From Acidimicrobiales bacterium (GTDB taxonomy: Bacteria; Actinomycetota; Acidimicrobiia; Acidimicrobiales; JBBRAZ01), in NCBI GenBank assembly GCA_038206295.1, contig JBBRAZ010000006.1, positions 48,734 through 112,733 on the forward strand: a DNA stretch of 64,000 nucleotides, read 5' to 3'. Each line of letters begins with the position of its first letter. Positions within the stretch are counted from its first letter, which is position 1. Shown piece after piece: positions 1 to 64,000 of the stretch. The notes beneath the pieces are model-generated. The model searched no databases. It had not been told where the DNA came from and saw only the letters and a list, made by a program, of their open reading frames with translations. A program made the translations under genes and the position numbers.

Positions 1-1220
1 CCGACGAGCTGCGAGAGGTTGCGGGCATCTGCGTCGACCGGGCGGCGCTCGAGCGAGCGGCCGAAGTCCTCGAACGACATGTTCTGGCTGCGGAGGTCGA
101 GGTTCGATGCGCAGGTGGTGTCGCCCCCGGCGATCTGGTTCGCCACCCAGGCCGCTCCCCCGGCCGCCTCGTCGTCGCGCTGCGCCAGCCACTCCCGGGT
201 GAACCCGCTGTTGTAGATGCCCCCAGGCCACTGCTGCGTCCACGGGTCGTCGATGACCGACATGGGCGTGATCGCCGCCAAGCTCGGCGGGTTGGTCGCG
301 GCGACGTACAGCTGCGTGATCCCCGAGTACGAGATCCCCATCATGCCGACCGCGCCGTGCTTGACCCACGGCTGGCGGGCAACGGTCTCGATGATGTCGT
401 AGCCGTCCGCTGCCTGGGCAGCGTTGAACACGTCGAACACGCCGCCGGAGCAGCCGCTGCCACGCACGTTCACGCCGACGTACGCGTAGCCGAGGACCGT
501 CGCCAGGTAGCCGCCGGCGTCTGGGCCGTCAGGCGTGCCGGGCTTCGAGGGGGCGTAGCCGGAGTACTGCACCACCGTGGGGTAGGGCCCGGCGCCGTAG
601 AGCCACGGGTCCGGGAGCCGCACGTTGACCGACAGCTCGGTGCCGTCCCTGGTCTCGAGGTAGCCGTAGCCGTCCGCGTCGGTCGATCCCGGCTTCACGC
701 CGCCGGTGACCTCGGTGACGACCGACGGCAGCGTCTGACCCTCGTACAGCGAGACGTCCGGCGTGTCGTCGATGTCGAGCACGTCGAAGGGGTCGCTTGC
801 CTCGACGGTGCCGGCGAAGGGCTCGCCGGGGACGCCCTCGCTGACGACGCGATAGGTGCCTGGCTGCAGGGTGCCGCCGTTGATCGTGGGCAGGATCCCG
901 TCGGTCTGCGGGTCGTGCACGAGGAAGTCGTCGGGCACGTACTGGAAGGTGAGCTGTCCGAGATCGTCGGTGAAGAGCGTGACGATGCGCTCGAGGGTCA
1001 GCCCGTCGACCAGCGTGAGCGGCGCTCGTGGCATGGCACCCGTGACGGTGGCCTGCTCGACGCCGGGATTGATCGCGAAGGTGGCCGGTGCCGCACCGGT
1101 GAGATCCACGATGCCGCCTCCGGCGGCACCAGCTGGTGCGACCGGGCCGGTGATGGCCACCGCCAGGCTCGACGCCACCAGCGCCACAACCAGCAGCACG
1201 CTGTTCGAACGATTGCGCAT
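1..1220 (-). CDS. CocE/NonD-family alpha/beta hydrolase (S15 X-Pro dipeptidyl-peptidase-like), secreted; C-terminus lies beyond the window edge
   Basis: Own reverse-strand translation from ATG (rc of 1218-1220): MRNRSNSVLLVVALVASSLAVAITGPVAPAG... (signal-peptide-like). The frame stays open down to nt 3. It contains VNVRGSGCSGG and GMMGISYSGITQ (GxSxG nucleophile elbow), typical of CocE/NonD hydrolases. It is missing from the ORF track because the window edge cuts it. Confidence 0.8.
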   Translation of the reverse strand, partial: MRNRSNSVLLVVALVASSLAVAITGPVAPAGAAGGGIVDLTGAAPATFAINPGVEQATVTGAMPRAPLTLVDGLTLERIVTLFTDDLGQLTFQYVPDDFLVHDPQTDGILPTINGGTLQPGTYRVVSEGVPGEPFAGTVEASDPFDVLDIDDTPDVSLYEGQTLPSVVTEVTGGVKPGSTDADGYGYLETRDGTELSVNVRLPDPWLYGAGPYPTVVQYSGYAPSKPGTPDGPDAGGYLATVLGYAYVGVNVRGSGCSGGVFDVFNAAQAADGYDIIETVARQPWVKHGAVGMMGISYSGITQLYVAATNPPSLAAITPMSVIDDPWTQQWPGGIYNSGFTREWLAQRDDEAAGGAAWVANQIAGGDTTCASNLDLRSQNMSFEDFGRSLERRPVDADARNLSQLV

Positions 1221-1363
1221 CGGTCCCCCTGTACCTCGACGATGCCGCGAGACGACGAAGGTTAGCGATCCGACCGCGTTGCGCGGCAGTCGGCCGCCCC
1301 CGCCAGGCAGCTCCGCCGACGCCAGCTACATTCGCTGCTTCACCGGCGCCGGGGGGCAACGCG

Positions 1364-2212
1364 ATGCAGGAGCTGGACGGGAAGGTCGCGGTCGTCACCG
1401 GCGCGGGCAGCGGCATCGGTCGCGCGCTGGCTCTGGCGCTCGCCGGGGAGGGGATGCGCGTGGCGCTCGCCGACATCGACCAGGACGCGCTGGGCCAGAC
1501 CACGCAGCTGCTGGTCGATGCTGGCTCCGCCGCCGGCGATGTGCGCACCCAGCGCACCGACGTGCGCCTCGAGGCGGCGGTGGACGCCCTCGCGGATGGG
1601 GTCTACTCCGACTGGGGTCGCGTCGACGTGCTGTGCAGCAACGCGGGCGTCGTCGTCGGCGGGCCGCTGTGGGAGCGCCCGGTCGCCGACCTCGAGTTCG
1701 TGCTGGGCGTCAACCTCTGGGGCATCCTCCACGGCATCCGCTCGTTCGTGCCCCGCATGCTGGCGCAGGGCGGTGAGGGGCACATCGTGCACACCTGCTC
1801 ATCGGCCGGGTTGCTCTCGTCGACCTTCGCCGGTCCCTACACCATCTCGAAGTTCGCAGCGCTGGCGGCGACCGAGTCCCTCGCGATGGACCTGGCCGCG
1901 ATCGGATCGACCCTGAAGGTCACCGCGCTGTGCCCGGGCTACGTGCAGACCGGGTTGGCCGCCACCTCGATGCGAAGCCGTCCCGATGAGCTGGCGGTCG
2001 AGGCGACGCCGATCACCGAGGTGGTCATGGGAGCGCTGGCGGCGGCCCTGGATGCGGGCATCGCCCCTGCATCGGTCGCGACCCAGGTCGTCGCTGCCAT
2101 CAGGAGCGAGCAGTTCCTCGTCCTGACCCACGAGCACCACCGAGACCACGTGCTCGCTCGTGCAGAGCGGCTCGCAGCGAACCAGCTCCCGGAGCCGGGC
2201 GACTACAGCTAG
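1364..2212 (+). CDS. Short-chain dehydrogenase/reductase (SDR) family oxidoreductase
   Basis: ORF track 282 aa. It has the N-terminal Rossmann motif VAVVTGAGSGIGRALAL, then NAGV, then the catalytic Y-x3-K (PYTISKFAA). ATG at 1364. Confidence 0.9.
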   Translation: MQELDGKVAVVTGAGSGIGRALALALAGEGMRVALADIDQDALGQTTQLLVDAGSAAGDVRTQRTDVRLEAAVDALADGVYSDWGRVDVLCSNAGVVVGGPLWERPVADLEFVLGVNLWGILHGIRSFVPRMLAQGGEGHIVHTCSSAGLLSSTFAGPYTISKFAALAATESLAMDLAAIGSTLKVTALCPGYVQTGLAATSMRSRPDELAVEATPITEVVMGALAAALDAGIAPASVATQVVAAIRSEQFLVLTHEHHRDHVLARAERLAANQLPEPGDYS

Positions 2213-2227
2213 GGCCGTGCCGCCAGC

Positions 2228-2905
2228 TCAGTGCTCGTGGTCGTGCCCGTCGTCCGCGAGCGTCGACGGCGGCGCCATCTCGTGGTGGCCGTGGCCGTCG
2301 TCCCCGAGCGTCGACGGCGGCGCCATCTCGTCGTGATCGTGTCCGTCGTCCTCGACCATCTCGTCGTGGTGGCCGTCGTCGTGCTCGTGCGTGCCGGCAT
2401 CGCTGGCGAGCACCGCCGTCGTGAGGGCGACCACCACCAGCGCGGGGACGCCGGCAGCCAGAGCCATCACGGGAGCGCGGAGGCCGGCGCCCAGCCGCGG
2501 CCGGGCGAGCAGCGCGGCGGAGCCCACGATCATCAGCACCTCGAACGCTGCGCACAGCTGATCGACGGCGGTCGCGGCCTCGGCCACGCCGGCATGACTA
2601 CCCCACGGCACCCCAGAGGTGCGGCTCACCGCCCAGATACCGAGGAACACGGCGTTGGCGACGATGTTCGCGACCAGCAGCCATCGCCGCGGACGCAGCA
2701 GGATGGCGAACGCGATCGCGATCTGGAACCACCCGGATGCGGCCATCGTGAGGCCGTCCATCGACGAGTCCTGGGAGTGGGGGGCGATCATCGCCAGGTG
2801 GATGATGCCCGCGCCTGCGGAGAGCGCCGCCATGACCAGCCTGACCGGCAGGCTCCAGATGTCGTGCTCGTCATCTGCGATCGAGATCGCCGCTGCGTCG
2901 CTCAT
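2228..2905 (-). CDS. Polytopic membrane protein with C-terminal His/Asp/Glu-rich repeat tail (putative metal-binding)
   Basis: ORF 2228..3007. I prefer the internal ATG at 2905 (MSDAAAISIADDEHD...) preceded by a G-rich stretch. About 5 hydrophobic segments are followed by THEHDDGHHDEMVEDDGHDHDEMAPPSTLGDDGHGHHEMAPPSTLADDGHDHEH. Confidence 0.7.
   Translation of the reverse strand: MSDAAAISIADDEHDIWSLPVRLVMAALSAGAGIIHLAMIAPHSQDSSMDGLTMAASGWFQIAIAFAILLRPRRWLLVANIVANAVFLGIWAVSRTSGVPWGSHAGVAEAATAVDQLCAAFEVLMIVGSAALLARPRLGAGLRAPVMALAAGVPALVVVALTTAVLASDAGTHEHDDGHHDEMVEDDGHDHDEMAPPSTLGDDGHGHHEMAPPSTLADDGHDHEH
2248..2333. repeat. 48-nt tandem direct repeat (2 copies) inside the His-rich tail coding region
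   Basis: gagcgtcgacggcggcgccatctcgt is identical at 2258-2283 and 2306-2331. It encodes the duplicated EMAPPSTL(G/A)DDGH unit. Confidence 0.85.
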
Positions 2906-3042
2906 CGTGCCCCCATCGTCGTGACCAACGTCACCGGTGCCACAGCCTGGCCGATCGAGCATATGCACCGTGTGTGCCGTCGCGGCCTCACCCCGCGTTC
3001 GCGCCACCAGCGACGGTCTCGGCGCGCGACGCTGGCGCCACC

Positions 3043-3522
3043 ATGACCAGCCCAGACGCCATTCCTCTTGATGCCACGACCATCCGGCTCTACCTGCGCC
3101 ACGCCTTCACCGGCATGGAGCGGGTGCTCGATCGGCTCGATGACGACCTCGTCAACCAGATCCCGGGCGCGTGGGGCACGAACACGCCGGCGGGCCTCAT
3201 CGTGCACTGCTGCGAGCTCGCACCATCGTGGTTCGAGGTGCCAGGACTCGGGCGCGAGGGCGTGCGCGACCGCGAGGCCGAGTTCGCCGCCCAGGCGACG
3301 GTGGCTGAGCTCCGCACCCGCATCGCCGCGACCGTCGAGCGGACAGATGCGCTCGCCGAGGAGCTCGTGGCCGGTCCGAGTGCGGGCGATCACCCTCTGA
3401 GGGACTTCATGCCCGGTGCCGACCGCAGCGATGGAGCCCTGGTGCTGCACGTCCTCGAAGAGCTGTTCCAGCACCTCGGACACCTCGAGGTCACCGCCGA
3501 CGCCTTGGCCGGCGGCGCCTGA
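3043..3522 (+). CDS. DinB-family (DinB_2/YfiT-like) four-helix-bundle protein
   Basis: ORF 2974..3522. ATG at 3043 gives MTSPDAIPLDATTIRLYLRHAFTGMERVLDRLDDD... and a C-terminal LVLHVLEELFQHLGHLE His motif. Size and pattern fit DinB-like proteins. The assignment is by recollection. Confidence 0.65.
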   Translation: MTSPDAIPLDATTIRLYLRHAFTGMERVLDRLDDDLVNQIPGAWGTNTPAGLIVHCCELAPSWFEVPGLGREGVRDREAEFAAQATVAELRTRIAATVERTDALAEELVAGPSAGDHPLRDFMPGADRSDGALVLHVLEELFQHLGHLEVTADALAGGA

Positions 3523-3575
3523 GCCGAGCTGCGCTCGCGGCTCGGGACGCTGCGGTCGCCAGCTGCGACGCTAGA

Positions 3576-4055
3576 TCAGGTCGACGTGCCCCACCCGGGC
3601 AGCTTGCTCGCCTGCTTCACCCACCGAGCGAGCTGCGCCTCGTCGAGGACGTCGTCCTCGTAGATGTCGAGGTAGCGCCCGTCGTCGTTCTTGAACTCGC
3701 CGGGCGGCGGCGGACGCAGCGCCCCGCCATCGAAGAAGGTCACCTTCACGTACTTCGTGAGGACGTGGAAGCTGAGGAACCAGCCCTTGCCCTCGACGCC
3801 GTAGAAGGGGGAGTTCCACCGCACCGCCTTGCGGACGTCGGGGAGCGTGCGGCTCACGACGTCGTCGATGCTGCGCCCGAGGGCGCTCTTCCAGCCGGGC
3901 ATGGCAGCGATGTACTCCTGCACGGGTGCGTCGCCGTCCGCCTTCGCGATCTGAGGGTTGCCGCCAGCGAGGAGCTTCGGCTCCTTGTTCGGCGCCTTCT
4001 TGGCCGGCGCCTTCTGCGCTTGGGTGCCGCGCCGCGGCGATCCGCTCGTGCCCAC
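3576..4055 (-). CDS. DUF1801 (YdhG-like) domain protein
   Basis: ORF 3576..4133. A GTG at 4055 lies 7 nt downstream of a strong RBS (agaaggag, rc of 4062-4069). The sequence ...EYIAAMPGWKSALGRSIDDVV...VRWNSPFYGVEGKGWFLSFHVLTKYVKVTFFDG... is typical of DUF1801. Confidence 0.8.
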   Translation of the reverse strand: MGTSGSPRRGTQAQKAPAKKAPNKEPKLLAGGNPQIAKADGDAPVQEYIAAMPGWKSALGRSIDDVVSRTLPDVRKAVRWNSPFYGVEGKGWFLSFHVLTKYVKVTFFDGGALRPPPPGEFKNDDGRYLDIYEDDVLDEAQLARWVKQASKLPGWGTST

Positions 4056-4270
4056 AGCATCGCTCCTTCTGTCGACTTGCGCCCTGGGCGCGCCGGATCG
4101 GCGCCACCAGCGTGGCACTCGGGCGCGCAGCACGCACCTGGACCGAGCCGGCAGGGCGGAGCGTCATGGTCGATCGGTTTCCGCTGAGCACGTGCAGCTG
4201 TGCTGTGGAGGGCGTCGCTGGGGTAGAGCACCGGGGAGTCCACGCGCACCAGCGTCCCAGGGAGCGAACG

Positions 4271-4393
4271 ATGAAGATCGGTAACACCGAGGTCCGGGCC
4301 ATGGGTGGCGCACCCGGGTGCCTCGCCATGTTGGCGGCATCGCTGGTGGCATCGGTCGTGCTCACGGTCCTGCTGAACACGCTGCTCCGCTGA
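4271..4393 (+). CDS. Possible 40-aa hydrophobic leader/small membrane peptide upstream of the antiporter
   Basis: ATG at 4271 is preceded by ggagcg. It encodes MKIGNTEVRAMGGAPGCLAMLAASLVASVVLTVLLNTLLR, and the stop lies 11 nt before the antiporter GTG. There is no homology evidence. Confidence 0.25.
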   Translation: MKIGNTEVRAMGGAPGCLAMLAASLVASVVLTVLLNTLLR

Positions 4394-4404
4394 GCAGCGA
4401 CCAG

Positions 4405-5772
4405 GTGACCCTCGACCCCTACGAGCTCGGCCTCGCCATCGCAGGCGTGGCCGCCCTGCTCGCCGCCTGGCTCCCGGCGTATCTCTCGCGCCGCGCGCTC
4501 TCCCTGCCGATTCTGCTCGTGGCAGCTGGCGCGGTCGTCTTCGCCCTCCCGATCGGGCTGGAACCGCCCGATCCTCGCGACCACCTGCAGATCGTCGAGC
4601 GGCTGACCGAGCTCGGCGTGATCATCGCGCTGATGGGCGCCGGTCTGCGGATCGACCGGCCGTTCAGCTGGCGCACGTGGGGGACGACCTGGCGGCTGCT
4701 CGCGATCGCCATGCCCTTGACGATCGCCCTCACCGCGGTGCTCGGTGCACTCGTCGGAGGTCTTGCCGCGACGAGCGCCCTCCTTCTCGGCGCCGTGCTC
4801 GCGCCGACCGATCCCGTGCTCGCGTCCGATGTGCAGGTCGGAGAGCCGACGCTGGACCGCACACCCGAGGCCGACGCCGAAGACGACGTGCGATTCAGCC
4901 TCACGAGCGAAGGCGGGCTCAACGACGCCTTGGCCTTTCCCTTCGTCTACGCAGCCATCGCCATCGCCCACGAGGGTTGGGCACCGTCCGACTGGATGCT
5001 CGAGTGGTTCACCCGCGACCTGGTCGCTCGTGTCGCCATCGCTCTCATCGTCGGGTGGCTGGTCGGTCGACTCCTCGGCGTCGTCGCGTTTCGACCCCCG
5101 GGACGGCTCAGCGCACTGGCCGAGACCCGCCAGGGCTTCGTCGCCGTGGCCGCGACGCTCCTCGCCTACGGGACGACCGAGATCGTCAGCGGGTACGGCT
5201 TCCTGGCGGTGTTCGTGGCCGCCGTCGTGCTGCGAGGCTCAGAACGCCAGCACGAGTTCCATCGCGAGCTGCACGCGTTCACCGAGCAGACCGAGAACCT
5301 CCTGGTGGTCGGGCTGCTGCTGCTGTTCGGTGGGGCGCTGGTGGGCGGCGTCCTCGAAGGCCTCACGTGGCCAGGCGCGGCTGTCGGCCTCCTCCTCGTC
5401 TTCGTCGTCCGCCCGCTCAGCGGCCGCGTCGCGCTGAGCGGAACCCACCTCACCCACGAGGAGAAGTGGGCGATCTCCTTCTTCGGCGTGCGCGGGTTCG
5501 GCTCGATCTACTACCTCGCGTACGCGCTCACGGCTGCGCCGTTCGCGGACGCCGACCAGCTCTGGGCCATCGTGTCGGTGGCGATCGTCGCCTCCATCGC
5601 CACGCACGGCATCACGGCGACGCCCATGATGAACCTGATCGACCGGGCGGCTCGTCGTCGGCGCAGACGTCGACCCGCAGGACCGGCGGGCGCAGCCGCT
5701 CTGCGACTGGAGGCCGAGAGCGCCGAGGTGCTCGATCGGCCCGCCGATGCCGTCGATGGCCAGCTCCTCTAG
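4405..5772 (+). CDS. Cation:proton antiporter (Na+/H+ exchanger, CPA1-like)
   Basis: ORF 4318..5772. The likely start is the GTG at 4405 (VTLDPYELGLAIAGVAALL...). There are about 11-12 TM segments and an LGAVLAPTDPVLAS motif characteristic of Na+/H+ exchanger family proteins. Confidence 0.85.
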   Translation: MTLDPYELGLAIAGVAALLAAWLPAYLSRRALSLPILLVAAGAVVFALPIGLEPPDPRDHLQIVERLTELGVIIALMGAGLRIDRPFSWRTWGTTWRLLAIAMPLTIALTAVLGALVGGLAATSALLLGAVLAPTDPVLASDVQVGEPTLDRTPEADAEDDVRFSLTSEGGLNDALAFPFVYAAIAIAHEGWAPSDWMLEWFTRDLVARVAIALIVGWLVGRLLGVVAFRPPGRLSALAETRQGFVAVAATLLAYGTTEIVSGYGFLAVFVAAVVLRGSERQHEFHRELHAFTEQTENLLVVGLLLLFGGALVGGVLEGLTWPGAAVGLLLVFVVRPLSGRVALSGTHLTHEEKWAISFFGVRGFGSIYYLAYALTAAPFADADQLWAIVSVAIVASIATHGITATPMMNLIDRAARRRRRRRPAGPAGAAALRLEAESAEVLDRPADAVDGQLL

Positions 5773-5826
5773 CGCCGCTCCGTCGCAGCGATGGGTGCGC
5801 CGCGTCAAGCGTCACGGCCACCGAGC

Positions 5827-6387
5827 TCAGCACTGCACGCGATACGCCACCAGCACCGCGCCCGTGCCGAAGCGACGCTCGTCGATGAGCTCGAGGTCCA
5901 TGCGCAGATCGGCTGGGAAGGCCGGCTTGCCGGCGCCGACCGTCACCGGGGAGAGCATCAGCCGGAGCTCGTCCACGACCCCGGCTCGCAGCGCATGGGC
6001 GGCGAGCTCGGGACCGCCCACCAGCAGGTCGGCCGACGACGCCTCCTTCAAGGCCCGCACCTCGTCGGCCTCGAACGCCGCCATGATGCGCGTCCGCGTC
6101 GTGACCGGGGCGGCGAGGGTGGTGGAGTAGACGAGCTTGTCCGAGTCCTGCCACGCGGCGGCGAAGTCGGCCAGCACCGCAGACTCCTGGAAGAACGACG
6201 GCTCCGTCTCCCACACGGCCATCGTCTCGTACATGCGGCGGCCGAGCAGCTGGGTGCCGATGCCGCGCATCATCTCGTTCCAGAACTCGTGCACATCCTC
6301 GTCAGGCTCCGACCAGTCGAAGGAGCCGCTGGGGTCCTCCGTGAAGCCGTCCAACGAGGCGTTGGTGGCGTAGACGAGCTTGCCCAT
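5827..6387 (-). CDS. Dihydrofolate reductase-like (RibD C-terminal domain) family protein
   Basis: ORF 5827..6540. ATG at 6387 follows the RBS ggagga. MGKLVYATNASLDGFTEDPSGSFDW...LLGRRMYETM...LLVGGPELAAHALRAGVVDELRLMLSPVTVGAGKPAF is the typical family pattern. Confidence 0.85.
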   Translation of the reverse strand: MGKLVYATNASLDGFTEDPSGSFDWSEPDEDVHEFWNEMMRGIGTQLLGRRMYETMAVWETEPSFFQESAVLADFAAAWQDSDKLVYSTTLAAPVTTRTRIMAAFEADEVRALKEASSADLLVGGPELAAHALRAGVVDELRLMLSPVTVGAGKPAFPADLRMDLELIDERRFGTGAVLVAYRVQC

Positions 6388-6551
6388 GCGTTCCTCCGAG
6401 CGGGTCGGCGTCAGCGCATCCGCTACGTTCGACGAGCCAACCGAAGCATTCTCATCGCGGCCGAGGGCACGAGCAATCGGTGTGGACCGCGGTGGACGGC
6501 GACCCCTCCCCCGATTCCAGGGCGATGCAGCTGCAGACACCTACGGGCGCG

Positions 6552-6803
6552 TCACAGGTCCTGCGGATCATCGGAGTACGGGATGGGGTGGTCGCGGCCC
6601 AGCTCGCTGAACCGCTCGTTGAGCGCAACAGCCAGGAGGTCGCGCTCCGGGGGGCTCGGCACGAGTGCGCCGAACAGGATCGCCTCGATCTCCAGCTCGC
6701 TCGCCATGCCGCCGACGGTGAAGTAGCGCCACCACAGGTCTGCCACCGACATCTCGAGGGCCCGGCGCGCCTCCTCGAGCGGGTCCAGGACCTCGCCCAT
6801 CAC
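6552..6803 (-). CDS. Small conserved-looking hypothetical protein (83 aa), translationally coupled to the ANTAR regulator
   Basis: ORF track. It has non-shadow composition (MMGEVLDPLEEARRALEMSVADLWWRYFTVGGMASELEIEAILFG...). Its ATG overlaps the stop of the upstream gene (ATGA at 6800-6803). Confidence 0.6.
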   Translation of the reverse strand: MMGEVLDPLEEARRALEMSVADLWWRYFTVGGMASELEIEAILFGALVPSPPERDLLAVALNERFSELGRDHPIPYSDDPQDL

Positions 6804-7918
6804 CGGTGCTCCTCGGCTCCCCGGTCGCGATCGACGGATGCGACCACCTCGGCCGCGTGCACACGGACCGTGACGCCTGCCTTGCGGGCGGCGCGATGCA
6901 GCGCGCCGGCCACATCCTCTGCAGTCAGCCCGTTGCGCTCCATGATCACCCCTTGGGCTTGGTGGATGACCTGCCGTGCGGTCAGGGCGCTCGTGAACCG
7001 TTGCCTCACCTCGTCGTCGGTCTCCTCCGGGCCAGCGGTGGTCAGGATCTCCGAGGCCTGCGCGGAGAAGAGCGCAGCGAGCTCTTGGTCACGAGTGCTG
7101 AACGCGTGCTCCTTCGACGAGTAGATGTTGAGCGCGCCTTGCGGCCGGTCCTTGGTCATCAACGGCGACGACAGGATGCTGTGGATGCCCTGCTCGAGTG
7201 CGAGCGGCACGAACTTCGGCCATCTGTCCTCGTCTTCCAGCGACTCGATGTAGAACCACCGGCCCTCGGCCTTCGCTGACAGGCACGGCCCCTCACCGGT
7301 GTCGTACTGGTGACCGTCCATCTCCTTGACGGCGTCGTCGCTCGCAGCGACCGTCATCAGGCGACCATGACGCTCGAGGGTCACGCTCACGCCATCGGCG
7401 TTCTCGACGGTCGACGCGGCTACAGCGGTGACCAATCCGAGCGCGGCGTCGACCACCCCTGTGCTCGACCGCACCAGAGCGCCGGAACCGCTCGCTGCAA
7501 GATCGACCTGGTCACCGTCGCCAGCGACTTGCGGGACATCGTCGTGCGCGCCGCCCCCGTGTGGCGTCGAGGGCTCCGCCTCGACGAAGGCGACGAGAGC
7601 GCTCATGTCGGTGATGTCGAAGACCCGCCGCACGAGCTGCGACGCGGACCGGACCGTGCACGTTCCGCCCAGCGGCTGCAGATGCTGCACGACGCTCGCG
7701 AAGGCATCGACGCCGGTCGCATCGATGAACGACACACCGCCGACGTCGACGATGAGATCCCGATGTCGGGGGTCCACCGTGGCGTTCAGCGCTCCGGCGA
7801 CGACCGCAGCGGTCAGCAGGTCCAGCTCGCCGCCGATCGCAACGACGACGGAGTCGTCGAGGAACTCGATGCCGAACTCCAGGTCATACATCCGATCGTC
7901 GCTCATGGCGACCGCCAT
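6800..7918 (-). CDS. STAS - GAF - ANTAR three-domain regulator (anti-sigma-antagonist-like domain fused to an RNA-binding antiterminator module)
   Basis: ORF track 372 aa. The N-terminal region FLDDSVVVAIGGELDLLTAAVV...LIVDVGGVSFIDATGVDAF...RVFDITDMSALV is STAS/SpoIIAA-like. The middle region DTGEGPCLSAKAEGRWFYIESLEDEDRWPKF...GIHSILSSPLM...GALNIYS is GAF-like. The C-terminal region ALTARQVIHQAQGVIMERNGLTAEDVAGALHRAARKAGVTV is ANTAR. The start could also be the ATG at 7906. Confidence 0.85.
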   Translation of the reverse strand: MAVAMSDDRMYDLEFGIEFLDDSVVVAIGGELDLLTAAVVAGALNATVDPRHRDLIVDVGGVSFIDATGVDAFASVVQHLQPLGGTCTVRSASQLVRRVFDITDMSALVAFVEAEPSTPHGGGAHDDVPQVAGDGDQVDLAASGSGALVRSSTGVVDAALGLVTAVAASTVENADGVSVTLERHGRLMTVAASDDAVKEMDGHQYDTGEGPCLSAKAEGRWFYIESLEDEDRWPKFVPLALEQGIHSILSSPLMTKDRPQGALNIYSSKEHAFSTRDQELAALFSAQASEILTTAGPEETDDEVRQRFTSALTARQVIHQAQGVIMERNGLTAEDVAGALHRAARKAGVTVRVHAAEVVASVDRDRGAEEHR

Positions 7919-8247
7919 CCTGTGTCAACGTCCGTGCACACGATCACCCACCGCCCCTCCACACCCACGATCAGTGTCGCCCGCGCAAAGCGTCCCAACC
8001 AGAGACCTAGGTCACATCGGCGACGCCGCTCCAGCTCCGGCGTCATAGCGATGTCAGCTCGTTCGAGCCTGCGTCTGGCAGCGAAGCGCCTCACCCTCAG
8101 CGGGGCCCGCCTCCCGCAGCGAGCACATCGACCTCCGCTGACCGTGGCCGGGATCGCCGCCCCCGTCCCTTCGATCTGGACCTCGCCGTGTGACAGGAGG
8201 CCACCAAGGTCACGACTGCTTCGCCAGCCACTGGGTATGGGTGGTCC

Positions 8248-9360
8248 ATGGACGCAATCACACTGCTCAAGAAGGACCACAACACCGTCGAGAAGCTGTT
8301 CAAGCGCTTCGAGAAGGCCGGCGACAAGGCCTACACGACGAAGCGAGCGATCGTGGACAGCATCATCGAGGAGCTCTCGGTGCATGCATCCATCGAGGAG
8401 CAGCTGTTCTACCCCGTCACCCGCGCCACGGTGCCGGAGACCGAGGACATCGCGCTGGAGAGCCTCGAGGAGCACCACATCGTGAAGTGGGTGCTGAACG
8501 AGCTCGACTCGATGTCCCCCGAGGACGAGCGCTTCGACGCCAAGGTCACCGTGCTGATGGAGAACGTGCGTCACCACATGGAGGAGGAAGAGGAGGAGTA
8601 CTTCCCGAAGGTGCGAGACGAGCTCGGCCGCAAGGCGCTGAACGACCTCGGTGACGCGCTGGCGGCCGCCAAGAAGATGGCGCCGACGCACCCCCACCCC
8701 TCCGCCCCCGACGTGCCCCCGGGCAACATCGTCGCCGGCGTGGCCTCGGGCATCGCCGACCGCGTCAGCGACACCGTCAGCGGAGTCGCCCAGGGCAGCG
8801 TGTCCGCCGCTGGCGACGTGATCGCCACGGTGCTGCGCCGCAAGAAGCCATCCGCGCGACCCACGGGCAACAAGATCGCCCGCAAGACCGCTGACAAGGT
8901 GCGAGGCAGCATCGACGATGCGGCCGACGCCATCATCGAGAAGACGCAGGAGGCCAAGCGCAAGGGCGAGACCACCGTCAAGCGCACCTCCCGCACGACG
9001 ACGCGGACGGCCTCCGCCGCGACGTCGGGCGCGAAGGGCACCGCCCGCACCGCCTCGCGCGGTGCTGCCAAGACGGCCAAGGCAGCGAAGTCCGGTGCCA
9101 AGGGAACCGCGACCTCCGCCCGCAAGGGCAAGGGCGACACGAAGAGCACGGCCAAGCGCGCCCTGACCACGACGGGTCGCACCGCCTCCAGCGCCGCGAA
9201 GCGCACCTCGACCCAGGCGAAGCGCGCCGCGACCACGACCGGCCGTACGGCGTCCAAGGCCGCCAAGAGCAAGAGCACCCAGGCCAAGCGCACCACCGCC
9301 AAGGCGTCGGGCAGCGCCGGCCGCAAGACGTCGGCGAGCAGCAGCCGCAAGGCCGCCTGA
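8248..9360 (+). CDS. Hemerythrin-domain protein with ~190-aa basic Ala/Lys/Thr/Arg-rich repeat tail
   Basis: ORF track 370 aa. The N-terminal region MDAITLLKKDHNTVEKLFKRFE...HASIEEQLFYP...EEHHIVKWVL...VRHHMEEEEEEYFP carries hemerythrin HHE cation-binding motifs. The C-terminal region TTTGRTASSAAKRTSTQAKRAATTTGRTASKAAKSKSTQAKRTTAKASGSAGRK is low-complexity, basic and internally repeated. Confidence 0.85.
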   Translation: MDAITLLKKDHNTVEKLFKRFEKAGDKAYTTKRAIVDSIIEELSVHASIEEQLFYPVTRATVPETEDIALESLEEHHIVKWVLNELDSMSPEDERFDAKVTVLMENVRHHMEEEEEEYFPKVRDELGRKALNDLGDALAAAKKMAPTHPHPSAPDVPPGNIVAGVASGIADRVSDTVSGVAQGSVSAAGDVIATVLRRKKPSARPTGNKIARKTADKVRGSIDDAADAIIEKTQEAKRKGETTVKRTSRTTTRTASAATSGAKGTARTASRGAAKTAKAAKSGAKGTATSARKGKGDTKSTAKRALTTTGRTASSAAKRTSTQAKRAATTTGRTASKAAKSKSTQAKRTTAKASGSAGRKTSASSSRKAA

Positions 9361-9382
9361 CCGCACGCCTCACCAACGATTC

Positions 9383-9417
9383 GCTGGCGCCCCGACCACT
9401 TCGGTCGGGGCGCCAGC
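9383..9417 (+). terminator. Strong GC hairpin downstream of the hemerythrin gene (terminator-like, no U-tract)
   Basis: gctggcgccccgacc (9383-9397), loop acttc, ggtcggggcgccagc (9403-9417). The stem is a perfect 15 bp and begins 23 nt after the stop codon. Confidence 0.5.
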
Positions 9418-9589
9418 GCGTGCGCCACTCGTCGCCGCCGGTCCTCGCCCGAATCGGCAGGTGGAGCGCGTTGCGTCGAGGGAGTCACGTATCGTGTCGG
9501 GGGCTTGAGAGGCCGGATTATGTTGACGGCGTGCGACGACGTGCCCTCCCAGGCGTCATGCGAGGGCTAGACAGATTCGTGAGCTGGAG

Positions 9590-10282
9590 ATGACTAGCTC
9601 GTTCCCGACGCAACAGGCTGATCTGCAGTACTTGACCGAGGGAGGTCAAGAGACCGAGATCATGTACAAGTTCGGATTCGAGCTGCGCGAGTTCGCCCTG
9701 TTCCCGCTGCTCGATCACCCGCCAGCGGTCGTCGAGCTGCGGGGTCCGATGACCGCAGAGGAGGCGGAGGACTACCACTCGACCCAGATCGCGACGCTGG
9801 CAACAGCTGAGGTGGACTTGGTCGAGACCATGACCTTCAACAACGTCCCCGAGGCGGTCGGCGTCGCCCGCGCTGCGACTCGAGCTGGGTTGGCTGCGGC
9901 GATCTTGTTCACGCTGGACAGCAACCACCGGCTGCACTCCGGTCCGACGCTGAAGGAAGCGATCGAGGCCGTCGACGCCGAATGCGGTTCGGACCGGCCC
10001 GTTTTCTACGGGATCAACTGCTCGCACCCGCTCGAGTTCCTTCCGGCCATCGAACCTGGTGACTGGTTCGAGCGGGTCCGCTGCCTGCGCCCGAACGCCG
10101 CCATGATGGACAAGATCTCGCTGTGCACCCTCGGGCACCTCGAGTCCGGCGACCCCGTCGATCTCGGCGAGCGCATGGGCGCAATCGCCGAGCAGTACCC
10201 GCACCTCGACATCTGGGGCGGATGCTGCGGCACCTGGGAAACCCACCTCGAAGAGATCGCCCGCAATGTCAGAGCACGCTGA
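9590..10282 (+). CDS. Homocysteine S-methyltransferase family protein (short variant)
   Basis: ORF track 230 aa. It has FLTEGG-type YLTEGGQETEIMY, ...INCSHP... and the C-terminal zinc-site motif WGGCCGT. It looks about 80 aa shorter than I remember for this family (see findings). Confidence 0.7.
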   Translation: MTSSFPTQQADLQYLTEGGQETEIMYKFGFELREFALFPLLDHPPAVVELRGPMTAEEAEDYHSTQIATLATAEVDLVETMTFNNVPEAVGVARAATRAGLAAAILFTLDSNHRLHSGPTLKEAIEAVDAECGSDRPVFYGINCSHPLEFLPAIEPGDWFERVRCLRPNAAMMDKISLCTLGHLESGDPVDLGERMGAIAEQYPHLDIWGGCCGTWETHLEEIARNVRAR

Positions 10283-10348
10283 GCACGACACCTGCTCGAA
10301 GCCCTCCCCGTCCGGGTGTCGTCGCGGTGCATCGCACCGGGGCGCGAG

Positions 10349-11671
10349 ATGACCACCATCTCCTCGCGGGTGATCGAACGTGCCACCCCGGAGGACGTCG
10401 TGTCGCTCACGACCGACGTTGGTCCGACCCCTATGCAGGTCGGTGCGATCGTCGTCCTCGACACCGGTGATCGGCCGTTCGCCGCGGATGCTGCCGCCGC
10501 ATCGATCAACGAGCGGATCAGAGCGGTGCCGCGCCTGCGCCAGCGGCTCATGGTCTCGCCGGCCGGGGGCGGCCGACCGGTGTGGATCGACGACGGCGCC
10601 TTCGACATCGCCAATCACGTGACCGCCACCCCGTGCCCCACACCAGGCGACGAGCCGGCACTGCTGGGTCTCGCGGCGTCGACGATCGCTCGCCCACTGC
10701 CGAGGACCCGACCGCTGTGGTCGATGACGATCGTCGAGGGACTCGCCGACGGTCGCGTCGCGCTTGTCGTTGCGTTCCATCACGTGTTGGCGGACGGCAT
10801 AGGCGGGTTGGCCGTTCTCGCGGCGCTGGTCGACGGCGTAGCTGCACCACCTCCTGCGCCATTTCCTCGGCCTGCCCCATCCCGCCGTGATCTTCGTACC
10901 GATCGGCTCCGCTCGATTGCGGCTGCGGTGGCGAAGTCGCCGCAGTTGCTCCCACGCGTTGCGACCGCGGCGCAAGAGCTGCGCCCGCGAAGCGCCGAAC
11001 CACCCTCGCACTGTTCGCTCAACCGGCCCACAGGAGGGAGACGCAGCTTGCGAGTGGTGCGGGTTCCACTCCCCCACGTGCGTCAGCTCGCCCATCGGCA
11101 CAGCGCAACTGTGAACGACGTGCTCCTGGCTGCCATCGGCTCCTCGCTCGGAACCCTGCTGGACCGCCGCGGCGAGACGATCGACGCAGTGGTGATGTCC
11201 GTCCCGGTAGCGGCCCGCCGTGCAGCCACCGCCACGTCCCTCGGCAACGAGGTCGGTGCCGTTCCCGTGCGGATCGTGACGCACGGTGATCTGACAGCAC
11301 GGCTGCACGCAGTCACCGAGGCCACTCGGGCTGCCAAGAAGCATCCGCCCGGCTCGACTGCTGCGTTGCTCGTCCCGCTGTTCCGGCTCCTCGCCCGGCT
11401 GGGCATCTTCGGTTGGTTCATCAACCGCCAGCATCTCGTGCACACGTTCGTCACGAACCTCCGCGGCCCCGATGAAGCCCTGTCGATGTTCGGCGCGCGG
11501 GTGACCGACCTGATCGCGGTCGCGCTGGTTCCCGGCAACGTCACGGTCTCGTTCGCTGCGCTGTCCTACTGCGGAACGCTCGCGGTGACCGTCGTGGCTG
11601 ATCCCGACACGTGCCCAGACCTGGACGCTCTCGCCGCTGCCCTCGACGAGGAGCTCCACAGGACAGGATGA
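10349..11671 (+). CDS. Wax ester synthase/diacylglycerol acyltransferase (WS/DGAT) family
   Basis: ORF 10316..11671, ATG at 10349 (MTTISSRVIERATPEDV...). The catalytic HHxxxDG motif is present as AFHHVLADGIGG. The length of about 440 aa is typical. Confidence 0.85.
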   Translation: MTTISSRVIERATPEDVVSLTTDVGPTPMQVGAIVVLDTGDRPFAADAAAASINERIRAVPRLRQRLMVSPAGGGRPVWIDDGAFDIANHVTATPCPTPGDEPALLGLAASTIARPLPRTRPLWSMTIVEGLADGRVALVVAFHHVLADGIGGLAVLAALVDGVAAPPPAPFPRPAPSRRDLRTDRLRSIAAAVAKSPQLLPRVATAAQELRPRSAEPPSHCSLNRPTGGRRSLRVVRVPLPHVRQLAHRHSATVNDVLLAAIGSSLGTLLDRRGETIDAVVMSVPVAARRAATATSLGNEVGAVPVRIVTHGDLTARLHAVTEATRAAKKHPPGSTAALLVPLFRLLARLGIFGWFINRQHLVHTFVTNLRGPDEALSMFGARVTDLIAVALVPGNVTVSFAALSYCGTLAVTVVADPDTCPDLDALAAALDEELHRTG

Positions 11672-11815
11672 CCGCACGCCACGAGCCGGGCCACAGACCG
11701 GCCCGTGGGATCGACACGTAGACGGGCGAGTGGGCCGACGCCGGCTACCGTCAGACGGTCGCGGCCGAGCCGGCGGTGACCCGAAACCCCGCGAGCCGCT
11801 AAGAGTCAAGGACCG

Positions 11816-12832
11816 GTGCAGATGTTCGACGTGTCCGCTGTCGTGGCCTGTGATGCCGAGCTCGAAGCCGTCGTCGGCGCGCGTCCTGGCGCGGTCATGC
11901 TCAAGTCGATCCGCTTCCTGGACGAGCACTGCGAACGGTTCCTGGCGTGCTCGCCCTGCGCGGTGGTCGGCACGACGACCGGGGAAGGATCGCTGCAGGC
12001 GATCGTGTTGGGCGGTGAGCCCGGGTTCCTGGCACCCCGATCCGACACCGTGCTCGAGCTCGGCGACGTGTCAGGCAGGGACGTCGTCGACGGCTCCCCT
12101 GCCGGCCTCATCGCGCTGGTGCCCGGCTACGGCGAGACGCTGCGGATCAACGGTCGGCTCCGCGTGCGTGACAACATCGCAACGCTCGACGTGGAAGAAG
12201 CGCTTCTGCACTGCGCGAAGGCGATCATGCGATCGGAGCTGTGGACGGCACGAGGAACCCCACAGTCGCACGACGGCGCGGCGGCGTTCCTCGCTGACGC
12301 GCCCTTCGTCGTGCTGGTGTCGACCGATGCGGACGGCAACGCAGACGCGAGCCCCAAGGGGGATCCCCCGGGTCTGATCCGCCAGATCGACGACACCACC
12401 ATCGCCATCGCCGACCGACCCGGGAACCGTCGCACCGACACCCTCCACAACCTGATGGACGACCCGCGCATCGCACTGCTCGCCATGCAGCCCGGAAGCC
12501 ACGACGTCGCCGAGATCCGCGGGACCGCCCGGGCGTGCACCGACAGCGCGCTGCTCGAGTCGATGCGTGTTCGCAACCGGACACCGAAGGCCGCGCTCGT
12601 CATCGATGTCGAGCACCGTGAGCTTCGCAACGAGCCCGCGCTGGCCGCCGCCGACCTCTGGAACCCGAGCCGGCACATCGCCGACAGCGCGCTCCCTCGG
12701 GCCGCCACGATCTGGGCAGACCACGTTCGGCGCAACACCGACTCGGGCACCGGGGCCAAGGTCGCGCGACGGCTCGTGAGCAAGACGGCGCTCGCGGCCG
12801 GTGTCGCCCTCGACTACCGGACCAACCTCTGA
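11816..12832 (+). CDS. Pyridoxamine 5'-phosphate oxidase-like FMN-binding family protein
   Basis: ORF track 338 aa (GTG 11816 or ATG 11822). ...ETLRINGRLRV..., FVVLVSTDADGNADASPKGDPPG and ...IAIADRPGNRRTDTLHNLMDDPRIALL are typical of PNPOx-like split-barrel proteins. Confidence 0.7.
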   Translation: MQMFDVSAVVACDAELEAVVGARPGAVMLKSIRFLDEHCERFLACSPCAVVGTTTGEGSLQAIVLGGEPGFLAPRSDTVLELGDVSGRDVVDGSPAGLIALVPGYGETLRINGRLRVRDNIATLDVEEALLHCAKAIMRSELWTARGTPQSHDGAAAFLADAPFVVLVSTDADGNADASPKGDPPGLIRQIDDTTIAIADRPGNRRTDTLHNLMDDPRIALLAMQPGSHDVAEIRGTARACTDSALLESMRVRNRTPKAALVIDVEHRELRNEPALAAADLWNPSRHIADSALPRAATIWADHVRRNTDSGTGAKVARRLVSKTALAAGVALDYRTNL

Positions 12833-13063
12833 GCAACCAACCCCACCGGGCGGAAGGACCAGCTCGCAGAGGCCTCAGAGCGTCGTCAAGGACCCACTAC
12901 GACCTGATGGGCACCCGGGCCGCCCAGACGTGTGCCGGAACGGACCGTTGCGGTGTCACTGCGGTGTCACGGGCATGCCGGTGAGGAGACGATCTCACCA
13001 ACCTCCTTGCGCTGCAGGACACGAGGTCTGCGTTCCGGGTGATTGAAAGCGATCGATCGCGAG

Positions 13064-13381
13064 TCAGGAGAGGCCGGTCACCCCGACCGGCGACCTGACG
13101 ATGCCGTTGCCATCGCCGAGCTGCCCGTTGCGATTCGAGCCCCAGCACCACACCTCGCCTGCTTCGGTCGAAGCGCACACGTGATCGTCTCCCACGCTGA
13201 TGCCGCTGAACTCGTGCTGTCCCAGGACGGGCGCCGGCACGTGACTGTCGGTGAAGGTCCCGTCGCCGACCTGCCCGAGTCGATTGTCACCCCAGCAGGA
13301 GGCAGTGGTGGCGATCAGCGTGCACGTCGTTGGTCGCCCGGCGGCGATGGCGGTTGCCGAGCTGACCCCGGTGACCGTCAC
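13064..13381 (-). pseudogene. C-terminal remnant of an RCC1-repeat (beta-propeller) protein
   Basis: ORF track 105 aa with two RCC1-type blades (CWGDNRLGQVGDG... and CWGSNRNGQLGDG). The reading frame continues upstream (..TTNSLTPVTVTGV..) right up to the stop codon of the methyltransferase at 13460. The N-terminal blades are therefore missing. Confidence 0.55.
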
Positions 13382-13459
13382 GGGCGTCAGGCTGTTCGTG
13401 GTCGTGCCAGGACACCCTACGAACAGCCACCGGATCAGGTCGACCCCGACTGCCCGGTG

Positions 13460-14479
13460 TCAGGCTGGCTTCTGGCCGACGCAGTGCCAGTTGAGGGTCA
13501 GCAGCTCCTCTTCCTCGGCCTGGATGTACGAGACGCTGTTGGCGTTCATGCGCTGCATCAACGCGTCGGTCTTCTTCGGGATCAGGTGCAGCGTCGCCAG
13601 GAACCTGAACACCGCCTCGTAGCGGGTGAACAGGGCGACTTCCTTCTTGATCAGCTCGACCGCGGGCCTCCCCACCGAGGACACCAGCTCGAAGCCGGCG
13701 TCGCGGTAGGCATCCTCCCAGTACCGGTAGTACCAGAACCCCCCGAACACGGTCAGCTCCCGAGTGTGCTGAATCAGCGTGCGCTGGTGCTCATCGTCAC
13801 GGTCATACGCATCGAGCGCGGCGACGTCGTTGATGACGAAGCGCCCGCCCGGCTTCAGGACCCGCAACACCTCCGAGAAGGTGAAGGCGTGGTCGCTCAC
13901 ATACGTCATCGGCTGGATCGCGTAGACCGCGTCGAAGGACGCATCGTCGAACGCGAGGGCCTTGTTGAAGTCACCGACCGAGAAGTTGTCCCGCGCCAGG
14001 TTCGGGTTCCGCCAGGCCTTCTCGATCTGCGACCGGTCCAGGTTGACCCCGTAGGGGGTCGCCCCGGTCAGCTCGGCCAGGTGCTCCGCAATCGCACCGC
14101 ACCCGCAGCCCAGGTCCAGCACCCTGTCGCCGGGGCGCAGGTGCAGGTCCTTCGCCACGATCCGCTCGAAGAGGATCTGGTTCTGCAGCACCGACTGCTT
14201 CGGGTCGATCGTCGGCGGCATGTACATCTTCTCGACCGAGCCGAGTGTGCACAGCAGATGGATCACCTTGTACAGCTCGGTCAGCTCGTTGCTGCTGCCC
14301 TGGGGATACCCGCGCAGTGGCACGCCGGCCTCGTAGTCGGCCTTGGTGTTCTCCGGCGAGTCCACGAACAGCTCCTCGTAGGACCGCATGTACGCCGCGT
14401 AGTCCTCGTCACTGATCGTCAGCAGGCCACGCAGCGCGCCGAGTCGATCAGCCAGTGTGGTGGGCTTGTGCTTGGGCAT
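13460..14479 (-). CDS. SAM-dependent methyltransferase with sterol/lipid C-methyltransferase-like architecture
   Basis: ORF track 339 aa. SAM motif I is VLDLGCGCGAIAEHLA, followed by FDAVYAIQPMTYV, LKPGGRFVINDV and a C-terminal extension. The colinear resemblance to the ERG6/SMT family is from memory, and I do not see the SMT region-I YEYGWG motif. Confidence 0.8.
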   Translation of the reverse strand: MPKHKPTTLADRLGALRGLLTISDEDYAAYMRSYEELFVDSPENTKADYEAGVPLRGYPQGSSNELTELYKVIHLLCTLGSVEKMYMPPTIDPKQSVLQNQILFERIVAKDLHLRPGDRVLDLGCGCGAIAEHLAELTGATPYGVNLDRSQIEKAWRNPNLARDNFSVGDFNKALAFDDASFDAVYAIQPMTYVSDHAFTFSEVLRVLKPGGRFVINDVAALDAYDRDDEHQRTLIQHTRELTVFGGFWYYRYWEDAYRDAGFELVSSVGRPAVELIKKEVALFTRYEAVFRFLATLHLIPKKTDALMQRMNANSVSYIQAEEEELLTLNWHCVGQKPA

Positions 14480-14532
14480 CGAGCTCTCCGATCAGGGCAG
14501 GCAGGCAGCGCCCGGTACGGGCATTCGAGCGG

Positions 14533-15171
14533 TCATGACGCCGTCGCTCCCCGCGAGGCGATCTGCACGAGGAGATCGAGACGGCGGCGGCGGGCCGCCT
14601 GCGATGCAACATCGGTCGCCAGCAGACCGAACAGGCCGGTGAGGAACGTCATGGCGAGATCCACCGCATCGATGTCGGGCGCTCGGTCAGCGATGGCATC
14701 GACGAGCATCAGCCCCACTGGGTGGTCGTCGACCGCCTGACCCTGTGCGACCTCGGGACGGAACTGGCCTGCGCACAGGTCACGGACCAGCCTCCGGCCG
14801 AGTCGGCGCTCTGCCCGCAGGACGGCATCGACCACGGCACTGAACACGGCCTCGAGCGAGTCAGCCCGTTCGCTGACGACGACCGCCGAAGCCGCGATGC
14901 GACGCTCCTCGATGAGGAGCAGCTCGCGCAGGACCTCGTCCTTGCCGGCGAAGTGCACGTAGAAGGCGCCCCGGGTCACACCCACGCGTTCGGTGATCGC
15001 GGCGATCTCGGTGTCGGCGAATCCACGTCGCTTGAACTCCTCGACCGTCTCGGTGAACAGCCGAGTCCGAGTCGCTTCGCGCCGGGCCGAGCGAGCGCTG
15101 GTCCCGGTGGTCCGCGATGCTGCCTCAACACTCTCTGGAGCCTGCACGCCCAGGACACTAACACGCGTCAC
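14533..15171 (-). CDS. TetR/AcrR family transcriptional regulator
   Basis: ORF track 212 aa. The N-terminal HTH is TRTRLFTETVEEFKRRGFADTEIAAITERVGVTRGAFYVHFAGKDEVL. GTG start at 15171-15169. Confidence 0.9.
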   Translation of the reverse strand: MTRVSVLGVQAPESVEAASRTTGTSARSARREATRTRLFTETVEEFKRRGFADTEIAAITERVGVTRGAFYVHFAGKDEVLRELLLIEERRIAASAVVVSERADSLEAVFSAVVDAVLRAERRLGRRLVRDLCAGQFRPEVAQGQAVDDHPVGLMLVDAIADRAPDIDAVDLAMTFLTGLFGLLATDVASQAARRRRLDLLVQIASRGATAS

Positions 15172-15186
15172 TGACGCGCGTCAGTG
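15169..15186. promoter_or_regulatory. Perfect 18-bp palindrome overlapping the TetR start codon (candidate autoregulatory operator)
   Basis: cactgacgcgcgtcagtg equals its own reverse complement. It is nested in a longer imperfect dyad ggacact...agtgtcc (15153-15189). Confidence 0.5.
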
Positions 15187-15300
15187 TCCTGGTCACAGAA
15201 GGGACCGTGCTCCATGGCTCGTGGTTCGGTTCCTCCACATCGACGAACCCTGCAGCAGATCCGAGCACGCCCGTGAGCAGGGGCAACACGGGCGAGGTGG

Positions 15301-15321
15301 TGTCATTTCGACAACGAGTGG
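15301..15321. repeat. Degenerate copy of the TTTCGACAAC motif that accompanies the tRNA-half repeats
   Basis: tgtcatttcgacaacgagtgg. Compare tgatttcgacaacaaccagtgg at 17474-17495 and gtgacaacgagtgg at 20583-20596. Confidence 0.4.
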
Positions 15322-15342
15322 AGAAGTGGGACACGGCGGGCG

Positions 15343-16332
15343 CTATGGGAGCACGACGAGCTTTCCGGTCGCCCGCCCCGCTTCCATGTCGGCGTGGGCT
15401 TCGGCGATCTCGTCCAGGCGGTACGCGCGGTGGATCGGCACGCGGGCCTCGCCGGCGGCAACCGCGTCGAGGAACTCCTGCAGCACGGCAGGCGACAGAT
15501 CGCTGGCGTCGCCGCCGTAGGCGGTGAGCCGCACACCCCGGGGCAGGTACTCGATCGGGTAGAAGTCGCGCACCGTCCACTGGTTCGACAACATCCCGGT
15601 GAAGCACACCACGCCATGTACCCGCGTTGCCCGGAGCGTGTCGGGCAGCGTTGGTGTCCCGACCAGCTCGAGTGCGGTGTCGACGCCGTCGGGGAGATGC
15701 CGACGGACCTGGGTGGCCACATCGCCGTCGTCCACCAACGGGTACGTCACACCGATCTCGCGCAAGACGTCGGCGCGTTCGGCGTTGCGGGTGGTGGACA
15801 GCACCGTCATGCCGAGCCGCGCAGCGAGCACCGCTGCCGCCATGCCGACCGAGGAGGTGCCGCCGCGGATCAGGATCGACTGACCGGGTCGGGCGTCGAG
15901 GCCAACCGTGAGCGAACCGTGCGCGGTCTGGAGCATCTCGGGTACGGCGCCGAGCGTGGCCCAGTCCAGATCGCTCGTGAACGAAACGGTCTGTCGAACG
16001 GGCACGCACGTGTACTCGGCGTATCCGCCGTCGAACGTGCGGCCCATGCCACCCATCAATGCTGCGACCTGTGCGCCCGGTGCGAGCTCACCACCGGGAC
16101 AGCTCACGACGGTGCCGACGGCCTCGATGCCCAGGACACGAGGGAACGTCACCCCGTCTGCGAGGCCGAGGCGGGTGTGCAGCTCAGAACGGTTGAGCCC
16201 GAACGCTTCGACCTTGATCAGCACCTGACCCAGTTCGGGTGACGGTACGGGCACCTCACGAATCTGCAGCGCGTCAGGCGGCCCTGGCGCGTCGAGGACC
16301 ACAGCGCGCATCGTCGTCGGGTCTCCGTTCAT
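15343..16332 (-). CDS. Zinc-type alcohol dehydrogenase/quinone oxidoreductase (MDR superfamily)
   Basis: ORF track 329 aa: MRAVVLDAPGPPDALQIREVPVPSPELGQVLIKVEAFGLNRSE...GIEAVGTV...ILIRGGTSSVGMAAAVLA...GKLVVLP. Confidence 0.9.
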   Translation of the reverse strand: MNGDPTTMRAVVLDAPGPPDALQIREVPVPSPELGQVLIKVEAFGLNRSELHTRLGLADGVTFPRVLGIEAVGTVVSCPGGELAPGAQVAALMGGMGRTFDGGYAEYTCVPVRQTVSFTSDLDWATLGAVPEMLQTAHGSLTVGLDARPGQSILIRGGTSSVGMAAAVLAARLGMTVLSTTRNAERADVLREIGVTYPLVDDGDVATQVRRHLPDGVDTALELVGTPTLPDTLRATRVHGVVCFTGMLSNQWTVRDFYPIEYLPRGVRLTAYGGDASDLSPAVLQEFLDAVAAGEARVPIHRAYRLDEIAEAHADMEAGRATGKLVVLP

Positions 16333-16808
16333 GGGGCACCCCCTTGCTGGTCAGCGATGTGCCCCCGCAGGTCTCGCACGGTCGACGCGAACGACGCGAG
16401 CCGCTCAGGCGAAACCGCCACACCCAGCCGGGCAGCGAGCTCGTCGTCGCACGAGCCCTTGGCCGCTCTGAGCACACGCCGCCCGGCTCGGGTGAGGGTG
16501 ACGACCGACGATCGGGCGTCGTTGGGGTTCGGTGCACGGACACACCACCCAGCGCGCTCGATGCGATCGACCAGCTTGCTCACCCCGCCCACCGAGATCG
16601 ACAGCTCCTCGGCGATGTCGACGACTCGACAGTCCACGACGCGGTCCATCACCTGCATCGGCTCGAACCAGGACAGCGGGACGTCGTGATCTTCACGAAG
16701 CCGGCGATCGACCCGATCCCACAGCTCGGTCTCCAACCGCACGAGATCACTGAACAGGCAGGCGAGCTCGACCGCTGGGACCTTGGACGACCCATACGTA
16801 GTTTCCAT
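16329..16808 (-). CDS. MarR family transcriptional regulator
   Basis: ORF track 159 aa. The winged-HTH region is VVDIAEELSISVGGVSKLVDRIERAGWCVRAPNPNDARSSVVTLTRAGRRVL. The stop overlaps the oxidoreductase start (ATGA). Confidence 0.85.
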   Translation of the reverse strand: METTYGSSKVPAVELACLFSDLVRLETELWDRVDRRLREDHDVPLSWFEPMQVMDRVVDCRVVDIAEELSISVGGVSKLVDRIERAGWCVRAPNPNDARSSVVTLTRAGRRVLRAAKGSCDDELAARLGVAVSPERLASFASTVRDLRGHIADQQGGAP

Positions 16809-16850
16809 GGAATGGAGTCTAGACCCAGATGGTTACATTCCGTGGAAACC
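16801..16850. promoter_or_regulatory. 14-bp inverted repeat in the marR / NTF2-like divergent region (candidate MarR operator)
   Basis: gtttccatggaatg (16801-16814) pairs with cattccgtggaaac (16837-16850) at 13/14 positions. The left arm covers the marR start codon. Confidence 0.45.
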
Positions 16851-16870
16851 ACCTAGGAGAAGGACACACC

Positions 16871-17257
16871 ATGCACGCCAGTGAGAGCCAGATCCGAGAC
16901 CTGCTCGCGACCTACGAGCGAGCCCTCAACACCAACGACGCCGATCTCGCCGCCTCCTGCTACGCCGCCGACGGGATCTTCATGCCCACCACGCTGCCAA
17001 CCGTCACCGGCGGCGACATGGCAGACGGGTACCGGAAGATCTTCGATGCAATCCGCCTCGACGTCACGTTCGCCATCGACGAGCTCGTGGTCACATCCGA
17101 CGTAACCGCGTACGCACTGACCCGCAGCGCCGGAACACAGACCGTCCGAGCCACCGAGAACGAGTCGGCCGAGTCCAACCGTGAGGTGTTCCTCTTCCAG
17201 CGGAACGGCACCGATGGCTGGAAGATCGCCCGATACATGTTCAACAAGCCCGCGTGA
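16871..17257 (+). CDS. NTF2-like (SnoaL/DUF4440-type) small protein
   Basis: ORF 16829..17257. ATG at 16871 follows ggagaagga. MHASESQIRDLLATYERALNTNDADLAASCYAADGIFMP...WKIARYMFN is the typical NTF2-fold pattern. Confidence 0.8.
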   Translation: MHASESQIRDLLATYERALNTNDADLAASCYAADGIFMPTTLPTVTGGDMADGYRKIFDAIRLDVTFAIDELVVTSDVTAYALTRSAGTQTVRATENESAESNREVFLFQRNGTDGWKIARYMFNKPA

Positions 17258-17463
17258 GCGGCTGCACCCGACAACCCTCGCGCTCACCAAGACCCGGTCG
17301 TGCCCCCGGACCGACGACGACGCCGACTCGACCGATCGGCACGCTCGCCCTTTCGGTCGACGATGGCTACCCCTCCGACCAGCTCGGATGGGTGACCGAC
17401 GAACCGCCTGAGCTCAGGGTCGCCGGACGGGCGATCGGACACGAGACCTACCCGCTGACCAGG

Positions 17464-17490
17464 CACAACGTTGTGATTTCGACAACAACC
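17464..17490. repeat. Palindrome-containing motif (CACAACGTTGTG-ATTTCGACAACAACC) abutting tRNA-half copy A
   Basis: cacaacgttgtgatttcgacaacaacc. The first 12 nt form a perfect palindrome. It is closely related to 28520-28553. Confidence 0.7.
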
Positions 17491-17491
17491 A

Positions 17492-17534
17492 GTGGGCGCT
17501 GAGGGACTCGAACCCCCGACCCCCTCCCTGCAAG
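17492..17534 (-). repeat. Copy A of the tRNA-Val 3' half (att-like scar or tRNA pseudogene fragment)
   Basis: gtgggcgctgagggactcgaacccccgaccccctccctgcaag matches 38024-38066 of the intact tRNA-Val at 41 of 43 positions (my count). No matching D-arm or 5' acceptor strand lies upstream. Confidence 0.75.
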
Positions 17535-17600
17535 CAACCCCGGAAAGCGCGAGAGTCGCAGTTACTTGCTTTTCGCCAGTGACTTTGCGACAGTGAGCTG

Positions 17601-18083
17601 ATGAGCACATCGCACCGACGCGAAGCGATCTCGGAGCGAGCCAGCGCTGGCGCCAACTCGTGCTCGCTGCTGAAGGCGGTCTCCGTCGTCGGCGACTTCT
17701 GGAGTCTCGGCATCCTGCGCTGCACGCTCTTCGGCCTGCGCCGCTTCGGCGAATTCGAAGGTGAGCTCGGGATCGCCAGCAACGTGCTCACGCAGCGACT
17801 GGCCGGTTTGACCGACGCCGGTCTGCTCGAACGAAGCGCCTATCAAGACAACCCCGCCCGCTACGAGTACACGCTGAGCCCGTCCGGCCGAGAGCTCCTG
17901 CCCGCTCTGCTCCTGCTCAAGTCGTGGGGCGACCGCCACCTGCAACCCGACGGCGCATGGACGTCACTACGCCACCGCGGCTGCGAGAGCGCGCTGGTCG
18001 TCGACGCCCGTTGTCCCGATTGCGGCAACGTGCTCGCCCTCGACGACATCGAGGCCATCGCACTGCGAGAACTCCCGAAGTGA
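17601..18083 (+). CDS. HxlR-family winged-HTH transcriptional regulator with C-terminal Cys-pair extension
   Basis: ORF track 160 aa. CSLLKAVSVVGDFWSLGILRCTLFGLRRFGEFEGELGIASNVLTQRLAGLTDAGLLER...YEYTLSPSGREL is the HxlR pattern. The tail contains HRGC...CPDCG. Confidence 0.85.
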   Translation: MSTSHRREAISERASAGANSCSLLKAVSVVGDFWSLGILRCTLFGLRRFGEFEGELGIASNVLTQRLAGLTDAGLLERSAYQDNPARYEYTLSPSGRELLPALLLLKSWGDRHLQPDGAWTSLRHRGCESALVVDARCPDCGNVLALDDIEAIALRELPK

Positions 18084-18133
18084 GATGCGGCGCCGCCTCA
18101 CCAGCAACAGCTCCATGCGTTCCAGGAGGACCC

Positions 18134-18628
18134 ATGACCACCACCGAACGACATCAACCAGCCATCGAACGTGAAGCGCGCAAAGTCGTCAAGCTCGATC
18201 GCGGCCCGTTCCGGAAGCTCTCTAGTCGGATGCACTGCCGGATGTACCGCCTCACCGGTGGCCGCTTCGGCGGGCAGCTCGATTCGGCGAGTGGCGTCCG
18301 GCCCATCCTGCTGCTCGAAACGACCGGCCGCAGGACTGCTCGCAAGCGAATGACGCCACTCGTGTACCTGCGAGATGGCGAATCCTGGGTCGTGGCCGGC
18401 GCGAACGCCGGGCGCGACACGGATCCGGCCTGGGTCTTCAACCTCCGCAGCGATCCCCACGCCACGATCACCGTCGGCCGCGACGTCATCGATGTCGTTG
18501 CCACCGAGCTCGACCCCGCCGAAGCCCAAGCGATGTGGCCAGCGTTGAATGGCATGAACGCGCAGTACGAGGAGTATCAGAAGCTCACCGATCGAACCGT
18601 GCCCGTGATCCGGTTCCACCGCGACTGA
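18134..18628 (+). CDS. Deazaflavin (F420)-dependent nitroreductase family protein (DUF385-like)
   Basis: ORF 17924..18628. ATG at 18134 follows aggagga. ...MYRLTGGRFGG...ILLLETTGRRTARKRMTPLVYLRDGESWVVAGANAGRDTDPAWVFNLRSDPHATI... is the typical family signature. Confidence 0.85.
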   Translation: MTTTERHQPAIEREARKVVKLDRGPFRKLSSRMHCRMYRLTGGRFGGQLDSASGVRPILLLETTGRRTARKRMTPLVYLRDGESWVVAGANAGRDTDPAWVFNLRSDPHATITVGRDVIDVVATELDPAEAQAMWPALNGMNAQYEEYQKLTDRTVPVIRFHRD

Positions 18629-18679
18629 GCGGCCCGAAGGCACCCTGCTCCGGCCGCTTCCGCAATCGCCGACGGCCAA

Positions 18680-18958
18680 GCGCGCAAGACGTCGGCACGT
18701 TCGGCGTCGCGGGTGGTGGACAGCACCGTCATGCCGAGCCGACCAGCGAGCACGGCGGCCGCCATGCCCACCGAGGAGGTGCCGCCGCGGATCAGGATCG
18801 GCTGACCGGGTCGGGCGTCGAGGCCGACCGTGAGCGAACCGTGCGCCGTCTGGAGCATCTCGGGTACGGCGCCGAGCGTGGCCCAGTCGAGATCGCACGC
18901 GAACGGAACGGTCTGTCGAACGGGCACGCAGGTGCACTCGGCGCAACCGCCGTCGAAC
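18680..18958 (-). pseudogene. Internal fragment of a second MDR quinone-oxidoreductase gene (paralogue of 15343-16332)
   Basis: About 280 nt align colinearly with 15757-16037 at roughly 90 percent identity by eye. Translated, it reads ...CDLDWATLGAVPEMLQTAHGSLTVGLDARPGQPILIRGGTSSVGMAAAVLAGRLGMTVLSTTRDAERADVL. Both gene ends are missing. Confidence 0.8.
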
Positions 18959-18999
18959 CTGCAGCAGACCCATCGTTGCTCACCCGTCGTACGGTGCGC

Positions 19000-19326
19000 T
19001 CAACCACAGTCCACGGCAACAGACAAGGCAGCACAGACATCCCGCATGCGCTCGTCGCTCAAGCGGCCGAGGCGATCAACAAGGACAGCGACCGACACGC
19101 TCTCGACCGAGTCGAGGTTGACGGCGCTTCGCCGAGGGACTGGATCGCTACCGGGCTCGAGCAGTACCTCACTCGGCAAGCCTCGGATGGTCGTGGTGCA
19201 CGGGGCGACAAGGGTTCGCCCCAGGCGGGGAATGGCGGCGTCGCGGCTCAACACGAGCACCGGCCGACGGCTGATCTCCGGCAGCTCGCACCACCACAGC
19301 TCGCCCCGCCTTGGCTGATCCTTCAC
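19000..19326 (-). CDS. mazF: Type II toxin, PemK/MazF family endoribonuclease
   Basis: ORF track 108 aa. [30 protein letters not shown]...[15 protein letters not shown] matches the MazF pattern RGdiw..d....g.E....RP.lVls. Confidence 0.85.
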
Positions 19327-19559
19327 GATGCAGCCGCTGCGGCGCGGAACGACGCGAGATCACCCCACTCGTCGGGCTCGTCGATCGGATGCTCGTCGTA
19401 CGCCGCGTAGGCGCCATCCAGCTCCGCGCCTCGATGCTGGGTCAGCAGCGCGTCGAGCGCTAGATCGAACAATGCAGCGTTCGAAGCCACGCCAGTCACC
19501 TCGTGGGCCCGAGTGAGCAGCTCGCCATCAACCGTGGTACTGACGCGTGTGCGAGTCAT
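19323..19559 (-). CDS. Cognate antitoxin (DUF2191/VapB-MazE-like)
   Basis: ORF 19323..19706, ATG at 19559 ([39 protein letters not shown]...). There is a 4-nt overlap with the toxin start. Confidence 0.7.
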
Positions 19560-19586
19560 GGCATAACCATGCCATGACTCGCACAC
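19547..19586. promoter_or_regulatory. Perfect 18-bp inverted repeat with 4-nt spacer spanning the antitoxin start codon (candidate TA operator)
   Basis: gtgtgcgagtcatggcat (19547-19564), spacer aacc, atgccatgactcgcacac (19569-19586). The arms are exact reverse complements. Confidence 0.6.
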
Positions 19587-19765
19587 AGCTGCAACATCAG
19601 CTCTGGGCAGCTCCCTGGATTCCCGACCACGGGCATGGTGCGGTCGTCTTCCGATCGGCACGACGCGGTCGCCTCGATGCCAAGCTGCGCCCGCAGGAGG
19701 TCGCATGGCTCGAACTGGCCGACGGCTGGAACCAGGGTCAAAGCGGTGTCAACGGAGGGCGACGA

Positions 19766-20188
19766 TCACGCGTCGAGCGGATTCGCCACATGAAATCCGC
19801 GGCGCTCCGCTGCATCACATAGTGCTGGGTCCGCACTCGTGACGATGTCCGCCTCAATCAAGAGCGCGGCGGCAAGGTGAACTGCGTCGTAGCCGCGAAG
19901 CGCCTCGTGCTCGGCGAGATCCGCCGCCTCAGCGATCAGCTCTTCGGTGACCTCGACGACGGTCAACCCGTCGAGCAGGCCCACAAGGTCGCGCTTGGCT
20001 GCTCGTTGCGCACTCGCGGTGAGCCGGCCCACTCGCTCAGCAGCCGCGAGCGCAGCGCGCGCCTCCACCACGATCAGGGCAGCTGCCGCCAGCACGTCGG
20101 CCGAGTCCCAGATGAGCGCGGCCTTCTCTGATCCGTCCTCCTCGATCAGCAACTTCAACAGCGAGGACGTGTCGACGTAGGTGATCAC
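19766..20188 (-). CDS. vapC: Type II toxin VapC (PIN-domain ribonuclease)
   Basis: ORF track 140 aa. MITYVDTSSLLKLLIEE... (first acidic residue), ...LRGYDAVHLAAAL..., ...IVTSADPALCDAAERRGF is the classic PIN pattern. Confidence 0.9.
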   Translation of the reverse strand: MITYVDTSSLLKLLIEEDGSEKAALIWDSADVLAAAALIVVEARAALAAAERVGRLTASAQRAAKRDLVGLLDGLTVVEVTEELIAEAADLAEHEALRGYDAVHLAAALLIEADIVTSADPALCDAAERRGFHVANPLDA

Positions 20189-20466
20189 CGCCGCTGTTCG
20201 GCGACCAAGTCGCTGACCGAGCCTGCCGACGTGATTCGTCGTGCCGGGCGGCTCCGCGAGGTCCGCTTTGGAGCTCGAACCACCCCAGACGCGATGAGCG
20301 TCGCCAGCCGGTCCGTTGCGTGGTCGAGCGCGGACAGCCGTGCAACCGGCTTGCCGCGATCGGTCACAACCACGTCCTCGCCCTCCCGTACGCGATCCAA
20401 GTACCGACTCAAGTTGTTCTTGAGGTCGCGAATACCGACCTCAACGTACGGTGTAGCTACATTCAT
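20185..20466 (-). CDS. vapB: Phd/YefM-type antitoxin paired with VapC
   Basis: ORF track 93 aa. VGIRDLKNNLSRYLDRVREGEDVVVTDRGKPVARL is the Phd/YefM N-terminal signature. There is a 4-nt overlap with vapC. Confidence 0.85.
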   Translation of the reverse strand: MNVATPYVEVGIRDLKNNLSRYLDRVREGEDVVVTDRGKPVARLSALDHATDRLATLIASGVVRAPKRTSRSRPARRITSAGSVSDLVAEQRR

Positions 20467-20489
20467 GCACCCAGTATAGCCACATGCAC
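20464..20489 (-). promoter_or_regulatory. vapBC promoter/operator: -10-like TATACT 6 nt upstream of the ATG (leaderless geometry) flanked by CATGCAC direct repeats
   Basis: The rc of 20464-20478 reads tatactgggtgcATG. catgcac occurs at 20464-20470 and 20483-20489. Confidence 0.4.
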
Positions 20490-20592
20490 ACCGCCATCAT
20501 CAACAGGCTGCTACCCAGCCTTCAGACTCCATTGCGCCGGTTCGTCGCCGTGCTCGTCGACGCAGTTGACGCCGGCTCGCAGTGACAACGAG

Positions 20593-20635
20593 TGGGCGCT
20601 GGGGGACTCGAACCCCCGACCCCCTCCTTGCAAGC
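20593..20635 (-). repeat. Copy B of the tRNA-Val 3' half (possibly part of a 102-nt scrambled tRNA pseudogene, 20593-20694)
   Basis: gtgggcgctgggggactcgaacccccgaccccctccttgcaag matches 38024-38066 at 41 of 43 positions. The T-stem change is compensatory (GGGGG/CCCCC). A GGGCGCT 5' acceptor complement lies at 20688-20694. Confidence 0.75.
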
Positions 20636-20764
20636 GGGCCAACAATCGGCAGTAGTGCCTCTACCTACACCTATGGCTTGCCCGTGAGCGCCCAGAGCCG
20701 CCAGATTGGTCGAGAACCGCCAGTTCCGGTGTCAAAACGGTGTCGACTCGTTGGGGTTGACTCG

Positions 20765-20851
20765 CCGTCGCGCTGCATGGCGCGGCGCCGCTGGGCGGCC
20801 TCGACCAGCTCAGCGAACGCGGGGTTCCTCGCCAAGCGAGCGTGGACGATC
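20765..20851 (-). pseudogene. Truncated higA-like antitoxin fragment (N-terminal region only)
   Basis: The rc translates IVHARLARNPAFAELVEAAQRRRAMQRDGE, compared with SAKNAEFPELVEAALRRRELLRS in the intact antitoxin 37169-37483. Similarity stops exactly at the ccctgacagacagggct repeat (20852). Confidence 0.6.
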
Positions 20852-20868
20852 CCCTGACAGACAGGGCT
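20852..20868. repeat. 17-nt direct repeat, left copy (ccctgacagacagggct) bracketing the Cys-rich mini-cassette
   Basis: An identical 17-mer occurs at 21708-21724. Both are followed by cttcgg (directly on the right copy, after a 14-nt insert on the left). The sequence is itself a small hairpin (ccctg..caggg). Confidence 0.7.
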
Positions 20869-20931
20869 GTCTCGCTGTGGCTTCGGAAAGCTCACCGATT
20901 CGCATCCCTGCAGATTACTGACCTCTCACCC

Positions 20932-20963
20932 TTGACCTTCCAGTACAGAGGAAGCTTTATCCT
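20932..20963 (+). promoter_or_regulatory. Candidate promoter of the mini-cassette: TTGACC - 20 nt - TATCCT, -10 ends 6 nt before the ATG (leaderless); short dyad in the spacer
   Basis: ttgacc is at 20932-20937 and tatcct at 20958-20963. cttcc/ggaag arms lie at 20937-20941 and 20950-20954. The ATG is at 20970. The over-long spacer is reminiscent of MerR-type promoters (inference). Confidence 0.35.
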
Positions 20964-20969
20964 GCGGTC

Positions 20970-21263
20970 ATGGAGATCGAGATCCTCTACTTCGAGGGCT
21001 GCCCGAACGTCGAACTCGCCGAAGACCGAGCCCGAGAAGCGACCTCCGGCCGCTCCGACGTCTCCGTGGTCCGCCGACGCATCCGCAACGAAGCAGATGC
21101 ACAGCGTTGGGGCATGTACGGCTCGCCCACGATCCTCGTCGATGGGACCGACCCGTTCACCGATCCAGACAGCGACGCGACCTGGGCGTGTCGCATCTTC
21201 TTCTCTCCCGAAGGCGCGTCGGGGGTGCCGACAGTCGGCCAGCTGCGCGAGGCGATCGGGTGA
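20970..21263 (+). CDS. Small thioredoxin-fold-like protein with conserved Cys (EGCPN ... ACR), family often found with heavy-metal genes
   Basis: ORF track 97 aa: MEIEILYFEGCPNVELAEDRAREA...GSPTILVDGTDPF...WACRIFFSPEGASGVPTVGQLREAI. The family recognition is from memory only. Confidence 0.65.
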   Translation: MEIEILYFEGCPNVELAEDRAREATSGRSDVSVVRRRIRNEADAQRWGMYGSPTILVDGTDPFTDPDSDATWACRIFFSPEGASGVPTVGQLREAIG

Positions 21264-21511
21264 TTGAGCGCAAAGAGGCCGCGCGGCTTGGTGTCGCAAG
21301 CGCGATCGGTATGACCATTTGCTGCACTCTCACCGCGCTGCTCATCGGCGGAGGGCTCACAACAGCGATCAGCGCGATAGGCGGTTCGCTCGGTCTGGCA
21401 GCGCTGAGCGGGCTGCTGTGCGCTGCCTTGCTGGTCGCGCACCAACACCGACGCTGCCTCGACCGGCCCGCCACGTCGCAGCCACTCTCGGTCGACTCGT
21501 GCACGGAATGA
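21260..21511 (+). CDS. Small two-TM membrane protein with vicinal Cys pair in TM1 (MerT/MerF-like metal transporter signature)
   Basis: A GTG at 21260 overlaps the upstream stop (GTGA). It is in frame with ORF 21107..21511. VIERKEAARLGVASAIGMTICCTLTALLIGGGLTTAISAIGGSLGLAALSGLLCAALLVAHQHRRC.... Confidence 0.5.
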   Translation: MIERKEAARLGVASAIGMTICCTLTALLIGGGLTTAISAIGGSLGLAALSGLLCAALLVAHQHRRCLDRPATSQPLSVDSCTE

Positions 21512-21707
21512 TCATCTGCATGACCACCGAGAAGGCGAGTGCGCTCAGGTCACGTCTGCACGGCCGGCGGCCACACTCGGTGCGCCCGTGTTGCCAGAAG
21601 GTGTCGCCCCGAAGGGGGATGCCGACGGACGTGACGTCACGAACCGCCTGGATCAGATCAAGGTTCGCCCTGTAGGGATGAATCGCTACACGAGCAATCT
21701 CACGTCA

Positions 21708-21724
21708 CCCTGACAGACAGGGCT
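21708..21724. repeat. 17-nt direct repeat, right copy (ccctgacagacagggct)
   Basis: Identical to 20852-20868. Confidence 0.7.
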
Positions 21725-21819
21725 TCGGTCACGGCAGCGCACGGTCGGAGCTCTTGACCTCACGACATCGAACAAGCGAGGCCCGCGCCGAGCCGCCGCT
21801 CGGTCGCGCGCCCGTCCGG

Positions 21820-23043
21820 TCAGGCGGCTCGTAACACGGGTGGCACTCCCCGTGCGATCAGGTCCTCCGGCGCGGACTCGGGTCCGGCGAACATGGCGAC
21901 CACGAGCGGGAAGACGTCCGGGTGCATCGCTGCCATCGCTTCGCCGAAGCGCGCTCGACGGTCACTTCGGTCCGGCCCTGCCAACACGGAGCTCGACACG
22001 ATGATGTCGGCGATCACCTCGAGCCGGCGCACGAGGTCGAGCCGCTGTGCCGCGTACGGCGCGAAGTCCTCAGCCGCGCTGGCGCCAGCGATGATGAGGT
22101 CCCGCACGGTACGAGCGTCGCGCATGGCCACGGACAGTCCGCACCCGATCGATGGGTCGGTCTGCCCGGCCGCGTCGCCGATCAGCACCACAGCGCCACG
22201 GGCAGGGGTGGCGGTGCGGGTCTGAGTGTTCGGGAAGGTGGCACACGGACCAGCAGGCACTGCTGCCTCCACGAGGTCAGCAAGATGGGTAGGCCCGTCG
22301 CGCAAGTCGTCGATGAAGTTGACGGTCCCCGCAGTGCCGGCATACCGAGTTCGGTCCTCCACCGGGACCACGTGATACACGCGCGCCCGGCCGGCACCCT
22401 GGTGGAACACGAGGCTCATGCCGCGGTCGTGCTCGGCGACGAGGTCGTGATCGTCGGGGCCGGCCAATCCGTCGAGCAGCAGCCCTGCGACGGCGGCGGT
22501 GGCGTCGACCTGGTCAAGCTCCACCCCGATGGCCCTGCGCACGGTCGACGACCGTCCGTCGGCGCCCACCACGAGCCGGCCGGCGACGTGCTCGCTTCGC
22601 CCCTCCCGACAGAAGCCCACCACGGCGGCGTCCGCGTGCTGGGCGACCGACACCTCGCGAACGCCCCTGCGTACGTCGGCACCGGCCGCAGTCGCCGCGT
22701 CGAGCAGCGCCTGGCAGGCGTCCGGATGATGCAGGTTGAGGTTGCCGTCGACGCCCGGCACGAGGATGCCGACCGGGATGTCCCGGGCCTCGGTATCGCC
22801 CTCACCGAAGCGACGCCACGTCGGCGCAATGTGGGCGCCCGCTCCTCGCAGCACGGATCCGACGCCGAGGCGGTCCGCCTCGGCGACGCCCCACGGCATC
22901 ATGCTCTCGCCCCGCACCCGATCGACGAACCGCTCGGTTGCCTCCAGCGCCACCACGTCGAGGCCGGCACCGGCCAGCGCCGTGGCGAGCGAGGCCCCCG
23001 CGATGCCACCGCCGACCACGACCACATCATGTGCTCGATCCAT
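21820..23043 (-). CDS. FAD-dependent monooxygenase (UbiH/aromatic-ring hydroxylase-like)
   Basis: ORF track 407 aa. The N-terminal dinucleotide fold is HDVVVVGGGIAGASLATALAGAGLDVVALE, followed by ...VVGADGRSSTVRR... and ...LIGDAAGQTDPSIGCGLS.... Confidence 0.9.
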   Translation of the reverse strand: MDRAHDVVVVGGGIAGASLATALAGAGLDVVALEATERFVDRVRGESMMPWGVAEADRLGVGSVLRGAGAHIAPTWRRFGEGDTEARDIPVGILVPGVDGNLNLHHPDACQALLDAATAAGADVRRGVREVSVAQHADAAVVGFCREGRSEHVAGRLVVGADGRSSTVRRAIGVELDQVDATAAVAGLLLDGLAGPDDHDLVAEHDRGMSLVFHQGAGRARVYHVVPVEDRTRYAGTAGTVNFIDDLRDGPTHLADLVEAAVPAGPCATFPNTQTRTATPARGAVVLIGDAAGQTDPSIGCGLSVAMRDARTVRDLIIAGASAAEDFAPYAAQRLDLVRRLEVIADIIVSSSVLAGPDRSDRRARFGEAMAAMHPDVFPLVVAMFAGPESAPEDLIARGVPPVLRAA

Positions 23044-23056
23044 CGGGATCCCCTTC

Positions 23057-23109
23057 CCTTATCGTTGCATTATTACGTTACACTGCAACGTAACAATGCA
23101 ACGATAAGG
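23057..23109. promoter_or_regulatory. 53-bp near-perfect palindrome between divergent monooxygenase and TetR genes (operator)
   Basis: ccttatcgttgcattattacgttacactgcaacgtaacaatgcaacgataagg. Pairing position by position around nt 23083 gives only 2 mismatches. The segment is AT-richer than its surroundings. Confidence 0.7.
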
Positions 23110-23118
23110 TGTCAACCC

Positions 23119-23805
23119 ATGGCCCGCCCCGCGAAGCACGACGAACGCACCCGAGAAGCGGTCCTGGATGCGGCCGAGGAGCTCCTCGCCGACGGCGGCC
23201 TCGAAGCAGTCACCGTCCGGGCGGTGGCCGATCGGGTCGGGGAGTCGACCCGTGCGGTCTACAGCCAGTTCGCCTCGATGGCTGATGTCATCGGCGCACT
23301 CGGAGCACGCGGCTTCCAGCTCGTCGCCGACGTCGTCAACGCCCTCCCGGCCACCGACGACCCACTCCACGACCTCGTCGAGGTCGGAGTTTCAGGCTTC
23401 CGAGAGTTCGCCGTCACCCGACCCCAGCTGTTCCGCATCACCTTCCACCAGATCAGCAGCGAGATCACCCGCCAGCCCGAGGCGGCCCCGGCCCTGCACG
23501 CCTCCTACGAATCTCTGGCGACCAGGTTCCAGCGCGCGATCGACACCGACCGTCTGCCGAAGCGACCACTCATCGAGTACACCTTCGCCTTCCATTCCTT
23601 CACGAGCGGACTCGCGGCCAACGAGCTGAGCATGCAACCTCCGCCAATCGGGGCGAGCTTCTGGGGACCGGCACGAGACGTGGACATGGTGGGGCTGTGG
23701 CGCACCGCATTGGGTGCCTTCATCATGGGGCTGGCGAACGGAGCCGTCCCCCCGCCACGCCGAGCCCCGGGGCGACGACCCGGATCGGCGAGTCCGAAGC
23801 GATGA
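23119..23805 (+). CDS. TetR/AcrR family transcriptional regulator
   Basis: ATG at 23119, in frame with the tail of shadow ORF 21922..23805. MARPAKHDERTREAVLDAAEELLADGGLEAVTVRAVADRVGESTRAVYSQFASMADVI is a TetR HTH. Confidence 0.9.
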   Translation: MARPAKHDERTREAVLDAAEELLADGGLEAVTVRAVADRVGESTRAVYSQFASMADVIGALGARGFQLVADVVNALPATDDPLHDLVEVGVSGFREFAVTRPQLFRITFHQISSEITRQPEAAPALHASYESLATRFQRAIDTDRLPKRPLIEYTFAFHSFTSGLAANELSMQPPPIGASFWGPARDVDMVGLWRTALGAFIMGLANGAVPPPRRAPGRRPGSASPKR

Positions 23806-24084
23806 GGTCCGACGATCCAATGCGGGTCACGTCCCTCCCGAAGGCAACTAAGGCTCCGCGTCCGAACCTGTGAGTCCCCGCCATCGGCGGCGCGCCAGGG
23901 CCGCAGCCCCCTTCGGCGCGACGGCAATCGGCGGCGGTCGCCCGGTCAGATCTCAAGGAGGTGCAGCCCCTCGCGGCGATGCAGGCTCAACGCTCGCCAG
24001 CTTCGTCAGGCGCTCCGTCGGTGATGGCGTCGAGGATGGAGTTCTTCGCCGCTGGCTGACCCAAACGCGCGGTTCGTCTGGGCG

Positions 24085-24106
24085 AACGTTGTGAATATGA
24101 CAACGT
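24085..24106. repeat. Related copy of the ACAACGTT palindromic motif (no tRNA half attached)
   Basis: aacgttgtgaatatgacaacgt has 7-bp arms acgttgt / acaacgt. It sits directly upstream of the HTH gene. Confidence 0.45.
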
Positions 24107-24604
24107 GTGGACCTTTGGGGACGGCTTTCAAACCCTCGTCGCGTCGTGGAAATCCTTGCAGGACAGGGGTCAGCGAGCCCGCAGCGCCTGCCGAAGGCCC
24201 TTGACGACACGCGAAATCGGGCCTCGGAGGGCCCGTTGGGCTCGGTCCCGGAGGAAGAGGGACGGCTTTCAAACCCTGTTCAGCGGCGACTGTCCGAGCA
24301 CGACGTCGACAAGCTCGTCGGTGCCTACCTCGACGGATCATCGATCGACGCACTCGCCACGTCGATCGGCGTGAACCGGACGACCATCATCACCCACCTC
24401 GACCGCCGCGGCATCGCACGCCGGAGGTCGGTCCGCAAGATGACCGACCGCTCCGTCCGCCAGGCAGCGAAGCGCTACGAGGCGGGCGAGTCGCTGAAGG
24501 TCGTCGCGAGTCGGTTCGACGTCGACGCGAGGACCCTCGCCAGGGAGTTCAGGCGAGCCGGCATCGAGACTCGCCCTCGGCGTGGTTGGCACCCCCCTGC
24601 CTGA
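24107..24604 (+). CDS. Tandem-HTH DNA-binding protein (resolvase/sigma-70 region-4-like HTH x2), probable mobile-element remnant; start uncertain
   Basis: ORF track 165 aa. RRLSEHDVDKLVGAYLDGSSIDALATSIGVNRTTIITHLDRRGIARRR and VRQAAKRYEAGESLKVVASRFDVDARTLAREFRRAGIETRPRRGW are two HTH units. No catalytic recombinase domain is present. Confidence 0.55.
   Translation: MDLWGRLSNPRRVVEILAGQGSASPQRLPKALDDTRNRASEGPLGSVPEEEGRLSNPVQRRLSEHDVDKLVGAYLDGSSIDALATSIGVNRTTIITHLDRRGIARRRSVRKMTDRSVRQAAKRYEAGESLKVVASRFDVDARTLAREFRRAGIETRPRRGWHPPA
24118..24277. repeat. 19-nt direct repeat pair (gggacggctttcaaaccct) 141 nt apart in the 5' part of the HTH ORF
   Basis: The copies lie at 24118-24136 and 24259-24277. 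In the ORF frame each encodes GRLSNP. Confidence 0.7.
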
Positions 24605-24650
24605 TCCGACTCGTCCATCTCCAGAGCTTGGGCGACCTCGCACCATGGGG

Positions 24651-25850
24651 CTAGACCTCGCAAACTGCGATCGTCGGCGCGTCGCGTCGGGCCTTCTCGG
24701 TTGCCGTCGGCAGCTCGGCCAGCACCGTGTACTTCGTCTGGTGGAGTTCGATGCCGAGCGCCTCGGCGTCCCCGGCGGTCAGGCACTCGAGCAGGTCCTT
24801 GGATGCGAGGGTGCGACCACCGGACGCGCAGGCCTCGATGCGGGAAGCGTCGTTCACCTCGTCGCCGAGGGCGGTCACCTCACTGCGCCCGGCCGTCTGG
24901 ATCTGCCCGACGTAGAGGCGGGCGCCCCAGTGGAGCCCGAACCGGAACGTCACCGACTCGTCGCCCAGGTCACTGCGCTCGACCGCCGCCGCGACCACGC
25001 CGGGCAACGCTCGCGCCGCCTCGATGCACGACCGGGCCGCCACCGACTCCGACCCGGCGGTCTCGGCCAGGAAGAACCCGGTGACCCCGTCGCCGGCGTG
25101 GCGGCCGACGATGCCGCCGTGGTCGATGAGGCACTGGTCGATCCCGCGGACCAGCCGCCTCCCGAAGGCGAAGTACTGCGCGGTCGACACGCGCTTGGAC
25201 AGCGGGGTGGACGCCTCGAGATCCGCGAACAGGATGGCGCCGGGGCGGCGATCCGGGCGGGCCACCGCGCTCATCCGGTCGATGTGGCGTAGATCGGCGA
25301 GCTGCAGGGCCGAGAAGACCTGCGCCATCCCGGCAGTCGGCCGATAGTCGGTGAGCGTTCCGACGCAACGCCCCGCCGCGTCGTCCAACCGAACCATGAC
25401 GCCGCTGATGTCGGACCGCTCGCCGAAGGTTCGCAGGTCGGTACCCGTCGCCTCGGCGTGGTTCCCGCTCCAGATCATCGGCGGCAAGGCCGGTTCGATG
25501 TCGTTCACCAGGTCGACGAGGCTCGCGTCGACCCTTGCCCGGAGGACGTCACGTCCACCAGGAGTTCCGGACAGCACCCAGGGGCCTGCCAGGAGGAACT
25601 CTTGGTGACGGGAGTGGTCGCGGCCGAACGCCCGGCGCATGGACTCGGTGATCTCCGGCCCGAACCAGTGCTGCGGTGGATCGGTGGGCACGAAGTGGCC
25701 GCCGTCCCACCGCCTGAACTCGCTGGTCGCGTACACGAAGCACCACTCGGCGTCCCGCAGGATCGAACAGGCACGTGCGGCCTCGTACTCGGCCGCCACG
25801 GCTGCCAGCGTCGGGTCAGCTGGCAACGGCAGCGGCATGGTCTGATCCAT
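24651..25850 (-). CDS. Class III adenylate/guanylate cyclase with ~200-aa uncharacterised N-terminal domain
   Basis: ORF track 399 aa. The C-terminal half GAILFADLEASTPLSKR...GGIVGRHAGDGVTGFF...FRFGLHWGARLYVGQIQTAGRSEVTALGDEVNDASRIEA is the CYTH-unrelated class III cyclase catalytic pattern. Confidence 0.85.
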   Translation of the reverse strand: MDQTMPLPLPADPTLAAVAAEYEAARACSILRDAEWCFVYATSEFRRWDGGHFVPTDPPQHWFGPEITESMRRAFGRDHSRHQEFLLAGPWVLSGTPGGRDVLRARVDASLVDLVNDIEPALPPMIWSGNHAEATGTDLRTFGERSDISGVMVRLDDAAGRCVGTLTDYRPTAGMAQVFSALQLADLRHIDRMSAVARPDRRPGAILFADLEASTPLSKRVSTAQYFAFGRRLVRGIDQCLIDHGGIVGRHAGDGVTGFFLAETAGSESVAARSCIEAARALPGVVAAAVERSDLGDESVTFRFGLHWGARLYVGQIQTAGRSEVTALGDEVNDASRIEACASGGRTLASKDLLECLTAGDAEALGIELHQTKYTVLAELPTATEKARRDAPTIAVCEV

Positions 25851-25886
25851 CGCCCGACGCTAACGCGCGGGATTCCGCCACCACGC

Positions 25887-26376
25887 TGAAGCCTCGTTCC
25901 GATCCGCCCTCGACGGGGGTGGGCTGAGCCCCTTGTAGTGGTCCACCTGTTGTGCGAGTCCGATGCCCCACGATGGGGCGAAGGAGGACCACGACATGTC
26001 CAAGCGACGGCGGCATACGCCTGACCAGATCATCCGCAAGCTCGCCGAGGGCAACAAGCTGCTCGCTGGCGGGACCGAGCTCGACGAGGTGTGCCGGCAC
26101 CTCCAGATCGCCGAGTCGACGTGGCACCGGTGGGTCGCCCAGCACGGCGGCATTTGGCTAGTCAGACCACCCTCGACTGACGCTGCGAGTCCATCGAGAG
26201 GGCTGTCCCCAGCACCCGGGACCCGTCCGAATGGATGTTGGGCACTGGTCGTGTCGGAGGGGGAGACCCCACCGGCCCCCGATGAGCGGCTGGAGGCCGA
26301 CTCACTGTGGGACCGGTGCGATGGTCACGTGCTTGTGGAGGAACTTGCTACTGAGGCGCTCGGAACGCTCGAGTAG
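25887..26376. mobile_element. Internally deleted IS3-family insertion-sequence remnant (boundaries tentative)
   Basis: It contains only the first ~52 codons of an IS3/IS407-type OrfA. Putative imperfect terminal repeats are cgttccgatccgcc (25895-25908) against the rc of ggcgctcggaacg (26355-26367), plus gtagtgg..ccac / gtagcaag..ccac further in. Confidence 0.4.
25996..26152 (+). pseudogene. Truncated IS3-family transposase OrfA (N-terminal HTH only)
   Basis: ATG at 25996 follows aaggagga. MSKRRRHTPDQIIRKLAEGNKLLAGGTELDEVCRHLQIAESTWHRWVAQHGG matches the start of IS3/IS407-group OrfA proteins as I remember them (..FTxEQI..LRE.E.G..V.ELCR..GIS..TFY.WR.KYGG). The sequence then diverges into non-coding-looking DNA. 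Confidence 0.65.
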
Positions 26377-26386
26377 GTGAGCAGGC

Positions 26387-27016
26387 TCAGCCCCAGCTCC
26401 AGCTCCAGCTGTAGCTGTCGGTGGTGCTGTAGCCCCAGCTGTAGTTCCAGTCGGAGCCCCAATTGCTGGTGCAGTCGCTGCTGCTGCTGGTCGCAGTGGT
26501 GGTGGGGGTGGTAGTCGAACCGTCGCTGCCGTCTTCGGCCGGGTCACCGCAGTAGAACTGGATGTTGGAAATGTCCGGCGTGGGACTGCCGCTGACCGCG
26601 AGGTCGCCGTTGTCGAACGTCCCCGAGGTGGCGGGAGAGGCGAGCTCCTGGGCGAACTGCCCGTTGCCGCCCTTCACGATGATCGCCCCGATGGGCACGG
26701 TCGACGACCAGCTGCCGCCGGTGGCCGTGGTGCTGGTGAGCGTCACGACCGAGTCGTTGCCCGCAGGCCTCTCAAAGACGTACGCGCCGCCGACGACCTC
26801 GAACTTGGAGACCATGCCGTTCTCATCATCGATGGCATGGCAATCGCCCGCCGCAACTTCGTCCGCTGTGGGCGCCGGAACTGTCGTCGCCGTGGGCTCC
26901 GGGTCTGACGACGTGGAGTCGCTACCCCAAGAACTCCAGCCGAGCCAGCCGCTTCCGCAGCTCGTCAACAGCATGCTCATCACTGCAAGTGCGGCAATCC
27001 GATGTCGAATCTTCAT
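26387..27016 (-). CDS. Lipoprotein with unknown central domain and Trp/Ser/Tyr/Gly-rich C-terminal tail
   Basis: ORF 26387..27055. ATG at 27016 follows ggaggga. MKIRHRIAALAVMSMLLTSCGS is a lipobox (LTSC). The C-terminus is ...DCTSNWGSDWNYSWGYSTTDSYSWSWSWG. Confidence 0.75.
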   Translation of the reverse strand: MKIRHRIAALAVMSMLLTSCGSGWLGWSSWGSDSTSSDPEPTATTVPAPTADEVAAGDCHAIDDENGMVSKFEVVGGAYVFERPAGNDSVVTLTSTTATGGSWSSTVPIGAIIVKGGNGQFAQELASPATSGTFDNGDLAVSGSPTPDISNIQFYCGDPAEDGSDGSTTTPTTTATSSSSDCTSNWGSDWNYSWGYSTTDSYSWSWSWG

Positions 27017-27274
27017 AGTTCGAGTTCCCTCCAGCACCAACTGATCGTGACCCACGTCACTAGTGCCCCGTCGTCACCTATTCGCCTCGGCTTGAGTGCG
27101 ATAGGCCGTATGGCCTACTCCATCCGCGCTACTCCTGCGCGAGCCGGCCAGGACCGCTTGTCTGGGCGACCCGTGCCTGCCCGATCGCGCCACTCCACCG
27201 GAGATCCCCCTGCAGCCGGACGAAGCCATGCCCGGCAAGGACTGCACGGCAGGGATGATCGGTTTGGCGCAGCG

Positions 27275-28063
27275 CTACCTGAACCAACAGAGTTGCTCAG
27301 ATGTTGCCAACAGGGCGCCCTCTCGGCTCCAGATGCTGGCGTGATGACCAGAGGTCGAACTCTCGCCGCGGGTCCCGATCGCCTCGACGAGGAGGTAGTC
27401 GCTGCCGACTGCTGCGATCTCGTCAGCCGTGCCGTGAATGTGCAATGACATGGTCAGCGTGGACGACGGTCGCGGGCCCTCGCCCCAGAAGAACGACCGA
27501 GGCGCCATTTGGTCCGCGATGTAGGCGAGCTGGGGGTAATCGACGGTGCGGCCGTCCATCGACTTGATCCAGTGCAGCGATCTCGTGTCGTCGCGTCCGT
27601 ATGGGGGATGGCCAGCGATCGGTCGAATCAGCGTCTGATGCCCCTGGGCCCCTGGCGCATGGAACTCTTCGAGCGTGTCTGGGCCCGGGGCTTCCGGCAT
27701 CAGGGCCTGCACGTGTCCGTCGGAAGGCCGGCGCGCTGTCATCACCACGGTGGCGGCCGCGTAGGTCGCCGCGTCGTCGGTCGAGGACGCATCGACACGC
27801 CAATGCTGCACAGAACGGCCGCCGCCGATCTTCGCGACCTTGAGTGAGACCGTAGAACCGCCAGCGATCGACGCGACGAACTGTGTGGTGAGAGCCGATG
27901 GTGCAAAGCCCTCGTCGCCGGCCTGGATCACCGCCTCGAGCGCGACAGCTGCTGTCCACCCTCCGAACATGCCGCTGATCGACTCATGGTCTGGATCGGC
28001 ATGCGCGACGAAGCGACCCTCGCCATCTGGGTGGACGATCAACGCGCCGCCCAAACCAGCCAT
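27275..28063 (-). CDS. Acyl-CoA thioesterase (TesB-like double hot-dog) family protein
   Basis: ORF track 262 aa. The length and motifs ...GMFGGWTAAVALEAV..., ...SLKVAKIGGGRSVQHWRV... and ...SSTSGHHASIWSREGALLATSEQLCWFR resemble acyl-CoA thioesterase II-like proteins. Confidence 0.7.
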   Translation of the reverse strand: MAGLGGALIVHPDGEGRFVAHADPDHESISGMFGGWTAAVALEAVIQAGDEGFAPSALTTQFVASIAGGSTVSLKVAKIGGGRSVQHWRVDASSTDDAATYAAATVVMTARRPSDGHVQALMPEAPGPDTLEEFHAPGAQGHQTLIRPIAGHPPYGRDDTRSLHWIKSMDGRTVDYPQLAYIADQMAPRSFFWGEGPRPSSTLTMSLHIHGTADEIAAVGSDYLLVEAIGTRGESSTSGHHASIWSREGALLATSEQLCWFR

Positions 28064-28171
28064 TCAGTCATCCTCCCGAACCGCACCGGCGGTGGCCCTG
28101 CGCGCCCACGGTGTCTACCAGAGACGTTGCATGCCGGCCGGGGGGCCTCGCGGGCAATCAGTTTCCCGGCA

Positions 28172-28423
28172 ATGACAACCGGTGCAGTCCTGGTCGCCTC
28201 CTGGGAGGAACCAGCCGTGGTCCGCGGTTTCGCCGCCTGCTGCGGCCACTCGGGTCTGCAGCAGACCCATGCGGCAACCAACGAGCATGACCTCGGCGTC
28301 TGCATCTGGGAAGGCGAGTCGGTCGACGCAGTCCGTGAGGTTGTCGAGGGCGCCGTCGGACCATGGGCGACCAACGAGTACTACGAGATGCACGTGGACG
28401 GGCTCACGCCGGCTCTCGCGTAG
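28172..28423 (+). CDS. Small hypothetical protein (83 aa)
   Basis: ATG at 28172, in frame with ORF 27986..28423. The composition looks coding (MTTGAVLVASWEEPAVVRGFAACCGHSG...VCIWEGESVDAVREVVEGAVGPWATNEYYEMHVDG). It is followed by a strong hairpin. Confidence 0.5.
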   Translation: MTTGAVLVASWEEPAVVRGFAACCGHSGLQQTHAATNEHDLGVCIWEGESVDAVREVVEGAVGPWATNEYYEMHVDGLTPALA

Positions 28424-28467
28424 CCACCGGTCGAGCGCGACGACCCGGTGGTCGATCCAGTGGATTG

Positions 28468-28502
28468 CTGACCGGGGCCCGTTCGGAACGGGCCCCGGTC
28501 AG
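28468..28502. terminator. 35-nt perfect palindrome (17-bp stem) downstream of 28172-28423
   Basis: ctgaccggggcccgttc g gaacgggccccggtcag pairs perfectly around nt 28485. There is no U-tract. Confidence 0.5.
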
Positions 28503-28519
28503 CATGCTGCTGCATCCCA

Positions 28520-28553
28520 TCGAAATCACAACGTTGTAGTTTCGACAACACCC
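28520..28553. repeat. Palindrome-containing motif abutting tRNA-half copy C
   Basis: tcgaaatcacaacgttgtagtttcgacaacaccc. It is a ~26-nt near-palindrome centred on acaac|gttgt. It aligns with 17464-17490. Confidence 0.7.
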
Positions 28554-28583
28554 GTGGGCGCTGAGGGACTCGAACCCCCGACC
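28554..28583 (-). repeat. Copy C of the tRNA-Val 3' end (T-arm plus acceptor only)
   Basis: gtgggcgctgagggactcgaacccccgacc is identical (30/30) to 38024-38053. Similarity is lost beyond the variable loop. Confidence 0.65.
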
Positions 28584-28742
28584 TCTGCCGTGTGAACGAC
28601 GTTCCACTGCCGGTCACGTCTACCTCGATCAGGCGCCGATGGTCGCCAAGGGCCACCGGTCCTCAGGTCGTGCACCGGGCGATGTCGACGGTCGACTCGT
28701 TGGGGCAACCACCCCGTGGTGGACGGCGCCCGTGGCCTGCGC

Positions 28743-29207
28743 TCACGAACGTGGCGAGAGCCGTGCTGCGACTTCGAGAGCAGCAAGCGAGCCTGGGAGC
28801 TCGGTGCGTGCGAGCTGACGAGAGCGGATCCGGACGAGCAGGGCGCGGCGCCAGAAGCTTCGGGGGTGCAGCTCGCACGCGACGGTCACGAGCGCGCCGT
28901 CGGCGCGATCAGCGACCACCCAGGTCCACAGGGCATGGGAGGGGTTGCCGTCGTCGGTGGCTGACCGGTAGGCGAAGCATCGGCCGACGGTGTCGAAGAC
29001 CTCGACTGCTGATCGGCTGTGCCAGCGCTGACCGAGGGCATGCATCGCGACGACCCACTGGGCACCGACGTCGAGGTGGTCGGGTCGTTCGAGGACGGAG
29101 GTGATCGCGTCGTTCCAGTCCGGGAGGCGCGCGATGTCGGTGATCGTGTCGAAGACGTCGTCGGGTGATGCAGCGACGACGCGCGAGGCGCTTGCGTGGC
29201 TGGTCAT
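28743..29207 (-). CDS. SRPBCC (START/polyketide cyclase-dehydrase-like) family protein
   Basis: ORF track 154 aa. ...VVAASPDDVFDTITDIARLPDWNDAITSV...WVVAMHALGQRWHSRSAV... is the typical SRPBCC N-terminal pattern. Confidence 0.75.
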   Translation of the reverse strand: MTSHASASRVVAASPDDVFDTITDIARLPDWNDAITSVLERPDHLDVGAQWVVAMHALGQRWHSRSAVEVFDTVGRCFAYRSATDDGNPSHALWTWVVADRADGALVTVACELHPRSFWRRALLVRIRSRQLARTELPGSLAALEVAARLSPRS

Positions 29208-29225
29208 GATCGTGGCCGCCGGCGC

Positions 29226-29588
29226 TCAGTAGCTGAAGGTCGTTGCGCCGTCGCCGATCCACTCCCACATCGGGATGGTGCCTTGGAGCTCGGCGCCCGC
29301 GATGAGCGTGCTGTTGTCGAGCTCCTTGGCGTTGAAGCACACCGGGCAGACGAAGTAGCGGCCGCCGGCGGCCTCGTAGCGCTTGACGAGGTCGGCGAGG
29401 GGCGGGCAGCCGTCGCATGCGACGCCGATCGCGATGCCGACGAGGCCGAGGCGCACGGCTTCCTTGGAGAGGAACATGAGGGTCTCGCGACCGGACTCGG
29501 CGGCGCCGACGGCAACGAGGTACGCGACGGTGACCTTCTCGGGGTCCTCGAGCCCGGTGGTCAGGGAGATGACTGCCTTGTTCGCCAT
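29226..29588 (-). CDS. DsrE/DsrF-like sulfur-relay family protein
   Basis: ORF track 120 aa: MANKAVISLTTGLEDPEKVTVAYLVAVGAAESGRETLMFLSKEAV...YFVCPVCFNAKELD.... Confidence 0.8.
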   Translation of the reverse strand: MANKAVISLTTGLEDPEKVTVAYLVAVGAAESGRETLMFLSKEAVRLGLVGIAIGVACDGCPPLADLVKRYEAAGGRYFVCPVCFNAKELDNSTLIAGAELQGTIPMWEWIGDGATTFSY

Positions 29589-29701
29589 GGTGCTTCCTCT
29601 CGGCTGTGCAGGGTTGGTGCATCGTCGAACATCAGGAGGCCTGAGAGTGGAGATCCCATGGCCAGCTCGACGTGGATGGTTTGAACACCCAAGGAGGAAG
29701 G

Positions 29702-29750
29702 TACGGAGGTCGCGCCGCCGGGTCGTCCGGTGTTCGCCCTACAAATCGAG
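29702..29750. repeat. ~49-nt direct repeat, copy 1 (contains the last codons and stop of the LuxR-type gene)
   Basis: The 25-nt core tccggtgttcgccctacaaatcgag (29726-29750) is identical to 32273-32297. The flanking 24 nt are about 60-80 percent similar (tacgga..gggtc). Confidence 0.75.
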
Positions 29751-31313
29751 GGGTTCGAGCGAGTCCAGCAGTCCGTTCTGCATGGCGAACAGCGTGGCCG
29801 TCGATCGCGTCGAGGCGCCGATCTTGACGTAGATCCGCTCGATGTGGGTGCCCGCCGTCTTGGGGGTGATGCCCAGCTTCTGGGCGACCTGACGATTCGA
29901 CGCTCCCCGCGAGATGAGCGTCAGGACCTCGATCTCCCGCGGCGTCAGGCCAGCGGGTCCGGCGGCCCGCTTCGGTCGGCGCTCCCCGGCGGCGACGAGC
30001 ACCGCGTCAACGGCGTCGGCAGCGAGGCGACCGGCGCGAACCTCGCTGCGAAGCTCGCCCGCCGCTTCCTTCCCGGAGCGCGCGGGCCTGTAGGCGCGGG
30101 GCTCGCGCATCGCCTGGTACGCGCATGCCGCTGCGAGGATCCGCCCGAGGGTGGGGATCGCTGATCCGGACAGGCCCCGGTGATAGCCCGACCCGTCGAG
30201 GCGTTCGTTCGCCATCGACGCGATGGCACCGATCCGCGCCAGAGCCGGTGGCCGCGCAAGGGTCCGTTCTGTGTAGTACGAGTGCATCCGCATCCGTTCG
30301 GATTCGGTCGCCGTCAGCGGGCCGGGCTTGTCGAGGATGTTCGACGGCACGCCGTGCATGCCGACGTCATGCACCAGGCCGGCGCGGCGGAGCAGCATCA
30401 GGTCCTCGGGAGCGAGGCCGCACGACTCCCCCGCTCGAGCTGCGAGGTCGGCGACCGCGCGCGAATGGCCTGATCGGCATCGTGAGCGCAGGTCGGTGAA
30501 GTCGGCGATCGCCTCCAGCGCGGTGTCGAGCTGCGACTCGGTGAGCCGCTGCTGCAGCCTCGGGTCGCTCGCGATCTCGGCGGCAAGATCCGGTATGTCG
30601 TCCATGCCCCGGAACAGCTCGTCCGCGGCAGCACAGAACTCGTCGACGATCGACGGGTCGAACTGCTTGCCCCGCCGTGACCGGGCCAGCTCGACCGCAG
30701 CGTCGGCGCCGCCGTGCTGATGGAACACCTCGACGTTGTCGGCCAGCTGGAACAACCGAATCGACCGGGCGATCTCCTCGCCGCCGATGCCGCTGGGGAC
30801 CCCTGTGCCGTCCCATCGGGTGAAGACCTGTTGCAGCGGGTCGCACACCTCCTCGCCGAGCCCGAGACGCTGCGCCATCTGCGCGGTGGTGAGGCAATGC
30901 GCCATCAGCCCGCGCTCGATCGCCTTGCCGCCGGTCGCGACGAGCGTGCCGGCGAGACGCAGCCGGTTCAAGGCCGGGCTTCCGAGGCCCACGTGACGCA
31001 GCGCGAAGCGCTGCATGGGCAGGCCGGCGAAGTCCACCTCGTAGCTGTCACGACGGAACGCGATGTCGTCGCCGAACCAGGTGGCGACCTCCGGGGTGTC
31101 GGCCACGCACCCCACCCACGCCAACATCACCACGTAGTACAGCGCAGCGGCGTCGTCGTTCTCGATGCCCATGCGGTCGCCGAGACGGGTCGCGATCACC
31201 CACGAGCGCAGCACGTGCTCCATCGGCTGGCCCATGCCGAGATCCGTCGCCAGCGAGAAGGCGGCAACGACCTCGGCCAAGCGGACGCCCGAATCTCGCT
31301 GGTCGGATGACAC
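29739..31313 (-). CDS. Transcriptional regulator with two HD(-GYP-like) domains and a C-terminal LuxR-type HTH
   Basis: ORF track 524 aa. It shows ...ALYYVVMLAWVGCV.. and ..LLRRAGLVHDVGMHGVP...ERMRMHSYYTERTL...ANERLDGSGYHRGL (HD-domain-like). The C-terminal LTPREIEVLTLISRGASNRQVAQKLGITPKTAGTHIERIYVKIG is a LuxR/FixJ HTH. Confidence 0.85.
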   Translation of the reverse strand: MSSDQRDSGVRLAEVVAAFSLATDLGMGQPMEHVLRSWVIATRLGDRMGIENDDAAALYYVVMLAWVGCVADTPEVATWFGDDIAFRRDSYEVDFAGLPMQRFALRHVGLGSPALNRLRLAGTLVATGGKAIERGLMAHCLTTAQMAQRLGLGEEVCDPLQQVFTRWDGTGVPSGIGGEEIARSIRLFQLADNVEVFHQHGGADAAVELARSRRGKQFDPSIVDEFCAAADELFRGMDDIPDLAAEIASDPRLQQRLTESQLDTALEAIADFTDLRSRCRSGHSRAVADLAARAGESCGLAPEDLMLLRRAGLVHDVGMHGVPSNILDKPGPLTATESERMRMHSYYTERTLARPPALARIGAIASMANERLDGSGYHRGLSGSAIPTLGRILAAACAYQAMREPRAYRPARSGKEAAGELRSEVRAGRLAADAVDAVLVAAGERRPKRAAGPAGLTPREIEVLTLISRGASNRQVAQKLGITPKTAGTHIERIYVKIGASTRSTATLFAMQNGLLDSLEPLDL

Positions 31314-31357
31314 CGCGGCAGCCTATGGGGGCGGTGGATCCGCGTGCTGTCCGCCGC

Positions 31358-32134
31358 TCACGTCGGCTTGGTGGCGAGGAACACGTGTGCGTACACGTCG
31401 AAGGTGCGGGCGTTGCGCTCGCCTCCTGAGCCGCCGAACGCGTCGATGGCCGGCCCAACGGAGATGTCGGTGAAGCCAGCGTCGGTGAGCAGGGTGCACC
31501 AATCGTCCACGGGCTTGCCCCCACCGACGCATCCGGTCCACAGGTCGATGTTGCACACGGCCTGTTCGGGGAGCGGCTTGCCGTTGGCGATGTCGGCGAA
31601 CTGGATGTGCCCGCCGGGCTTGAGTGCCCGGTACGCCTGGGCGAGCACCGCCGCCTTGTCGGCGACGAGGTTGATGACGCCGTTGGCGATGACCACGTCT
31701 GCCCAGCTGTCCTCGACGGGGAGCTCTTCGAGGATGCCGTCGCGGAACTCGACGTTGACGAGTCCGAGCTGATCAGCGGTCTCGGTGGCCTTGGCGAGCA
31801 TCTCCGGGGTCATGTCCACGCCGATGACCGCGCCATCGGCGCCGACCGCTCGAGCGGCGACGAAGCAGTCGAACCCGCCACCCGAGCCGAGATCGACGAC
31901 GTGCTCACCGGGCTCCAGGGGCCGCACGGCGTGGGGGTTGCCGACGCCGGCGAAGGACTCGACCGCCCGATCGGACAACGTATCGACCACGGTCGAGTCG
32001 TAGCCGAGGAGCTCAGCGAGCGGCCTACCCGTGTGGAAGTGGAAGTCCCCTCCAGGATCGGTTGCTACGTCCTTGTACTTGTCGCGCACGTTGGCTCGAA
32101 GGGCCTCGGGATCGACGCTGATCGTGTTGTGCAC
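31358..32134 (-). CDS. SAM-dependent methyltransferase, ArsM (arsenite methyltransferase)-like
   Basis: ORF track 258 aa. ...VRDKYKDVATDPGGDFHFHTGRPLAELLGYD... is followed by SAM motif VVDLGSGGGFDCF. ...VIANGVINLVADK... and LKPGGHIQFADI resemble ArsM/UbiE-type enzymes. Confidence 0.8.
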   Translation of the reverse strand: MHNTISVDPEALRANVRDKYKDVATDPGGDFHFHTGRPLAELLGYDSTVVDTLSDRAVESFAGVGNPHAVRPLEPGEHVVDLGSGGGFDCFVAARAVGADGAVIGVDMTPEMLAKATETADQLGLVNVEFRDGILEELPVEDSWADVVIANGVINLVADKAAVLAQAYRALKPGGHIQFADIANGKPLPEQAVCNIDLWTGCVGGGKPVDDWCTLLTDAGFTDISVGPAIDAFGGSGGERNARTFDVYAHVFLATKPT

Positions 32135-32248
32135 CGCTCGCCTCCACTGTTGGGTGCCAGGCGTCTGCCTGGGCTGAGCCGCATCAGCTCCTTCACCGGC
32201 GGGGCCGGGCTGACTCGAGGGCGCTCCGGAGCACCCACACGGTCAACC

Positions 32249-32297
32249 TACGGACGTGCGAGGCGCGGGTCATCCGGTGTTCGCCCTACAAATCGAG
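32249..32297. repeat. ~49-nt direct repeat, copy 2 (abuts the truncated antitoxin fragment)
   Basis: See 29702-29750. Confidence 0.75.
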
Positions 32298-32472
32298 CGA
32301 CCGGACGGGCGACCGGACAGGAGGAGTGCCACCTGAGCGAGCGCGACGTCGTGAAGATGAAAGAGCGCTGCACGGCGCGGCGCCGCCGGGCGGCCTCGAC
32401 CAGATCCGGGAACTCGGGGTTCTTCACCGACCGCGCACGGACGATCTCGTCGAGGAAGTCATCGTTGTCCAT
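32298..32472 (-). pseudogene. Frameshifted, truncated higA-like antitoxin
   Basis: The rc from ATG 32472-32470 reads MDNDDFLDEIVRARSVKNPEFPDLVEAARRRRAVQRS. The homologous continuation (RALSSSRRRALAQVALLLSGR) is in the +1 frame. Compare with the intact 37169-37483. Confidence 0.6.
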
Positions 32473-32527
32473 GCTCACCTCTCAGGCATCTGGTTGCAGA
32501 GAGAGTAGTCCCAGCCAAAGACCAGAC

Positions 32528-32563
32528 ATGAGTCTTGACTCATTATGAGTTATTCGTCATACT
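32528..32563 (+). promoter_or_regulatory. AT-rich promoter/operator of the RelE/XRE pair: 16-bp palindrome over the -35, -10 CATACT 6 nt before the GTG (leaderless geometry)
   Basis: atgagtcttgactcat (32528-32543) is a perfect palindrome containing TTGACT (32535-32540). A 17-nt spacer precedes catact at 32558-32563, and the GTG is at 32570. Confidence 0.5.
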
Positions 32564-32569
32564 GCGGAA

Positions 32570-32926
32570 GTGTGGGACGTAGAGGTCACCGACGAGTTCA
32601 TCGAGTGGTGGGAGCAGCTCAACGTCGACCAGCAGGAATCACTCACCGACCGCGTCGATCTGCTCGCGGAGCGCGGACCCGACCTCGGTCGACCGGTGGT
32701 CGACCGAATCCAAGGGTCACGGCATCACAACATGAAGGAGCTGCGTGCCAGCAGCGACGGCGCTCTGAGGGTGCTGTTCATGTTCGATCCCCGACGGCAG
32801 GTCATCGTGCTCGTCGGCGGCGACCCATCGGGGGCGTGGGTCGAGTGGTACCGGCAGGCCATACCTCTAGCGGATGACCTGTACGACCGATACCTCGAAG
32901 AGCTACGAGATGAGGGGCTGATCTGA
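32570..32926 (+). CDS. Type II toxin, RelE/ParE superfamily (HigB-like)
   Basis: ORF track 118 aa. ...LGRPVVDRIQGSRHHNMKELRASSDGALRVLFMFDPRRQVIVLVGGDPSG...WYRQAIPLADDLYDRYL is typical of this toxin family. Confidence 0.85.
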   Translation: MWDVEVTDEFIEWWEQLNVDQQESLTDRVDLLAERGPDLGRPVVDRIQGSRHHNMKELRASSDGALRVLFMFDPRRQVIVLVGGDPSGAWVEWYRQAIPLADDLYDRYLEELRDEGLI

Positions 32927-33255
32927 TGGCACGAACCAAGTTCTCCGAGCTGCGCAAGGGTGTGGACGCGCGGCCGGGGGCCGCTGAGCGGCTGGCCACC
33001 AAGCGCGCTGAGACCCTCGAGGAGATCCGTCTCTACGAGCTGCGCCACCAGGAGGCCGTCAGCCAGGCGGCTCTGGCCGGGCGCCTCGACGTCACCCAAG
33101 GGGCGATCTCGAAGCTCGAGAGCTCGGAGGACGTGCGCGTCTCGACGCTTCGCCAGTACCTCGAAGCGCTCGGCGCACGACTGGAGCTCATCGCCGTCTT
33201 CGACGATGAGAACCGTCGTGTGCCGATCCAGCTCGGCAAGGGCACCGCCGCCTGA
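32926..33255 (+). CDS. XRE-family HTH antitoxin
   Basis: ORF track 109 aa. ...HQEAVSQAALAGRLDVTQGAISKLESSEDVRVSTLRQYLEALGARLELIAVF is the HigA-like pattern. The start overlaps the toxin stop. Confidence 0.85.
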   Translation: MARTKFSELRKGVDARPGAAERLATKRAETLEEIRLYELRHQEAVSQAALAGRLDVTQGAISKLESSEDVRVSTLRQYLEALGARLELIAVFDDENRRVPIQLGKGTAA

Positions 33256-33470
33256 GGAGCTGCGCCACCGCGGATGCGTGCGGCTCTGCTGTCGACTCTG
33301 AAGTCCTGGCCGTAGACAAAGTTCAGAGTCCAAGCCGCAGGAGCGGGCGGTCAGGCGACAGCCGCCGTGGCACAGCCGAAATCCGGGCATTGGAGTTGAC
33401 CCGGTTCGTCGAGACCGCGCCGAGATGTCGTCCACTACCGTGGGGTGACGACAGCGGGGGTGACAGGGCC

Positions 33471-35342
33471 ATGTCGACGACCAAGGGGCGCAGCGCTGTC
33501 GTCGTGATCGTGCTCCTCGGAGCGAGCCTCGCGTCGACAGCGCCAGGTGGGGGCGCGGGAGGTCGTATTGCCGGCTTCGTCGACGTACCGGCCAGCCACC
33601 CGTTCGTGGAGGAGATCGAGTGGCTCGTCGATGAGGGCATCGCCGCCGGCTACCCCGACGGCACGTTCCAACCCGCGCTGCCAGTGACCCGGGGCGCCAT
33701 GGCGGCGTTCCTCTGGCGCTTGGCACACCCGGACGTGGGCGCCGCGCCGGCGTGCTCTACCGAGCCCTTCCCAGACACCTCGATGCTGAACCAATTCTGC
33801 GGCGAGATCGCGTGGCTGGTGGCTGCCGGCATCGCGTCAGGCTTCGATGACGGCACCTTCCGTGCCGAATCACCCGTGTCACGCCAAGCGATGGCCGCGT
33901 TCCTCCGTCGAGCATCTGGTGACCCCTCACCAAGTACGCCAACCGTCGCACCGTTCTCCGACGTACCGACGTGGCATCCGTTCGCGCCGGACATCGACTG
34001 GCTCGCCGCCACCGGTATCGCTGGGGGCTTCGCCGACGGCTCGTTCCAGCCGACGACCGCCGTCTCACGTCAGGCCATGGCGGCATTCCTCCTTAGGCTC
34101 ACGCGACACCGATGGACGGCGACCACCACCCTCGTCTCGGTCGCCCCCGACGGCTCCGTCGGGAACCTCTCCTCCGACTGGGGCGTGATCTCCGCCGACG
34201 GCAGATACGTCGCCTTCAGCTCGGGGGCGACAGATCTCGTCGCCGGCGACACAAACGGCGACCAGGACATCTTCCTGTGGGAGCGAGCTACCGCCACCAC
34301 AGTCCGGATTTCGATTGCGTCCGATGGCACCGAGGCTGACGGACCCTCCTCAAGACCAGCGATCTCCAATGACGGCCGCTACGTCGCCTACGAGTCCGGA
34401 GCGACCAACCTCGTCGCCGGCGACACAAACGGGCAGGACGACATCTTCCTATGGGATCGAGCGACGAGCTCGACCACCCGTGTGTCAGTCGGGGTCGGTG
34501 GCGTCCAGGCGGGCGGGCGCTCCCGCTCAGCCACCATCTCAGGGGACGGTCGACTCATCGCCTACCGATCCGACGCGGCGAACCTCGTGCCCATCGATGC
34601 CAACTTCCGCACGAACGACATCTTCCTGCTCGATCGAGCCGCGGGGACGACCTCATTGCTGTCGCTGGCCCCCGATGGCTCGGCCGCGGACGCCGCGTCG
34701 GACTCCCCGGATCTGTCCGCCGACGGCCGGTATGTCGCCTACCGATCGGACGCGTCGAATCTGGTGCCAGGCGACTCGAACGGCACGTACGACGTGTTCG
34801 TGGCCGACCTCGAGGCGGGCACAACCAAGCGGGAGTCGGTCGCATCGGATGGGACCCAAGGAAACGACCGGTCGTTCTGGCCGCACCTCTCCGCCGACGG
34901 CAGCTATCTCGCGTTCACGTCCGAGGCATCAAACCTCGTGGCTTCCGACAACAACGGACTCGAGGACGGTTTCCTCGTCGACCGTAGGACAGGCCTCGTG
35001 CGCTTGGTCACCGCCTCCCCTACCGGCGCCTCCGGTAACGGGCAGAGCTACGCGACCGCGATTTCCGCCGATGGTCGCTTCGTCGCCTTCTACGGCGGGT
35101 CGACCAACCTCGTCGTCCCAGACGTCAACGGCCTCTGGGATGCGTTCGTGTGGGACCGAGTCACAGGAACGACGAAGCTCGCCTCCGTTTCGTCCGCTGG
35201 GGAGCAGGGCGACGATCACTCGGGCCCAGTGTCGATCTCCGGCAACGGCCGGTACGTCGTCTACCACTCGTTCGCCACAAACCTCGTGGCCGACGACACA
35301 AATGGTCGACCTGACGTATTCCTCTGGGATCTGGGGCCCTGA
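33471..35342 (+). CDS. Secreted surface protein: signal peptide, three SLH domains, then ~8 PD40/TolB-like beta-propeller repeats
   Basis: ORF 33390..35342, ATG at 33471 (MSTTKGRSAVVVIVLLGASLAS). The SLH units are FVDVPASHPFVEEIEWLVDEGIAAGYPDGTFQP, FPDTSMLNQFCGEIAWLVAAGIASGFDDGTFRA and FSDVPTWHPFAPDIDWLAATGIAGGFADGSFQP. These are followed by repeated ..DGRYVA(F/Y)xSxAxNLVxGDTNGxxDIFLWDRxTxTT.. units. Confidence 0.85.
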   Translation: MSTTKGRSAVVVIVLLGASLASTAPGGGAGGRIAGFVDVPASHPFVEEIEWLVDEGIAAGYPDGTFQPALPVTRGAMAAFLWRLAHPDVGAAPACSTEPFPDTSMLNQFCGEIAWLVAAGIASGFDDGTFRAESPVSRQAMAAFLRRASGDPSPSTPTVAPFSDVPTWHPFAPDIDWLAATGIAGGFADGSFQPTTAVSRQAMAAFLLRLTRHRWTATTTLVSVAPDGSVGNLSSDWGVISADGRYVAFSSGATDLVAGDTNGDQDIFLWERATATTVRISIASDGTEADGPSSRPAISNDGRYVAYESGATNLVAGDTNGQDDIFLWDRATSSTTRVSVGVGGVQAGGRSRSATISGDGRLIAYRSDAANLVPIDANFRTNDIFLLDRAAGTTSLLSLAPDGSAADAASDSPDLSADGRYVAYRSDASNLVPGDSNGTYDVFVADLEAGTTKRESVASDGTQGNDRSFWPHLSADGSYLAFTSEASNLVASDNNGLEDGFLVDRRTGLVRLVTASPTGASGNGQSYATAISADGRFVAFYGGSTNLVVPDVNGLWDAFVWDRVTGTTKLASVSSAGEQGDDHSGPVSISGNGRYVVYHSFATNLVADDTNGRPDVFLWDLGP

Positions 35343-35648
35343 AGCACGGCGCGGCAGGTCGTCTCGGTCGCACTGCGATGGCCTCTTGGACAGCGTTCAC
35401 CCAATGCAGCAGCGGGTGAGCGGGGCGTCAACTCGGTTGGCTGGACCGACCTCTACCAATGTCAACTGCACAAGCAGCAGGCCCGGCAGCCTCGGCATCG
35501 AGCAGCCCGTCCATCGTCCAGACCGCTCTGCCGAGGTCACTGGTCGTCTCGCATCATCGGGGGTGTCAGCGTGCGCCCGGGTCCTGGTCGGTAGATGGGG
35601 TCTGCTTGCCGCGTCGGCAGGCGCTTCGTGGGCACCTGCGGCCGTGGT

Positions 35649-36338
35649 TCACCCACTTGCAGCCACGCGACACAAGAACGTGCCTGACTGCTCCTGCGCT
35701 CCGAATCCGACTTCGAGAAGGTGAACGGTTAGCGCGCAGTCACCTGTCGCCCCAGCAAATCTGCCGGTTCCGGACTCGATGACGAGGTCGTAGTCGTCGC
35801 CGCTGCTCGTCGTCGCCGCCTCGCTCTCGAACGACCCTGCCAACGTTCCATCGGGGCCGGTCAACGTGAACGTCCCCTCACCCGACCACAGGTCACCGTG
35901 GAGCACGCCGCAGTAGTCGGCCACATGGGACAACGTCGTCCCGTCGTCGAGCACCCACGTCGTCTCGAGGTGGTGGGTGAGGTGCGGGCACCGCTGGCCG
36001 GCGAGCGACCAATGCTCGATCCCTGCATAGGTTCCGCTGAAGGGCAACGAGGCGGGCAGGGGTGGTGCGGGGGGCGACGTCGCAGGCGGGGCGGGTGCCT
36101 CGGGAGTCGTGACCTGCGGCGGGGGAACGACCGACGTGGTTGTCGTCGCAGGCTCCTCCACCCACGTCGTGTCCGTCGTCGACGTCCCCGGAAGGGTCGT
36201 GGGCACACTCGCGGTGGTTGTCGATACCGACACCGTGGTCGACGTCGAGTCGTCGCCCCCCGGTGCATCGCCGGTGGCGACGTACGCACCGGAACCGCAT
36301 GCTGCGAGCGTCAGCCCGAGGAGGGCTGACGTCAGCAA
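35649..36338 (-). CDS. Lipoprotein with Thr/Pro-rich linker and C-terminal beta-barrel-like domain
   Basis: ORF track 229 aa. It starts at a TTG at 36338, with no upstream in-frame ATG/GTG before a stop. The lipobox is LTLAACGS. The C-terminal ...GTFTLTGPDGTLAGSFESE...VIESGTGRFAGATGDCALTV resembles dirigent/AOC-barrel-like proteins (weak recollection). Confidence 0.65.
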   Translation of the reverse strand: MLTSALLGLTLAACGSGAYVATGDAPGGDDSTSTTVSVSTTTASVPTTLPGTSTTDTTWVEEPATTTTSVVPPPQVTTPEAPAPPATSPPAPPLPASLPFSGTYAGIEHWSLAGQRCPHLTHHLETTWVLDDGTTLSHVADYCGVLHGDLWSGEGTFTLTGPDGTLAGSFESEAATTSSGDDYDLVIESGTGRFAGATGDCALTVHLLEVGFGAQEQSGTFLCRVAASG

Positions 36339-36547
36339 TCCCGGCCTCGATTGCCGGCGGCGTGGAGCGGAGGGTGGAACCTCCGCACGCTACCGCCCTC
36401 AACGCACCCGTACCCGCGCGTCCTGGTCGCTGGGCCAACTCCACCTACTGCGCCACGCCGCACGCACCCTCAACGAGTTCGTGGTGCCCGAACATCGTCG
36501 CCGGGTCGCCGCTGCGCGACGATGTCATAGACAGAAGGAGCGATCTC

Positions 36548-37138
36548 GTGGCCCTACGACAGCGGCTACTCAGGGGCGTCGTTGCTGGCTCGTTGCTCGC
36601 CCTAGCGACCGCTGTGGGCATCGCAATCGCTGTCGCAACTTCGTCCTCTGCAGGTGACCCCGGGACGGTCGCTCGTATCGATGTGGATCAGATCGAAGAG
36701 GGCGTGCACGCCACGAACGTGCTCGACCGCGCAGCGATCATCGCGCGGGACGGCGACGAGATCGCCGTCTTCTTCCCTCTCTCCCCCCACTTCGACGGCA
36801 GCAGACACATCGACTGGTGCGACGAAGCTGGTGTGTTCGTCGAATGGGAAGGTGGATCGATTTGGACGCGAGGCGGGAAGAAGCTCAGCGGACCGACACC
36901 ACGGTCTCTGGACCGCTACCCATCACACGTTGATGGGGATGTTCTCGTCGTCGACCTCAGCACCATCGAGTACCGGGACGTGTTCGACCGCGAGGTAGAT
37001 GCCCCACCTGGCTTCGACGGTGGCCGCTCAAACGTGCTTGTCGGCCAGCCCGCGACTGACTACCTCTACACCGACGCATGGGCGAGATCGTTCGCCGCGG
37101 CGCCGAAGTGGTGCCCGGACCCTGATCGCCTTTCGTAG
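36548..37138 (+). CDS. Membrane-anchored protein with Rieske-fold-like domain lacking the Cys/His cluster ligands
   Basis: A GTG at 36548 lies 7 nt after agaaggag, in frame with ORF 36140..37138. VALRQRLLRGVVAGSLLALATAVGIAIAV is a TM anchor. ...AVFFPLSPHFDGSRHIDWCDEAGVFVEWEGGSIWTRGGKKLSGPTPRSLDRYPSHVDGDVLVVD parallels CPHxGC...CPCHGSxF...GPAxxxLxxYxVxxxGDxLxV. Confidence 0.55.
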   Translation: MALRQRLLRGVVAGSLLALATAVGIAIAVATSSSAGDPGTVARIDVDQIEEGVHATNVLDRAAIIARDGDEIAVFFPLSPHFDGSRHIDWCDEAGVFVEWEGGSIWTRGGKKLSGPTPRSLDRYPSHVDGDVLVVDLSTIEYRDVFDREVDAPPGFDGGRSNVLVGQPATDYLYTDAWARSFAAAPKWCPDPDRLS

Positions 37139-37168
37139 CACCAGGCCGACACGGGTCGGCGGTCCCGG

Positions 37169-37483
37169 TCAGGCGCTACGGCGTGGCCGCGCGCGTTCCG
37201 CCGACAGGACGAAGTCGACCCGCTGGCCGACGGCAGCCGCGTAGCGCTCGATCGTCGACAGCCGGGCGTCGACGTCAGCTGACTCGAGCCTGGCAACGGC
37301 AGACTGCGACGTGCCCATGCGCCCGGCGACCAACGTCTGCGAGAGGCCGAGCTCCTCGCGGCGCGCTGCGAGCGAGCGCAGAAGCTCGCGGCGCCGCAGC
37401 GCTGCTTCGACCAACTCCGGGAACTCCGCGTTCTTCGCCGAGCGCTCCCGGATGATCTCGTCGAGGAAGTCACCACCACTCAT
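37169..37483 (-). CDS. higA: XRE-family HTH antitoxin (HigA-like)
   Basis: ORF 37169..37489. ATG at 37483 follows gtgaggtg. MSGGDFLDEIIRERSAKNAEFPELVEAALRRRELLRSLAARREELGLSQTLVAGRMGTSQSAVARLES.... Confidence 0.85.
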   Translation of the reverse strand: MSGGDFLDEIIRERSAKNAEFPELVEAALRRRELLRSLAARREELGLSQTLVAGRMGTSQSAVARLESADVDARLSTIERYAAAVGQRVDFVLSAERARPRRSA

Positions 37484-37531
37484 ACGCACCTCACGTGTAT
37501 CTCGTTTCTGAGATACTACTGTAGGGATCCG

Positions 37532-37885
37532 TCATGGGCTACCCCGGGATCGGGAGCGCCAGTCCTTGAGCCGCCGCTCAGCCAGCCGAATGGTCTCTGG
37601 GGGTGTCTTCTGCGACTTCTTCGAGATGCCCTCCAGCGCAAGGAGCACCTGCGCGGCCTTCCCCTCTGAGGCGAACAGGATGCGGAACGCCTGCCGATCT
37701 CCATCGGCGCGTACCTCGTAGAGGTCGTCGCGCAGGTGGCGTGCGGCCGGCAGACCTTCCAGCTGCACCTCCTTCATCGCCGCGACGACCGCAGCAGCAT
37801 CAGCGTCGCTCAAGTCGCCGATGAACTCCCTCACGGGCCGACGGCCAGCCGCAGTTCGGTAGTCACGCCATCGCCGCTTCGCCAT
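37532..37885 (-). CDS. higB: Type II toxin, RelE/HigB-like (Gp49/DUF891-type)
   Basis: ORF 37532..37945, ATG at 37885. MAKRRWRDYRTAAGRRPVREFIGDLSDADAAAVVAAMKEV...LYEVRADGDRQAFRILFASEGKAAQVLLALEGISKKSQKTPPETIRLAERRLKDW is the classic pattern. A -10-like TACTCT lies 6 nt upstream of the ATG. Confidence 0.85.
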   Translation of the reverse strand: MAKRRWRDYRTAAGRRPVREFIGDLSDADAAAVVAAMKEVQLEGLPAARHLRDDLYEVRADGDRQAFRILFASEGKAAQVLLALEGISKKSQKTPPETIRLAERRLKDWRSRSRGSP

Positions 37886-38021
37886 GTCCGCAGAGTACGA
37901 GTGCCAGTGAGAGCTCCCGACCCCGCTTCTTGCCTGTGCCGCCATCGAGTTCCGGTGTCAGCCTCGGTGGCAACCGGGGAGCGAGATCCGTGCCCTCGAT
38001 CGCGTCCTCCCAGGTCAGACG

Positions 38022-38098
38022 TGGTGGGCGCTGAGGGACTCGAACCCCCGACCCCCTCCTTGTAAGGGAGGTGCTCTAGCCAGCTGAGCTAAGCGCCC
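38022..38098 (-). tRNA. tRNA-Val (anticodon TAC), CCA encoded
   Basis: The rc reads GGGCGCT TA GCTC AGCTGGCTA GAGC A CCTCC CTTACAA GGAGG GGGTC GGGGG TTCGAGT CCCTC AGCGCCC A CCA. The acceptor has 7 bp. The D, anticodon and T arms all pair, and the anticodon loop is CT-TAC-AA. Confidence 0.9.
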
Positions 38099-38165
38099 CA
38101 GTGCTGGGCTTCCGCCCGCTCATGGGCCGCCAACGACGTGAGGTTATGGGGTCAGATCGACCCCG

Positions 38166-38597
38166 GTGCATCCAGGGCGGCACACGGTAGCGTGCCTCGC
38201 CGTGGCCATCCCGCTCGATCCGCTGCCCGATGGGGTGCTCGCGTTCCTCACCGAGCGGCACCTCGCCACGCTCACCACGGTGCGTCCCGACGGCACACCC
38301 CACGTCGTGCCGGTCGGCTTCTCCTACGACTCCGACGCGCGCCTCGTTCGAGTCATCACCTGGGCGGCGAGCGTGAAGGCGAGACGACTCGCGGCGCACC
38401 CGGGGCTTCCCGCCGCGGTGTCGCAGATCGACGGCGGTCGCTGGCTCACCCTCGAGGGCACCGCGACCGTCACCGACGACCCGGCCCGCGTCCAAGCCGC
38501 TGTCGGTGGCTACGCCGCGCGCTACCAGCAGCCGAAGGACCGACCCGACCGGGTCGCCATCGAGCTCGCGGTGACGCGCATCCTCGGCCGTGGCTGA
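38166..38597 (+). CDS. PPOX-class (pyridoxamine 5'-phosphate oxidase-like) probable F420-dependent enzyme
   Basis: ORF track 143 aa. The true start may be the GTG at 38202. ...LAFLTERHLATLTTVRPDGTPHVVPVGFSYD...LTLEGTATV... is typical of the family. Confidence 0.8.
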   Translation: MHPGRHTVACLAVAIPLDPLPDGVLAFLTERHLATLTTVRPDGTPHVVPVGFSYDSDARLVRVITWAASVKARRLAAHPGLPAAVSQIDGGRWLTLEGTATVTDDPARVQAAVGGYAARYQQPKDRPDRVAIELAVTRILGRG

Positions 38598-38640
38598 GCG
38601 CGACCTGCGATCCGCTCGCCCAGGCTGCGAGACTCGCACC

Positions 38641-39465
38641 ATGCGGCGGCTCCTGATGACCCTGACCACCCTCGTCCTGCTGGCCACGGCGTGCAGCAGC
38701 GGCGGCGACGTCGAGGCCGGCGCGCCCTCGACGACCGCCGCGCCGTCGACGACCACGCAGACACCGACCACCGACGCCCCGGAGGTCGAGCCCGCCTGCG
38801 ATGACCCCGCTGGTCCGGCGCACCCCGACGATCCGGCCGCCGCGTTCGAGGACTCGCTGGCCACCGGAAGCGACGGCTGCGCCGAAGAGCGCCACGGCGA
38901 AGGCCACCACGGCGAGGATCAGCCGACCGACGACGCCTTCGCCGACGACATGACCGGCGGTGGCGAGACGCACCACGAGGCGTGCGACGCTCCCGTCACC
39001 GACGAGCAGCGCGCCGCCGCCGACGAGCTGATCGCCGCGGTGATGGCGGAGGTGCCACGCTTCGCGACCGAGCAGCAGGCACTCGACGCCGGCTACGTCA
39101 CCATCGCTCCGCCGTTCGCCGGCCACGGCGCGCACCTCGTCAACCCCGACCTCTTCAACGACGGCGCCATCGTGGATCCGACGAGGCCCGAGTCGCTCGT
39201 CTACCTGGACGGCGAGCTCGAGGGCGTCATGTTCATCATGGACGAGGTGGGTCAGGAGGGGCCGCAGCCCGGCGGGTGCCTCACCCAGTGGCACGGCCAC
39301 GACGACCTCTGCATGACCGCCCCCATGCAGGAGGCCGGCATGGTGGTCTTCCTCACCGACTTCGGACCGTGCCCCACCGGCAGCGAGCTCACCATCCCGC
39401 CACCCATGCTCCACGTCTGGGTCGTCGACAACCCCGAGGGTGCGTTCGCCGGCCTCGAGACCTGA
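38641..39465 (+). CDS. Lipoprotein of unknown function with His-rich N-terminal region
   Basis: ORF 38590..39465, ATG at 38641. MRRLLMTLTTLVLLATACSSG is a lipobox. It contains ...AEERHGEGHHGEDQ...GGETHHEAC... and a conserved-looking C-terminal domain. Confidence 0.7.
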   Translation: MRRLLMTLTTLVLLATACSSGGDVEAGAPSTTAAPSTTTQTPTTDAPEVEPACDDPAGPAHPDDPAAAFEDSLATGSDGCAEERHGEGHHGEDQPTDDAFADDMTGGGETHHEACDAPVTDEQRAAADELIAAVMAEVPRFATEQQALDAGYVTIAPPFAGHGAHLVNPDLFNDGAIVDPTRPESLVYLDGELEGVMFIMDEVGQEGPQPGGCLTQWHGHDDLCMTAPMQEAGMVVFLTDFGPCPTGSELTIPPPMLHVWVVDNPEGAFAGLET

Positions 39466-39475
39466 CCGCCCCGCG

Positions 39476-39973
39476 CTAGCGCAGCGTCGGGCCCGCCGGG
39501 TGCCGCGCTCGAGCGAGGGCGACGAGCGCGTTCGACGTCTCCTCCTGTAGGTCCGGCAGCTCATCCGCGTCGAACCAGCGCACCTCGCGGATCTCCGGCG
39601 ATGTCGGCCGGGCTGCGTCGGGCCGCTCGTTGGAGACGGGCTGCGCCCGGTAGACGACGTCGACTCGCTGCAGCTCGGCGTCGACCACCACCGAGGGTGC
39701 GCCGACGAGCTCGACGACGAGACCGACCTCCTCGGCCACCTCGCGCACCGCGCCCACCGCCGGGTCCTCGCCCTTCGCGAGCAGACCACCCGGCAGACCC
39801 CACCGCTCCCGGTACGAGTGGCGGATGAGCAGCACCCGGCCGTCGGAGCGCTCCACCAAGCAGATCGCCCCCACGGTGAACGATGGCGAGATCAGCCGCA
39901 CGAGGCGGCGTCGCCACCGGCGCGGGATGCGCTGGAAGGCGTGGAGGGCGAGGAGGTGGAGGCGCCGGCGCAC
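39476..39973 (-). CDS. NUDIX hydrolase
   Basis: This is the C-terminal part of shadow-extended ORF 39476..40876, with a GTG at 39973. The Nudix box is GLPGGLLAKGEDPAVGAVREVAEEVGL. Confidence 0.8.
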   Translation of the reverse strand: MRRRLHLLALHAFQRIPRRWRRRLVRLISPSFTVGAICLVERSDGRVLLIRHSYRERWGLPGGLLAKGEDPAVGAVREVAEEVGLVVELVGAPSVVVDAELQRVDVVYRAQPVSNERPDAARPTSPEIREVRWFDADELPDLQEETSNALVALARARHPAGPTLR

Positions 39974-40020
39974 CGCCCCAGCGTACGGGGCACGCCCCCG
40001 ATCGCAGCGGAGCGATCCCC

Positions 40021-40776
40021 TCAGCGTTCGTCGGGGAAGGTGGCGCGCACCGCGAGCAGCTCGTCGAGCAGCGCCGCGCTGGCGGCGGCGACCGGGGTGC
40101 GCCGCGCCTCGTGCTCGAGCACCACGAGGTCGCGCCCCTGCGCGTCCGCGACGACGGCGCCGGCCTCCTCGCAGATGAGCATGCCGGCGAGGTAGTCCCA
40201 GCAGCCGTGCGCGCTCGGGCTGCAGTCCAGGTAGCCGTCGAGTCCACCGTCGGCGACGAGGCACAGGTCGAGCGCCGCCGCGCCCAGCGCCCGGTACTGC
40301 CGCCACCCGAGGTGGTGCGGCGGGTGGCCCGACAGCCCCACCAGCGAGTCGCCGAGCCGCGTCGCCCCGCTCGGTGCGAGGCGCCCCGCGTCGCTGAACG
40401 CCCCGCCGCCGCGCAGCGCCCACCAGCGCGCCCCGCTGGCCTGGTTCACCACCAACGCAGCGAGCGGGCCGTCGTCGTCCACCGCGCACAGCGCGGTGGC
40501 GAACCACGGGATGCGCCGCGAGGCGTTCGTCGAGCCGTCGACCGGGTCGAGCACGACCACCACGGCGCGGCCCTCGTCGCGCAAGCCGGACTCCTCGCTG
40601 AGCACCCCGACGCCACCGGCGGCGAGCACGTCGAGCGCAGCTGCATCCGCGGCCAGATCGCTGCGGTACTGCCCGGCGCGGGTGCCCGCCGGGCCCCAGT
40701 CCCCCAGGCCGCCGAGGGCGGCGGTGACCGCGGCTGCGGTGCGCTCGAGCAGCTCCAGCGCGGCCTCGGCGTCCAT
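40021..40776 (-). CDS. Inositol monophosphatase family protein
   Basis: ORF 40021..40845, ATG at 40776. ...VLSEESG..., VVVLDPVDGSTNASRRIPWF and ...WDYLAGMLICEEAGAVV are IMPase motifs. Confidence 0.85.
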   Translation of the reverse strand: MDAEAALELLERTAAAVTAALGGLGDWGPAGTRAGQYRSDLAADAAALDVLAAGGVGVLSEESGLRDEGRAVVVVLDPVDGSTNASRRIPWFATALCAVDDDGPLAALVVNQASGARWWALRGGGAFSDAGRLAPSGATRLGDSLVGLSGHPPHHLGWRQYRALGAAALDLCLVADGGLDGYLDCSPSAHGCWDYLAGMLICEEAGAVVADAQGRDLVVLEHEARRTPVAAASAALLDELLAVRATFPDER

Positions 40777-40847
40777 CGCGCCGACGGTAGTCGGACCCCT
40801 GCCGGAGACGTGGCAGGCTAGGGGGCGACGCTGAAGAGGGAGCACGA

Positions 40848-41411
40848 GTGGCGGTCATCGACGTGGCCGGCTTCATCGCCGACCTGAAGGACCATGCCGT
40901 GGAGCACGGCTTCCACGTGCACGACGAGCGGCACTTCGTCGAGTCCTACTCGCTGCGCCAGGCGTGGGAGGTCGACCTGCACCCCGAGGAGGCGTGCGGC
41001 GGCCCGCTGGATCTCCACCTCTCCCTTGAGATCGACCCGCGCACGCTGCTGGCCTTCGAAGACGTCGTGCTCGAGGATCCCGAGAGCGAGGACCCGCCCG
41101 AGGGGATGCGCTTCCCCCTCAGCTTCACGTGGGCCCTGCCCCCGCTGCCCAAGGGGCCGGACCTGCTGGTGCTCGCCACCGACCTCGCCGGCGTCGGCGG
41201 CCCCGATCTCCCCCTCGAGGTCTCCGCCATCGACTCCTACGCCGCGGTCACCGATGCCGCCGAGCGCACGCTCACCATCGTGGCCAACGTGGAGGTCGAG
41301 CTCGCCGACATCTACCTCGGCAAGGACCTGCTGTGCGACGTCCTCGACCGCTGCCACGACGTCAGCGGCTACCTCCTCGAGCACGCGATCGGCTGGATCG
41401 ACGAGGACTGA
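40848..41411 (+). CDS. Acidic hypothetical protein (187 aa)
   Basis: ORF track. GTG start follows gagggag. The composition is non-shadow (MAVIDVAGFIADLKDHAVEHGFHVHDERHFVESYSL...). I recognise no domain. Confidence 0.6.
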   Translation: MAVIDVAGFIADLKDHAVEHGFHVHDERHFVESYSLRQAWEVDLHPEEACGGPLDLHLSLEIDPRTLLAFEDVVLEDPESEDPPEGMRFPLSFTWALPPLPKGPDLLVLATDLAGVGGPDLPLEVSAIDSYAAVTDAAERTLTIVANVEVELADIYLGKDLLCDVLDRCHDVSGYLLEHAIGWIDED

Positions 41412-41428
41412 CACCTCCACCCGACCAC

Positions 41429-41457
41429 ACATAACAGATGGTCAACATCTGTTATGT
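41429..41457. promoter_or_regulatory. Perfect 12-bp inverted repeat with 5-nt spacer upstream of the MBL-hydrolase/TetR operon (candidate TetR operator)
   Basis: acataacagatg gtcaa catctgttatgt. The segment is AT-rich and lies 36 nt upstream of the ATG at 41493. Confidence 0.55.
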
Positions 41458-41492
41458 TGCGACGACCGAACCGTCGGCCGAGGGGGCACGTC

Positions 41493-42746
41493 ATGGGGAT
41501 GATCGAGACCGCGGAGCGCGCCTGGCAGGGCGACGAGGTCGTCGGGCCGCACACGCTGATGGGCGGCGGCCCCATCGAGGAGCTCGCCGACGGGCTGGCG
41601 ATGATCGCTGCGTTCAGCAACGTCATGCCGGTGCGCACCGGCGAGGGCTTGGTGCTCATCGACACCAGCCACCCCATCGCCGCCAAGCGGGTGCACACCG
41701 AGGTCCGGTCGTGGTCGAGCGATCCGGTGCACACCGCGATCTACACCCACGGGCACATCGACCACGTCGGAGGCCTCGGGCTCTTCGAAAGCGAAGCAGC
41801 CGAGCTCGGCCACGCGCCGCTGCGCGTCGTCAGCCACGAGGCGGTGCCCGCTCGATTCGATCGGTACCGCGAGACCAACGGCTACAACTCCGTCATCAAC
41901 CAGCGGCAGTTCTCCATCCCCGGCTACCGCTTCCCCAGCGACTTCCGCTACCCGGACGAGACGTTCCGCACGTCGCTCGACCTCAACGTCGGCGACGTCG
42001 CCATCGAGCTGCACCACGCGCGCGGCGAGACCGACGACCACGCCTGGGTCTGGTTGCCCGACCAGCGCGCGCTCTACCCCGGCGACCTGTTCATCTGGGT
42101 CGTGCCCAACGCGGGGAACCCGCAGAAGGTCCAGCGCTTCGCGGCAGAGTGGGCGACGGCGCTGCGCACCATGGCCGAGCTCGGCGCCGAGATCATGCTG
42201 CCCAGCCACGGGCTCCCGATCATCGGCGAGGACCGGGTGCGCGCGGCGCTGCTCGACACCGCCGAGCTGCTGTCGTCGCTGCACGACCAGACCGTGGCGC
42301 TCATGAATGAGGGCGCCAGCCTCAACGAGGTCCTGCACACCGTGGCTGTGCCCGCGCACCTCGTCGACAAGCCGTACCTCCAGCCGCTCTACGACGACCC
42401 CGAGTTCATCGTGCGCAACGTCTGGCGTCTCGTGGGTGGGTGGTTCGACGGCGATCCCGCCACCCTCAAGCCGGCGCCCGCCGCCGCGCTCGCCACCGAG
42501 CTGGCATCGCTCGCCGGCGGTGCAGGCGTGCTCGCACAACGGGCGCTGGAGCTCGCCGCCGAGGGGGACCTGCGCCTCGCCGGGCACCTCGCGCAGCTCG
42601 CGATGCAAGCCGCACCCGACGACAAGGGCGTGCACCGTGCTCGCTCCGAGGTCTACAACGCTCGTGTCGCAGCCGAGCCGTCGCTGATGGCCCAGGGCGT
42701 GTTCGGGTGGGCGGCGCGAGAGTCCGCGGCGCATGTCACCCCCTGA
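41493..42746 (+). CDS. Metallo-beta-lactamase-fold hydrolase, alkyl/aryl-sulfatase-like
   Basis: ORF 41454..42746, ATG at 41493. ...LVLIDTSHP... is followed by the metal motif IYTHGHIDHVGG. The long helical C-terminal part is as in the alkyl-sulfatase dimerisation domain. Confidence 0.75.
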   Translation: MGMIETAERAWQGDEVVGPHTLMGGGPIEELADGLAMIAAFSNVMPVRTGEGLVLIDTSHPIAAKRVHTEVRSWSSDPVHTAIYTHGHIDHVGGLGLFESEAAELGHAPLRVVSHEAVPARFDRYRETNGYNSVINQRQFSIPGYRFPSDFRYPDETFRTSLDLNVGDVAIELHHARGETDDHAWVWLPDQRALYPGDLFIWVVPNAGNPQKVQRFAAEWATALRTMAELGAEIMLPSHGLPIIGEDRVRAALLDTAELLSSLHDQTVALMNEGASLNEVLHTVAVPAHLVDKPYLQPLYDDPEFIVRNVWRLVGGWFDGDPATLKPAPAAALATELASLAGGAGVLAQRALELAAEGDLRLAGHLAQLAMQAAPDDKGVHRARSEVYNARVAAEPSLMAQGVFGWAARESAAHVTP

Positions 42747-43398
42747 GCAGGCGCCGGTCGCACTCGTCGATGCTGCGGGGTCGACGTCGGGGTCGAAAGG
42801 TCAGCGCACGAGGGCCCGGATCCTCGAGGCCGCCATCGAGCACTTCGCCCGCGACGGCCACCGGGGCGCCTCGGTGCCGGAGATCGCTCGCTCGGTCGGC
42901 GTCTCGCACTCGACGCTCTACCAGCACTTCGGGCGCAAGGAGGACCTGCTGCGCGCCGCGGTGGATGCGGACCTCACCGCGCTGCTCGACGAGGTCACCG
43001 GCGTGCTCGACGACCTGCCCGGCGGCGACACCGCCGAGCGCCTCGTCTCGGTGCTGCCGCGCCTGGCGCTCGGCACCAGCACCCATCCGCTGGCGCGCCG
43101 CGTGCTCGCAGAGCTGACCGACGAGGACGTCCGCTCCCTCGACGACCTCCCAGCGCTCGTTGCGCTGCGGAACCGGGTCTTCGAGGTGCTGCGCCACGGG
43201 CAGCGCGGCGGCGACATCCGGCCGGACCTCGACGCGCAGCAGACCGCAGATGGGCTGATCACCATCACCCTCGCACTGCTCAGCGCGGTGGTGCGGTTGG
43301 ACGACTCCGTCGACGAGATCCCCCGGGCGTCGTCGACGCTCGGCTTCCTCACCGATGCCCTCCGGGCGCCACCGGTCAGCGGGCGTCGTCGTCGCTGA
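42733..43398 (+). CDS. TetR/AcrR family transcriptional regulator
   Basis: ORF track 221 aa. RTRARILEAAIEHFARDGHRGASVPEIARSVGVSHSTLYQHFGRKEDLL. It overlaps the upstream gene end by 14 nt. Confidence 0.85.
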   Translation: MSPPEQAPVALVDAAGSTSGSKGQRTRARILEAAIEHFARDGHRGASVPEIARSVGVSHSTLYQHFGRKEDLLRAAVDADLTALLDEVTGVLDDLPGGDTAERLVSVLPRLALGTSTHPLARRVLAELTDEDVRSLDDLPALVALRNRVFEVLRHGQRGGDIRPDLDAQQTADGLITITLALLSAVVRLDDSVDEIPRASSTLGFLTDALRAPPVSGRRRR

Positions 43399-43843
43399 GG
43401 TCGAGCAGATCGGTGCGCACCACCAGCACCGGGCACGGCGCGTGGTGGGTCACGTAGGTGCTGACCGAGCCCAGCACCATGCGCTTCATGAAGCCCTTGC
43501 CGTGCGAGCCGACGATGACGAGGTCCGCTCCCATCTCCTCCGCGATGTGGCAGATCGTCGGCCCCGGCTCGCCCTGCTCGACGCGACGCGACGCCTCGCG
43601 CCCGAGGTGGTCGGCGATGTCGTCGGCGAGGGCGACGCCGCGCGCCAGGTTGGCCTCGTCTACGTCGTCATCGACAGCGAACGCCACCGGGCCCTCGAGG
43701 CCGCTGGCGAACTCGACCGCACCCTCAGCGGGGGTGACGACCTCGAGCACGGTCACCTCGGCCCCCTGGTGCGCGACCGCCAAACCGTGGCGTGCGGCCT
43801 CCAGCGAGTGCTGGGACCCGTCGACGGCGATGAGGATGTGCAC
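43376..43843 (-). CDS. Universal stress protein (UspA family)
   Basis: ORF 43376..43873. A GTG at 43843 lies 6 nt after aggagg. VHILIAVDGSQHSLEAARHG...ADLVIVGSHGKGFMKRMVLGSVSTYVTHHAPCPVLVV. Confidence 0.85.
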   Translation of the reverse strand: MHILIAVDGSQHSLEAARHGLAVAHQGAEVTVLEVVTPAEGAVEFASGLEGPVAFAVDDDVDEANLARGVALADDIADHLGREASRRVEQGEPGPTICHIAEEMGADLVIVGSHGKGFMKRMVLGSVSTYVTHHAPCPVLVVRTDLLDLSDDDAR

Positions 43844-43936
43844 AGCTGCCTCCTGCGCGACCCGGAGCGACACCGGCTCGGCTCCACGAACCTACTGCGG
43901 CCCGACCGAGCGGGACCTCCTCACCGAGGCCGAGCC

Positions 43937-44347
<411 letters not shown>

Positions 44348-44528
44348 CGGGTCGTCCTCCAGATCCGGCTTGCTGCACCGCCTCCAACCGACCGCGACCG
44401 ACGGGCATTCCCCGACGGCGTCCGCGGCCGCCATGGCAACGGGGCGATCCGAAGCAGAGCATGGCCGCTGGGGCGGCTCGCATGCACGACCAGTGTGTGG
44501 TGCACTGGCGCCGACACAAGGGGGATGC

Positions 44529-46130
44529 ATGGGGATGCACCGACGAGCCGCAGCTGTGCTGCTGGCGCTCACGCTCACCACCGCCGCCTGCGGCAACGAC
44601 GACGGCGGCAACACCGACGACGCGGACGGTGACGGCGGCACACCCGCTGAGATCACCGAAGGGGGCACCTTCGTCTTCGGCCTCGAAGCGGAGGCTGACG
44701 GCCTCAGCCCGACGCTGTCGCGCTTCGCCATCAGCGGGCACCTCGTCGCCTCTGCGGTGTTCGACCCGCTCGCGAGCTTCAACGCGGACGACGAGGTCGT
44801 CCCCTTCCTGGCGGAGTCGATCGAGCCCAGCGAGGACCTGCGGACCTGGACGATCACGCTGCCCGAGGACGTGACGTTCCACGACGACACCGCGCTCGAC
44901 GCCGCCATCGTGGTGCGCAACCTCGAAGCGCACCTCGAGTCGGCGCTCACGAAGGCCGCGCTCTCCGACGTCGCCACCGTCACCGAGACAGGTCCCCTCA
45001 CGGTGACGGTCACCACGAAGCAGCCGTGGGCGTCGTTCCCCTACATCCTCACGACGCAGGTCGGCTACGTGCAGGCCGGCGCCATGCTCGACGCGGGTCG
45101 CGAGGGGGCCACCAAGCCCATCGGCACGGGCCCGTTCGAATACGAGTCATGGGTCCAGGGCGACAAGTGGACCGGCGTCAAGAACCCGGACTACTGGCGC
45201 CAGGGGCTCCCCCACGTCGACAGCATCGAGTTCCGCACGATCGTCGACGACATCACCCGCCAGTCGGCGCTGTCGACCGGCGACGTCGACATGACCCAGA
45301 CCGACTACGGGCCCGACGTCGCCAGCTTCCAGGAGCGCGACGACATCCAGAAGTTCGAGGACGCCGAGGGCGAGGAGGAGTTCATCATGCTCAACCTCGC
45401 GGACGAGCCCTTCAACAGCCTCACCGCGCGCCAGGCCGTCGCCGCGGCCACCGATCCCGAGGTGTACGCGCAGACGATCGGCGACGGCGTCCTGAAGCCC
45501 ATCAGCGGTCCGTTCGCCGAGGGGCAGCTCGGCTACGCCGAGGACACCGGCTACCCCGAGTTCGACCTGGCGCGCGCCCGTGAGCTCGTCGCCCAGTACG
45601 AGCGCGAGGAGGGCAAGCCGCTCTCGTTCGTGGTGTCATCGGTCCCCACCCCGCAGGGGCTCAACGAGATCCAGCTCCTCGCCAGCATGTGGGAGGACGC
45701 CGGGATGGAGGTGGAGCTCTACACCTCCGAGCAGGCGGCGCACATCCTGAACGTGATCACCGGCGAGTTCGATGCCGCCTACTGGCGCCTCTTCAGCTCC
45801 GTGGACCCTGACGGCGACTACGTGTGGTGGCACGGGAAGAACGCGGTGGATCCGCCCGGGATCAGCCTCAATTTCGCCCGCAACCGCGACGCCGAGCTCG
45901 ACGCAGCGCTCGACGAGGCGAGGCAGACCACCGACCCGGAGATCCGCGACGCCGCCTACCAGACGGTGGCCGAGCGCATGGGCGCCACGCTCCCCTACAT
46001 CTGGCTCAGCCGGGTGACGTGGCTCTACGCCGCGCGGCCCGAGGTGCACGGCCTCGAGAACATCCAGGCCGGCGGCCTGGGAAGCCTGGCGGCCAAGACG
46101 TGGATCGGCGAGGTGTGGGTCGAGCAGTGA
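44529..46130 (+). CDS. ABC-transporter substrate-binding lipoprotein, family 5 (peptide/nickel type), orphan
   Basis: ORF 44232..46130, ATG at 44529. MGMHRRAAAVLLALTLTTAACGN is a lipobox. ...WTITLPEDVTFHDDTALDA..., ...GTGPFEYESWVQGDKWTGVKNPDYW.... No permease or ATPase gene is adjacent. Confidence 0.85.
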   Translation: MGMHRRAAAVLLALTLTTAACGNDDGGNTDDADGDGGTPAEITEGGTFVFGLEAEADGLSPTLSRFAISGHLVASAVFDPLASFNADDEVVPFLAESIEPSEDLRTWTITLPEDVTFHDDTALDAAIVVRNLEAHLESALTKAALSDVATVTETGPLTVTVTTKQPWASFPYILTTQVGYVQAGAMLDAGREGATKPIGTGPFEYESWVQGDKWTGVKNPDYWRQGLPHVDSIEFRTIVDDITRQSALSTGDVDMTQTDYGPDVASFQERDDIQKFEDAEGEEEFIMLNLADEPFNSLTARQAVAAATDPEVYAQTIGDGVLKPISGPFAEGQLGYAEDTGYPEFDLARARELVAQYEREEGKPLSFVVSSVPTPQGLNEIQLLASMWEDAGMEVELYTSEQAAHILNVITGEFDAAYWRLFSSVDPDGDYVWWHGKNAVDPPGISLNFARNRDAELDAALDEARQTTDPEIRDAAYQTVAERMGATLPYIWLSRVTWLYAARPEVHGLENIQAGGLGSLAAKTWIGEVWVEQ

Positions 46131-46175
46131 TGCCGGGCCGCTGGTCGCCCCGCGACCTCGCCCGCTGAGGTCGCC

Positions 46176-46973
46176 GTGCCCACCTTCGAGCGCGGCGACC
46201 TCGACCTGCACTACGCCGAGCGCGGCGACCCCGCCGGGCCGCCGGTGGTGCTGCTGCACGGCTTGACCCTGTCGTCGCGGATGATGGAGCGCCTCGCCGA
46301 GGCGCTGCCGCAGCACCGCGTCCTGCTGCTCGACCTCCACGGACACGGGCGATCCACCCGGCCGCGCGACCCGGCCTGCTACGCGCTCGAGGAGTTCGTC
46401 GCCGACACGATCGCGCTGCTGGACCACCTCGAGATCGCGAGCGCGGTGATCGGCGGCACGTCGCTCGGCGCCAACGTCGCCTACGAGCTGGCGCTCGTCG
46501 CGCCCGAGCGCGTCGAGGCCATGATCCTCGAGATGCCGGTGTTCGCCCGCGGCTACGACGCTGGACGAGCGGCCTTCCTCGCCCTCGCCGGCCTCTTCGC
46601 CGGGCTGCACCCCGTGCTGACGCCGTGGCATCCGGTGCTGCGGCGGGTGCCGCTGCCCCGCAAGCCACCGGAGCTGAACATCGGGCGGGACTTCCTCGTC
46701 GCCGACCACCTCGCGCAGTCGGCGCTCATGCGCGGCATCGTGCGCAACACGACACCACCCAACGACGAGGCCACCGCAGCGACGCTCACCATGCCGACGC
46801 TGGTGATCGCCCACGCGCACGACCCCATCCACGTGATCGATGACGCCGAGGAGACCGCGGCGCGCCTCCCCAACGCCGAGCTGGTGCGCGCCTCGTCGTT
46901 CCTCCACCACCGCCTGCACCCCCACGAGCTCAACGACCACGTGGTGCGGTTCCTCGACGGCCTGCCCACGTGA
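46176..46973 (+). CDS. Alpha/beta-fold hydrolase
   Basis: ORF track 265 aa. ...PPVVLLHGLTLSSRM..., LDLHGHGRS, and the nucleophile elbow GGTSLGANVA. Confidence 0.85.
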   Translation: MPTFERGDLDLHYAERGDPAGPPVVLLHGLTLSSRMMERLAEALPQHRVLLLDLHGHGRSTRPRDPACYALEEFVADTIALLDHLEIASAVIGGTSLGANVAYELALVAPERVEAMILEMPVFARGYDAGRAAFLALAGLFAGLHPVLTPWHPVLRRVPLPRKPPELNIGRDFLVADHLAQSALMRGIVRNTTPPNDEATAATLTMPTLVIAHAHDPIHVIDDAEETAARLPNAELVRASSFLHHRLHPHELNDHVVRFLDGLPT

Positions 46974-48220
46974 TCGAGCGACGACGCAGGCGGCAGATCG
47001 TCGCCTCGCTCATCGCGGCGCTGCTGATCGCGATCGTCGCCCCTGCGGTTGCGCCCAGCACGGCGGCCGCAGCGACGCGGACGTACACCTTCAGCGTGCG
47101 CACCCGTGGCACCGTCGTCGGTGATCCGGCCCAGGTGGGCGCAGTCGCGGTCTCGACGCTCAACGACCGCCGCAGCTGGAGCCTCGGCGGCAGCATCGCG
47201 TTCCGCCACGTCGCCGCGGGCGGCGACTTCACCATCTGGCTCGCCCAGGACGAGCAGGTGCCCTCGTTCGGCGGCGCGTGCTCCACGTTCTACTCGTGCC
47301 GGGTCGGCGACGCGGTGGTCCTCAACGACGATCGCTGGACCGGTGGCTCGCCGTATCGCGCCGGGCCGGTCGATGAGTACCGGCAGTACCTGATCCAGCA
47401 CGAGGTCGGGCACTGGCTCGGCCTCGGCCACCGCTCCTGCGGCGGGAGCGGCCACGGCGCGCCGGTGATGATGCAGCAGTCGAAGGGCACCGGTGCCTGC
47501 GTGGCCACGACCTGGCCGTCGCTGAGCGAGCGCCAGGAGGTCGGTCGCCGCCACGGCGTCGCGGTCGGCCCGACCACGCCGCCGGTCGATCCCTACGGCT
47601 CGATCGAGCGCATGGACGGCGTGGTCGGCGGCATCCTCATCTCCGGCTGGGCAGGCGATCCAGATGCCTCAGGTCCGATGCTGCTCCACCTGCGGGTCGG
47701 CGACCGCGTCGTCGAGACCACGTTCACCGGCCACCACCGGCCGGACGTCGCCGCCGCGCACCCCGAGCTCGGCGCCAGCACAGGCTTCCGGATCGTGGTC
47801 CCTGCTCCCCCCGCCACCCGCGAGGTGTGCGCATGGGCGATCAACCGCGCTGCGGGTAGCAACCGCCGCCTCGGGTGCGCCCGGGTCACCACGCCGAGCA
47901 CCGGCGTCGATCCGTTCGGTGTGATCGACCGCATCGACGGCAGCGCGGGCGAGGTGCTCGTCGGCGGGTGGTCCATCGAGCCCGACCACGGAGGACCCAC
48001 CAACGTCCACGTGTACCTCGGCGATCAGCTCCTCGGCGGGTTGCCGGCATCAGGACCCCGACCGGACGCCGCGGCCGCGTACGGCATCGACTGGGACCGA
48101 GTCGGCATCCTGGGTCGCGTGCCGGCCCCGCCGGGCCGACACCGGGTGTGCATCATCGCCATCGACCACGGCGCCGGATCGAGCCGCCGCATCGGTTGCG
48201 GCACCGCTGTGGTCAGCTGA
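46970..48220 (+). CDS. Secreted/anchored DUF3152-like zinc-metalloprotease domain protein with two C-terminal repeat domains
   Basis: ORF track 416 aa. The N-terminal anchor is RRRRRQIVASLIAALLIAIVAPAVA. The HExxH motif is LIQHEVGHWLGLGH. Two repeats of about 95 aa begin VDPYGSIERMDGVVGG.. and VDPFGVIDRIDGSAGE... Confidence 0.75.
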   Translation: MIERRRRRQIVASLIAALLIAIVAPAVAPSTAAAATRTYTFSVRTRGTVVGDPAQVGAVAVSTLNDRRSWSLGGSIAFRHVAAGGDFTIWLAQDEQVPSFGGACSTFYSCRVGDAVVLNDDRWTGGSPYRAGPVDEYRQYLIQHEVGHWLGLGHRSCGGSGHGAPVMMQQSKGTGACVATTWPSLSERQEVGRRHGVAVGPTTPPVDPYGSIERMDGVVGGILISGWAGDPDASGPMLLHLRVGDRVVETTFTGHHRPDVAAAHPELGASTGFRIVVPAPPATREVCAWAINRAAGSNRRLGCARVTTPSTGVDPFGVIDRIDGSAGEVLVGGWSIEPDHGGPTNVHVYLGDQLLGGLPASGPRPDAAAAYGIDWDRVGILGRVPAPPGRHRVCIIAIDHGAGSSRRIGCGTAVVS

Positions 48221-48415
48221 CCGCCGCTGGTTCAGCGCTGCTCCCGGGCGCGATCGGCGAGGCGCGAGCACCTCTCCCACATGCGTGATCGGGCCGTGTG
48301 CACAGGGGTTCTCGAGCGTGGTGGAGCCCTGGTGGGGCGGTCGGGCCGCTGATGCTCTACGCTTGCGCAGCGGGCCGGTCAATCGGATCGGTCCGATCCA
48401 GAAGAGAGAAATTAC

Positions 48416-48616
48416 GTGACTACAGGCACTGTGAAGTTCTTCAACGGCGAAAAGGGCTTCGGCTTCATCTCCCGCGAGGGCGGCGACGACGTGTTCGTCC
48501 ACTACTCCAACATCCAGGGCGAGGGCTACAAGTCGCTCGACGAGGGCCAGCGCGTCGAGTTCGACGTTGCTCCTGGCCGCAAGGGCGAAGAGGCCCAGAA
48601 CGTCCGTGTGATCTGA
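48416..48616 (+). CDS. cspA: Cold-shock protein (CspA family)
   Basis: ORF track 66 aa. [33 protein letters not shown] carries the RNP1/RNP2 motifs. Confidence 0.95.
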
Positions 48617-48640
48617 GACTTCTCAGGCCAGACAGGTAGA

Positions 48641-48675
48641 GACCGCCGGCTTCGGCCGGCGGTCTTCGCCGTTTT
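48641..48675 (+). terminator. Rho-independent terminator of cspA
   Basis: gaccgccggc ttcg gccggcggtc (10-bp stem) is followed by ttcgccgtttt. Confidence 0.7.
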
Positions 48676-48738
48676 CGGGGCCGGTCCCCTGCTGCTCCGC
48701 CTCGAGGCACCGCCCTCGCGGAGCGTCGCCCCTAGTCG

Positions 48739-48810
48739 TGGGCCCGGCAGGGATCGAACCTGCGACGAAGGGATTATGAGTCCCCTGCTCTGCCACTGAG
48801 CTACGGGCCC
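48739..48810 (-). tRNA. tRNA-Met (anticodon CAT; elongator-type, Ile2-lysidine type not excluded)
   Basis: The rc reads GGGCCCG TA GCTC AGTGGCA GAGC A GGGGA CTCATAA TCCCT TCGTC GCAGG TTCGATC CCTGC CGGGCCC A. The G1-C72 pair and the A31-T39 pair argue against an initiator. CCA is not encoded. Confidence 0.85.
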
Positions 48811-48892
48811 GCTCGGGTGCGGACCCTACCGGGCGCGGTCGCCGGCGGGGTCCGGGCGCGCAACGGGCGCCGCGACTGCGGCGCCCGTCAGG

Positions 48893-48968
48893 TGGCTCCG
48901 GGGGTGGGACTCGAACCCACAACCTTGGGATTAACAATCCCCTGCTCCGCCGGTTGAGCTACCCCGGA
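48893..48968 (-). tRNA. tRNA-Asn (anticodon GTT), CCA encoded
   Basis: The rc reads TCCGGGG TA GCTC AACCGGCG GAGC A GGGGA TTGTTAA TCCCA AGGTT GTGGG TTCGAGT CCCAC CCCCGGA G CCA. Confidence 0.9.
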
Positions 48969-49219
48969 AGGTCGCCGCAGGATAGCAGCGCCCGCACGAG
49001 CCCCATCACGGCCCGATGCGTACGCGAGCAGCTGTAGCGAACGGTGAAGCAGCCGTGCTCGTGCTTGTTGTGGCGGATGCCGACGTCGGGGACCGCGCGA
49101 TAGGGCTTGGTGAACTACGAAGCCGGGATGCCGGTGATCGCAGTCCAGTGCCTCACCGCTCGCTCCAGGTCCAGCGCTCGTGCCCGCTCCTGCTCGTCGA
49201 CCTTGCCTCGATATCCCAT
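48959..49219 (-). pseudogene. Coding-looking ORF interrupted by an in-frame TAG; its 3' end overlaps tRNA-Asn
   Basis: Own translation of the rc from ATG 49219-49217: MGYRGKVDEQERARALDLERAVRHWTAITGIPAS * FTKPYRAVPDVGIRHNKHEHGCFTVRYSCSRTHRAVMGLVRALLSCGDLPG *. The TAG is at 49117-49115. Both halves fall below the ORF-track length cutoff. Confidence 0.4.
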
Positions 49220-49331
49220 GGGTGCAGCATGCACAGGGGGTGTGACAACGAAGTGTTGTGGTCGCTCGACCACGCAGCGCGTCGGCTCCCCCATCCCCCA
49301 CCGATCCGACGTCTGCGACTACAACGGCCCC

Positions 49332-49604
49332 ATGGGCTTCAAGGCTGGTCTCGTGGTGGGGTTGGGCGTCGGCTACTGGTTCGGTGCCAAGGCGGGCGAG
49401 GAGCGCTACGTGCAGCTCGAGGCGATGGCCGACCGCCTCCGCGAGAGCCAGGCCTACCAATCAGCCCGGGACAAGGCTCGCGACCGGGCTGGCGCCGCGG
49501 TGACCGACGGCGTGGCGCGCGCCAAGAGCCTGCTGGGCGACGCGACCGACGACATCGATCTCACCCTCGAGGCACCCCTGTTCGACCAGGACCGCGAGAG
49601 GTGA
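49332..49604 (+). CDS. Small membrane-anchored protein (YtxH-like pattern)
   Basis: ATG at 49332, in frame with ORF 49107..49604: MGFKAGLVVGLGVGYWFGAKAGEERYVQLEAMADRLRESQAYQSARDKARDRAG.... Confidence 0.65.
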   Translation: MGFKAGLVVGLGVGYWFGAKAGEERYVQLEAMADRLRESQAYQSARDKARDRAGAAVTDGVARAKSLLGDATDDIDLTLEAPLFDQDRER

Positions 49605-49638
49605 GCCTGGGCGGTCCCGCCACCGCCCAGGCTCAGGC

Positions 49639-50883
49639 CTACTCCTCGAGGTAGTCCCGCAGCTTCTTGCTGCGGTGGGGGTGGCGCAGCTTCGCGAGCG
49701 TCTTCGACTCGATCTGCCGGATGCGCTCGCGCGTCACGCCGAACTCCCTCCCCACCTCCTCGAGGGTGCGTGGCTGACCGTCGTCGAGCCCGAACCGCAG
49801 CCGCACGACCTGCTTCTCGCGGTCGTTGAGCTCGTCGAGCGCCTCCAGGATCGCCTCGCCGAGCATCTTGCGCGCGGCGACGTCCGCGGGGGCGAGCGCC
49901 GCCTCGTCCTTGATGAAGTCGCCGAGCGACGAGTCGTCCTCCTCGCCGACGGGCGAGTCGAGCGAGAGCGGGTCCTGGCTGATGCGCAGGATCTCTCGCA
50001 CCCGCGCCTCGGTCATGTCGACCTTGTCGGCGAGCTCCTCGATGGTGGGCTCGCGCTCGAGCTCTTGGGCCATCTGGCGCTGCACCCGATGCACCTTGTT
50101 CATGGACTCGACCATGTGCACCGGGATGCGGATCGTGCGTGCCTGATCCGCGATGGAGCGGGTGATCGACTGGCGGATCCACCACGTCGCGTAGGTCGAG
50201 AACTTGAAGCCCTTGGCGTGGTCGAACTTCTCCACCGCGCGCATCAGCCCGAGGTTGCCCTCCTGGATCAGGTCCAGCAGCAGCATCCCGCGGTTGCTGT
50301 AGCGCTTGGCGATGGACACCACGAGCCGCAGGTTGGCCTGCGTCAGCTCGCTCTTGGCCAGCTCGCCGTCGTCCTCGGCCTCCTTGAGCGCCTCGAGCTC
50401 GACGACCGTGAGGCGCTCGCCCACCGCTGCTGCCTCCGCCAGGCGCACCGACGCGGCCACCCCGGCCTCGATGCGCTTGGCGAGGGCGACCTCCTGGGGA
50501 CCGGTGAGCAGCGCCACACGGCCGATCTCCCGCAGGTACATGCGCACCGGATCAGCCGAGCCTGCGGACTCCCCCGACGGACGCGGCGCACGCTTCGCTG
50601 GGGCGCGCTTCGCCGGGGGCGCCGGCGCGGCGGCGACCTCGGCGAGGGCCTGGGCGACGTCCTCGTCATCGACGTCGACGTCCTCGTCGAGGATGATGTC
50701 GCGCTCAGCGAGGAAGGTGCGCACAGAGAGGATGACCTCTGCGGTGAGCTCGACGGTGGCCAGCAGCTTGAGGACCTCGTCGAGCGACAGGGTGCCGGCC
50801 TTGCGGCCGCGCACGATCAGGCGGTGCAGGTCTGCTTCGTCCACCCCCGCGAACGGTGATGCGAGCGCCGGGCTGTCGGTCAT
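49639..50883 (-). CDS. rpoD: Principal RNA polymerase sigma factor (group 1, RpoD/SigA/HrdB-type)
   Basis: ORF 49639..51252, ATG at 50883 ([11 protein letters not shown]...). Region 1.2 is [17 protein letters not shown]. Region 2 is [55 protein letters not shown]. Region 4 is [30 protein letters not shown]. Confidence 0.95.
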
Positions 50884-52670
50884 CGCTCCTCGTCCCCCTG
50901 GACGAGCAAACCTAGCAACCGGTCGAGCACCTCGGCGGGCTCGTGGTGGTCGCGCAGCTCCTCGAGCCCCAGCTTGATCGCGGCGATCGTCGAGGCCAGC
51001 GCCAGCGCCTCGTCGTCGCCGACGCGCGCCCGCCGCTCGAGGTCCACCAGGGTGCGCGCCCCGGCCTGCTGGACGAGGCGGGCGACGACGTCGAGCGCCT
51101 CCGCATCGGTCTCCTCCGCGGCGAGGCGCGCCAGCAGATCCGCGGCGGCTGGATCGGCGGCAGCGATCGCCTCGTGCAGCGTCATCGAGCCGGCGAGCGC
51201 ACGGAACGCGGCGAGGCATCGCAGGTCGTCGAACAGCGATGGCTCGAGCCACGCCGCCACCTCCTCGGGGCGGTGGATGGCGAGGCGCAGCGCCTCGAGC
51301 TCGGGGCTCTCGCGCACCCGGGCCATCGGCGCCCGCGACTGGCTCTGGTACTGATCGTGCTTGCCGCGACCCTTCGCTGGGGGCTCCGTGCGCCGCGCCG
51401 GGCCGGCCAGCGCGGTCCGCAGACGTTCGGGGTCGACCTTGCAGCGATCAGCGATCTCGATCACGTACTGGTCGCGCACCAGCGGGCTCGGGTGCTCGCG
51501 CACGACGTCGATGGCGGCCTCAGCTGCGCGCACGCGGCGCTCGGGCGAGGCGAGGTCCGCCGCGCCCAGCACCCGCCCGACGCGGAAGCCGAGGAACGAC
51601 GTGGCGCCCTGCACCGCGGCGGCCAGCGCGTCCGGATCGGTGCGGGCCAGGTCGCCCGGATCGACGCCGTCGGGAAGCGCGGCGACGGCGATCTCGAGGT
51701 CGTGCTTGCGCTCCCACTCGTAGACGCGCTCCGCGGCGGACTGGCCGGCGCTGTCGGCGTCGAAGGCGAGCACGATGCGGCGGGCGAATCGCCGCAGCGC
51801 GGCGAGGTGCTCCTCGGTGAGCGCCGTGCCGCACGTCGCGACCGCCCGCGGCACGCCTGCGGCGTGGAACCCGATCACGTCGGTGTAGCCCTCGCACACG
51901 ATCGCCTCGTCGGCCTGCACGATGGCCGTCTTGGCCCAGTTCAGCCCGTAGAGCGTGCGGCTCTTGGCGTAGATCGCGCTCTCCGACGAGTTCTTGTACT
52001 TCGGGCCCTCGCCGTCGGGGAGGATGCGACCGCCGAAGGCGACCGGGTTGCCCGCCACATCCATGATCGGGAACAGGACGCGACCTCGGAACGCGTCGGT
52101 CTGGCGATCGTTGCGGTTCAGGAAGCCGAGCCCTGACTGCACCCAGACCTCGTTGGGGAGCCGCAGCGCCTTGGCCAGCGCGTCCCACCCCTCCGGCGCC
52201 CACCCGATGCTGAACTGGCGGACCTCGTCGCCGCTCATGCCCCGCGAGCGGAGGTAGCTGCGCGCCGCGGCCGCGTCGGGCCCCGACAGGAGCCGCTCGT
52301 GGTACCAGGCCGTCGCCTTCGCCATGGCGTCGAGGAGCTTCTGCTTCTTCTTGCGACCCTCGCCCTCGGCCTGATCGGTGTAGCGCAGCGTGATGCCGGT
52401 GCGGCCCGCCAGCCACTCCACGGCACCCACGAAGTCGAGGTGCTCGACCTCTCGCACGAAGGTGATGACGTCGCCCTTCGCGCCGCAGCCGAAGCAGTAG
52501 TAGAGCCCCTGCTCGGCGTTGACGGAGAACGAGCCGGACTTCTCGGCGTGGAAGGGGCACAGCCCCATGTGCCGCCGCCCGACCTTGCGCAGCGCGAGGT
52601 GCTGGCTGACGATCGCGACGATGTCGGAGGCCTCGCGGACCTTCTCGATGTCCTCGTCGACGATGCCCAT
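50880..52670 (-). CDS. dnaG: DNA primase
   Basis: ORF 50880..52973, ATG at 52670. The zinc ribbon is [37 protein letters not shown]. The TOPRIM region is ...[17 protein letters not shown]...[16 protein letters not shown]. The stop overlaps the rpoD ATG (ATGA). Confidence 0.95.
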
Positions 52671-52731
52671 GTGCGCCAGCGGCCTCCTGGGGCGGACGGT
52701 ACCAGCGCCCCGCAGGCCCGAGTTCGGTGAC

Positions 52732-55386
52732 CTAGCGGCCGGTGTCAGCCTCCGCAGCACCCGGCGCGGCCATCTGCTGCACCGCGTGGGCGGCGGCGAG
52801 ACGAGCGATCGGCACCCGGTACGGCGAGCAGGAGACGTAGTCGCAGCCCACCGCAGCGAGCAGCTCGATGGATGCAGGGTCGCCGCCGTGCTCGCCGCAC
52901 ACCCCGATCTCGAGCTCGGGGTTCCCCGCCTTGCCCCGCTCGATGCCGAGGCGCACCAGCTCCCCGACGCCATCGCGGTCGATGGTCTTGAACGGGTCGG
53001 CGGGCAGGATCCCCTCCTCCAGGTACCGCGGCATGATGCGACCCTCGACGTCGTCGCGGCTGAACCCGAGCGTCATCTGCGTGAGGTCGTTGGTTCCGAA
53101 GCTGAAGAAGTCGGCGTCGAGCGCGATCTCCTCGGCGAGCAGCGCGGCGCGCGGCGTCTCGATCATCGTGCCGACCGAGATCGACAACGCCCGTCCGGAC
53201 TCGACGGCGACCGCTGCGACCTCCTCGAGCACCCAGCCGCGCACGAGGGTGAGCTCGCCGCGCGCCACGACCAGCGGGATCATGATCGCCGGCCGCGGGT
53301 CGCCGCCGGCCTCGAGCCGGTCGACGGTCGCCTCGGCCACCGCGCGGGCCTGCATCCGGTAGAGGCCGTCGCGGATGATGCCGAGGCGCACGCCGCGCGT
53401 GCCCAGCATCGGGTTGTCCTCCCGCCACAGCCGAGCTGCGGCGAACAGGGCCCGCTGCGCATCGTCGACGCCGCCACCGGCCTCGGCGACGAGCACCTCC
53501 TCGATCGACGGCAGGAACTCGTGCAGGGGCGGGTCCAGCAGGCGGATGGTCACGGGAAGCCCGTCCATCGCTTCGAGCAGCGCGACGAAGTCGCTCCGCT
53601 GGAGCTCCGCGAGCTCGGCGAGCGCAGCGGCCTCCGCCTCGTGGCCGTCGGCGAGGATCATCCGCTGCACCACCGGCAGGCGGTCGCCGAGGAACTGGTG
53701 CTCGGTCCGACACAGCCCGATGCCCTCGGCACCGAGCCGCCGGGCGACCGCTGCATCCGCACCGGTGTCGGCGTTGGCGCGCACGCCGAGGTGCCCGGCG
53801 CGGATCTCGTCGGCCCAGCCGAGGACGACGTCGAGCTCGGGTGGCGGGTCGCCGGCGGCGAGCTCGACGCCGCCGCGCACCACCGCTCCCGTCGAGCCGT
53901 CGATCGAGATGATGTCGCCGACGGCCACGTGCACGTCACCGACGTCGAAGCCGTCGGCAGCGACGACCACCGCCTCGGCGCCGACGACCGCTGGCTTGCC
54001 CCAGCCCCGCGCCACCACCGCCGCGTGGCTGACGAGTCCGCCGCGGCTGGTGAGCACACCGACGGCGGCCTCCATGCCTGCGACGTCCTCGGGCGAGGTC
54101 TCCTCGCGCACGAGGATCACGTCGCGGCCCTCGGCGCGCGCTGCGACCGCGTCGACGGCGTTGAGCACCACGGCGCCCACCGCGGCGCCCGGCGAGGCAC
54201 CGAGCCCCGCTGTGAGCTGCTCGGCGTGCGCGGCGGCGAAGCGGGGGTACAGGATCTGCTCGAGGTGCTCGGGGGTGACGCGCGCGACGGCCTCCCCGTG
54301 GCTGAGGGCGAACACCGGGTCAGCCGCGAGCTCCACGGCGATGCGCAGCGCGGCCACACCGGAGCGCTTGCCCACGCGCACCTGGAGGATCCACAGCCGT
54401 CCCGACTCGACCGTGAGCTCGATGTCGAGCATGTCGCGGTAGTGCCGCTCGAGGAGCTCGAAGATCGACAGCAGCTCGGCGTGGACGTCGGGGAAGGTGG
54501 TGGCGAGCGCTGCCAGCGGCTCGGTCGCACGCACGCCGGCGACGACGTCTTCTCCCTGGGCCTGCAGCAGGAAGTCGCCGTAGGGCACGGCCTCGCCCGT
54601 CGCCGGATCGCGCGTGAAGGCGACACCGGTGCCGGATCGGTCGTCTCGGTTGCCGAACACCATCGCCTGCACGTTCACCGCGGTGCCGAGGTCGTGCGGG
54701 ATCCCCTCCCGCGTCCGGTAGTGCACCGCTCGCGACGACGACCACGATCCGAGCACCGCCTCCACCGCGAGGCGCAGCTGCGCCGTCGGGTCCATCGGGA
54801 AGGAGGCACCGCTGCGCTCCTCGACGACCTCGAGGTGAGCGGCGGCAAGGGCACGCAGGCCGGCGACGTCAAGAGCGCTGGCGTCGACGACGCCGGCGGC
54901 GTGGAGCACCGGGCGAGCCGCCGCGGCGAGGTCATCGCCGGCGACGTCGAGCACGACGCGGCCGAACTGCTCCACGAAGCGCCGCCAGGTGTCGGCGGCG
55001 AACCACTCGCCGTGCTGCGCGGCGAGCGTGGCGAGCGCGGCGGGGTGCAGGCCGAGGTTGAGGACCGTGTCCATCATCCCGGGCATCGAGAAGCGGGCAC
55101 CGGAGCGCACCGACAGCAGCAGCGGGTCGGCCGGGTCGCCGAGGCGACGACCGACTGCGCCCTCCAGCGCTGCGAGCGCGTCTGCCAGCTCGGCGTCGAG
55201 CCCTGAAGGCCAGCCCCGGTCCTGCCACGCGCGGCACGCCTCGGTGGTGATGGTGAACCCCGGCGGGACGGGCAGCTGCAACGCCCCGGCCATCTCTGCC
55301 AGGTTCGCTCCCTTGCCGCCGAGCAGCCCCGCGAGCTCCCTCGACGGCCGGCCGTGGTCGTGGTCGAAGGAGTAGACGAAGCGCAC
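52732..55386 (-). CDS. ppdK: Pyruvate, phosphate dikinase
   Basis: ORF track 884 aa. ...LLGGKGANLAEMAGALQLPVPPGFTITTEAC... is followed by the phosphohistidine region GVLTSRGGLVSHAAVVARGWGKPAVVG. The PEP-utilising C-terminal region is ...GLCRTEHQF... FFSFGTNDLTQMT. Confidence 0.95.
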   Translation of the reverse strand: MRFVYSFDHDHGRPSRELAGLLGGKGANLAEMAGALQLPVPPGFTITTEACRAWQDRGWPSGLDAELADALAALEGAVGRRLGDPADPLLLSVRSGARFSMPGMMDTVLNLGLHPAALATLAAQHGEWFAADTWRRFVEQFGRVVLDVAGDDLAAAARPVLHAAGVVDASALDVAGLRALAAAHLEVVEERSGASFPMDPTAQLRLAVEAVLGSWSSSRAVHYRTREGIPHDLGTAVNVQAMVFGNRDDRSGTGVAFTRDPATGEAVPYGDFLLQAQGEDVVAGVRATEPLAALATTFPDVHAELLSIFELLERHYRDMLDIELTVESGRLWILQVRVGKRSGVAALRIAVELAADPVFALSHGEAVARVTPEHLEQILYPRFAAAHAEQLTAGLGASPGAAVGAVVLNAVDAVAARAEGRDVILVREETSPEDVAGMEAAVGVLTSRGGLVSHAAVVARGWGKPAVVGAEAVVVAADGFDVGDVHVAVGDIISIDGSTGAVVRGGVELAAGDPPPELDVVLGWADEIRAGHLGVRANADTGADAAVARRLGAEGIGLCRTEHQFLGDRLPVVQRMILADGHEAEAAALAELAELQRSDFVALLEAMDGLPVTIRLLDPPLHEFLPSIEEVLVAEAGGGVDDAQRALFAAARLWREDNPMLGTRGVRLGIIRDGLYRMQARAVAEATVDRLEAGGDPRPAIMIPLVVARGELTLVRGWVLEEVAAVAVESGRALSISVGTMIETPRAALLAEEIALDADFFSFGTNDLTQMTLGFSRDDVEGRIMPRYLEEGILPADPFKTIDRDGVGELVRLGIERGKAGNPELEIGVCGEHGGDPASIELLAAVGCDYVSCSPYRVPIARLAAAHAVQQMAAPGAAEADTGR

Positions 55387-55447
55387 GCGGGCACCCTATC
55401 GACGGGCGGCCGCCGGGTTCAGGGCCGAAGGACCCCGCTGGCTGCGC

Positions 55448-56767
55448 TCAGCTGAGGAGCGCCCGCAGGTGAGCGGACACCTCGGCGATCGGCACCCGGA
55501 CCTGCTCCATGGTGTCGCGGTCGCGCACGGTGACGGCCTGATCCTCCAACGTGTCGAAGTCGACGGTCACGCAGTACGGCGTGCCGAGCTCGTCCTGGCG
55601 GCGGTAGCGGCGGCCGATGGCCTGCGTCTCGTCGTAGTCGCACATCCACTGCCCGGAGAGCTCCTCGAAGAGCGCCTGCGCGGTGGGCACCAGCTCGGCC
55701 TTCTTCGAGAGCGGGAGCACGGCGACCTTGTAGGGGGCGAGGCGGTGGTGGAGGCGCAGCACGGTGCGCGTCTCGCCGTTGACCTCCTCCTCGTCGTAGG
55801 CGGCGAGCAGGAACGCCATCATCGGGCGCGTCGCGCCAGCCGCCGGTTCGATCACGTGCGGGACGTACCGCTCGTTGGTGGCCTGGTCGAAGAAGTCGAG
55901 CTTCTCGCCGGACGCCGTCGCGTGCTGCGTGAGGTCGTAGTCGCCGCGGTTGGCGATGCCCTCGAGCTCGTCCCATCCCCACGGGAACAGGTACTCCACG
56001 TCGGAGGTGCCGCTCGAGTAGTGGCTGAGCTCGTCGTCGTCGTGCGGACGCAGGCGCAGGCGGTCCTCGGGGATGCCGAGCTCGAGGTACCAGGCGAACC
56101 GCTGCGCGCACCAGTACTCGTACCACTGCTGCGCCTCGTCGGGCGGCACGAAGAACTCCATCTCCATCTGCTCGAACTCGCGCGTGCGGAACACGAAGTT
56201 TCCCGGTGTGATCTCGTTGCGGAACGACTTGCCGATCTGCGCGATGCCGAACGGCGGGCGCTTGCGGCTGGTGTTGAGCACGTTGGCGAAGTTCACGAAC
56301 ATGCCCTGCGCCGTCTCGGGGCGCAGGTAGCACTCGGCGCCGCCGTCGGCCACAGGGCCGGCGTGGGTCTTGAACATGAGGTTGAACTCGCGCGCCTCGG
56401 TGAACGTGCCCGTCTTGCCGCACGCGGGGCAGGTGTCGGGGTCATCCAGCTTGTCGAGGCGGTGGCGGGTGTTGCACTCGCGGCACTCGACGAGCGGATC
56501 GGTGAAGTTGGCCAGGTGCCCGGAGGCCTGCCACACCTGAGGGGGCGAGAGGATCGCGGCGTCGAGGCCGACGACGTCGTGGCGCTGCTGGACCATCGTG
56601 CGCCACCACGCCTCCTTCACGTTGCGCAGCAGCAGCACCCCGATGGGTCCGTAGTCGTAGGTGGACCGGAAGCCGCCGTAGATCTCGACGGAGGGGAACA
56701 CGAAGCCCCGCCGCTTGGTGAGGTTGACCACCTTGTCCATGAGCATCTGGTCGTTGGGCACCGGCAT
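55448..56767 (-). CDS. glyQS: Glycine--tRNA ligase (homodimeric class II type)
   Basis: ORF 55448..56806. ATG at 56767 is preferred, and the start is uncertain by a few codons. ...[37 protein letters not shown]...[25 protein letters not shown].... Confidence 0.95.
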
Positions 56768-56849
56768 GGGCGGGAGGCTAGCGGTCGCTGCGCGAGCCCC
56801 CGTCACGGGATCCCTGCGCGGGGCCGGGCCCAGCGAGCAGACTGGGGCC

Positions 56850-57767
56850 GTGACCGCCCCCTACGGTGCCCCAGATCCAACCACCGTCCTCGGCCGCCGC
56901 GTGGTGGCCTACCTCATCGACTGGACGCTGCTGCTCGCGCTGCTGTTCGTGCCGATCTTGTCCAACGCGGTGAGCTTCGACGAACGTCCCTTCGCCGGCT
57001 ACTCCCCGTCGGGCTTCTACTCGATCGAGGAGGCGACCGGCGAGAGCCGGCTCCAGGTCGCGACGGCGTCGGGCATCACGACGTTCGAGGGCGACGACAT
57101 GATCTACGTGGCCGACGACGGCACGGGCTTCATCGTGCGCAGCGCGGACCTCGCCACGGGGTTCCTCCTGTACCTCGGCGTGGCGTTCGTCATGTTCGTC
57201 GTCCTGCAGGGCCTCACCGGCGCCACCTTGGGCAAGCTCCTCGTCGGCGTCCGGGTCGTGAACGCCGAGGGCAGGCCTCCTGGCCTCGGCCGCGCCTTCC
57301 TTCGCTCGATCCTGTGGGTCGTCGACGGCGCCTTCTGCGGGCCGCTCATCGGCTTCATCGCCGCCAGCGCATCGAAGGGTCACCGCCGCGTCGGCGACAT
57401 GGCGGCGAAGACCTTCGTGGTGCGCACCTCCGACACCGGTCAGCCGATCGCGATCCCGGGCCTCACCACACCGGTGGTCCCCGCCGGTGGCTGGGCGGCG
57501 CCACCGAGCGCGTACGCCCCGACGTCCGCCCCCCTCGCTCCGCCGCCCGCAGCAGCACCTCGCGGCGCCGACCTCGAAGGCGTCGGATTCGCTGCCGCGA
57601 CCGGCGCGGCGCCTGCCGCCCCTGCACCTGCCGCCAGCAGCGGCGGAGGCGACCCGACCCAGCCGACGTGGGACCCGCAGCGCAACGCCTACATCGCGTG
57701 GGACGCCGACGAGCAGACGTGGAAGCAGTTCGACGACGCCACCCAGGCGTGGTCCCCGATCACCTGA
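56850..57767 (+). CDS. RDD-family membrane protein with Pro/Ala-rich linker and Trp-rich C-terminal motif
   Basis: ORF 56715..57767. I use the GTG at 56850 because earlier starts would overlap the glyQS start. ...[22 protein letters not shown]..., ...[33 protein letters not shown]...[15 protein letters not shown]. The C-terminus is [33 protein letters not shown]. Confidence 0.75.
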
Positions 57768-57795
57768 GCACCCCCGAGGAGCAGCTGTGCAGCCG

Positions 57796-58656
57796 ATGAT
57801 GCCCATCGCAGATCCCACCGCCGTCGTCGGCAAGCGCATCGGCGCCGCCATCGTCGACGTCGTGCTCATGGCGATCGTCAGCACCGTGCTGAGCCTCCTC
57901 TTCCTCAACATCGAGTCCATGCCCTACGACGAGGCGCCTCGCTCGCTGCGCCGCGACTGCGGCGTGTCGGAGAGCACCTACGGCGAGTCGTACGGACCGG
58001 CCAACGACAACGTGGTCGGGACCAGCATGTGCTTCCACGTCGGCGACACGATCTGGTTCGTGGACAGCGGGCCGCAGGGCCTCGTCAACCTGCTGCAGCT
58101 CGTCATCGGCGGAGCGATCTTCTGGTGGTGGCAGGGCACGACGGGCAAGACGCCAGGCAAGGTCGTCTTCGGCATCCGCACCGTCAACGGCGCCGGGCAA
58201 CCACCCGGCATCCTCGCCGCGTTCCTGCGCCAGCTCCTGTGGATCGTCGACCTCGCCCCGTACTGCATCCCCGGTCTCGTCGGCCTCATCACCGCCTCGA
58301 GCTCGAAGGGCCACCGCCGCGTCGGCGACATGGTGGCATCCACCTACGTCATCGACGCCGGCGCCATGGGCGTGCCCGTGCCGGTCGCCGGAAACGTCGC
58401 GGCCGCCACCGGCTGGGCCACTCCGATGCCCGGCGCGCCGATGCCGGGGCAGCCGATGCCCGGCGCCCCGATGGCACCCGCCCCGGGCGCAGCTGCCGCT
58501 CCCCCGCCGGCTGCGGCGCCTTCGGCCACCCCGGCCGCCGACGACCCGTCGCAACCCCGCTGGGATGCGGACCGCAACGCCTACATCGCGTGGGACGCAG
58601 CCGCGCAGCGCTGGCAGCAGTTCGACGAGGGCTCGCAGACCTGGACGCCGATCTGA
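57796..58656 (+). CDS. RDD-family membrane protein, tandem paralogue
   Basis: ORF 57487..58656, ATG at 57796 (GTG 57787 is possible). ...VGKRIGAAIVDVVLMAIVS..., GKVVFGIRTVNGAGQPPGILAAFLRQLLWIVD...[15 protein letters not shown]. The C-terminus is [33 protein letters not shown]. Confidence 0.75.
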   Translation: MMPIADPTAVVGKRIGAAIVDVVLMAIVSTVLSLLFLNIESMPYDEAPRSLRRDCGVSESTYGESYGPANDNVVGTSMCFHVGDTIWFVDSGPQGLVNLLQLVIGGAIFWWWQGTTGKTPGKVVFGIRTVNGAGQPPGILAAFLRQLLWIVDLAPYCIPGLVGLITASSSKGHRRVGDMVASTYVIDAGAMGVPVPVAGNVAAATGWATPMPGAPMPGQPMPGAPMAPAPGAAAAPPPAAAPSATPAADDPSQPRWDADRNAYIAWDAAAQRWQQFDEGSQTWTPI

Positions 58657-58687
58657 TCGACCGCCGCGTTCGCCCGGCGGCGACCGA

Positions 58688-59401
58688 TCAGGGCTCGAGG
58701 GTGGTGATCGACCGGATCCTCCGCTCGACGTGGTGCTCCATGGCCCGAGTGGCGAGCGCCTCGACCTCGTGCAGCGCCGGCGAGGGCGGCTCGGCGAGCA
58801 CCGAAGCCAGCTGCCCCCCGAGCGTGCGCCGCAGCAGGTCGAGCGCGTCAGGCGAGATGCCGGTGCCTCGGCGGTGGTCACCGCACAGGACGCCGCCGGC
58901 GTCGAGGTCGAACGCGACGAGGCCCACGTCGGTCCCGCACTCCACGCAGACGTCCACCTCGGGACGCACGCCCTCGTGCGCGAGCACCTTGAGGAAGAAG
59001 GCGGGCACCACCGCAGGACCAGCATCGCCCTCGAGCGCCTGCAACGCCCCGACGAGCATCTGGTAGAGGCGCGGGTCCGGCTCTCGCTCCTGGGCGAGCT
59101 GGTCGACGGCCTCGAGCATCGGCGAGACCCGAGCCAGGCGGTCCAGGTCCTCGCGCACGGCGCGGAACACGTCGATGCGCTCCACCTGCGTGATGACGTC
59201 GAGCTCTCGCCCCAGGTGCAGCTGCACCGCCACGTGGCTCATCGGCTCGAGACGGGACCCGAAGCGCGAGGCCGTCTTGCGCACCCCCTTCGCCACCGCA
59301 CGCACCTTGCCGTGGCCGCGGGTCATCAGCACGACGATGCGGTCGGCCTCACCGAGCTTCCAGGTCCGCAGGACGACGCCTTGGTCCCGGTAGAGCTTCA
59401 T
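58688..59401 (-). CDS. recO: DNA repair protein RecO
   Basis: ORF track 237 aa. MKLYRDQGVVLRTWKLGEADRIVVLMTRGHGKVRAVAKGVRKTASRFGSRLEP..., with a Cys cluster ...CVECG...VLCGDH.... Confidence 0.9.
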   Translation of the reverse strand: MKLYRDQGVVLRTWKLGEADRIVVLMTRGHGKVRAVAKGVRKTASRFGSRLEPMSHVAVQLHLGRELDVITQVERIDVFRAVREDLDRLARVSPMLEAVDQLAQEREPDPRLYQMLVGALQALEGDAGPAVVPAFFLKVLAHEGVRPEVDVCVECGTDVGLVAFDLDAGGVLCGDHRRGTGISPDALDLLRRTLGGQLASVLAEPPSPALHEVEALATRAMEHHVERRIRSITTLEP

Positions 59402-59403
59402 GG

Positions 59404-60123
59404 TCAGTCGTCGACGCCACCGAAGCGCCGGTCACGTCGCTGGTACTCGTCGACCGCGGCGAACAGGTGCTCACGGCGGAAGTCCGGCCACAGCACGTCG
59501 GTGAACACCAGCTCGCTGTACGCGAGCTCCCACAGCAGGAAGTTCGAGATGCGGTACTCGCCCGAGGTGCGCACCATCAGGTCCGGCTCCGGCATCGACG
59601 GGTCGTACAGGCGCTTGGCGATGGTGCGCTCGTCGATCTTCTCGGGAGCGATGCCCTCGCGCACGATGGACCGCACGGCATCGACGATCTCGGCTCGACC
59701 GCCGTAGTTGAAGGCGATCGTGAGCGTCATCGTCGTGTTGTGCTGCGTGAGTGCGATGGACTCGTCCATCCGGCGCAGCAGCCGCTTGGGCACCCGCCAG
59801 TCACGCCGCCCGACGAACCGCATCCGCACGCCTCGCTCGTGCAGCTCGTCGCGCCGGCGCACCAGCAGCCGCTCGTTGAAGCCCATGAGGTAGCGCACCT
59901 CGTCGGTGGGTCGCCGCCAGTTCTCGGTGCTGAACGCGTAGACCGTCATCCAGTCCAACCCCAGCTCGAGGCCGCCTTCGACGGTGTCGAAGAGCGCCTC
60001 CTCGCCAGCCTCGTGGCCTTCGGTGCGCTTGAGGCCCCGGCGTGTCGCCCAGCGGCCATTGCCGTCCATCACCAGCGCCACGTGCGCGGGGATGCGGCGG
60101 GGATCGAGGTCGGCGGCCTGCAT
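59404..60123 (-). CDS. uppS: Isoprenyl transferase (undecaprenyl/decaprenyl diphosphate synthase family)
   Basis: ORF 59404..60444, ATG at 60123. ...PAHVALVMDGNGRWATRRGLKRTEGHEAG...VYAFSTENWRRP...LMVRTSGEYRISNFLLWELAYSELVF. Confidence 0.95.
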   Translation of the reverse strand: MQAADLDPRRIPAHVALVMDGNGRWATRRGLKRTEGHEAGEEALFDTVEGGLELGLDWMTVYAFSTENWRRPTDEVRYLMGFNERLLVRRRDELHERGVRMRFVGRRDWRVPKRLLRRMDESIALTQHNTTMTLTIAFNYGGRAEIVDAVRSIVREGIAPEKIDERTIAKRLYDPSMPEPDLMVRTSGEYRISNFLLWELAYSELVFTDVLWPDFRREHLFAAVDEYQRRDRRFGGVDD

Positions 60124-60165
60124 CGCAGCGACGCTACCGCCCCGGCGCCCCCACCCCCGCCACCT

Positions 60166-60206
60166 GCCCCCCGCTCCCCGCTCCCCGCTCCCCGCTCCCC
60201 GCTCCC
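60166..60206. repeat. Tandem heptamer array (GCTCCCC x5 on the plus strand = GGGGAGC x5 on the uppS sense strand)
   Basis: gcccccc gctcccc gctcccc gctcccc gctcccc gctccc. The array lies 43-83 nt upstream of the uppS ATG, in non-coding DNA. Confidence 0.85.
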
Positions 60207-60214
60207 ATGCGTAG

Positions 60215-60310
60215 GTGCGTGAACACTTCGCGCATCCACCTACGCACACTCGGTCGACTCTGGCGCCGGTGCGCACCTGTGCGAACGCTTCGCGCACTCT
60301 CCTGCGCACA
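60215..60310. promoter_or_regulatory. Two copies of a ~33-nt dyad-containing motif upstream of the cupredoxin gene pair
   Basis: R1 (60215-60248) is gtgcgtgaacacttcgcgcatccacctacgcaca. R2 (60279-60310) is gtgcgaacgcttcgcgcactctcctgcgcaca. Each holds a GCG(N)GAA-N3-TTCGCGC dyad. R1 is also closed by tgcgtaggtg / cacctacgca (60208-60217 and 60237-60246). Confidence 0.45.
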
Positions 60311-60392
60311 GGGGGCTGTGGCGGCGCGGGGCGGTGCCCACGGCGTACGCTGCGTGCCGTCGTACCGCGCGGTGCGGCCCGAAGGGGGAACG

Positions 60393-60788
60393 ATGCGCCG
60401 AGCTGCGCTGCTGACCGTAATCCTGATCCTCGCGGTGCCCGCATGCGGCTCCGACGATCCCGATTCCGCGGTGACGACCACCGAGGCTCACGCCGACTCG
60501 AGCACCACGATCGCGGATGGCGGATCCACCACGACGGCGGGTGCCGAGGATGCCACCGGCCCGTTCATCGAGGACCTCGAGTTCCACGACCTCGAGGTCG
60601 ACAGCGGCGCCGAGGTCACGGTGACCAACCGCGACGACTTCGCCCACACCTTCTCGTTCGACGACGAGTCGGTCTCGCTGTCGCTCGGCGGCGGCGAGTC
60701 CGACACGTTCACCACCCCCGCGGCGGGCGAGTACGAGATCTACTGCGAGATCCACGGATCGATGAGCGGCACGCTCGTCGTGAGCTGA
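60393..60788 (+). CDS. Cupredoxin-like (type-1 copper, amicyanin/plastocyanin-type) lipoprotein
   Basis: ORF 60042..60788. ATG at 60393 follows gaaggggga. MRRAALLTVILILAVPACGS is a lipobox. The Cu-ligand pattern is ..FAHTF.. plus YCEIHGSMSG (C-x2-H-x2-M). Confidence 0.8.
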   Translation: MRRAALLTVILILAVPACGSDDPDSAVTTTEAHADSSTTIADGGSTTTAGAEDATGPFIEDLEFHDLEVDSGAEVTVTNRDDFAHTFSFDDESVSLSLGGGESDTFTTPAAGEYEIYCEIHGSMSGTLVVS

Positions 60789-60800
60789 CCAGGAGCACCC

Positions 60801-61427
60801 ATGCACATCCGCACCCGCACCGCGGCGATCTCGATCGCCGCCGCGCTGCTCGCCGCCGCATGCGGCGGCAGCGGGGACGAGGTCGCCACCGACACGACCG
60901 GCAGCGAGCGCTCCACCACCACCGAGTCGACGACGACGACCGACGCCACGACCACGACCGAGGCACCGACGTCCACCACCGGTGGCTCGACCACCACGAC
61001 CGCAGCGTCGGGGGCGACATCGAGCACCGTGACGACCGTCGCCGGGGCACCACCTCCCGCTCCCGCTCCGGTGCCGGCACCGGCACCGGCACCGGCACCG
61101 AGTCCGACCCCCATGCCGGCACCCACCCCCAACCCGACCCCCGCGCCGGCACTGAAGCCACCGCCTCCACCGCCGCCCGCGGCCACCGGCCCGCGCATCT
61201 CGGCGTTCCAGTTCATCGGTCTCACGGGCCGCGCTGGCACCTCGATCACGATCAAGAACCTGGACTCGGTGCCGCACGGCGTGACGTCGGACCACTTCGG
61301 CAACAGCGTCAACATCCCCGCCGGCGGCTCCGCGTCGCTATCGCTGGCCGGCCTCGACCCCGATGCGCACCCCATCTTCTGCACGATCCACGGCCAGTCG
61401 ATGTCTGGGACCCTCACCGTCACCTGA
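60801..61427 (+). CDS. Cupredoxin-like lipoprotein with long Thr- and Pro/Ala-rich linker (tandem paralogue)
   Basis: ORF track 208 aa. The lipobox is LLAAACGG. The linker is TTTESTTTTDATTTTEAPTSTT...PPPAPAPVPAPAPAPAPSPTPMPAPTPNPTPAP. The C-terminal domain is ..VPHGVT.. plus FCTIHGQSMSG. Confidence 0.8.
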   Translation: MHIRTRTAAISIAAALLAAACGGSGDEVATDTTGSERSTTTESTTTTDATTTTEAPTSTTGGSTTTTAASGATSSTVTTVAGAPPPAPAPVPAPAPAPAPSPTPMPAPTPNPTPAPALKPPPPPPPAATGPRISAFQFIGLTGRAGTSITIKNLDSVPHGVTSDHFGNSVNIPAGGSASLSLAGLDPDAHPIFCTIHGQSMSGTLTVT

Positions 61428-61480
61428 TCTGAGCCCGGGGGTGGAGCACCGCCGCTCACCCGGTCCGGTACGGTCGCCGG

Positions 61481-63370
61481 ATGCCCGAGCGCAGCCCCGT
61501 CGCCGCCGCGTTGGCGCGCGCCACCGCCGCGCTGCCTGCGGGCGAGGCGCGCCCCGGACAGGTGACGATGGCCGAGGCAGTCGGCGTCGCCATCGCAGAG
61601 AAGCGCCCCCTGCTGGTGCAGGCCGGCACCGGCACCGGCAAGTCGCTCGCCTACCTGGTGCCCGCGATCCTCGGCCACCGGCGGACGGTCGTGGCCACCG
61701 CCACCAAGGCGCTGCAGGACCAGCTGGCCGACCGGGACCTGCCGTTCCTCGCCGAGCACCTCGGCGTGCCGTTCGAGTTCGCGGTGCTCAAGGGCCGCAG
61801 CAACTACGCGTGCCGCCAGCGGCTGGCCGAGCTCGACCGCGGCGGCGACGCGCAGCTCTCGCTCGATGGCATGAGCGCCGGCGCGTCGCCCGAGGAGCTG
61901 GCATCGCTCGCGGCGTGGGCACAGGACAGCTCGACGGGAGATCGCGCCGAGCTCGAGGTCGAGCCGTCGGCCGCCGCGTGGGCCGCCATCAGCGTCGGGG
62001 CCCGCGAGTGCCCCGGCAGGTCGCGGTGTCCGAAGGGCGGGGTCTGCTTCACCGAGCTGGCCCGCGACAGGGCAGCGGAGGCCGACGTGATCGTCGTCAA
62101 CCAGCACCTCTACGGCATGCACCTGGCGACTGACGGCGCGGTGCTGCCCGAGCACGACGTGCTGATCGTGGACGAGGCGCACCAGCTCGAGGACGTGCTG
62201 TCGGCGACCGTCGGCGTCGAGCTCAGCGCAGGCCGTTGCGCTCACCTCGCGCGCACGGTCGCTGCGATCGTCGACGACCCGGCGCTCGTCGAGGACCTCG
62301 AGCTCGTCGGCGACCGCATCCGTGATGCGCTGCGACCGCTGCTCGGTACCCGGCTGCGGCGGCCCGATGCCGAGCTGCAGGACGCGATGGCGGCCGGGAC
62401 CGAGCGCGTCAACCGGGCGCTCGAGGCGCTGCGGCGCATCGACACCACCGACCCTGACGCCTCGGCGCGCAAGGAGCGCGCCATGCAGGCCGCCGGCGCC
62501 CTCGGCGAGGATCTGCTGCGCTCGCTGGAGGTGGCCGAGTCCGAGGTGGCGTGGGTGGAGGGCGACGAGGACCGGCCGGTGCTGCGCGTGGCGCCGCTCG
62601 AAGTCGCCCGGGTGCTCGACGAGCACCTGTGGGGCGGCCCGGCGGTGGTGCTCACCTCCGCGACGCTGCCCGACGCCATCGCCGAGTCCCTGGGTGTGCC
62701 CGAGGCGCATCGCGAGGTGCTCGACGTCGGCAGCCCCTTCGACTACGAGCACCAGGCCGTCCTGTACTGCGCGACCCACCTCCCCGAGCCGCGCGACCCG
62801 CGGTGGGAGGAGCGGGCCATCGACGAGCTGGCGTCGCTCATCCACGCCGCGGGCGGCAGGACGCTTGCGCTGTTCACGTCGTGGCGGATGATGCGCGCCG
62901 CCGCCGATGCGCTGCGCGGCGAGATCCCGGGGCGGCTGCTGCGCCAGGACGACCTTCCCAAGCCGGCGCTGCTACGCACGTTCACCGAGGACGCAACCTC
63001 GTCGCTGTTCGCCACCATGGGCTTCTGGCAGGGCATCGACGTGCCGGGGCCGTCGCTGACGCTGGTGACCATCGACAAGCTGCCCTTCCCCCGACCCGAC
63101 GACCCGCTGCTGTCGGCCCGGCGCGAACGAGCGCGCGAGGCGGCGTTCCGCACCATCGACCTGCCCCGCGCCACGGTGCTCCTCGCGCAGGGCGCGGGCC
63201 GCCTCATCCGCACCGCCACCGACCGCGGGGTCGTCGCGGTGCTCGACAGCCGGCTCGCCTCCGCCGGCTACCGGTGGGATCTCATCGGTGGGCTTCCCCC
63301 GATGCGCCGCACCAAGGACCGCGCCGAGGTCCTCGCCCTCCTCAGCGACCTCCACACCCGAGCCATGTAG
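61481..63370 (+). CDS. dinG: ATP-dependent DinG/Rad3-like DNA helicase
   Basis: ORF track 629 aa. Walker A is LLVQAGTGTGKSLAYLVPA. The DEAH box is LIVDEAHQLED. The Cys-rich insert (..YACRQ..., CPGRSRCPKGGVCF) is consistent with an Fe-S domain. The C-terminal motifs are ...TSATL..., ...GFWQGIDVPG..., ...QGAGRLIR.... Confidence 0.9.
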   Translation: MPERSPVAAALARATAALPAGEARPGQVTMAEAVGVAIAEKRPLLVQAGTGTGKSLAYLVPAILGHRRTVVATATKALQDQLADRDLPFLAEHLGVPFEFAVLKGRSNYACRQRLAELDRGGDAQLSLDGMSAGASPEELASLAAWAQDSSTGDRAELEVEPSAAAWAAISVGARECPGRSRCPKGGVCFTELARDRAAEADVIVVNQHLYGMHLATDGAVLPEHDVLIVDEAHQLEDVLSATVGVELSAGRCAHLARTVAAIVDDPALVEDLELVGDRIRDALRPLLGTRLRRPDAELQDAMAAGTERVNRALEALRRIDTTDPDASARKERAMQAAGALGEDLLRSLEVAESEVAWVEGDEDRPVLRVAPLEVARVLDEHLWGGPAVVLTSATLPDAIAESLGVPEAHREVLDVGSPFDYEHQAVLYCATHLPEPRDPRWEERAIDELASLIHAAGGRTLALFTSWRMMRAAADALRGEIPGRLLRQDDLPKPALLRTFTEDATSSLFATMGFWQGIDVPGPSLTLVTIDKLPFPRPDDPLLSARRERAREAAFRTIDLPRATVLLAQGAGRLIRTATDRGVVAVLDSRLASAGYRWDLIGGLPPMRRTKDRAEVLALLSDLHTRAM

Positions 63371-63561
63371 CGATCGAGCGATCTGATTGCGCGACGGTGC
63401 CCAGAGCCGAACGACCTCGACGGCGACCAGCGCGCCGTGGTTCACCTTGTTCGCCTCCGTCGCGGAAGCCGTGGAGCGGCGCAGCTGACGCCGGTCCAAC
63501 CTGCACGCCACCGCCTCGACCTAGGCGCTCGTCGATTCGGTCGACGAGCTGACCATCTCGC

Positions 63562-64000
63562 TCAAGGTGCGTCGGCGATCAGCCGGTCCATGGTGTCGAC
63601 GAGCTCGGGCACGTCGATCGGCTTGGTCAGGTAGGCGGCAGCACCCGAGGCGAGAAGGCGTTGCACCTGGTTGGGGCTGGCGTCTGCGCTGACCATCACC
63701 ACCGGGATCTTCGCTGTGGCTGGGTCTGTTCGGAGTCGCTGGAGCACCTCGTCGCCGGAGATGTCGGGGAGGTGGAGGTCGAGGAGGATGATCGCCGGTC
63801 GGTGCTCGATGGCGAGCTCGAGGCCGAGGCGGCCCTGCATGGCCACGACCAGGGTCATCTCGGGATGGTGGCGGTCGAGGATCCGTTCGATGAGCTTGAC
63901 GTTGGCGAGGTTGTCCTCGATGTGCAGGATCGTCGGGGCCGATCGACCAGATGGCTCGGCGGCGGTTCCTGGAGGACCGAGTCGTTCGAATCGCTCGATG
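63562..64000 (-). CDS. Response-regulator receiver domain at the C-terminus of a larger protein (probably a hybrid sensor kinase); N-terminus beyond window edge
   Basis: ORF track lists 63562..63858, but the frame stays open to nt 64000. The rc reads ...IERFERLGPPGTAAEPSGRSAPTILHIEDNLANVKLIERILDRHHPEMTLVVAMQGRLGLELAIEHRPAIILLDLHLPDISGDEVLQRL...PVVMVSADAS...YLTKP. The phospho-acceptor Asp context is ILLDLHLPD. Confidence 0.8.
   Translation of the reverse strand, partial: IERFERLGPPGTAAEPSGRSAPTILHIEDNLANVKLIERILDRHHPEMTLVVAMQGRLGLELAIEHRPAIILLDLHLPDISGDEVLQRLRTDPATAKIPVVMVSADASPNQVQRLLASGAAAYLTKPIDVPELVDTMDRLIADAP

Follow-up and report, generated by a model that had tools for sequence, protein, structure and literature searches.

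The stretch of DNA analysed here (64 kb, referred to as the window) contains two small genes, called A and B below, that are coupled by a GTGA start/stop overlap and bracketed by two exact copies of a 17-nt sequence, CCCTGACAGACAGGGCT (20852-20868 and 21708-21724). In a preliminary description this interval had been read as a stripped-down cassette for the handling of thiophilic metals, which entered as a discrete unit. The elements of that description, namely the identity of the two repeat copies (confirmed by a search of the window), the 97-aa reading frame with its EGCPN and ACR cysteines, the 83-aa reading frame with a vicinal cysteine pair in its first hydrophobic helix and the coupling of the two genes, were all found as reported. 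Coordinates are collected in Table 1.

Table 1. Features of the A-B locus and its immediate surroundings (positions in the window)
Feature	Position	Strand	Basis
tRNA-Val 3'-end copy, island-border type repeat	20592-20634	-	95% over 43 nt to tRNA-Val gene 38022-38098
XRE-family (HTH_3) antitoxin gene remnant	20770-20851	-	84% over 82 nt to 32365-32446; 79% to 37387-37444
Copy 1, outermost tip of IS3-family left inverted repeat, CCCTGACAGACAGGG	20852-20866	+	Same tip ends ~1.5-kb IS3-family elements in 16 of 51 genome matches
merR remnant, codons 1-12 (MRIGELSEATAR)	20870-20905	-	Match to L007 merR start
MerR-type divergent promoter/operator	20932-20963	+	Aligned with eight loci
Gene A, 97-aa thioredoxin-fold protein (EGCPN, ACR)	20970-21263	+	NF049942, 1FO5 profile match, AF2, Foldseek
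Gene B, 83-aa two-helix membrane protein, CC in helix 1 (GMTICCTLTALL)	21260-21511	+	B family, hydropathy
Stretch between gene B and IS stub, 151 nt	21512-21662	.	merB-like gene starts here in intact relatives
Copy 2, 60-nt stub of IS3-family left end	21663-21722	+	Orientation as copy 1; homology to L049, L047

The proteins encoded by A and B

The thioredoxin fold proposed for A is supported by profile comparisons, by an AF2 model and by Foldseek. Over its full length (model positions 1-96 of 96), A matches the NCBIfam model NF049942, 'DF family (seleno)protein', with an E-value of 3.4e-16 and 59 bits, and its relatives score 59-63 bits; although these values lie below the cutoff of 70 bits, the profile match marks A as a clear relative of this family. 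A literature search for 'DF family' together with 'selenoprotein' found no paper. Among PDB entries the best sequence match is the thioredoxin MJ0307 (1FO5, E 6e-8), and 1NHO, 1ILO and 2K8S are also matched. The AF2 model (pLDDT 94.4) has the order b-a-b-a-b...b-b-a, and thioredoxins and glutaredoxins are its top Foldseek matches, with a TM score of about 0.5. A thus shares with MJ0307 and MtH895 (1ILO) a minimal thioredoxin fold of about 80-97 residues. Differently from archaeal-type thioredoxins and SaoT, it carries at the N-terminus of helix 1 a CPxx motif (C11-P12-N-V) in place of CxxC, as well as an extra loop bearing the invariant C74-R75; GSPTI is found in the cis-Pro region. In the family alignment, C11 and P12 alone are invariant within the N-terminal motif, and a further invariant cysteine lies at position 74. 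SaoT, from the SAO organometallic system, likewise resembles MJ0307, is suspected to bind metal and has a MerB homologue encoded next to it (bioRxiv 10.1101/2022.07.06.499078), and relatives of A share this position next to MerB; the SaoT model NF040730 was absent among the NCBIfam matches of A.

The hydropathy profile of B consists of a single hydrophobic block (approximately residues 10-60), interrupted by GGG/GG, which fits two helices; a basic stretch follows helix 2. Its relatives, found by exhaustive and profile searches (a word-indexed search with B alone returned only itself), form a family of 23 clusters that is always encoded directly after A wherever the context was read. The C21-C22 pair is invariant in 23 of 23 family members. 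Most members carry a further CC pair in the tail, whereas the B protein of the window has R65-C66, encoded by CGC TGC, which a single base change would turn into CC. Note also that a tblastn search of plasmids with B returned nothing.

In proteobacterial mer operons, mercuric ions are transported by the two-helix protein MerF. B is similar to MerF (PF11431; PDB 2M67/2H3O) in its size of about 80 residues, its two predicted transmembrane helices with a vicinal cysteine pair in helix 1, the pair in the cytoplasmic tail that most members carry about 8-10 residues past the basic stretch, and its promoter-proximal location in a MerR-controlled operon. However, the two have no detectable sequence homology: searches of Pfam (E<=1 for the window protein, E<=0.1 for three relatives) and NCBIfam gave no match, the MerT, MerC and MerE models of both collections included; B has no match in the PDB, where its family profile retrieved no MerF chain at E<=10; and hhalign of the family against MerF (its sequence verified against 2M67) aligned 16 tail columns only, with a probability of 36%. 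B also differs in its two helices from MerT, which has three, and MerC, which has four (PMC3466566), and its family is actinobacterial, whereas merF is patchily distributed among Firmicutes and Proteobacteria (review, PMC3466566). Of the earlier proposal that the CC pair is the hallmark of MerT/MerF/MerC importers, the MerF-like architecture stands, but by these profile searches the hallmark is a resemblance and not family membership.

Promoter, merR remnant and the operon of intact relatives

Upstream of A, the minus strand retains the beginning of a merR gene, whose ATGCGAATCGGTGAGCT agrees at 16 of 17 bases with the merR start of the related locus L007 (where the start codon is GTG) and lies at an equal distance from the operator. 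Only 12 codons of the regulator are left, cut off by the insertion sequence (IS) tip described below. It had been stated that neither merR, merA nor merP occurs in the window; this holds for an intact merR and for MerA, of which the window has none, but overlooked these first 12 codons. The adjacent promoter comprises a -35 element, TTGACC (20932-20937), a 20-nt spacer with the dyad CCTTCC-N8-GGAAGc and a -10 element, TATCCT (20958-20963), located six nucleotides ahead of the ATG of A, and an mRNA started from it would be near-leaderless. The suggested likeness to MerR-type promoters was borne out by conservation across eight merR-type loci: each column of the operator has its counterpart in L007, L062 and L065-L069, and L009/L010 can be aligned if the spacing is shifted; all of these loci have a divergent MerR-family gene. 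A standard sigma-70 scan, allowing spacers of 16-18 nt, found no promoter, since the spacer is 20 nt long.

In the intact relatives L062-L066, merR is divergent from A, B, merB and a flavoprotein gene with overlapping start/stop codons, and in L007 from A, B, a small ORF and a flavoprotein gene; A-merB and merR-A arrangements occur at further loci. Judging from this gene order, a recurring actinobacterial operon consists of a divergent merR followed by A, B, a merB-like gene and a gene for a MerA-like flavoprotein. The A family was found on at least 526 metagenome stretches, and in 43 of the 80 best metagenome loci encoding A, genes for MerR, MerB, a MerA-like protein or B lie within 4 kb. A::MerB fusions are found in Streptomyces plasmids and one case of an A::B-like fusion is known, while some A relatives adjoin ArsR, HMA or non-metal genes. 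The survey of neighbourhoods suggested earlier thus showed that relatives of A and B do co-occur with merR, merB and MerA-like genes, and these clusters, with the fusion of A to MerB, sustain the proposed handling of thiophilic metals. The metal itself, mercury, is assigned by association, from the MerB-like lyase and a three-Cys MerR-family regulator.

MerA is recognised by a redox-active CxxxxC and a C-terminal vicinal cysteine pair (PMC8261052). The flavoprotein of the intact relatives has the former and lacks the latter, scores 245 bits against the NCBIfam MerA model (cutoff 454) and scores best as a glutathione-reductase-like protein; lacking the C-terminal pair and scoring below the cutoff, it may catalyse something other than the classical reduction of Hg(II). 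For the regulator, ZntR, CadR, CueR and MerR are equally good assignments by score. By eye, the MerB-like sequence of L062 has the catalytic Cys-x-x-Asp and, further on, a Phe-Cys.

In the canonical Tn501/Tn21-type mer operon, merR is divergent from merT-P-(C/F)-A-(B)-D. The operon of the intact relatives is comparable in its divergent MerR-family regulator, its over-long promoter spacer with the operator dyad between -35 and -10, and its order of transport genes first and enzymes thereafter. It differs in drawing its transport and carrier genes from other families (A and B) and in a flavoprotein with neither NmerA nor the C-terminal cysteine pair; the window, moreover, retains only a stub. 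Families A and B are not mentioned in the mer surveys consulted, including PMC3466566.

The 17-nt repeats and their surroundings

By statistics alone the repeat pair is borderline. In 100 second-order Markov simulations, a window of such composition contained a mean of 2.3 exact 17-mer pairs at any distance and a mean of 0.06 pairs less than 1 kb apart, the latter being seen in 5 of the 100. No third copy occurs in the window, even with three mismatches. That the repeat is nevertheless real follows from IS evidence in outside genomes, not from statistics. A genome scan returned 51 matches to the 17-mer, each the only copy in its genome, which rules out a genome-wide REP-type repeat. In 16 of these matches the left flank is conserved and the right flanks are unrelated, the common segment being an element of about 1.5 kb that ends at the 17-mer and encodes orfA/orfB matching the NCBIfam IS3 transposase model NF033516 (180 bits for OrfB of L041, cutoff 160); plasmid relatives of the element carry an IS3-family annotation. 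The terminal sequence of the 17-mer therefore matches the ends of elements that encode an IS3 transposase. Comparison of elements delimited both ends and revealed matching 3-bp target duplications in four of five (CTG, CTC, CTC, CTC). The 17-mer can accordingly be resolved into 15 nt from the outer tip of the left end and the 'CT' of a 3-bp target.

Copy 2 extends into a longer stub, which matches the IS end of L049 with 82% identity over 67 nt and that of L047 at 27 of 27 positions, and is followed by CTT (21723-21725). Copy 1 is followed by CTG (20867-20869) at the position of the target duplication. With only 15-17 nt, its assignment to the IS rests on identity and on its location at a double break in homology, where the flanking homologies, to the antitoxin gene on one side and to merR on the other, both stop; that of the antitoxin remnant does so exactly at the start of the tip. 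From these comparisons, the '17-nt direct repeats' are not cassette borders but what is left of the tips of two IS3-family copies. It had also been reported that both copies are followed by cttcgg. This hexamer does lie near both, but not in register: at copy 2 (21723-21728) it overlaps the final two bases of the 17-mer, and at copy 1 it occurs 12 nt further on (20881-20886), within the merR remnant.

IS3-family ends are usually TG...CA. The related elements outside the window agree with this family in their orfA/orfB transposase, their size of about 1.5 kb, their imperfect terminal inverted repeats and their 3-bp target duplications, but belong to a subgroup whose ends, as read from five elements, begin CCCTG.../CGGAAC... 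instead. In the window itself, the left ends are reduced to 15 nt and 60 nt; neither IS3 transposase homology nor a right IS end was found in its 64 kb. No inverted partner of the 17-mer was found near the IS copies within four mismatches, which is explained by the divergence of the two IS ends over their outermost 8-10 nt. A search of plasmids with the stub, a very short query, gave no match.

Outside the repeats lie the antitoxin remnant on the left and the 3' flank of a monooxygenase gene on the right. An intact antitoxin paralogue (37169-37489, HTH_3) adjoins a gene for a Gp49/HigB-like toxin. Between B and the IS stub, 21512-21662 has no homology to the IS, none to merB or merA (blastn, tblastx, tblastn) and no Pfam match; GC by codon position in a minus-strand frame is coding-like, and a candidate merB start ('MTTE') at 21520 was rejected as lacking statistical support. 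The operon stub sits inside a decayed tRNA-Val island. The tRNA-Val 3'-end copy listed in Table 1 provides context outside the operon; further copies are located at 17485-17535 and 28554-28583, and a search of Rfam with 20400-21900 gave sub-threshold tRNA-like noise at the tRNA fragment only.

Origin and possible function of the A-B interval

We consider it quite probable that the A-B interval is what remains, next to the promoter, of an actinobacterial mer-type (mercury/organomercury) operon that was cut by IS copies. One IS3-family copy inserted at codon 13 of merR, and a second, in the same orientation, lies downstream of B. Later deletions would have taken almost all of both copies together with adjoining DNA, including the remaining part of merR, the merB-like gene and the flavoprotein gene. 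Of the left end, one copy now retains a 15-nt tip and the other a 60-nt stub, and a CTN target triplet follows in both cases. The lack of a regulator and a reductase would then be damage and not design, since the merR stump is cut by the insertion and the intact relatives continue after B. The junctions flanking the repeats were found only in the source genome and in an identical 1.3-kb read assembly (L001).

The original proposal, in which A and B entered as a self-contained unit that never had a regulator or reductase and the 17-mers are recombination or duplication borders, had in its favour two intact, coupled genes between exact repeats that are rarely so close by chance. It has become very improbable, as the search of other genomes placed the 17-mer at IS3-family ends in unrelated sites of 16 genomes, copy 2 continues into 60 nt of IS sequence, a merR stump lies within the bracket and the intact relatives run on into merB-like and flavoprotein genes. 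The outer flanks are not contiguous parts of one target and there is no recombinase nearby, which also rules out an att/attC-like site or a target duplication. Even less credible is a chance repeat: about two exact pairs are expected per window and one within 1 kb in 5% of simulated windows, but copy 2 is embedded in IS-end homology and copy 1 stands exactly where two independent homologies stop. The two left-end stubs of one IS type, in the same orientation and in a mosaic, decayed island region, could instead be the relic of a composite transposon whose two IS copies moved the mer fragment here before decaying. We regard this as unlikely, given that the left copy interrupts merR, so that the mobilised unit would have been defective from the outset, that no right ends or transposase are left in the window and that the unit has not been recorded a second time; separate insertions of an active IS at a single locus would account for the data just as well.

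As to substrate, A and B could handle other thiophilic species (Cd, Cu, As, reactive sulfur or electrophiles), or A could be an ordinary redox protein, the mer-like neighbours being misleading. The glutathione-reductase-like scores of the flavoprotein and its missing C-terminal cysteines, the undiscriminating scores of the regulator and the A relatives beside ArsR, HMA or non-metal genes are all compatible with this alternative. It nevertheless seems rather improbable, if slightly less so than the composite transposon: among the enzymes encoded next to A, a MerB-family lyase is the most frequent, and it also occurs fused to A, the L062 protein keeps the MerB catalytic residues by eye, and A lacks the second cysteine of CxxC needed for thiol-disulfide exchange.

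If mercury is indeed the substrate of the IS-cut operon, B of an intact system would carry Hg(II) across the membrane on its helix-1 cysteine pair and pass it through its tail pair to soluble A (Cys11/Cys74), which would shuttle it among transporter, lyase and flavoprotein. By analogy, A might be a small soluble two-thiol Hg(II) carrier like NmerA and MerP, a trans-acting counterpart of these and possibly of the C-terminal cysteine tail absent from the flavoprotein. Like them, A is encoded within mer-type operons or fused to a mer protein; unlike them, it has a thioredoxin fold instead of a ferredoxin-like HMA fold, and its cysteines are 63 residues apart (C11, C74) instead of in a GMTCxxC loop. 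A possible precedent for a couple of A and flavoprotein is the Synechocystis MerA-like enzyme, a flavoprotein needing a thioredoxin-fold partner to reduce Hg(II), which works with glutaredoxin 1 (Marteyn et al., 2013, as cited in PMC8261052); it is likened here by description and not by homology, comes from another lineage, and its partner is a regular glutaredoxin encoded elsewhere. We give these hand-off roles of A and B roughly even chances. The fuller reading, that A-B belong to an uncharacterised actinobacterial organomercury/Hg system in which free A collects Hg(II) from the lyase and from a transporter that resembles MerF without being related to it in sequence, and provides in trans the thiol pair present in cis in canonical MerA, is more doubtful and put forward tentatively.

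In the window, there is neither an intact activator gene nor any mer enzyme gene, and the tail cysteine pair of B is down to one cysteine; A and B are here most likely a weakly, constitutively transcribed relic and no longer work as a resistance unit. As neither ORF is disrupted, a residual role of their own is possible, and in a stronger version of the fuller reading the stub may stay intact since it still acts alone, e.g., in Hg(II) uptake or buffering. For the window the result is deflationary, as a seeming mobile mini-cassette appears to be ordinary genome decay by two IS3-family insertions and deletions, and it illustrates that short direct repeats flanking genes can be IS-end stubs instead of recombination sites. 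Beyond the window, A and B would represent two small, undescribed accessory families that form a recurrent front module of a non-canonical mer-type operon in Actinobacteria, the flavoprotein of which would fail the usual MerA criteria. If they handle Hg(II), surveys limited to MerA, MerB, MerT, MerP, MerC, MerE and MerF count too few actinobacterial mercury systems. Directly testable hypotheses on the hand-off follow from the A::MerB and A::B fusions.

Repeats of insertion-sequence origin and a broken merR

The 17-mer CCCTGACAGACAGGGCT, which the preliminary description regarded as the border of a mobile mini-cassette, is indeed present as an exact pair, and no third copy exists in the window at up to three mismatches. 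From composition, approximately 2.3 exact 17-mer pairs are expected per window and only 0.06 within 1 kb (5/100 simulations); the pair is thus uncommon, yet the statistics are not decisive. The "cttcgg" reported after both copies is out of register, overlapping the repeat at copy 2 and lying 12 nt downstream at copy 1.

A scan of 185,579 species, one genome each, returned 51 occurrences, about equal to chance expectation (roughly 70, a hand estimate not computed by a tool). None of the genomes carries several copies, and the 17-mer is not a common genome-wide repeat. Sixteen of the 51 occurrences share a conserved left flank (...CTCAACTCA or ...CTCACCTCA, and further in) next to unrelated right flanks, the conserved segment being approximately 1.5 kb long and terminating at the 17-mer. 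The orfA and orfB encoded by this segment match model NF033516 for IS3 transposases (180 bits at locus L041, cutoff 160), and plasmid relatives of the segment carry IS3-family annotation. Both ends were defined by comparing five elements; when the end is set at ...CCCTGACAGACAGGG, four of the five have an identical 3 bp at both ends (CTG, CTC, CTC, CTC), all CTN, a CT target preference being inseparable here from the bias of the search pattern. Given the element ends, the transposase match and the 3-bp duplications, the 17-mer is the 15-nt left-inverted-repeat tip of an IS3-family element plus the "CT" of its target triplet, and IS3 elements are the closest known system for the repeats. Note also that the ends of this subgroup (L015, L024, L041, L044, L049) read CCCTG... 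on the left and CGGAAC... on the right, as opposed to the usual TG...CA, and that its left tip is a 15-nt palindrome, CCCTG-ACAGA-CAGGG. Neither an IS3 transposase nor a right IS end was found in the window. On its inner side, copy 1 adjoins sequence from the 5' portion of a gene for an XRE-family antitoxin, with microhomology at the junction (ACGATC vs ACGTCA).

The 40 nt 5' of gene A align base for base with the corresponding regions of L007, L062 and L065-L069, whose common pattern is CTTGACC TTCCAG.....GGAAGG TTTAGGGT, which stops some six nt ahead of the ATG. The promoter was therefore correctly described as MerR-type, the Tn501-type mer operon being the closest known system for regulation. 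On the minus strand, the merR start ATGCGAATCGGTGAGCT... matches that of L007, which starts with GTG, at 16/17 bases, and continues for 12 codons (MRIGELSEATAR) before running into the 17-mer. The regulator is thus broken and not absent by design, which contradicts the proposal of a stripped-down cassette lacking a regulator. With the 17-mers being IS tips and the merR stump abutting copy 1, the repeats are not cassette borders, and the mobile-cassette reading does not hold.

On this evidence, tRNA-Val is the site of several stacked, decayed islands, and a mer-type operon sat in one of them; a copy of the IS3-family element went into codon 13 of merR, and a second copy in the identical orientation lay downstream of gene B. 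Deletions would later have taken nearly all of both copies, and with them the rest of merR and the genes after B, by analogy probably those for a merB-like protein and a flavoprotein. Two direct IS copies could also have moved the mer fragment as a composite transposon, but nothing requires this. The 151 nt that separate gene B from the IS stub match nothing searched, while a minus-strand frame there shows a coding-like GC pattern across codon positions (0.68/0.50/0.80).

Coordinates of the features (window positions unless a comparison locus is named)
Feature	Position	Remarks
Gene A	20970-21263	97 aa
Gene B	21260-21511	83 aa; GTGA overlap with A
17-mer copy 1	20852-20868	bare 15-nt IS tip, then CTG, then merR codon 12
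17-mer copy 2	21708-21724	
IS3-family left end at copy 2	21663-21722	60 nt, then CTT; 82% to L049, 27/27 to L047
merR start	20905 downwards (-)	
-35	20932-20937	TTGACC
Spacer		20 nt, CCTTCC-N8-GGAAGc
-10	20958-20963	TATCCT
Gene B to IS stub	21512-21662	
tRNA-Val, intact	38022-38098	
tRNA-Val 3'-end partial copies	17485-17535, 20592-20634, 28554-28583	
Gp49/HigB-like toxin and XRE (HTH_3) antitoxin	37169-37900 (-)	antitoxin paralogue 37169-37489
Antitoxin paralogue, truncated	32248-32478 (-)	
Antitoxin remnant, shorter	20770-20851 (-)	
Two toxin-antitoxin-like pairs	19000-20466 (-)	
PhdYeFM antitoxin	20185-20466 (-)	tool call; with PIN-like ORF 19766-20188 (by eye)
MazF/PemK-like ORF	19000-19326 (-)	by eye; with small upstream ORF
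DsrE-family protein	29226-29588 (-)	CDGC and CPVC
HD-GYP + LuxR-type regulator, SAM methyltransferase	29739-31313 (-), 31358-32134 (-)	
25-nt repeat	29726-29750, 32273-32297	
Near-identical duplicate	15787-16008, 18709-18930	
Gene and its apparent fragment	15343-16332 (-), 18577-18927 (-)	
A::MerB-type fusions	L009 5865-6842 (NZ_CP109047), L010 5864-6850 (NZ_CP108626)	Streptomyces plasmids
Flavoprotein	L062 7155-8513, L065 3023-4381	also L079, L085, L100, L103; after A-B-merB or directly after A

Genes A and B and their relatives

Both genes, their overlap and the EGCPN, ACR and ICC motifs are as initially described. Gene A has no match in Pfam; it covers the entire NCBIfam model NF049942, "DF family (seleno)protein" (E 3e-16), at 59 bits, under the 70-bit cutoff. 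A profile of 42 relatives matches the small thioredoxins 1FO5 (E 6e-8), 1NHO and 1ILO, and the confident AlphaFold model (pLDDT 94.4) has thioredoxins and glutaredoxins as its best structural neighbors. Invariant residues are C11-P12 at the CxxC position, where the second Cys is missing, G51-S-P-T-I55 around the cis-Pro, D61, and C74-R75, which lie on an inserted loop. Among known systems, A comes closest to MJ0307-type thioredoxins and SaoT in fold and MerB-linked context, and to NmerA/MerP in its proposed role.

Searches of Pfam, NCBIfam and the PDB returned no match for gene B. Its distant relatives (five by exhaustive search, 23 clusters by profile search) are all about 80 aa long and have two hydrophobic helices, the first with an invariant CC; in most of them another CC comes some ten residues past the RRR stretch that follows helix 2, whereas the window protein has R65-C66 (CGC TGC) at that position. 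This architecture is that of MerF (sequence checked against PDB 2M67), the closest known system in architecture only, as the B profile aligns with MerF over just 16 tail columns at 36% probability. Judged from its sequence, B may work like MerF, but MerF membership is not established.

The neighborhoods of relatives make thiophilic-metal handling, as originally proposed, well supported as a sequence-based prediction, with mercury as the best guess for the metal. The B-relative loci L062-L066 are uniform: merR <-> A (98 aa) - B (82-83 aa) - MerB-family lyase, with overlapping start and stop codons. In L062-L065 the lyase is followed by a 452-aa flavoprotein; in L066 the next gene instead encodes a convergent FAD_binding_3 protein. 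In L007 the order is merR <-> A (51% identical) - B-like (ATGA overlap) - small ORF - flavoprotein, and L004-L006 show merR <-> A - merB and, nearby, a Pyr_redox flavoprotein. Other arrangements are ArsR - A - MerR-like (in Streptomyces), MerR - A and HMA protein - A; metal genes are absent from one A-relative neighborhood. On two Streptomyces plasmids, A forms the N-terminal part of a fusion with an alkylmercury-lyase-family protein, next to a divergent heavy-metal regulator; in the metagenomic protein P0025 (169 aa, Logan contig) it is joined to a B-like membrane domain with two helices and a CC. A metagenome scan gave at least 526 stretches that encode relatives of A; many of these contigs are short. 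Of the 80 best loci, 43 carry at least one of MerR (26 loci), MerB (22, plus three A::MerB fusions), a MerA-like flavoprotein (8) or B (5) within 4 kb. Homologues therefore do occur beside metal-resistance genes.

A predicted mercury relay and the state of the locus

In the intact operon, Hg(II) would most likely be imported by B via its helix-1 Cys pair, handed by the Cys pair of its tail to soluble A (Cys11/Cys74), and exchanged by A with the lyase and flavoprotein. The A::MerB and A::B-like fusions support contacts of A with the lyase and B. The flavoprotein has a GGTCALRGC (CxxxxC) redox site, ends in ...AAYPTxGSDLGSML without a C-terminal vicinal Cys pair, and lacks an NmerA domain, which leaves room for A supplying thiols in trans. 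As a caveat to the mercury assignment, this protein, besides missing the terminal Cys pair, scores 245 bits against the MerA model (cutoff 454), with a slightly higher score for its best, glutathione-reductase-like match, and falls outside MerA as delimited in PMC8261052; standard MerA surveys would miss it.

With a 20-nt spacer and no MerR activator left, the promoter in the window should be weak and unresponsive. Judging by what is established for merT/merP/merC expression in the absence of merA, an active importer on its own would sensitize cells to Hg(II). This disfavors a selected stand-alone role for the A-B pair, which is most likely a relic, given the missing downstream enzymes and the loss of one tail Cys in B. 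The locus is a case of ordinary decay, and the interest rests on the module of A and B and on the flavoprotein, which is non-canonical. The source operon is an undescribed variant of the mer type: the mer reviews consulted (including PMC3466566), which name MerT, P, C, E, F, G and H and give merE and merF a patchy distribution across Firmicutes and Proteobacteria, do not mention the A and B families.

Island context at tRNA-Val

Three partial copies of the tRNA-Val 3' end (30-51 nt, 95-100% identical) lie downstream of the intact gene in one orientation, which looks like serial integrations of islands since decayed; no integrase was found among the ORFs checked. The Gp49/HigB-like toxin and XRE antitoxin pair adjoins tRNA-Val, and its antitoxin has two shortened paralogues, as if each stacked island once carried such a module at its tRNA-proximal end. 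Two more toxin-antitoxin-like pairs lie immediately upstream of the mer remnant. The DsrE-family protein is encoded beside the HD-GYP + LuxR-type regulator and SAM methyltransferase; the SAO organometallic system (Haft and Gwadz, bioRxiv 10.1101/2022.07.06.499078) likewise includes CxxC proteins of the DsrE-like kind. The exact 25-nt repeat TCCGGTGTTCGCCCTACAAATCGAG, with one copy in the truncated antitoxin paralogue, within its divergent 3' region, and the other just upstream of the HD-GYP/LuxR gene stop, may be another rearrangement scar. Finally, six exact blocks of 20-41 nt at a constant 2922-nt offset form a near-identical duplicate of about 220 bp, and 18577-18927 (-) resembles a pseudogene fragment derived from the 15343-16332 (-) gene.

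Follow-up and report, generated by a model that had tools for sequence, protein, structure and literature searches.

The closest described counterparts of the protein considered here are the surface proteins Sap and EA1 of B. anthracis and SpaA and SlhA of P. alvei in which, as here, a signal peptide is followed by three tandem SLH domains. The Sap SLH structures 6bt4 and 3pyw are homologous to the SLH triplet at our locus (E about 1e-8). In these proteins the arginine of the TRAE motif (SLH-Arg43) binds the pyruvate ketal, SLH-Gly29 allows a backbone flip and SLH-Trp13 stacks on ManNAc. Compared with the Firmicute SLH proteins, the passenger here is a single PD40 propeller rather than a lattice-forming S-layer domain and the host is an actinobacterium. 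The PD40 signature is shared with the propellers of TolB, the S9 peptidases and the tricorn protease, which are also the best structural matches to the propeller described below. With regard to the setting of the gene, the relevant comparison is with tRNA-associated genomic islands: integrative elements target the 3' ends of tRNA genes, and their tandem accretion yields such islands. The locus shares with them a tRNA gene at one end, direct copies of its 3' end, deviant composition, toxin–antitoxin (TA) modules and IS fragments.

We consider it probable that the locus, which lies within a 64-kb window (the whole stretch of DNA analysed), encodes an SLH-anchored propeller protein that is the cargo of a decayed composite tRNA-Val island, and that the neighbouring genes are independent of it. 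The gene (33471–35342, forward strand) encodes a protein of 623 amino acids, characterised using the ORF list, Pfam, a local HMM and a structure model. On inspection only, its N-terminus (MSTTKGRSAVVVIVLLGASLASTAP) displays the charged n-region and hydrophobic core of an export signal, the signal peptide comprising about residues 1–25. Pfam detects SLH domains (PF00395) in three stretches with 120.9 bits (cut-off 20.8) and PD40 repeats (PF07676) with 54.9 bits (cut-off 20.9), and the local HMM places SLH1, SLH2 and SLH3 at 33570–33719, 33762–33911 and 33948–34097, respectively. The ORF, signal sequence and Pfam scores thus agree with the original prediction of a secreted 623 amino acid protein with three SLH domains and PD40 repeats. 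The number of repeats, put at about eight, is instead seven: the propeller (about 34125–35339) contains seven anchors at residues 241–590, corresponding to blades of ~58 amino acids each, and seven DNA repeat copies spaced 174–177 nt apart, and is modelled with seven four-stranded blades (pLDDT 83). From this architecture and fold we infer the wall anchoring, the type of ligand and the function of the propeller. The protein would be exported by Sec. Its three SLH domains would fold as the usual pseudo-trimer and attach it non-covalently to a secondary cell-wall polymer (SCWP) that is linked to peptidoglycan and negatively charged (probably pyruvylated). The PD40 propeller, with no catalytic domain attached, would be exposed on the outside and serve for binding or as a scaffold.

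Sequence searches find the nearest SLH triplets in Acidimicrobiia, Nitriliruptor, Actinotalea, Microbacteriaceae, Rathayibacter and Brachybacterium, and identity over the SLH region is 45–56% to proteins under the names Acidimicrobiia, Nitriliruptor and Actinotalea, among others. A single colinear full-length homologue was found, a 648 amino acid SLH-PD40 protein (44% identity over 591 amino acids) encoded by the Acidimicrobiia MAG GCA_020832495.1 (contig JAFIEP010000134.1, L007:12444–14390). This closest full-length relative belongs to the same length class and has the same order of signal peptide, three SLH domains and seven blades. Its context is different, however: it is adjoined by a tandem paralogue, by further SLH proteins and by a regulator of the LuxR type, whilst TA pairs, a lipoprotein and a Rieske-like gene are all absent from the locus. 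Besides this homologue and its tandem SLH-PD40 paralogue, the MAG encodes no fewer than three other SLH proteins. At 90% identity clustering, the proteins of the window that were tested are singletons. Actinobacteria are listed among the main SLH phyla (PMC6030368, PMC6801904, PMC6081394) and this, together with the actinobacterial origin of the nearest triplets and the several SLH genes of the Acidimicrobiia MAG, speaks against the earlier view that SLH domains are exotic for the host. That view also implied that SLH proteins would not be common in the lineage and that the locus would not be syntenic in relatives; they are in fact common in what, going by the best homologues of the source genome, is probably the same lineage (Acidimicrobiia), whilst synteny with relatives was indeed not found. 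Judged by its sequence, the SLH-PD40 protein comes from an actinobacterial lineage in which such accessory surface proteins are common, and is an ordinary example of them; a predicted family of SLH-anchored propellers recurs in Acidimicrobiia-type Actinomycetota. Taken alone, the gene represents one more accessory SLH-anchored surface protein and is of modest interest.

Of possible interest are the residues with which the SLH domains would contact the wall. The roles of SLH-Arg43 and SLH-Gly29 in ligand binding are taken from PMC6081394. SLH-Arg43 is kept in all three domains, where TRGA, SRQA and SRQA align to TRAE, DRVS and TKAE of Sap, as is SLH-Gly29 of the GIIxG motif (GIAAG, GIASG and GIAGG); all 211 related SLH units have the Gly and [ST]R motifs. 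Conservation of both residues in all three units leads us to expect the same anchoring principle, in which arginine forms a salt bridge with the pyruvate ketal of an SCWP. The stacking tryptophan, in contrast, is missing. In the alignment the three domains have Pro, Gln and Pro at the position of SLH-Trp13, with Phe as the next residue in every case, and not one of the 211 related units has Trp at this position (136 have x-P-F). The units carry a clade signature, HPF/SRQA as opposed to the Firmicute HW/TRAE, and with respect to Firmicute SLH proteins the replacement of SLH-Trp13 by Pro or Gln and then Phe, and of TRAE by [ST]R[GQ]A, is clade-wide. As SLH-Trp13 is replaced in the protein and in all 211 related units, the ligand may be something other than 4,6-pyruvyl-ManNAc. 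No PS_pyruv_trans domain (PF04230, CsaB) was detected in the scanned parts of the window, the remainder of 38–64 kb being read by eye, and none of the SLH relatives examined has a pyruvyltransferase gene within 10 kb. A bolder proposal, which we regard as rather unlikely, is that a distinct Acidimicrobiia-type SLH subtype hangs varied propeller ‘heads’ (PD40, RCC1, FG-GAP) on a wall polymer unlike the pyruvyl-ManNAc SCWP of Firmicutes and is exchanged between strains on small tRNA-targeting islands. If true, the SLH subtype and its propeller heads would make up an outer coat of proteins, mobile and uncharacterised, in a class about which little is known. A clade without one of the three residues that define Firmicute ligand binding also offers a clean test of the generality of the SLH–pyruvyl-SCWP rule, and actinobacterial SLH proteins appear to be uncharacterised in the searchable literature.

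The setting of the gene points to how it was acquired. Directly to the right of the SLH cluster lies a tRNA-Val(TAC) gene (38022–38098, reverse strand; ARAGORN, Rfam tRNA 69.7 bits), the 3' end of which (38022) faces the cluster and which is presumed to be the integration site (attB side). A repeat search identified three further copies of this 3' end, all on the reverse strand: a 30-nt exact copy of 38024–38053 at 28554–28583, a 39-nt copy (97%) at 20592–20630, which forms the boundary of segments C and B, and a 36-nt exact copy at 17492–17527, the outermost att-like repeat in the window. All four matches to the tRNA-Val 3' end in the window have the same orientation, against an expectation of 0.00 in shuffled sequences. 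The 30-nt copy marks the distal boundary of segment A (28584–38021), the tRNA-nearest segment of 9.4 kb, which was characterised by gene content and GC3. It encodes SRPBCC and DsrE-like proteins, an HD/LuxR regulator, a methyltransferase, a truncated antitoxin and two TA pairs, in addition to the SLH-PD40 protein, an orphan lipoprotein and a Rieske-like protein. Further TA modules lie in the att array as well, along with an IS fragment and a gene fragment that has been duplicated. Mean GC3 in segment A is 0.825 compared with 0.917 to the right of the tRNA (Mann–Whitney p = 5e-5), whilst GC3 across the island is 0.81–0.83 compared with 0.917 on the right (p = 4e-7) and 0.872 on the left (p = 0.004). 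To the left of 17.5 kb GC3 likewise falls below the core value, and composition by itself is therefore not decisive. In contrast to typical tRNA islands, no integrase or excisionase was found here and the segments are short (3–9 kb), which points to heavy decay. Neither the called genes of the island (E <= 1e-5) nor six-frame translations of its gaps (E <= 0.01) revealed an integrase or recombinase, and for this reason integration is read from its scars only.

The segment containing the SLH gene was very probably acquired by integration. The horizontal acquisition that the original prediction had proposed is supported by evidence its author had not seen, namely the tRNA-Val gene, the three direct copies of its 3' end and the GC3 shift. 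We think it rather unlikely that the locus is instead native and vertically inherited, with the tRNA-fragment repeats being scars of transient elements and with the SLH gene and the genes next to it having long resided in a variable region of the chromosome. Such a history would fit with SLH-PD40 proteins being a feature of the lineage, with the GC3 of the SLH-PD40 gene (0.81), which falls inside the range of the left flank, with the lack of an integrase in the called genes and gaps of the island and with the core contexts in which SLH relatives are found elsewhere (L010). A position between an att-like repeat and a tRNA gene is, however, the usual place of integrated DNA, GC3 differs significantly from both flanks and TA modules and gene fragments abound in the segment. 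On the island reading, the SLH-PD40 gene would have arrived as cargo of segment A, the 9.4 kb next to the tRNA, in a composite tRNA-Val(TAC) island that has lost its integrase. The island would have been built by at least three successive integrations, in an order that we infer, and later rearranged at its toxin–antitoxin genes. The tandem att scars would show envelope proteins travelling on small tRNA-Val islands in a lineage without cultured close relatives.

The TA genes themselves lie on either side of the SLH-PD40 gene and its two neighbours. On the left, a Gp49/HigB-like toxin (32570–32926, forward strand; PF05973, E = 5e-18) is followed by an Xre-type HTH antitoxin (32926–33255, forward strand; HTH_31/HTH_3 in Pfam). 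On the right are a Gp49/HigB-like toxin (37532–37885, reverse strand; PF05973, E = 1.4e-14) and a HigA-like HTH antitoxin (37169–37489, reverse strand; HTH_3, E = 6e-9). Two TA loci had been predicted, as relE/xre and higBA, and two there are, but they are of the same kind, each with a Gp49/HigB toxin (PF05973) and then an HTH antitoxin. In both pairs the toxin gene comes first and that of the Xre-type HTH antitoxin second, which is the order of HigBA/Gp49-HTH type II modules. The pairs are not copies of each other, the toxins being 28% and the antitoxins 37% identical. Repeat comparison uncovered a third higA-like antitoxin (32363–32502, reverse strand) which, unlike those of intact HigBA modules, is reduced to the ribosome-binding site and first 40 codons. 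This remnant is 76% identical to 37374–37518 at the nucleotide level (65% at the amino acid level), and together the two form an imperfect direct repeat that brackets a 5-kb block. The Gp49/HTH pairs would be addiction modules of the sort typical of tRNA islands.

Could the propeller be an enzyme? The nearest solved folds to the propeller model are the S9 peptidase propellers, TolB and oligogalacturonate lyase, at 12–18% identity. Identity as TolB can be rejected: with the equivalog model TIGR02800 the protein reaches 20.7 bits where 343 are required, and it has seven blades and an SLH N-terminus in place of the six blades and N-terminal alpha/beta domain of TolB, which also has Tol-Pal partners. 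The protein is likewise not an S9 prolyl-oligopeptidase, as there is no alpha/beta-hydrolase domain with a Ser-Asp-His triad. Pfam, NCBIfam and the structure model reveal no catalytic or other extra domain, and the chain ends at blade 7. A wall-anchored lyase or hydrolase resembling the seven-bladed oligogalacturonate lyase, as opposed to a binding or scaffold protein, appears very unlikely: SLH domains do often anchor enzymes (PMC6030368 and other reviews) and the propeller resembles oligogalacturonate lyase 3c5m and 3pe7 in fold (TM 0.62 on target), but identity to the lyase is only 12–13%, the non-catalytic TolB and S9-peptidase propellers match equally well or better, neither Pfam nor NCBIfam assigns an enzyme family and the blades are consensus-like repeats.

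The remaining genes had been taken to encode two partner envelope proteins of the SLH-PD40 protein. The three genes alternate in strand (convergent, then divergent) and thus do not form an operon. No relative of either neighbour was found by sequence search near SLH/PD40 relatives in the seven loci L001–L007; loci L008–L011 were inspected via Pfam labels only, to which these two Pfam-less proteins are invisible. Least probable of all is that the three genes constitute a surface module from a distant SLH lineage (Firmicutes or cyanobacteria) in a host whose wall possibly lacks the SLH ligand, since for all that they are adjacent, lie within an integrated island, encode products that are all predicted to be extracytoplasmic and have no csaB in the scanned parts of the window, their strands alternate, the lipoprotein domain has no homologues, the neighbours are absent near the SLH/PD40 relatives searched, and the nearest SLH domains and sole colinear homologue are actinobacterial/Acidimicrobiia with the HPF/SRQA rather than the Firmicute signature. 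The partnership is accordingly not supported, and the orphan lipoprotein-like gene and the Rieske-fold gene would be independent cargo of the island.

The first of these (35649–36338, reverse strand), identified from the ORF list and by sequence inspection, encodes an orphan putative lipoprotein of 229 amino acids. It contains a lipobox (LAAC) and a linker that is, as originally described, rich in Thr and Pro (T 21 and P 17 per 80 residues), but the signal peptide places the cysteine after just 13 residues and lacks a charged n-region. An in-frame PRRRQSRPG is found upstream, beyond stop codons, and the gene is doubtful at its 5' end, which may have been lost. The C-terminal domain of ~130 amino acids contains four cysteines, and searches returned no homologue of it.

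The second neighbour (36548–37138, forward strand) is preceded by a strong Shine–Dalgarno sequence (GAAGGAG) and encodes a 196 amino acid protein. An N-terminal helix (residues 2–32) upholds its description as membrane-anchored, to which profile and structure comparison add a Rieske fold (profile E = 6e-13; Foldseek TM 0.63–0.71). The fold is shared with Rieske domains (the soluble domains 9rk3, 9rk4 and 8hn2; PetC), and the N-terminal anchor resembles that of the bc1/b6f Rieske subunits. The Rieske cluster ligands (CxH...CxxH) are absent, however: the family profile shows sphlegee and eplsgs in their place, and the protein itself has SPHFDG and WEGGS. Where Rieske [2Fe-2S] domains have CxH...CxCH ligands, this protein has instead two cysteines only, Cys91 and Cys189, both of which are invariant in its family. 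The protein has no Pfam match and the family, of ~150 representative clusters, has no Pfam model; as a cluster-less Rieske-fold family, it could be worth something in its own right.

The gene at 33471–35342 (+), in a window of ~69% G+C, encodes a 623 amino acid protein that the original prediction had described as an SLH-anchored surface protein with about eight PD40/TolB-type repeats. That observation is confirmed here, with minor corrections. Pfam detects SLH domains in three stretches (120.9 bits) together with PD40 repeats (54.9 bits), and a local HMM derived from those SLH units places them at 33570–33719, 33762–33911 and 33948–34097. Scanning a six-frame translation of the window with the same HMM revealed no SLH units beyond those three. 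The remainder of the protein is made up of seven ~58 amino acid repeats of the form SxDGRYVAFxSxAxNLVxGDTNGxxDxFxxD, anchored at residues 241, 299, 357, 416, 474, 532 and 590, with the propeller-coding DNA repeats spaced 174–177 nt apart. In an AlphaFold model (20 sequences, pLDDT 82.9), three pairs of helices precede seven blades of four strands each, with no other part. The anchors, the DNA repeats and the model all point to seven blades rather than about eight.

Among solved structures, the propeller comes closest in fold to the seven-bladed propellers of S9 peptidases, to the TolB propeller and to oligogalacturonate lyase, at 12–18% identity. The protein differs from TolB, however, in missing the TolB equivalog model by a wide margin, and no catalytic domain is present in it. 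It most likely acts, anchored to the wall, as a surface for binding or scaffolding; that the propeller is an enzyme is conceivable. The blades are consensus-like (pairwise identity 34–59%), and a blade-by-blade comparison with the homologue in L007, a locus from the Acidimicrobiia MAG GCA_020832495.1, shows no positional orthology and thus provides no dating information.

Taken alone, the propeller part has thousands of relatives in many phyla at 45–52% identity, most of which are double propellers and a few of which carry C-terminal SLH domains. The SLH triplet alone matched 414 proteins, the named matches coming from Acidimicrobiia MAGs, Nitriliruptor, Actinotalea, Microbacteriaceae, Rathayibacter and Brachybacterium, and a contig scan of the genome collection returned one SLH locus, distant, from an Acidimicrobiia MAG. 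On one contig of GCA_020832495.1, four SLH proteins are encoded within 15 kb, and a second contig has one more SLH gene. One of the four, of 648 amino acids, is colinear with the window protein all the way from SLH1 through blade 7 (44% identity over 591 amino acids) and is followed by a tandem paralogue (46%). The gene content of the window is likewise actinobacterial, including F420-dependent enzymes, an MST/DinB-type protein, WS/DGAT, DUF3152 and the dnaG...glyS...recO-uppS neighbourhood. Judged by its best homologues, the source genome probably belongs to the Acidimicrobiia. Reviews place Actinobacteria with those phyla in which SLH domains are most abundant (PMC6030368, PMC6801904, PMC6081394), and SLH and CsaB, the pyruvyltransferase, are kept in some Actinobacteria (bioRxiv 10.1101/2021.05.31.446380). 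The view that the SLH region is foreign to its host is therefore not upheld: the nearest named SLH triplets are actinobacterial, a colinear homologue exists in an Acidimicrobiia MAG and, taken with the published reviews, these relatives indicate that SLH domains are not exotic in this host. The SLH-PD40 protein adds to an already known kind of protein. Eight window proteins, RpoD, DnaG and RecO among them, form singleton clusters at 90% identity in the protein collection, from which two further window proteins are absent; no near relative of the source organism is present among the sequences of the collections searched, and GTDB does not use its genome as a species representative.

In relatives, SLH genes are also paired with other propeller-type heads (FG-GAP, RCC1), as at 10001–12029 of L006, another of the loci with SLH or PD40 relatives, and at 4110–7592 of L007, which suggests that this group carries a range of SLH-anchored propellers. 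The window itself contains a short ORF of RCC1 repeats with nothing attached (13064–13381 (−)). As L007 encodes a 1160 amino acid RCC1-fn3-SLH surface protein, this ORF may be the remnant of a similar gene.

That the locus was acquired horizontally, as had been proposed, is supported by evidence that the original prediction had not noted, namely repeated copies of a tRNA 3′ end and a shift in GC3. The tRNA-Val(TAC) gene (38022–38098 (−)) lies directly to the right of the right-hand toxin–antitoxin (TA) pair, with its 3′ end towards the cluster. The last 30–39 nt of this 3′ end are found in three more copies, all in the same orientation, at 17492–17527 (36 nt, 100%), 20592–20630 (39 nt, 97%) and 28554–28583 (30 nt, 100%), giving four matches in the window versus 0.00 expected from shuffles. 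Mean gene GC3 is 0.81–0.83 in the three island segments between these sites, compared with 0.917 for genes right of the tRNA (p = 4e-7) and 0.872 for those on the left (p = 0.004). The cargo of these segments also includes TA modules of the PemK and PIN-Phd types, a fragment of an IS3-type transposase and a duplicated piece of an alcohol-dehydrogenase gene. Together, the tRNA-Val copies, GC3 and cargo make up the scarring classically left by tandem integrations into the 3′ end of a tRNA gene, with the SLH gene located in the tRNA-proximal 9.4-kb segment (28584–38021). No integrase survives in the island, where a search for remnants gave a TetR C-terminal fragment only.

The 22–24 nt outside two of the att-like fragments (28530–28553 and 17468–17491) resemble each other (ACGTTGTrrTTTCGACAACAACC) and differ from the sequence beside the real tRNA-Val, a hint that the elements are related or that the att identity segment is longer. 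The PemK/MazF toxin, the PIN toxin with its Phd antitoxin and the IS3-type transposase HTH fragment are found in older segments, at 19000–20466 and 25963–26376. The alcohol-dehydrogenase fragment (18577–18927 (−)), a near-duplicate of ~115 amino acids of the zinc-type enzyme encoded 2.5 kb away at 15343–16224 (−), overlaps the end of an F420H2-dependent quinone reductase gene.

How the protein might be anchored can be considered at the level of individual residues. Its SLH triplet aligns with that of B. anthracis Sap (6bt4, 3pyw), and three ligand-contacting SLH residues have been identified, SLH-Trp13 together with SLH-Gly29 and SLH-Arg43 (PMC6081394). The glycine and arginine are kept in all three units of the window protein. 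The SLH-Trp13 position is occupied by Pro, Gln and Pro in units 1–3, with Phe next in each; the Trp of an EWL motif, a candidate for the conserved SLH-Trp13, was rejected by residue-level alignment. In a survey of 211 SLH units from the 120 nearest relatives (P0129–P0248), none has Trp at this position and 136 read x-P-F, whilst Gly is present in all 211 and the TRAE motif becomes [ST]R[QG]A. This actinobacterial subtype reads HPF at the SLH-Trp13 position and has [ST]RQA in place of TRAE. Judged from these sequences, the charge-based anchoring principle is likely to be retained in this clade and the sugar-stacking detail, perhaps even the ligand, may differ. The question of whether the host wall carries the required ligand still stands, but the reason for asking it has shifted from a foreign SLH to a changed binding groove in this clade. 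No pyruvyltransferase gene was detected by Pfam among the called genes of 1–32 kb and ten of those of 38–64 kb, the other right-half genes being recognised by eye as housekeeping. Similarly, no csaB lies within 10 kb of the SLH relatives on long contigs, a result that says nothing on whole genomes. In the searchable literature, we found no characterisation of actinobacterial SLH proteins.

The TA loci on either side of the cluster (32570–33255 and 37169–37885) are present as predicted but are not of two different kinds (relE/xre and higBA), as Pfam identifies in both a Gp49/HigB-type toxin (PF05973) upstream of an Xre-type HTH antitoxin. With toxins only 28% and antitoxins only 37% identical, the two pairs are not copies of each other, and their interpretation as terminal repeats of a single element was rejected. 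To the left lies a truncated third higA-like antitoxin (32363–32502 (−)), toxin-less upstream and consisting of an RBS and the first 40 codons, whose DNA is 76% identical to the 5′ end of the right-hand antitoxin. As a result, a 5-kb block is bracketed by imperfect direct repeats of ~140 nt (32363–32507 and 37374–37518, 76% identity), suggesting that a TA locus within the island was the site of a rearrangement or an insertion.

The two neighbouring genes had been proposed to encode partner envelope proteins, forming a three-gene module with the SLH gene. The gene at 35649–36338 (−) is convergent with the SLH gene and that at 36548–37138 (+) is divergent, the alternating orientations implying three transcription units. 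Sequence searches found no relatives of the lipoprotein, the second neighbour or the TA genes in seven SLH/PD40 loci (L001–L007); four others (L008–L011) were inspected via Pfam labels of called genes, which are blind to the two Pfam-less proteins. Adjacency is thus the sole link between the genes, and no evidence points to a module. We detected no terminators or informative promoters across 32.3–38.2 kb, and three tRNAs were the sole Rfam matches, with no riboswitch upstream of the SLH gene.

In the product of 35649–36338, an LAAC lipobox and a linker rich in Thr and Pro precede a ~130 amino acid C-terminal domain with four cysteines. It has no Pfam or NCBIfam match, and the C-terminal domain has no homologue among 5.8 billion proteins in a word-index search and no meaningful PDB sequence match. 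Only 13 residues, all uncharged, precede the lipobox cysteine. Upstream of the TTG start, in frame (35649–36390 (−)), is the sequence PRRRQSRPG, which would suit a signal-peptide n-region well. TAG and TGA stops separate it from any start codon, and the 5′ end of the gene may have been lost. The gene at 36548–37138 has a strong SD and a product with an N-terminal helix, predicted to be membrane-anchored. Its domain belongs to a sparse family (147 representative clusters; P0250–P0395) with no Pfam model, and a metagenome scan revealed no relatives. Compared with the PDB, the family profile hits Rieske domains (E = 6e-13), and the model (pLDDT 86) superimposes on soluble Rieske domains with TM 0.63–0.71. 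The CxH...CxCH ligands of Rieske domains are missing from the family, however, and two other cysteines (C91 and C189) are invariant.

Elsewhere in the window, 8248–9360 (+) encodes a hemerythrin-domain protein with a long, very basic and repetitive Lys/Ala/Thr/Ser-rich tail (...AKRTSTQAKRAATTTGRTASKAAK...). Tandem RDD-family membrane proteins with similar Pro-rich C-terminal tails and W-rich ends are encoded at 56850–58656 (+) and 60354–61427 (+), and two lipoproteins encoded by adjoining genes have cupredoxin-like domains.
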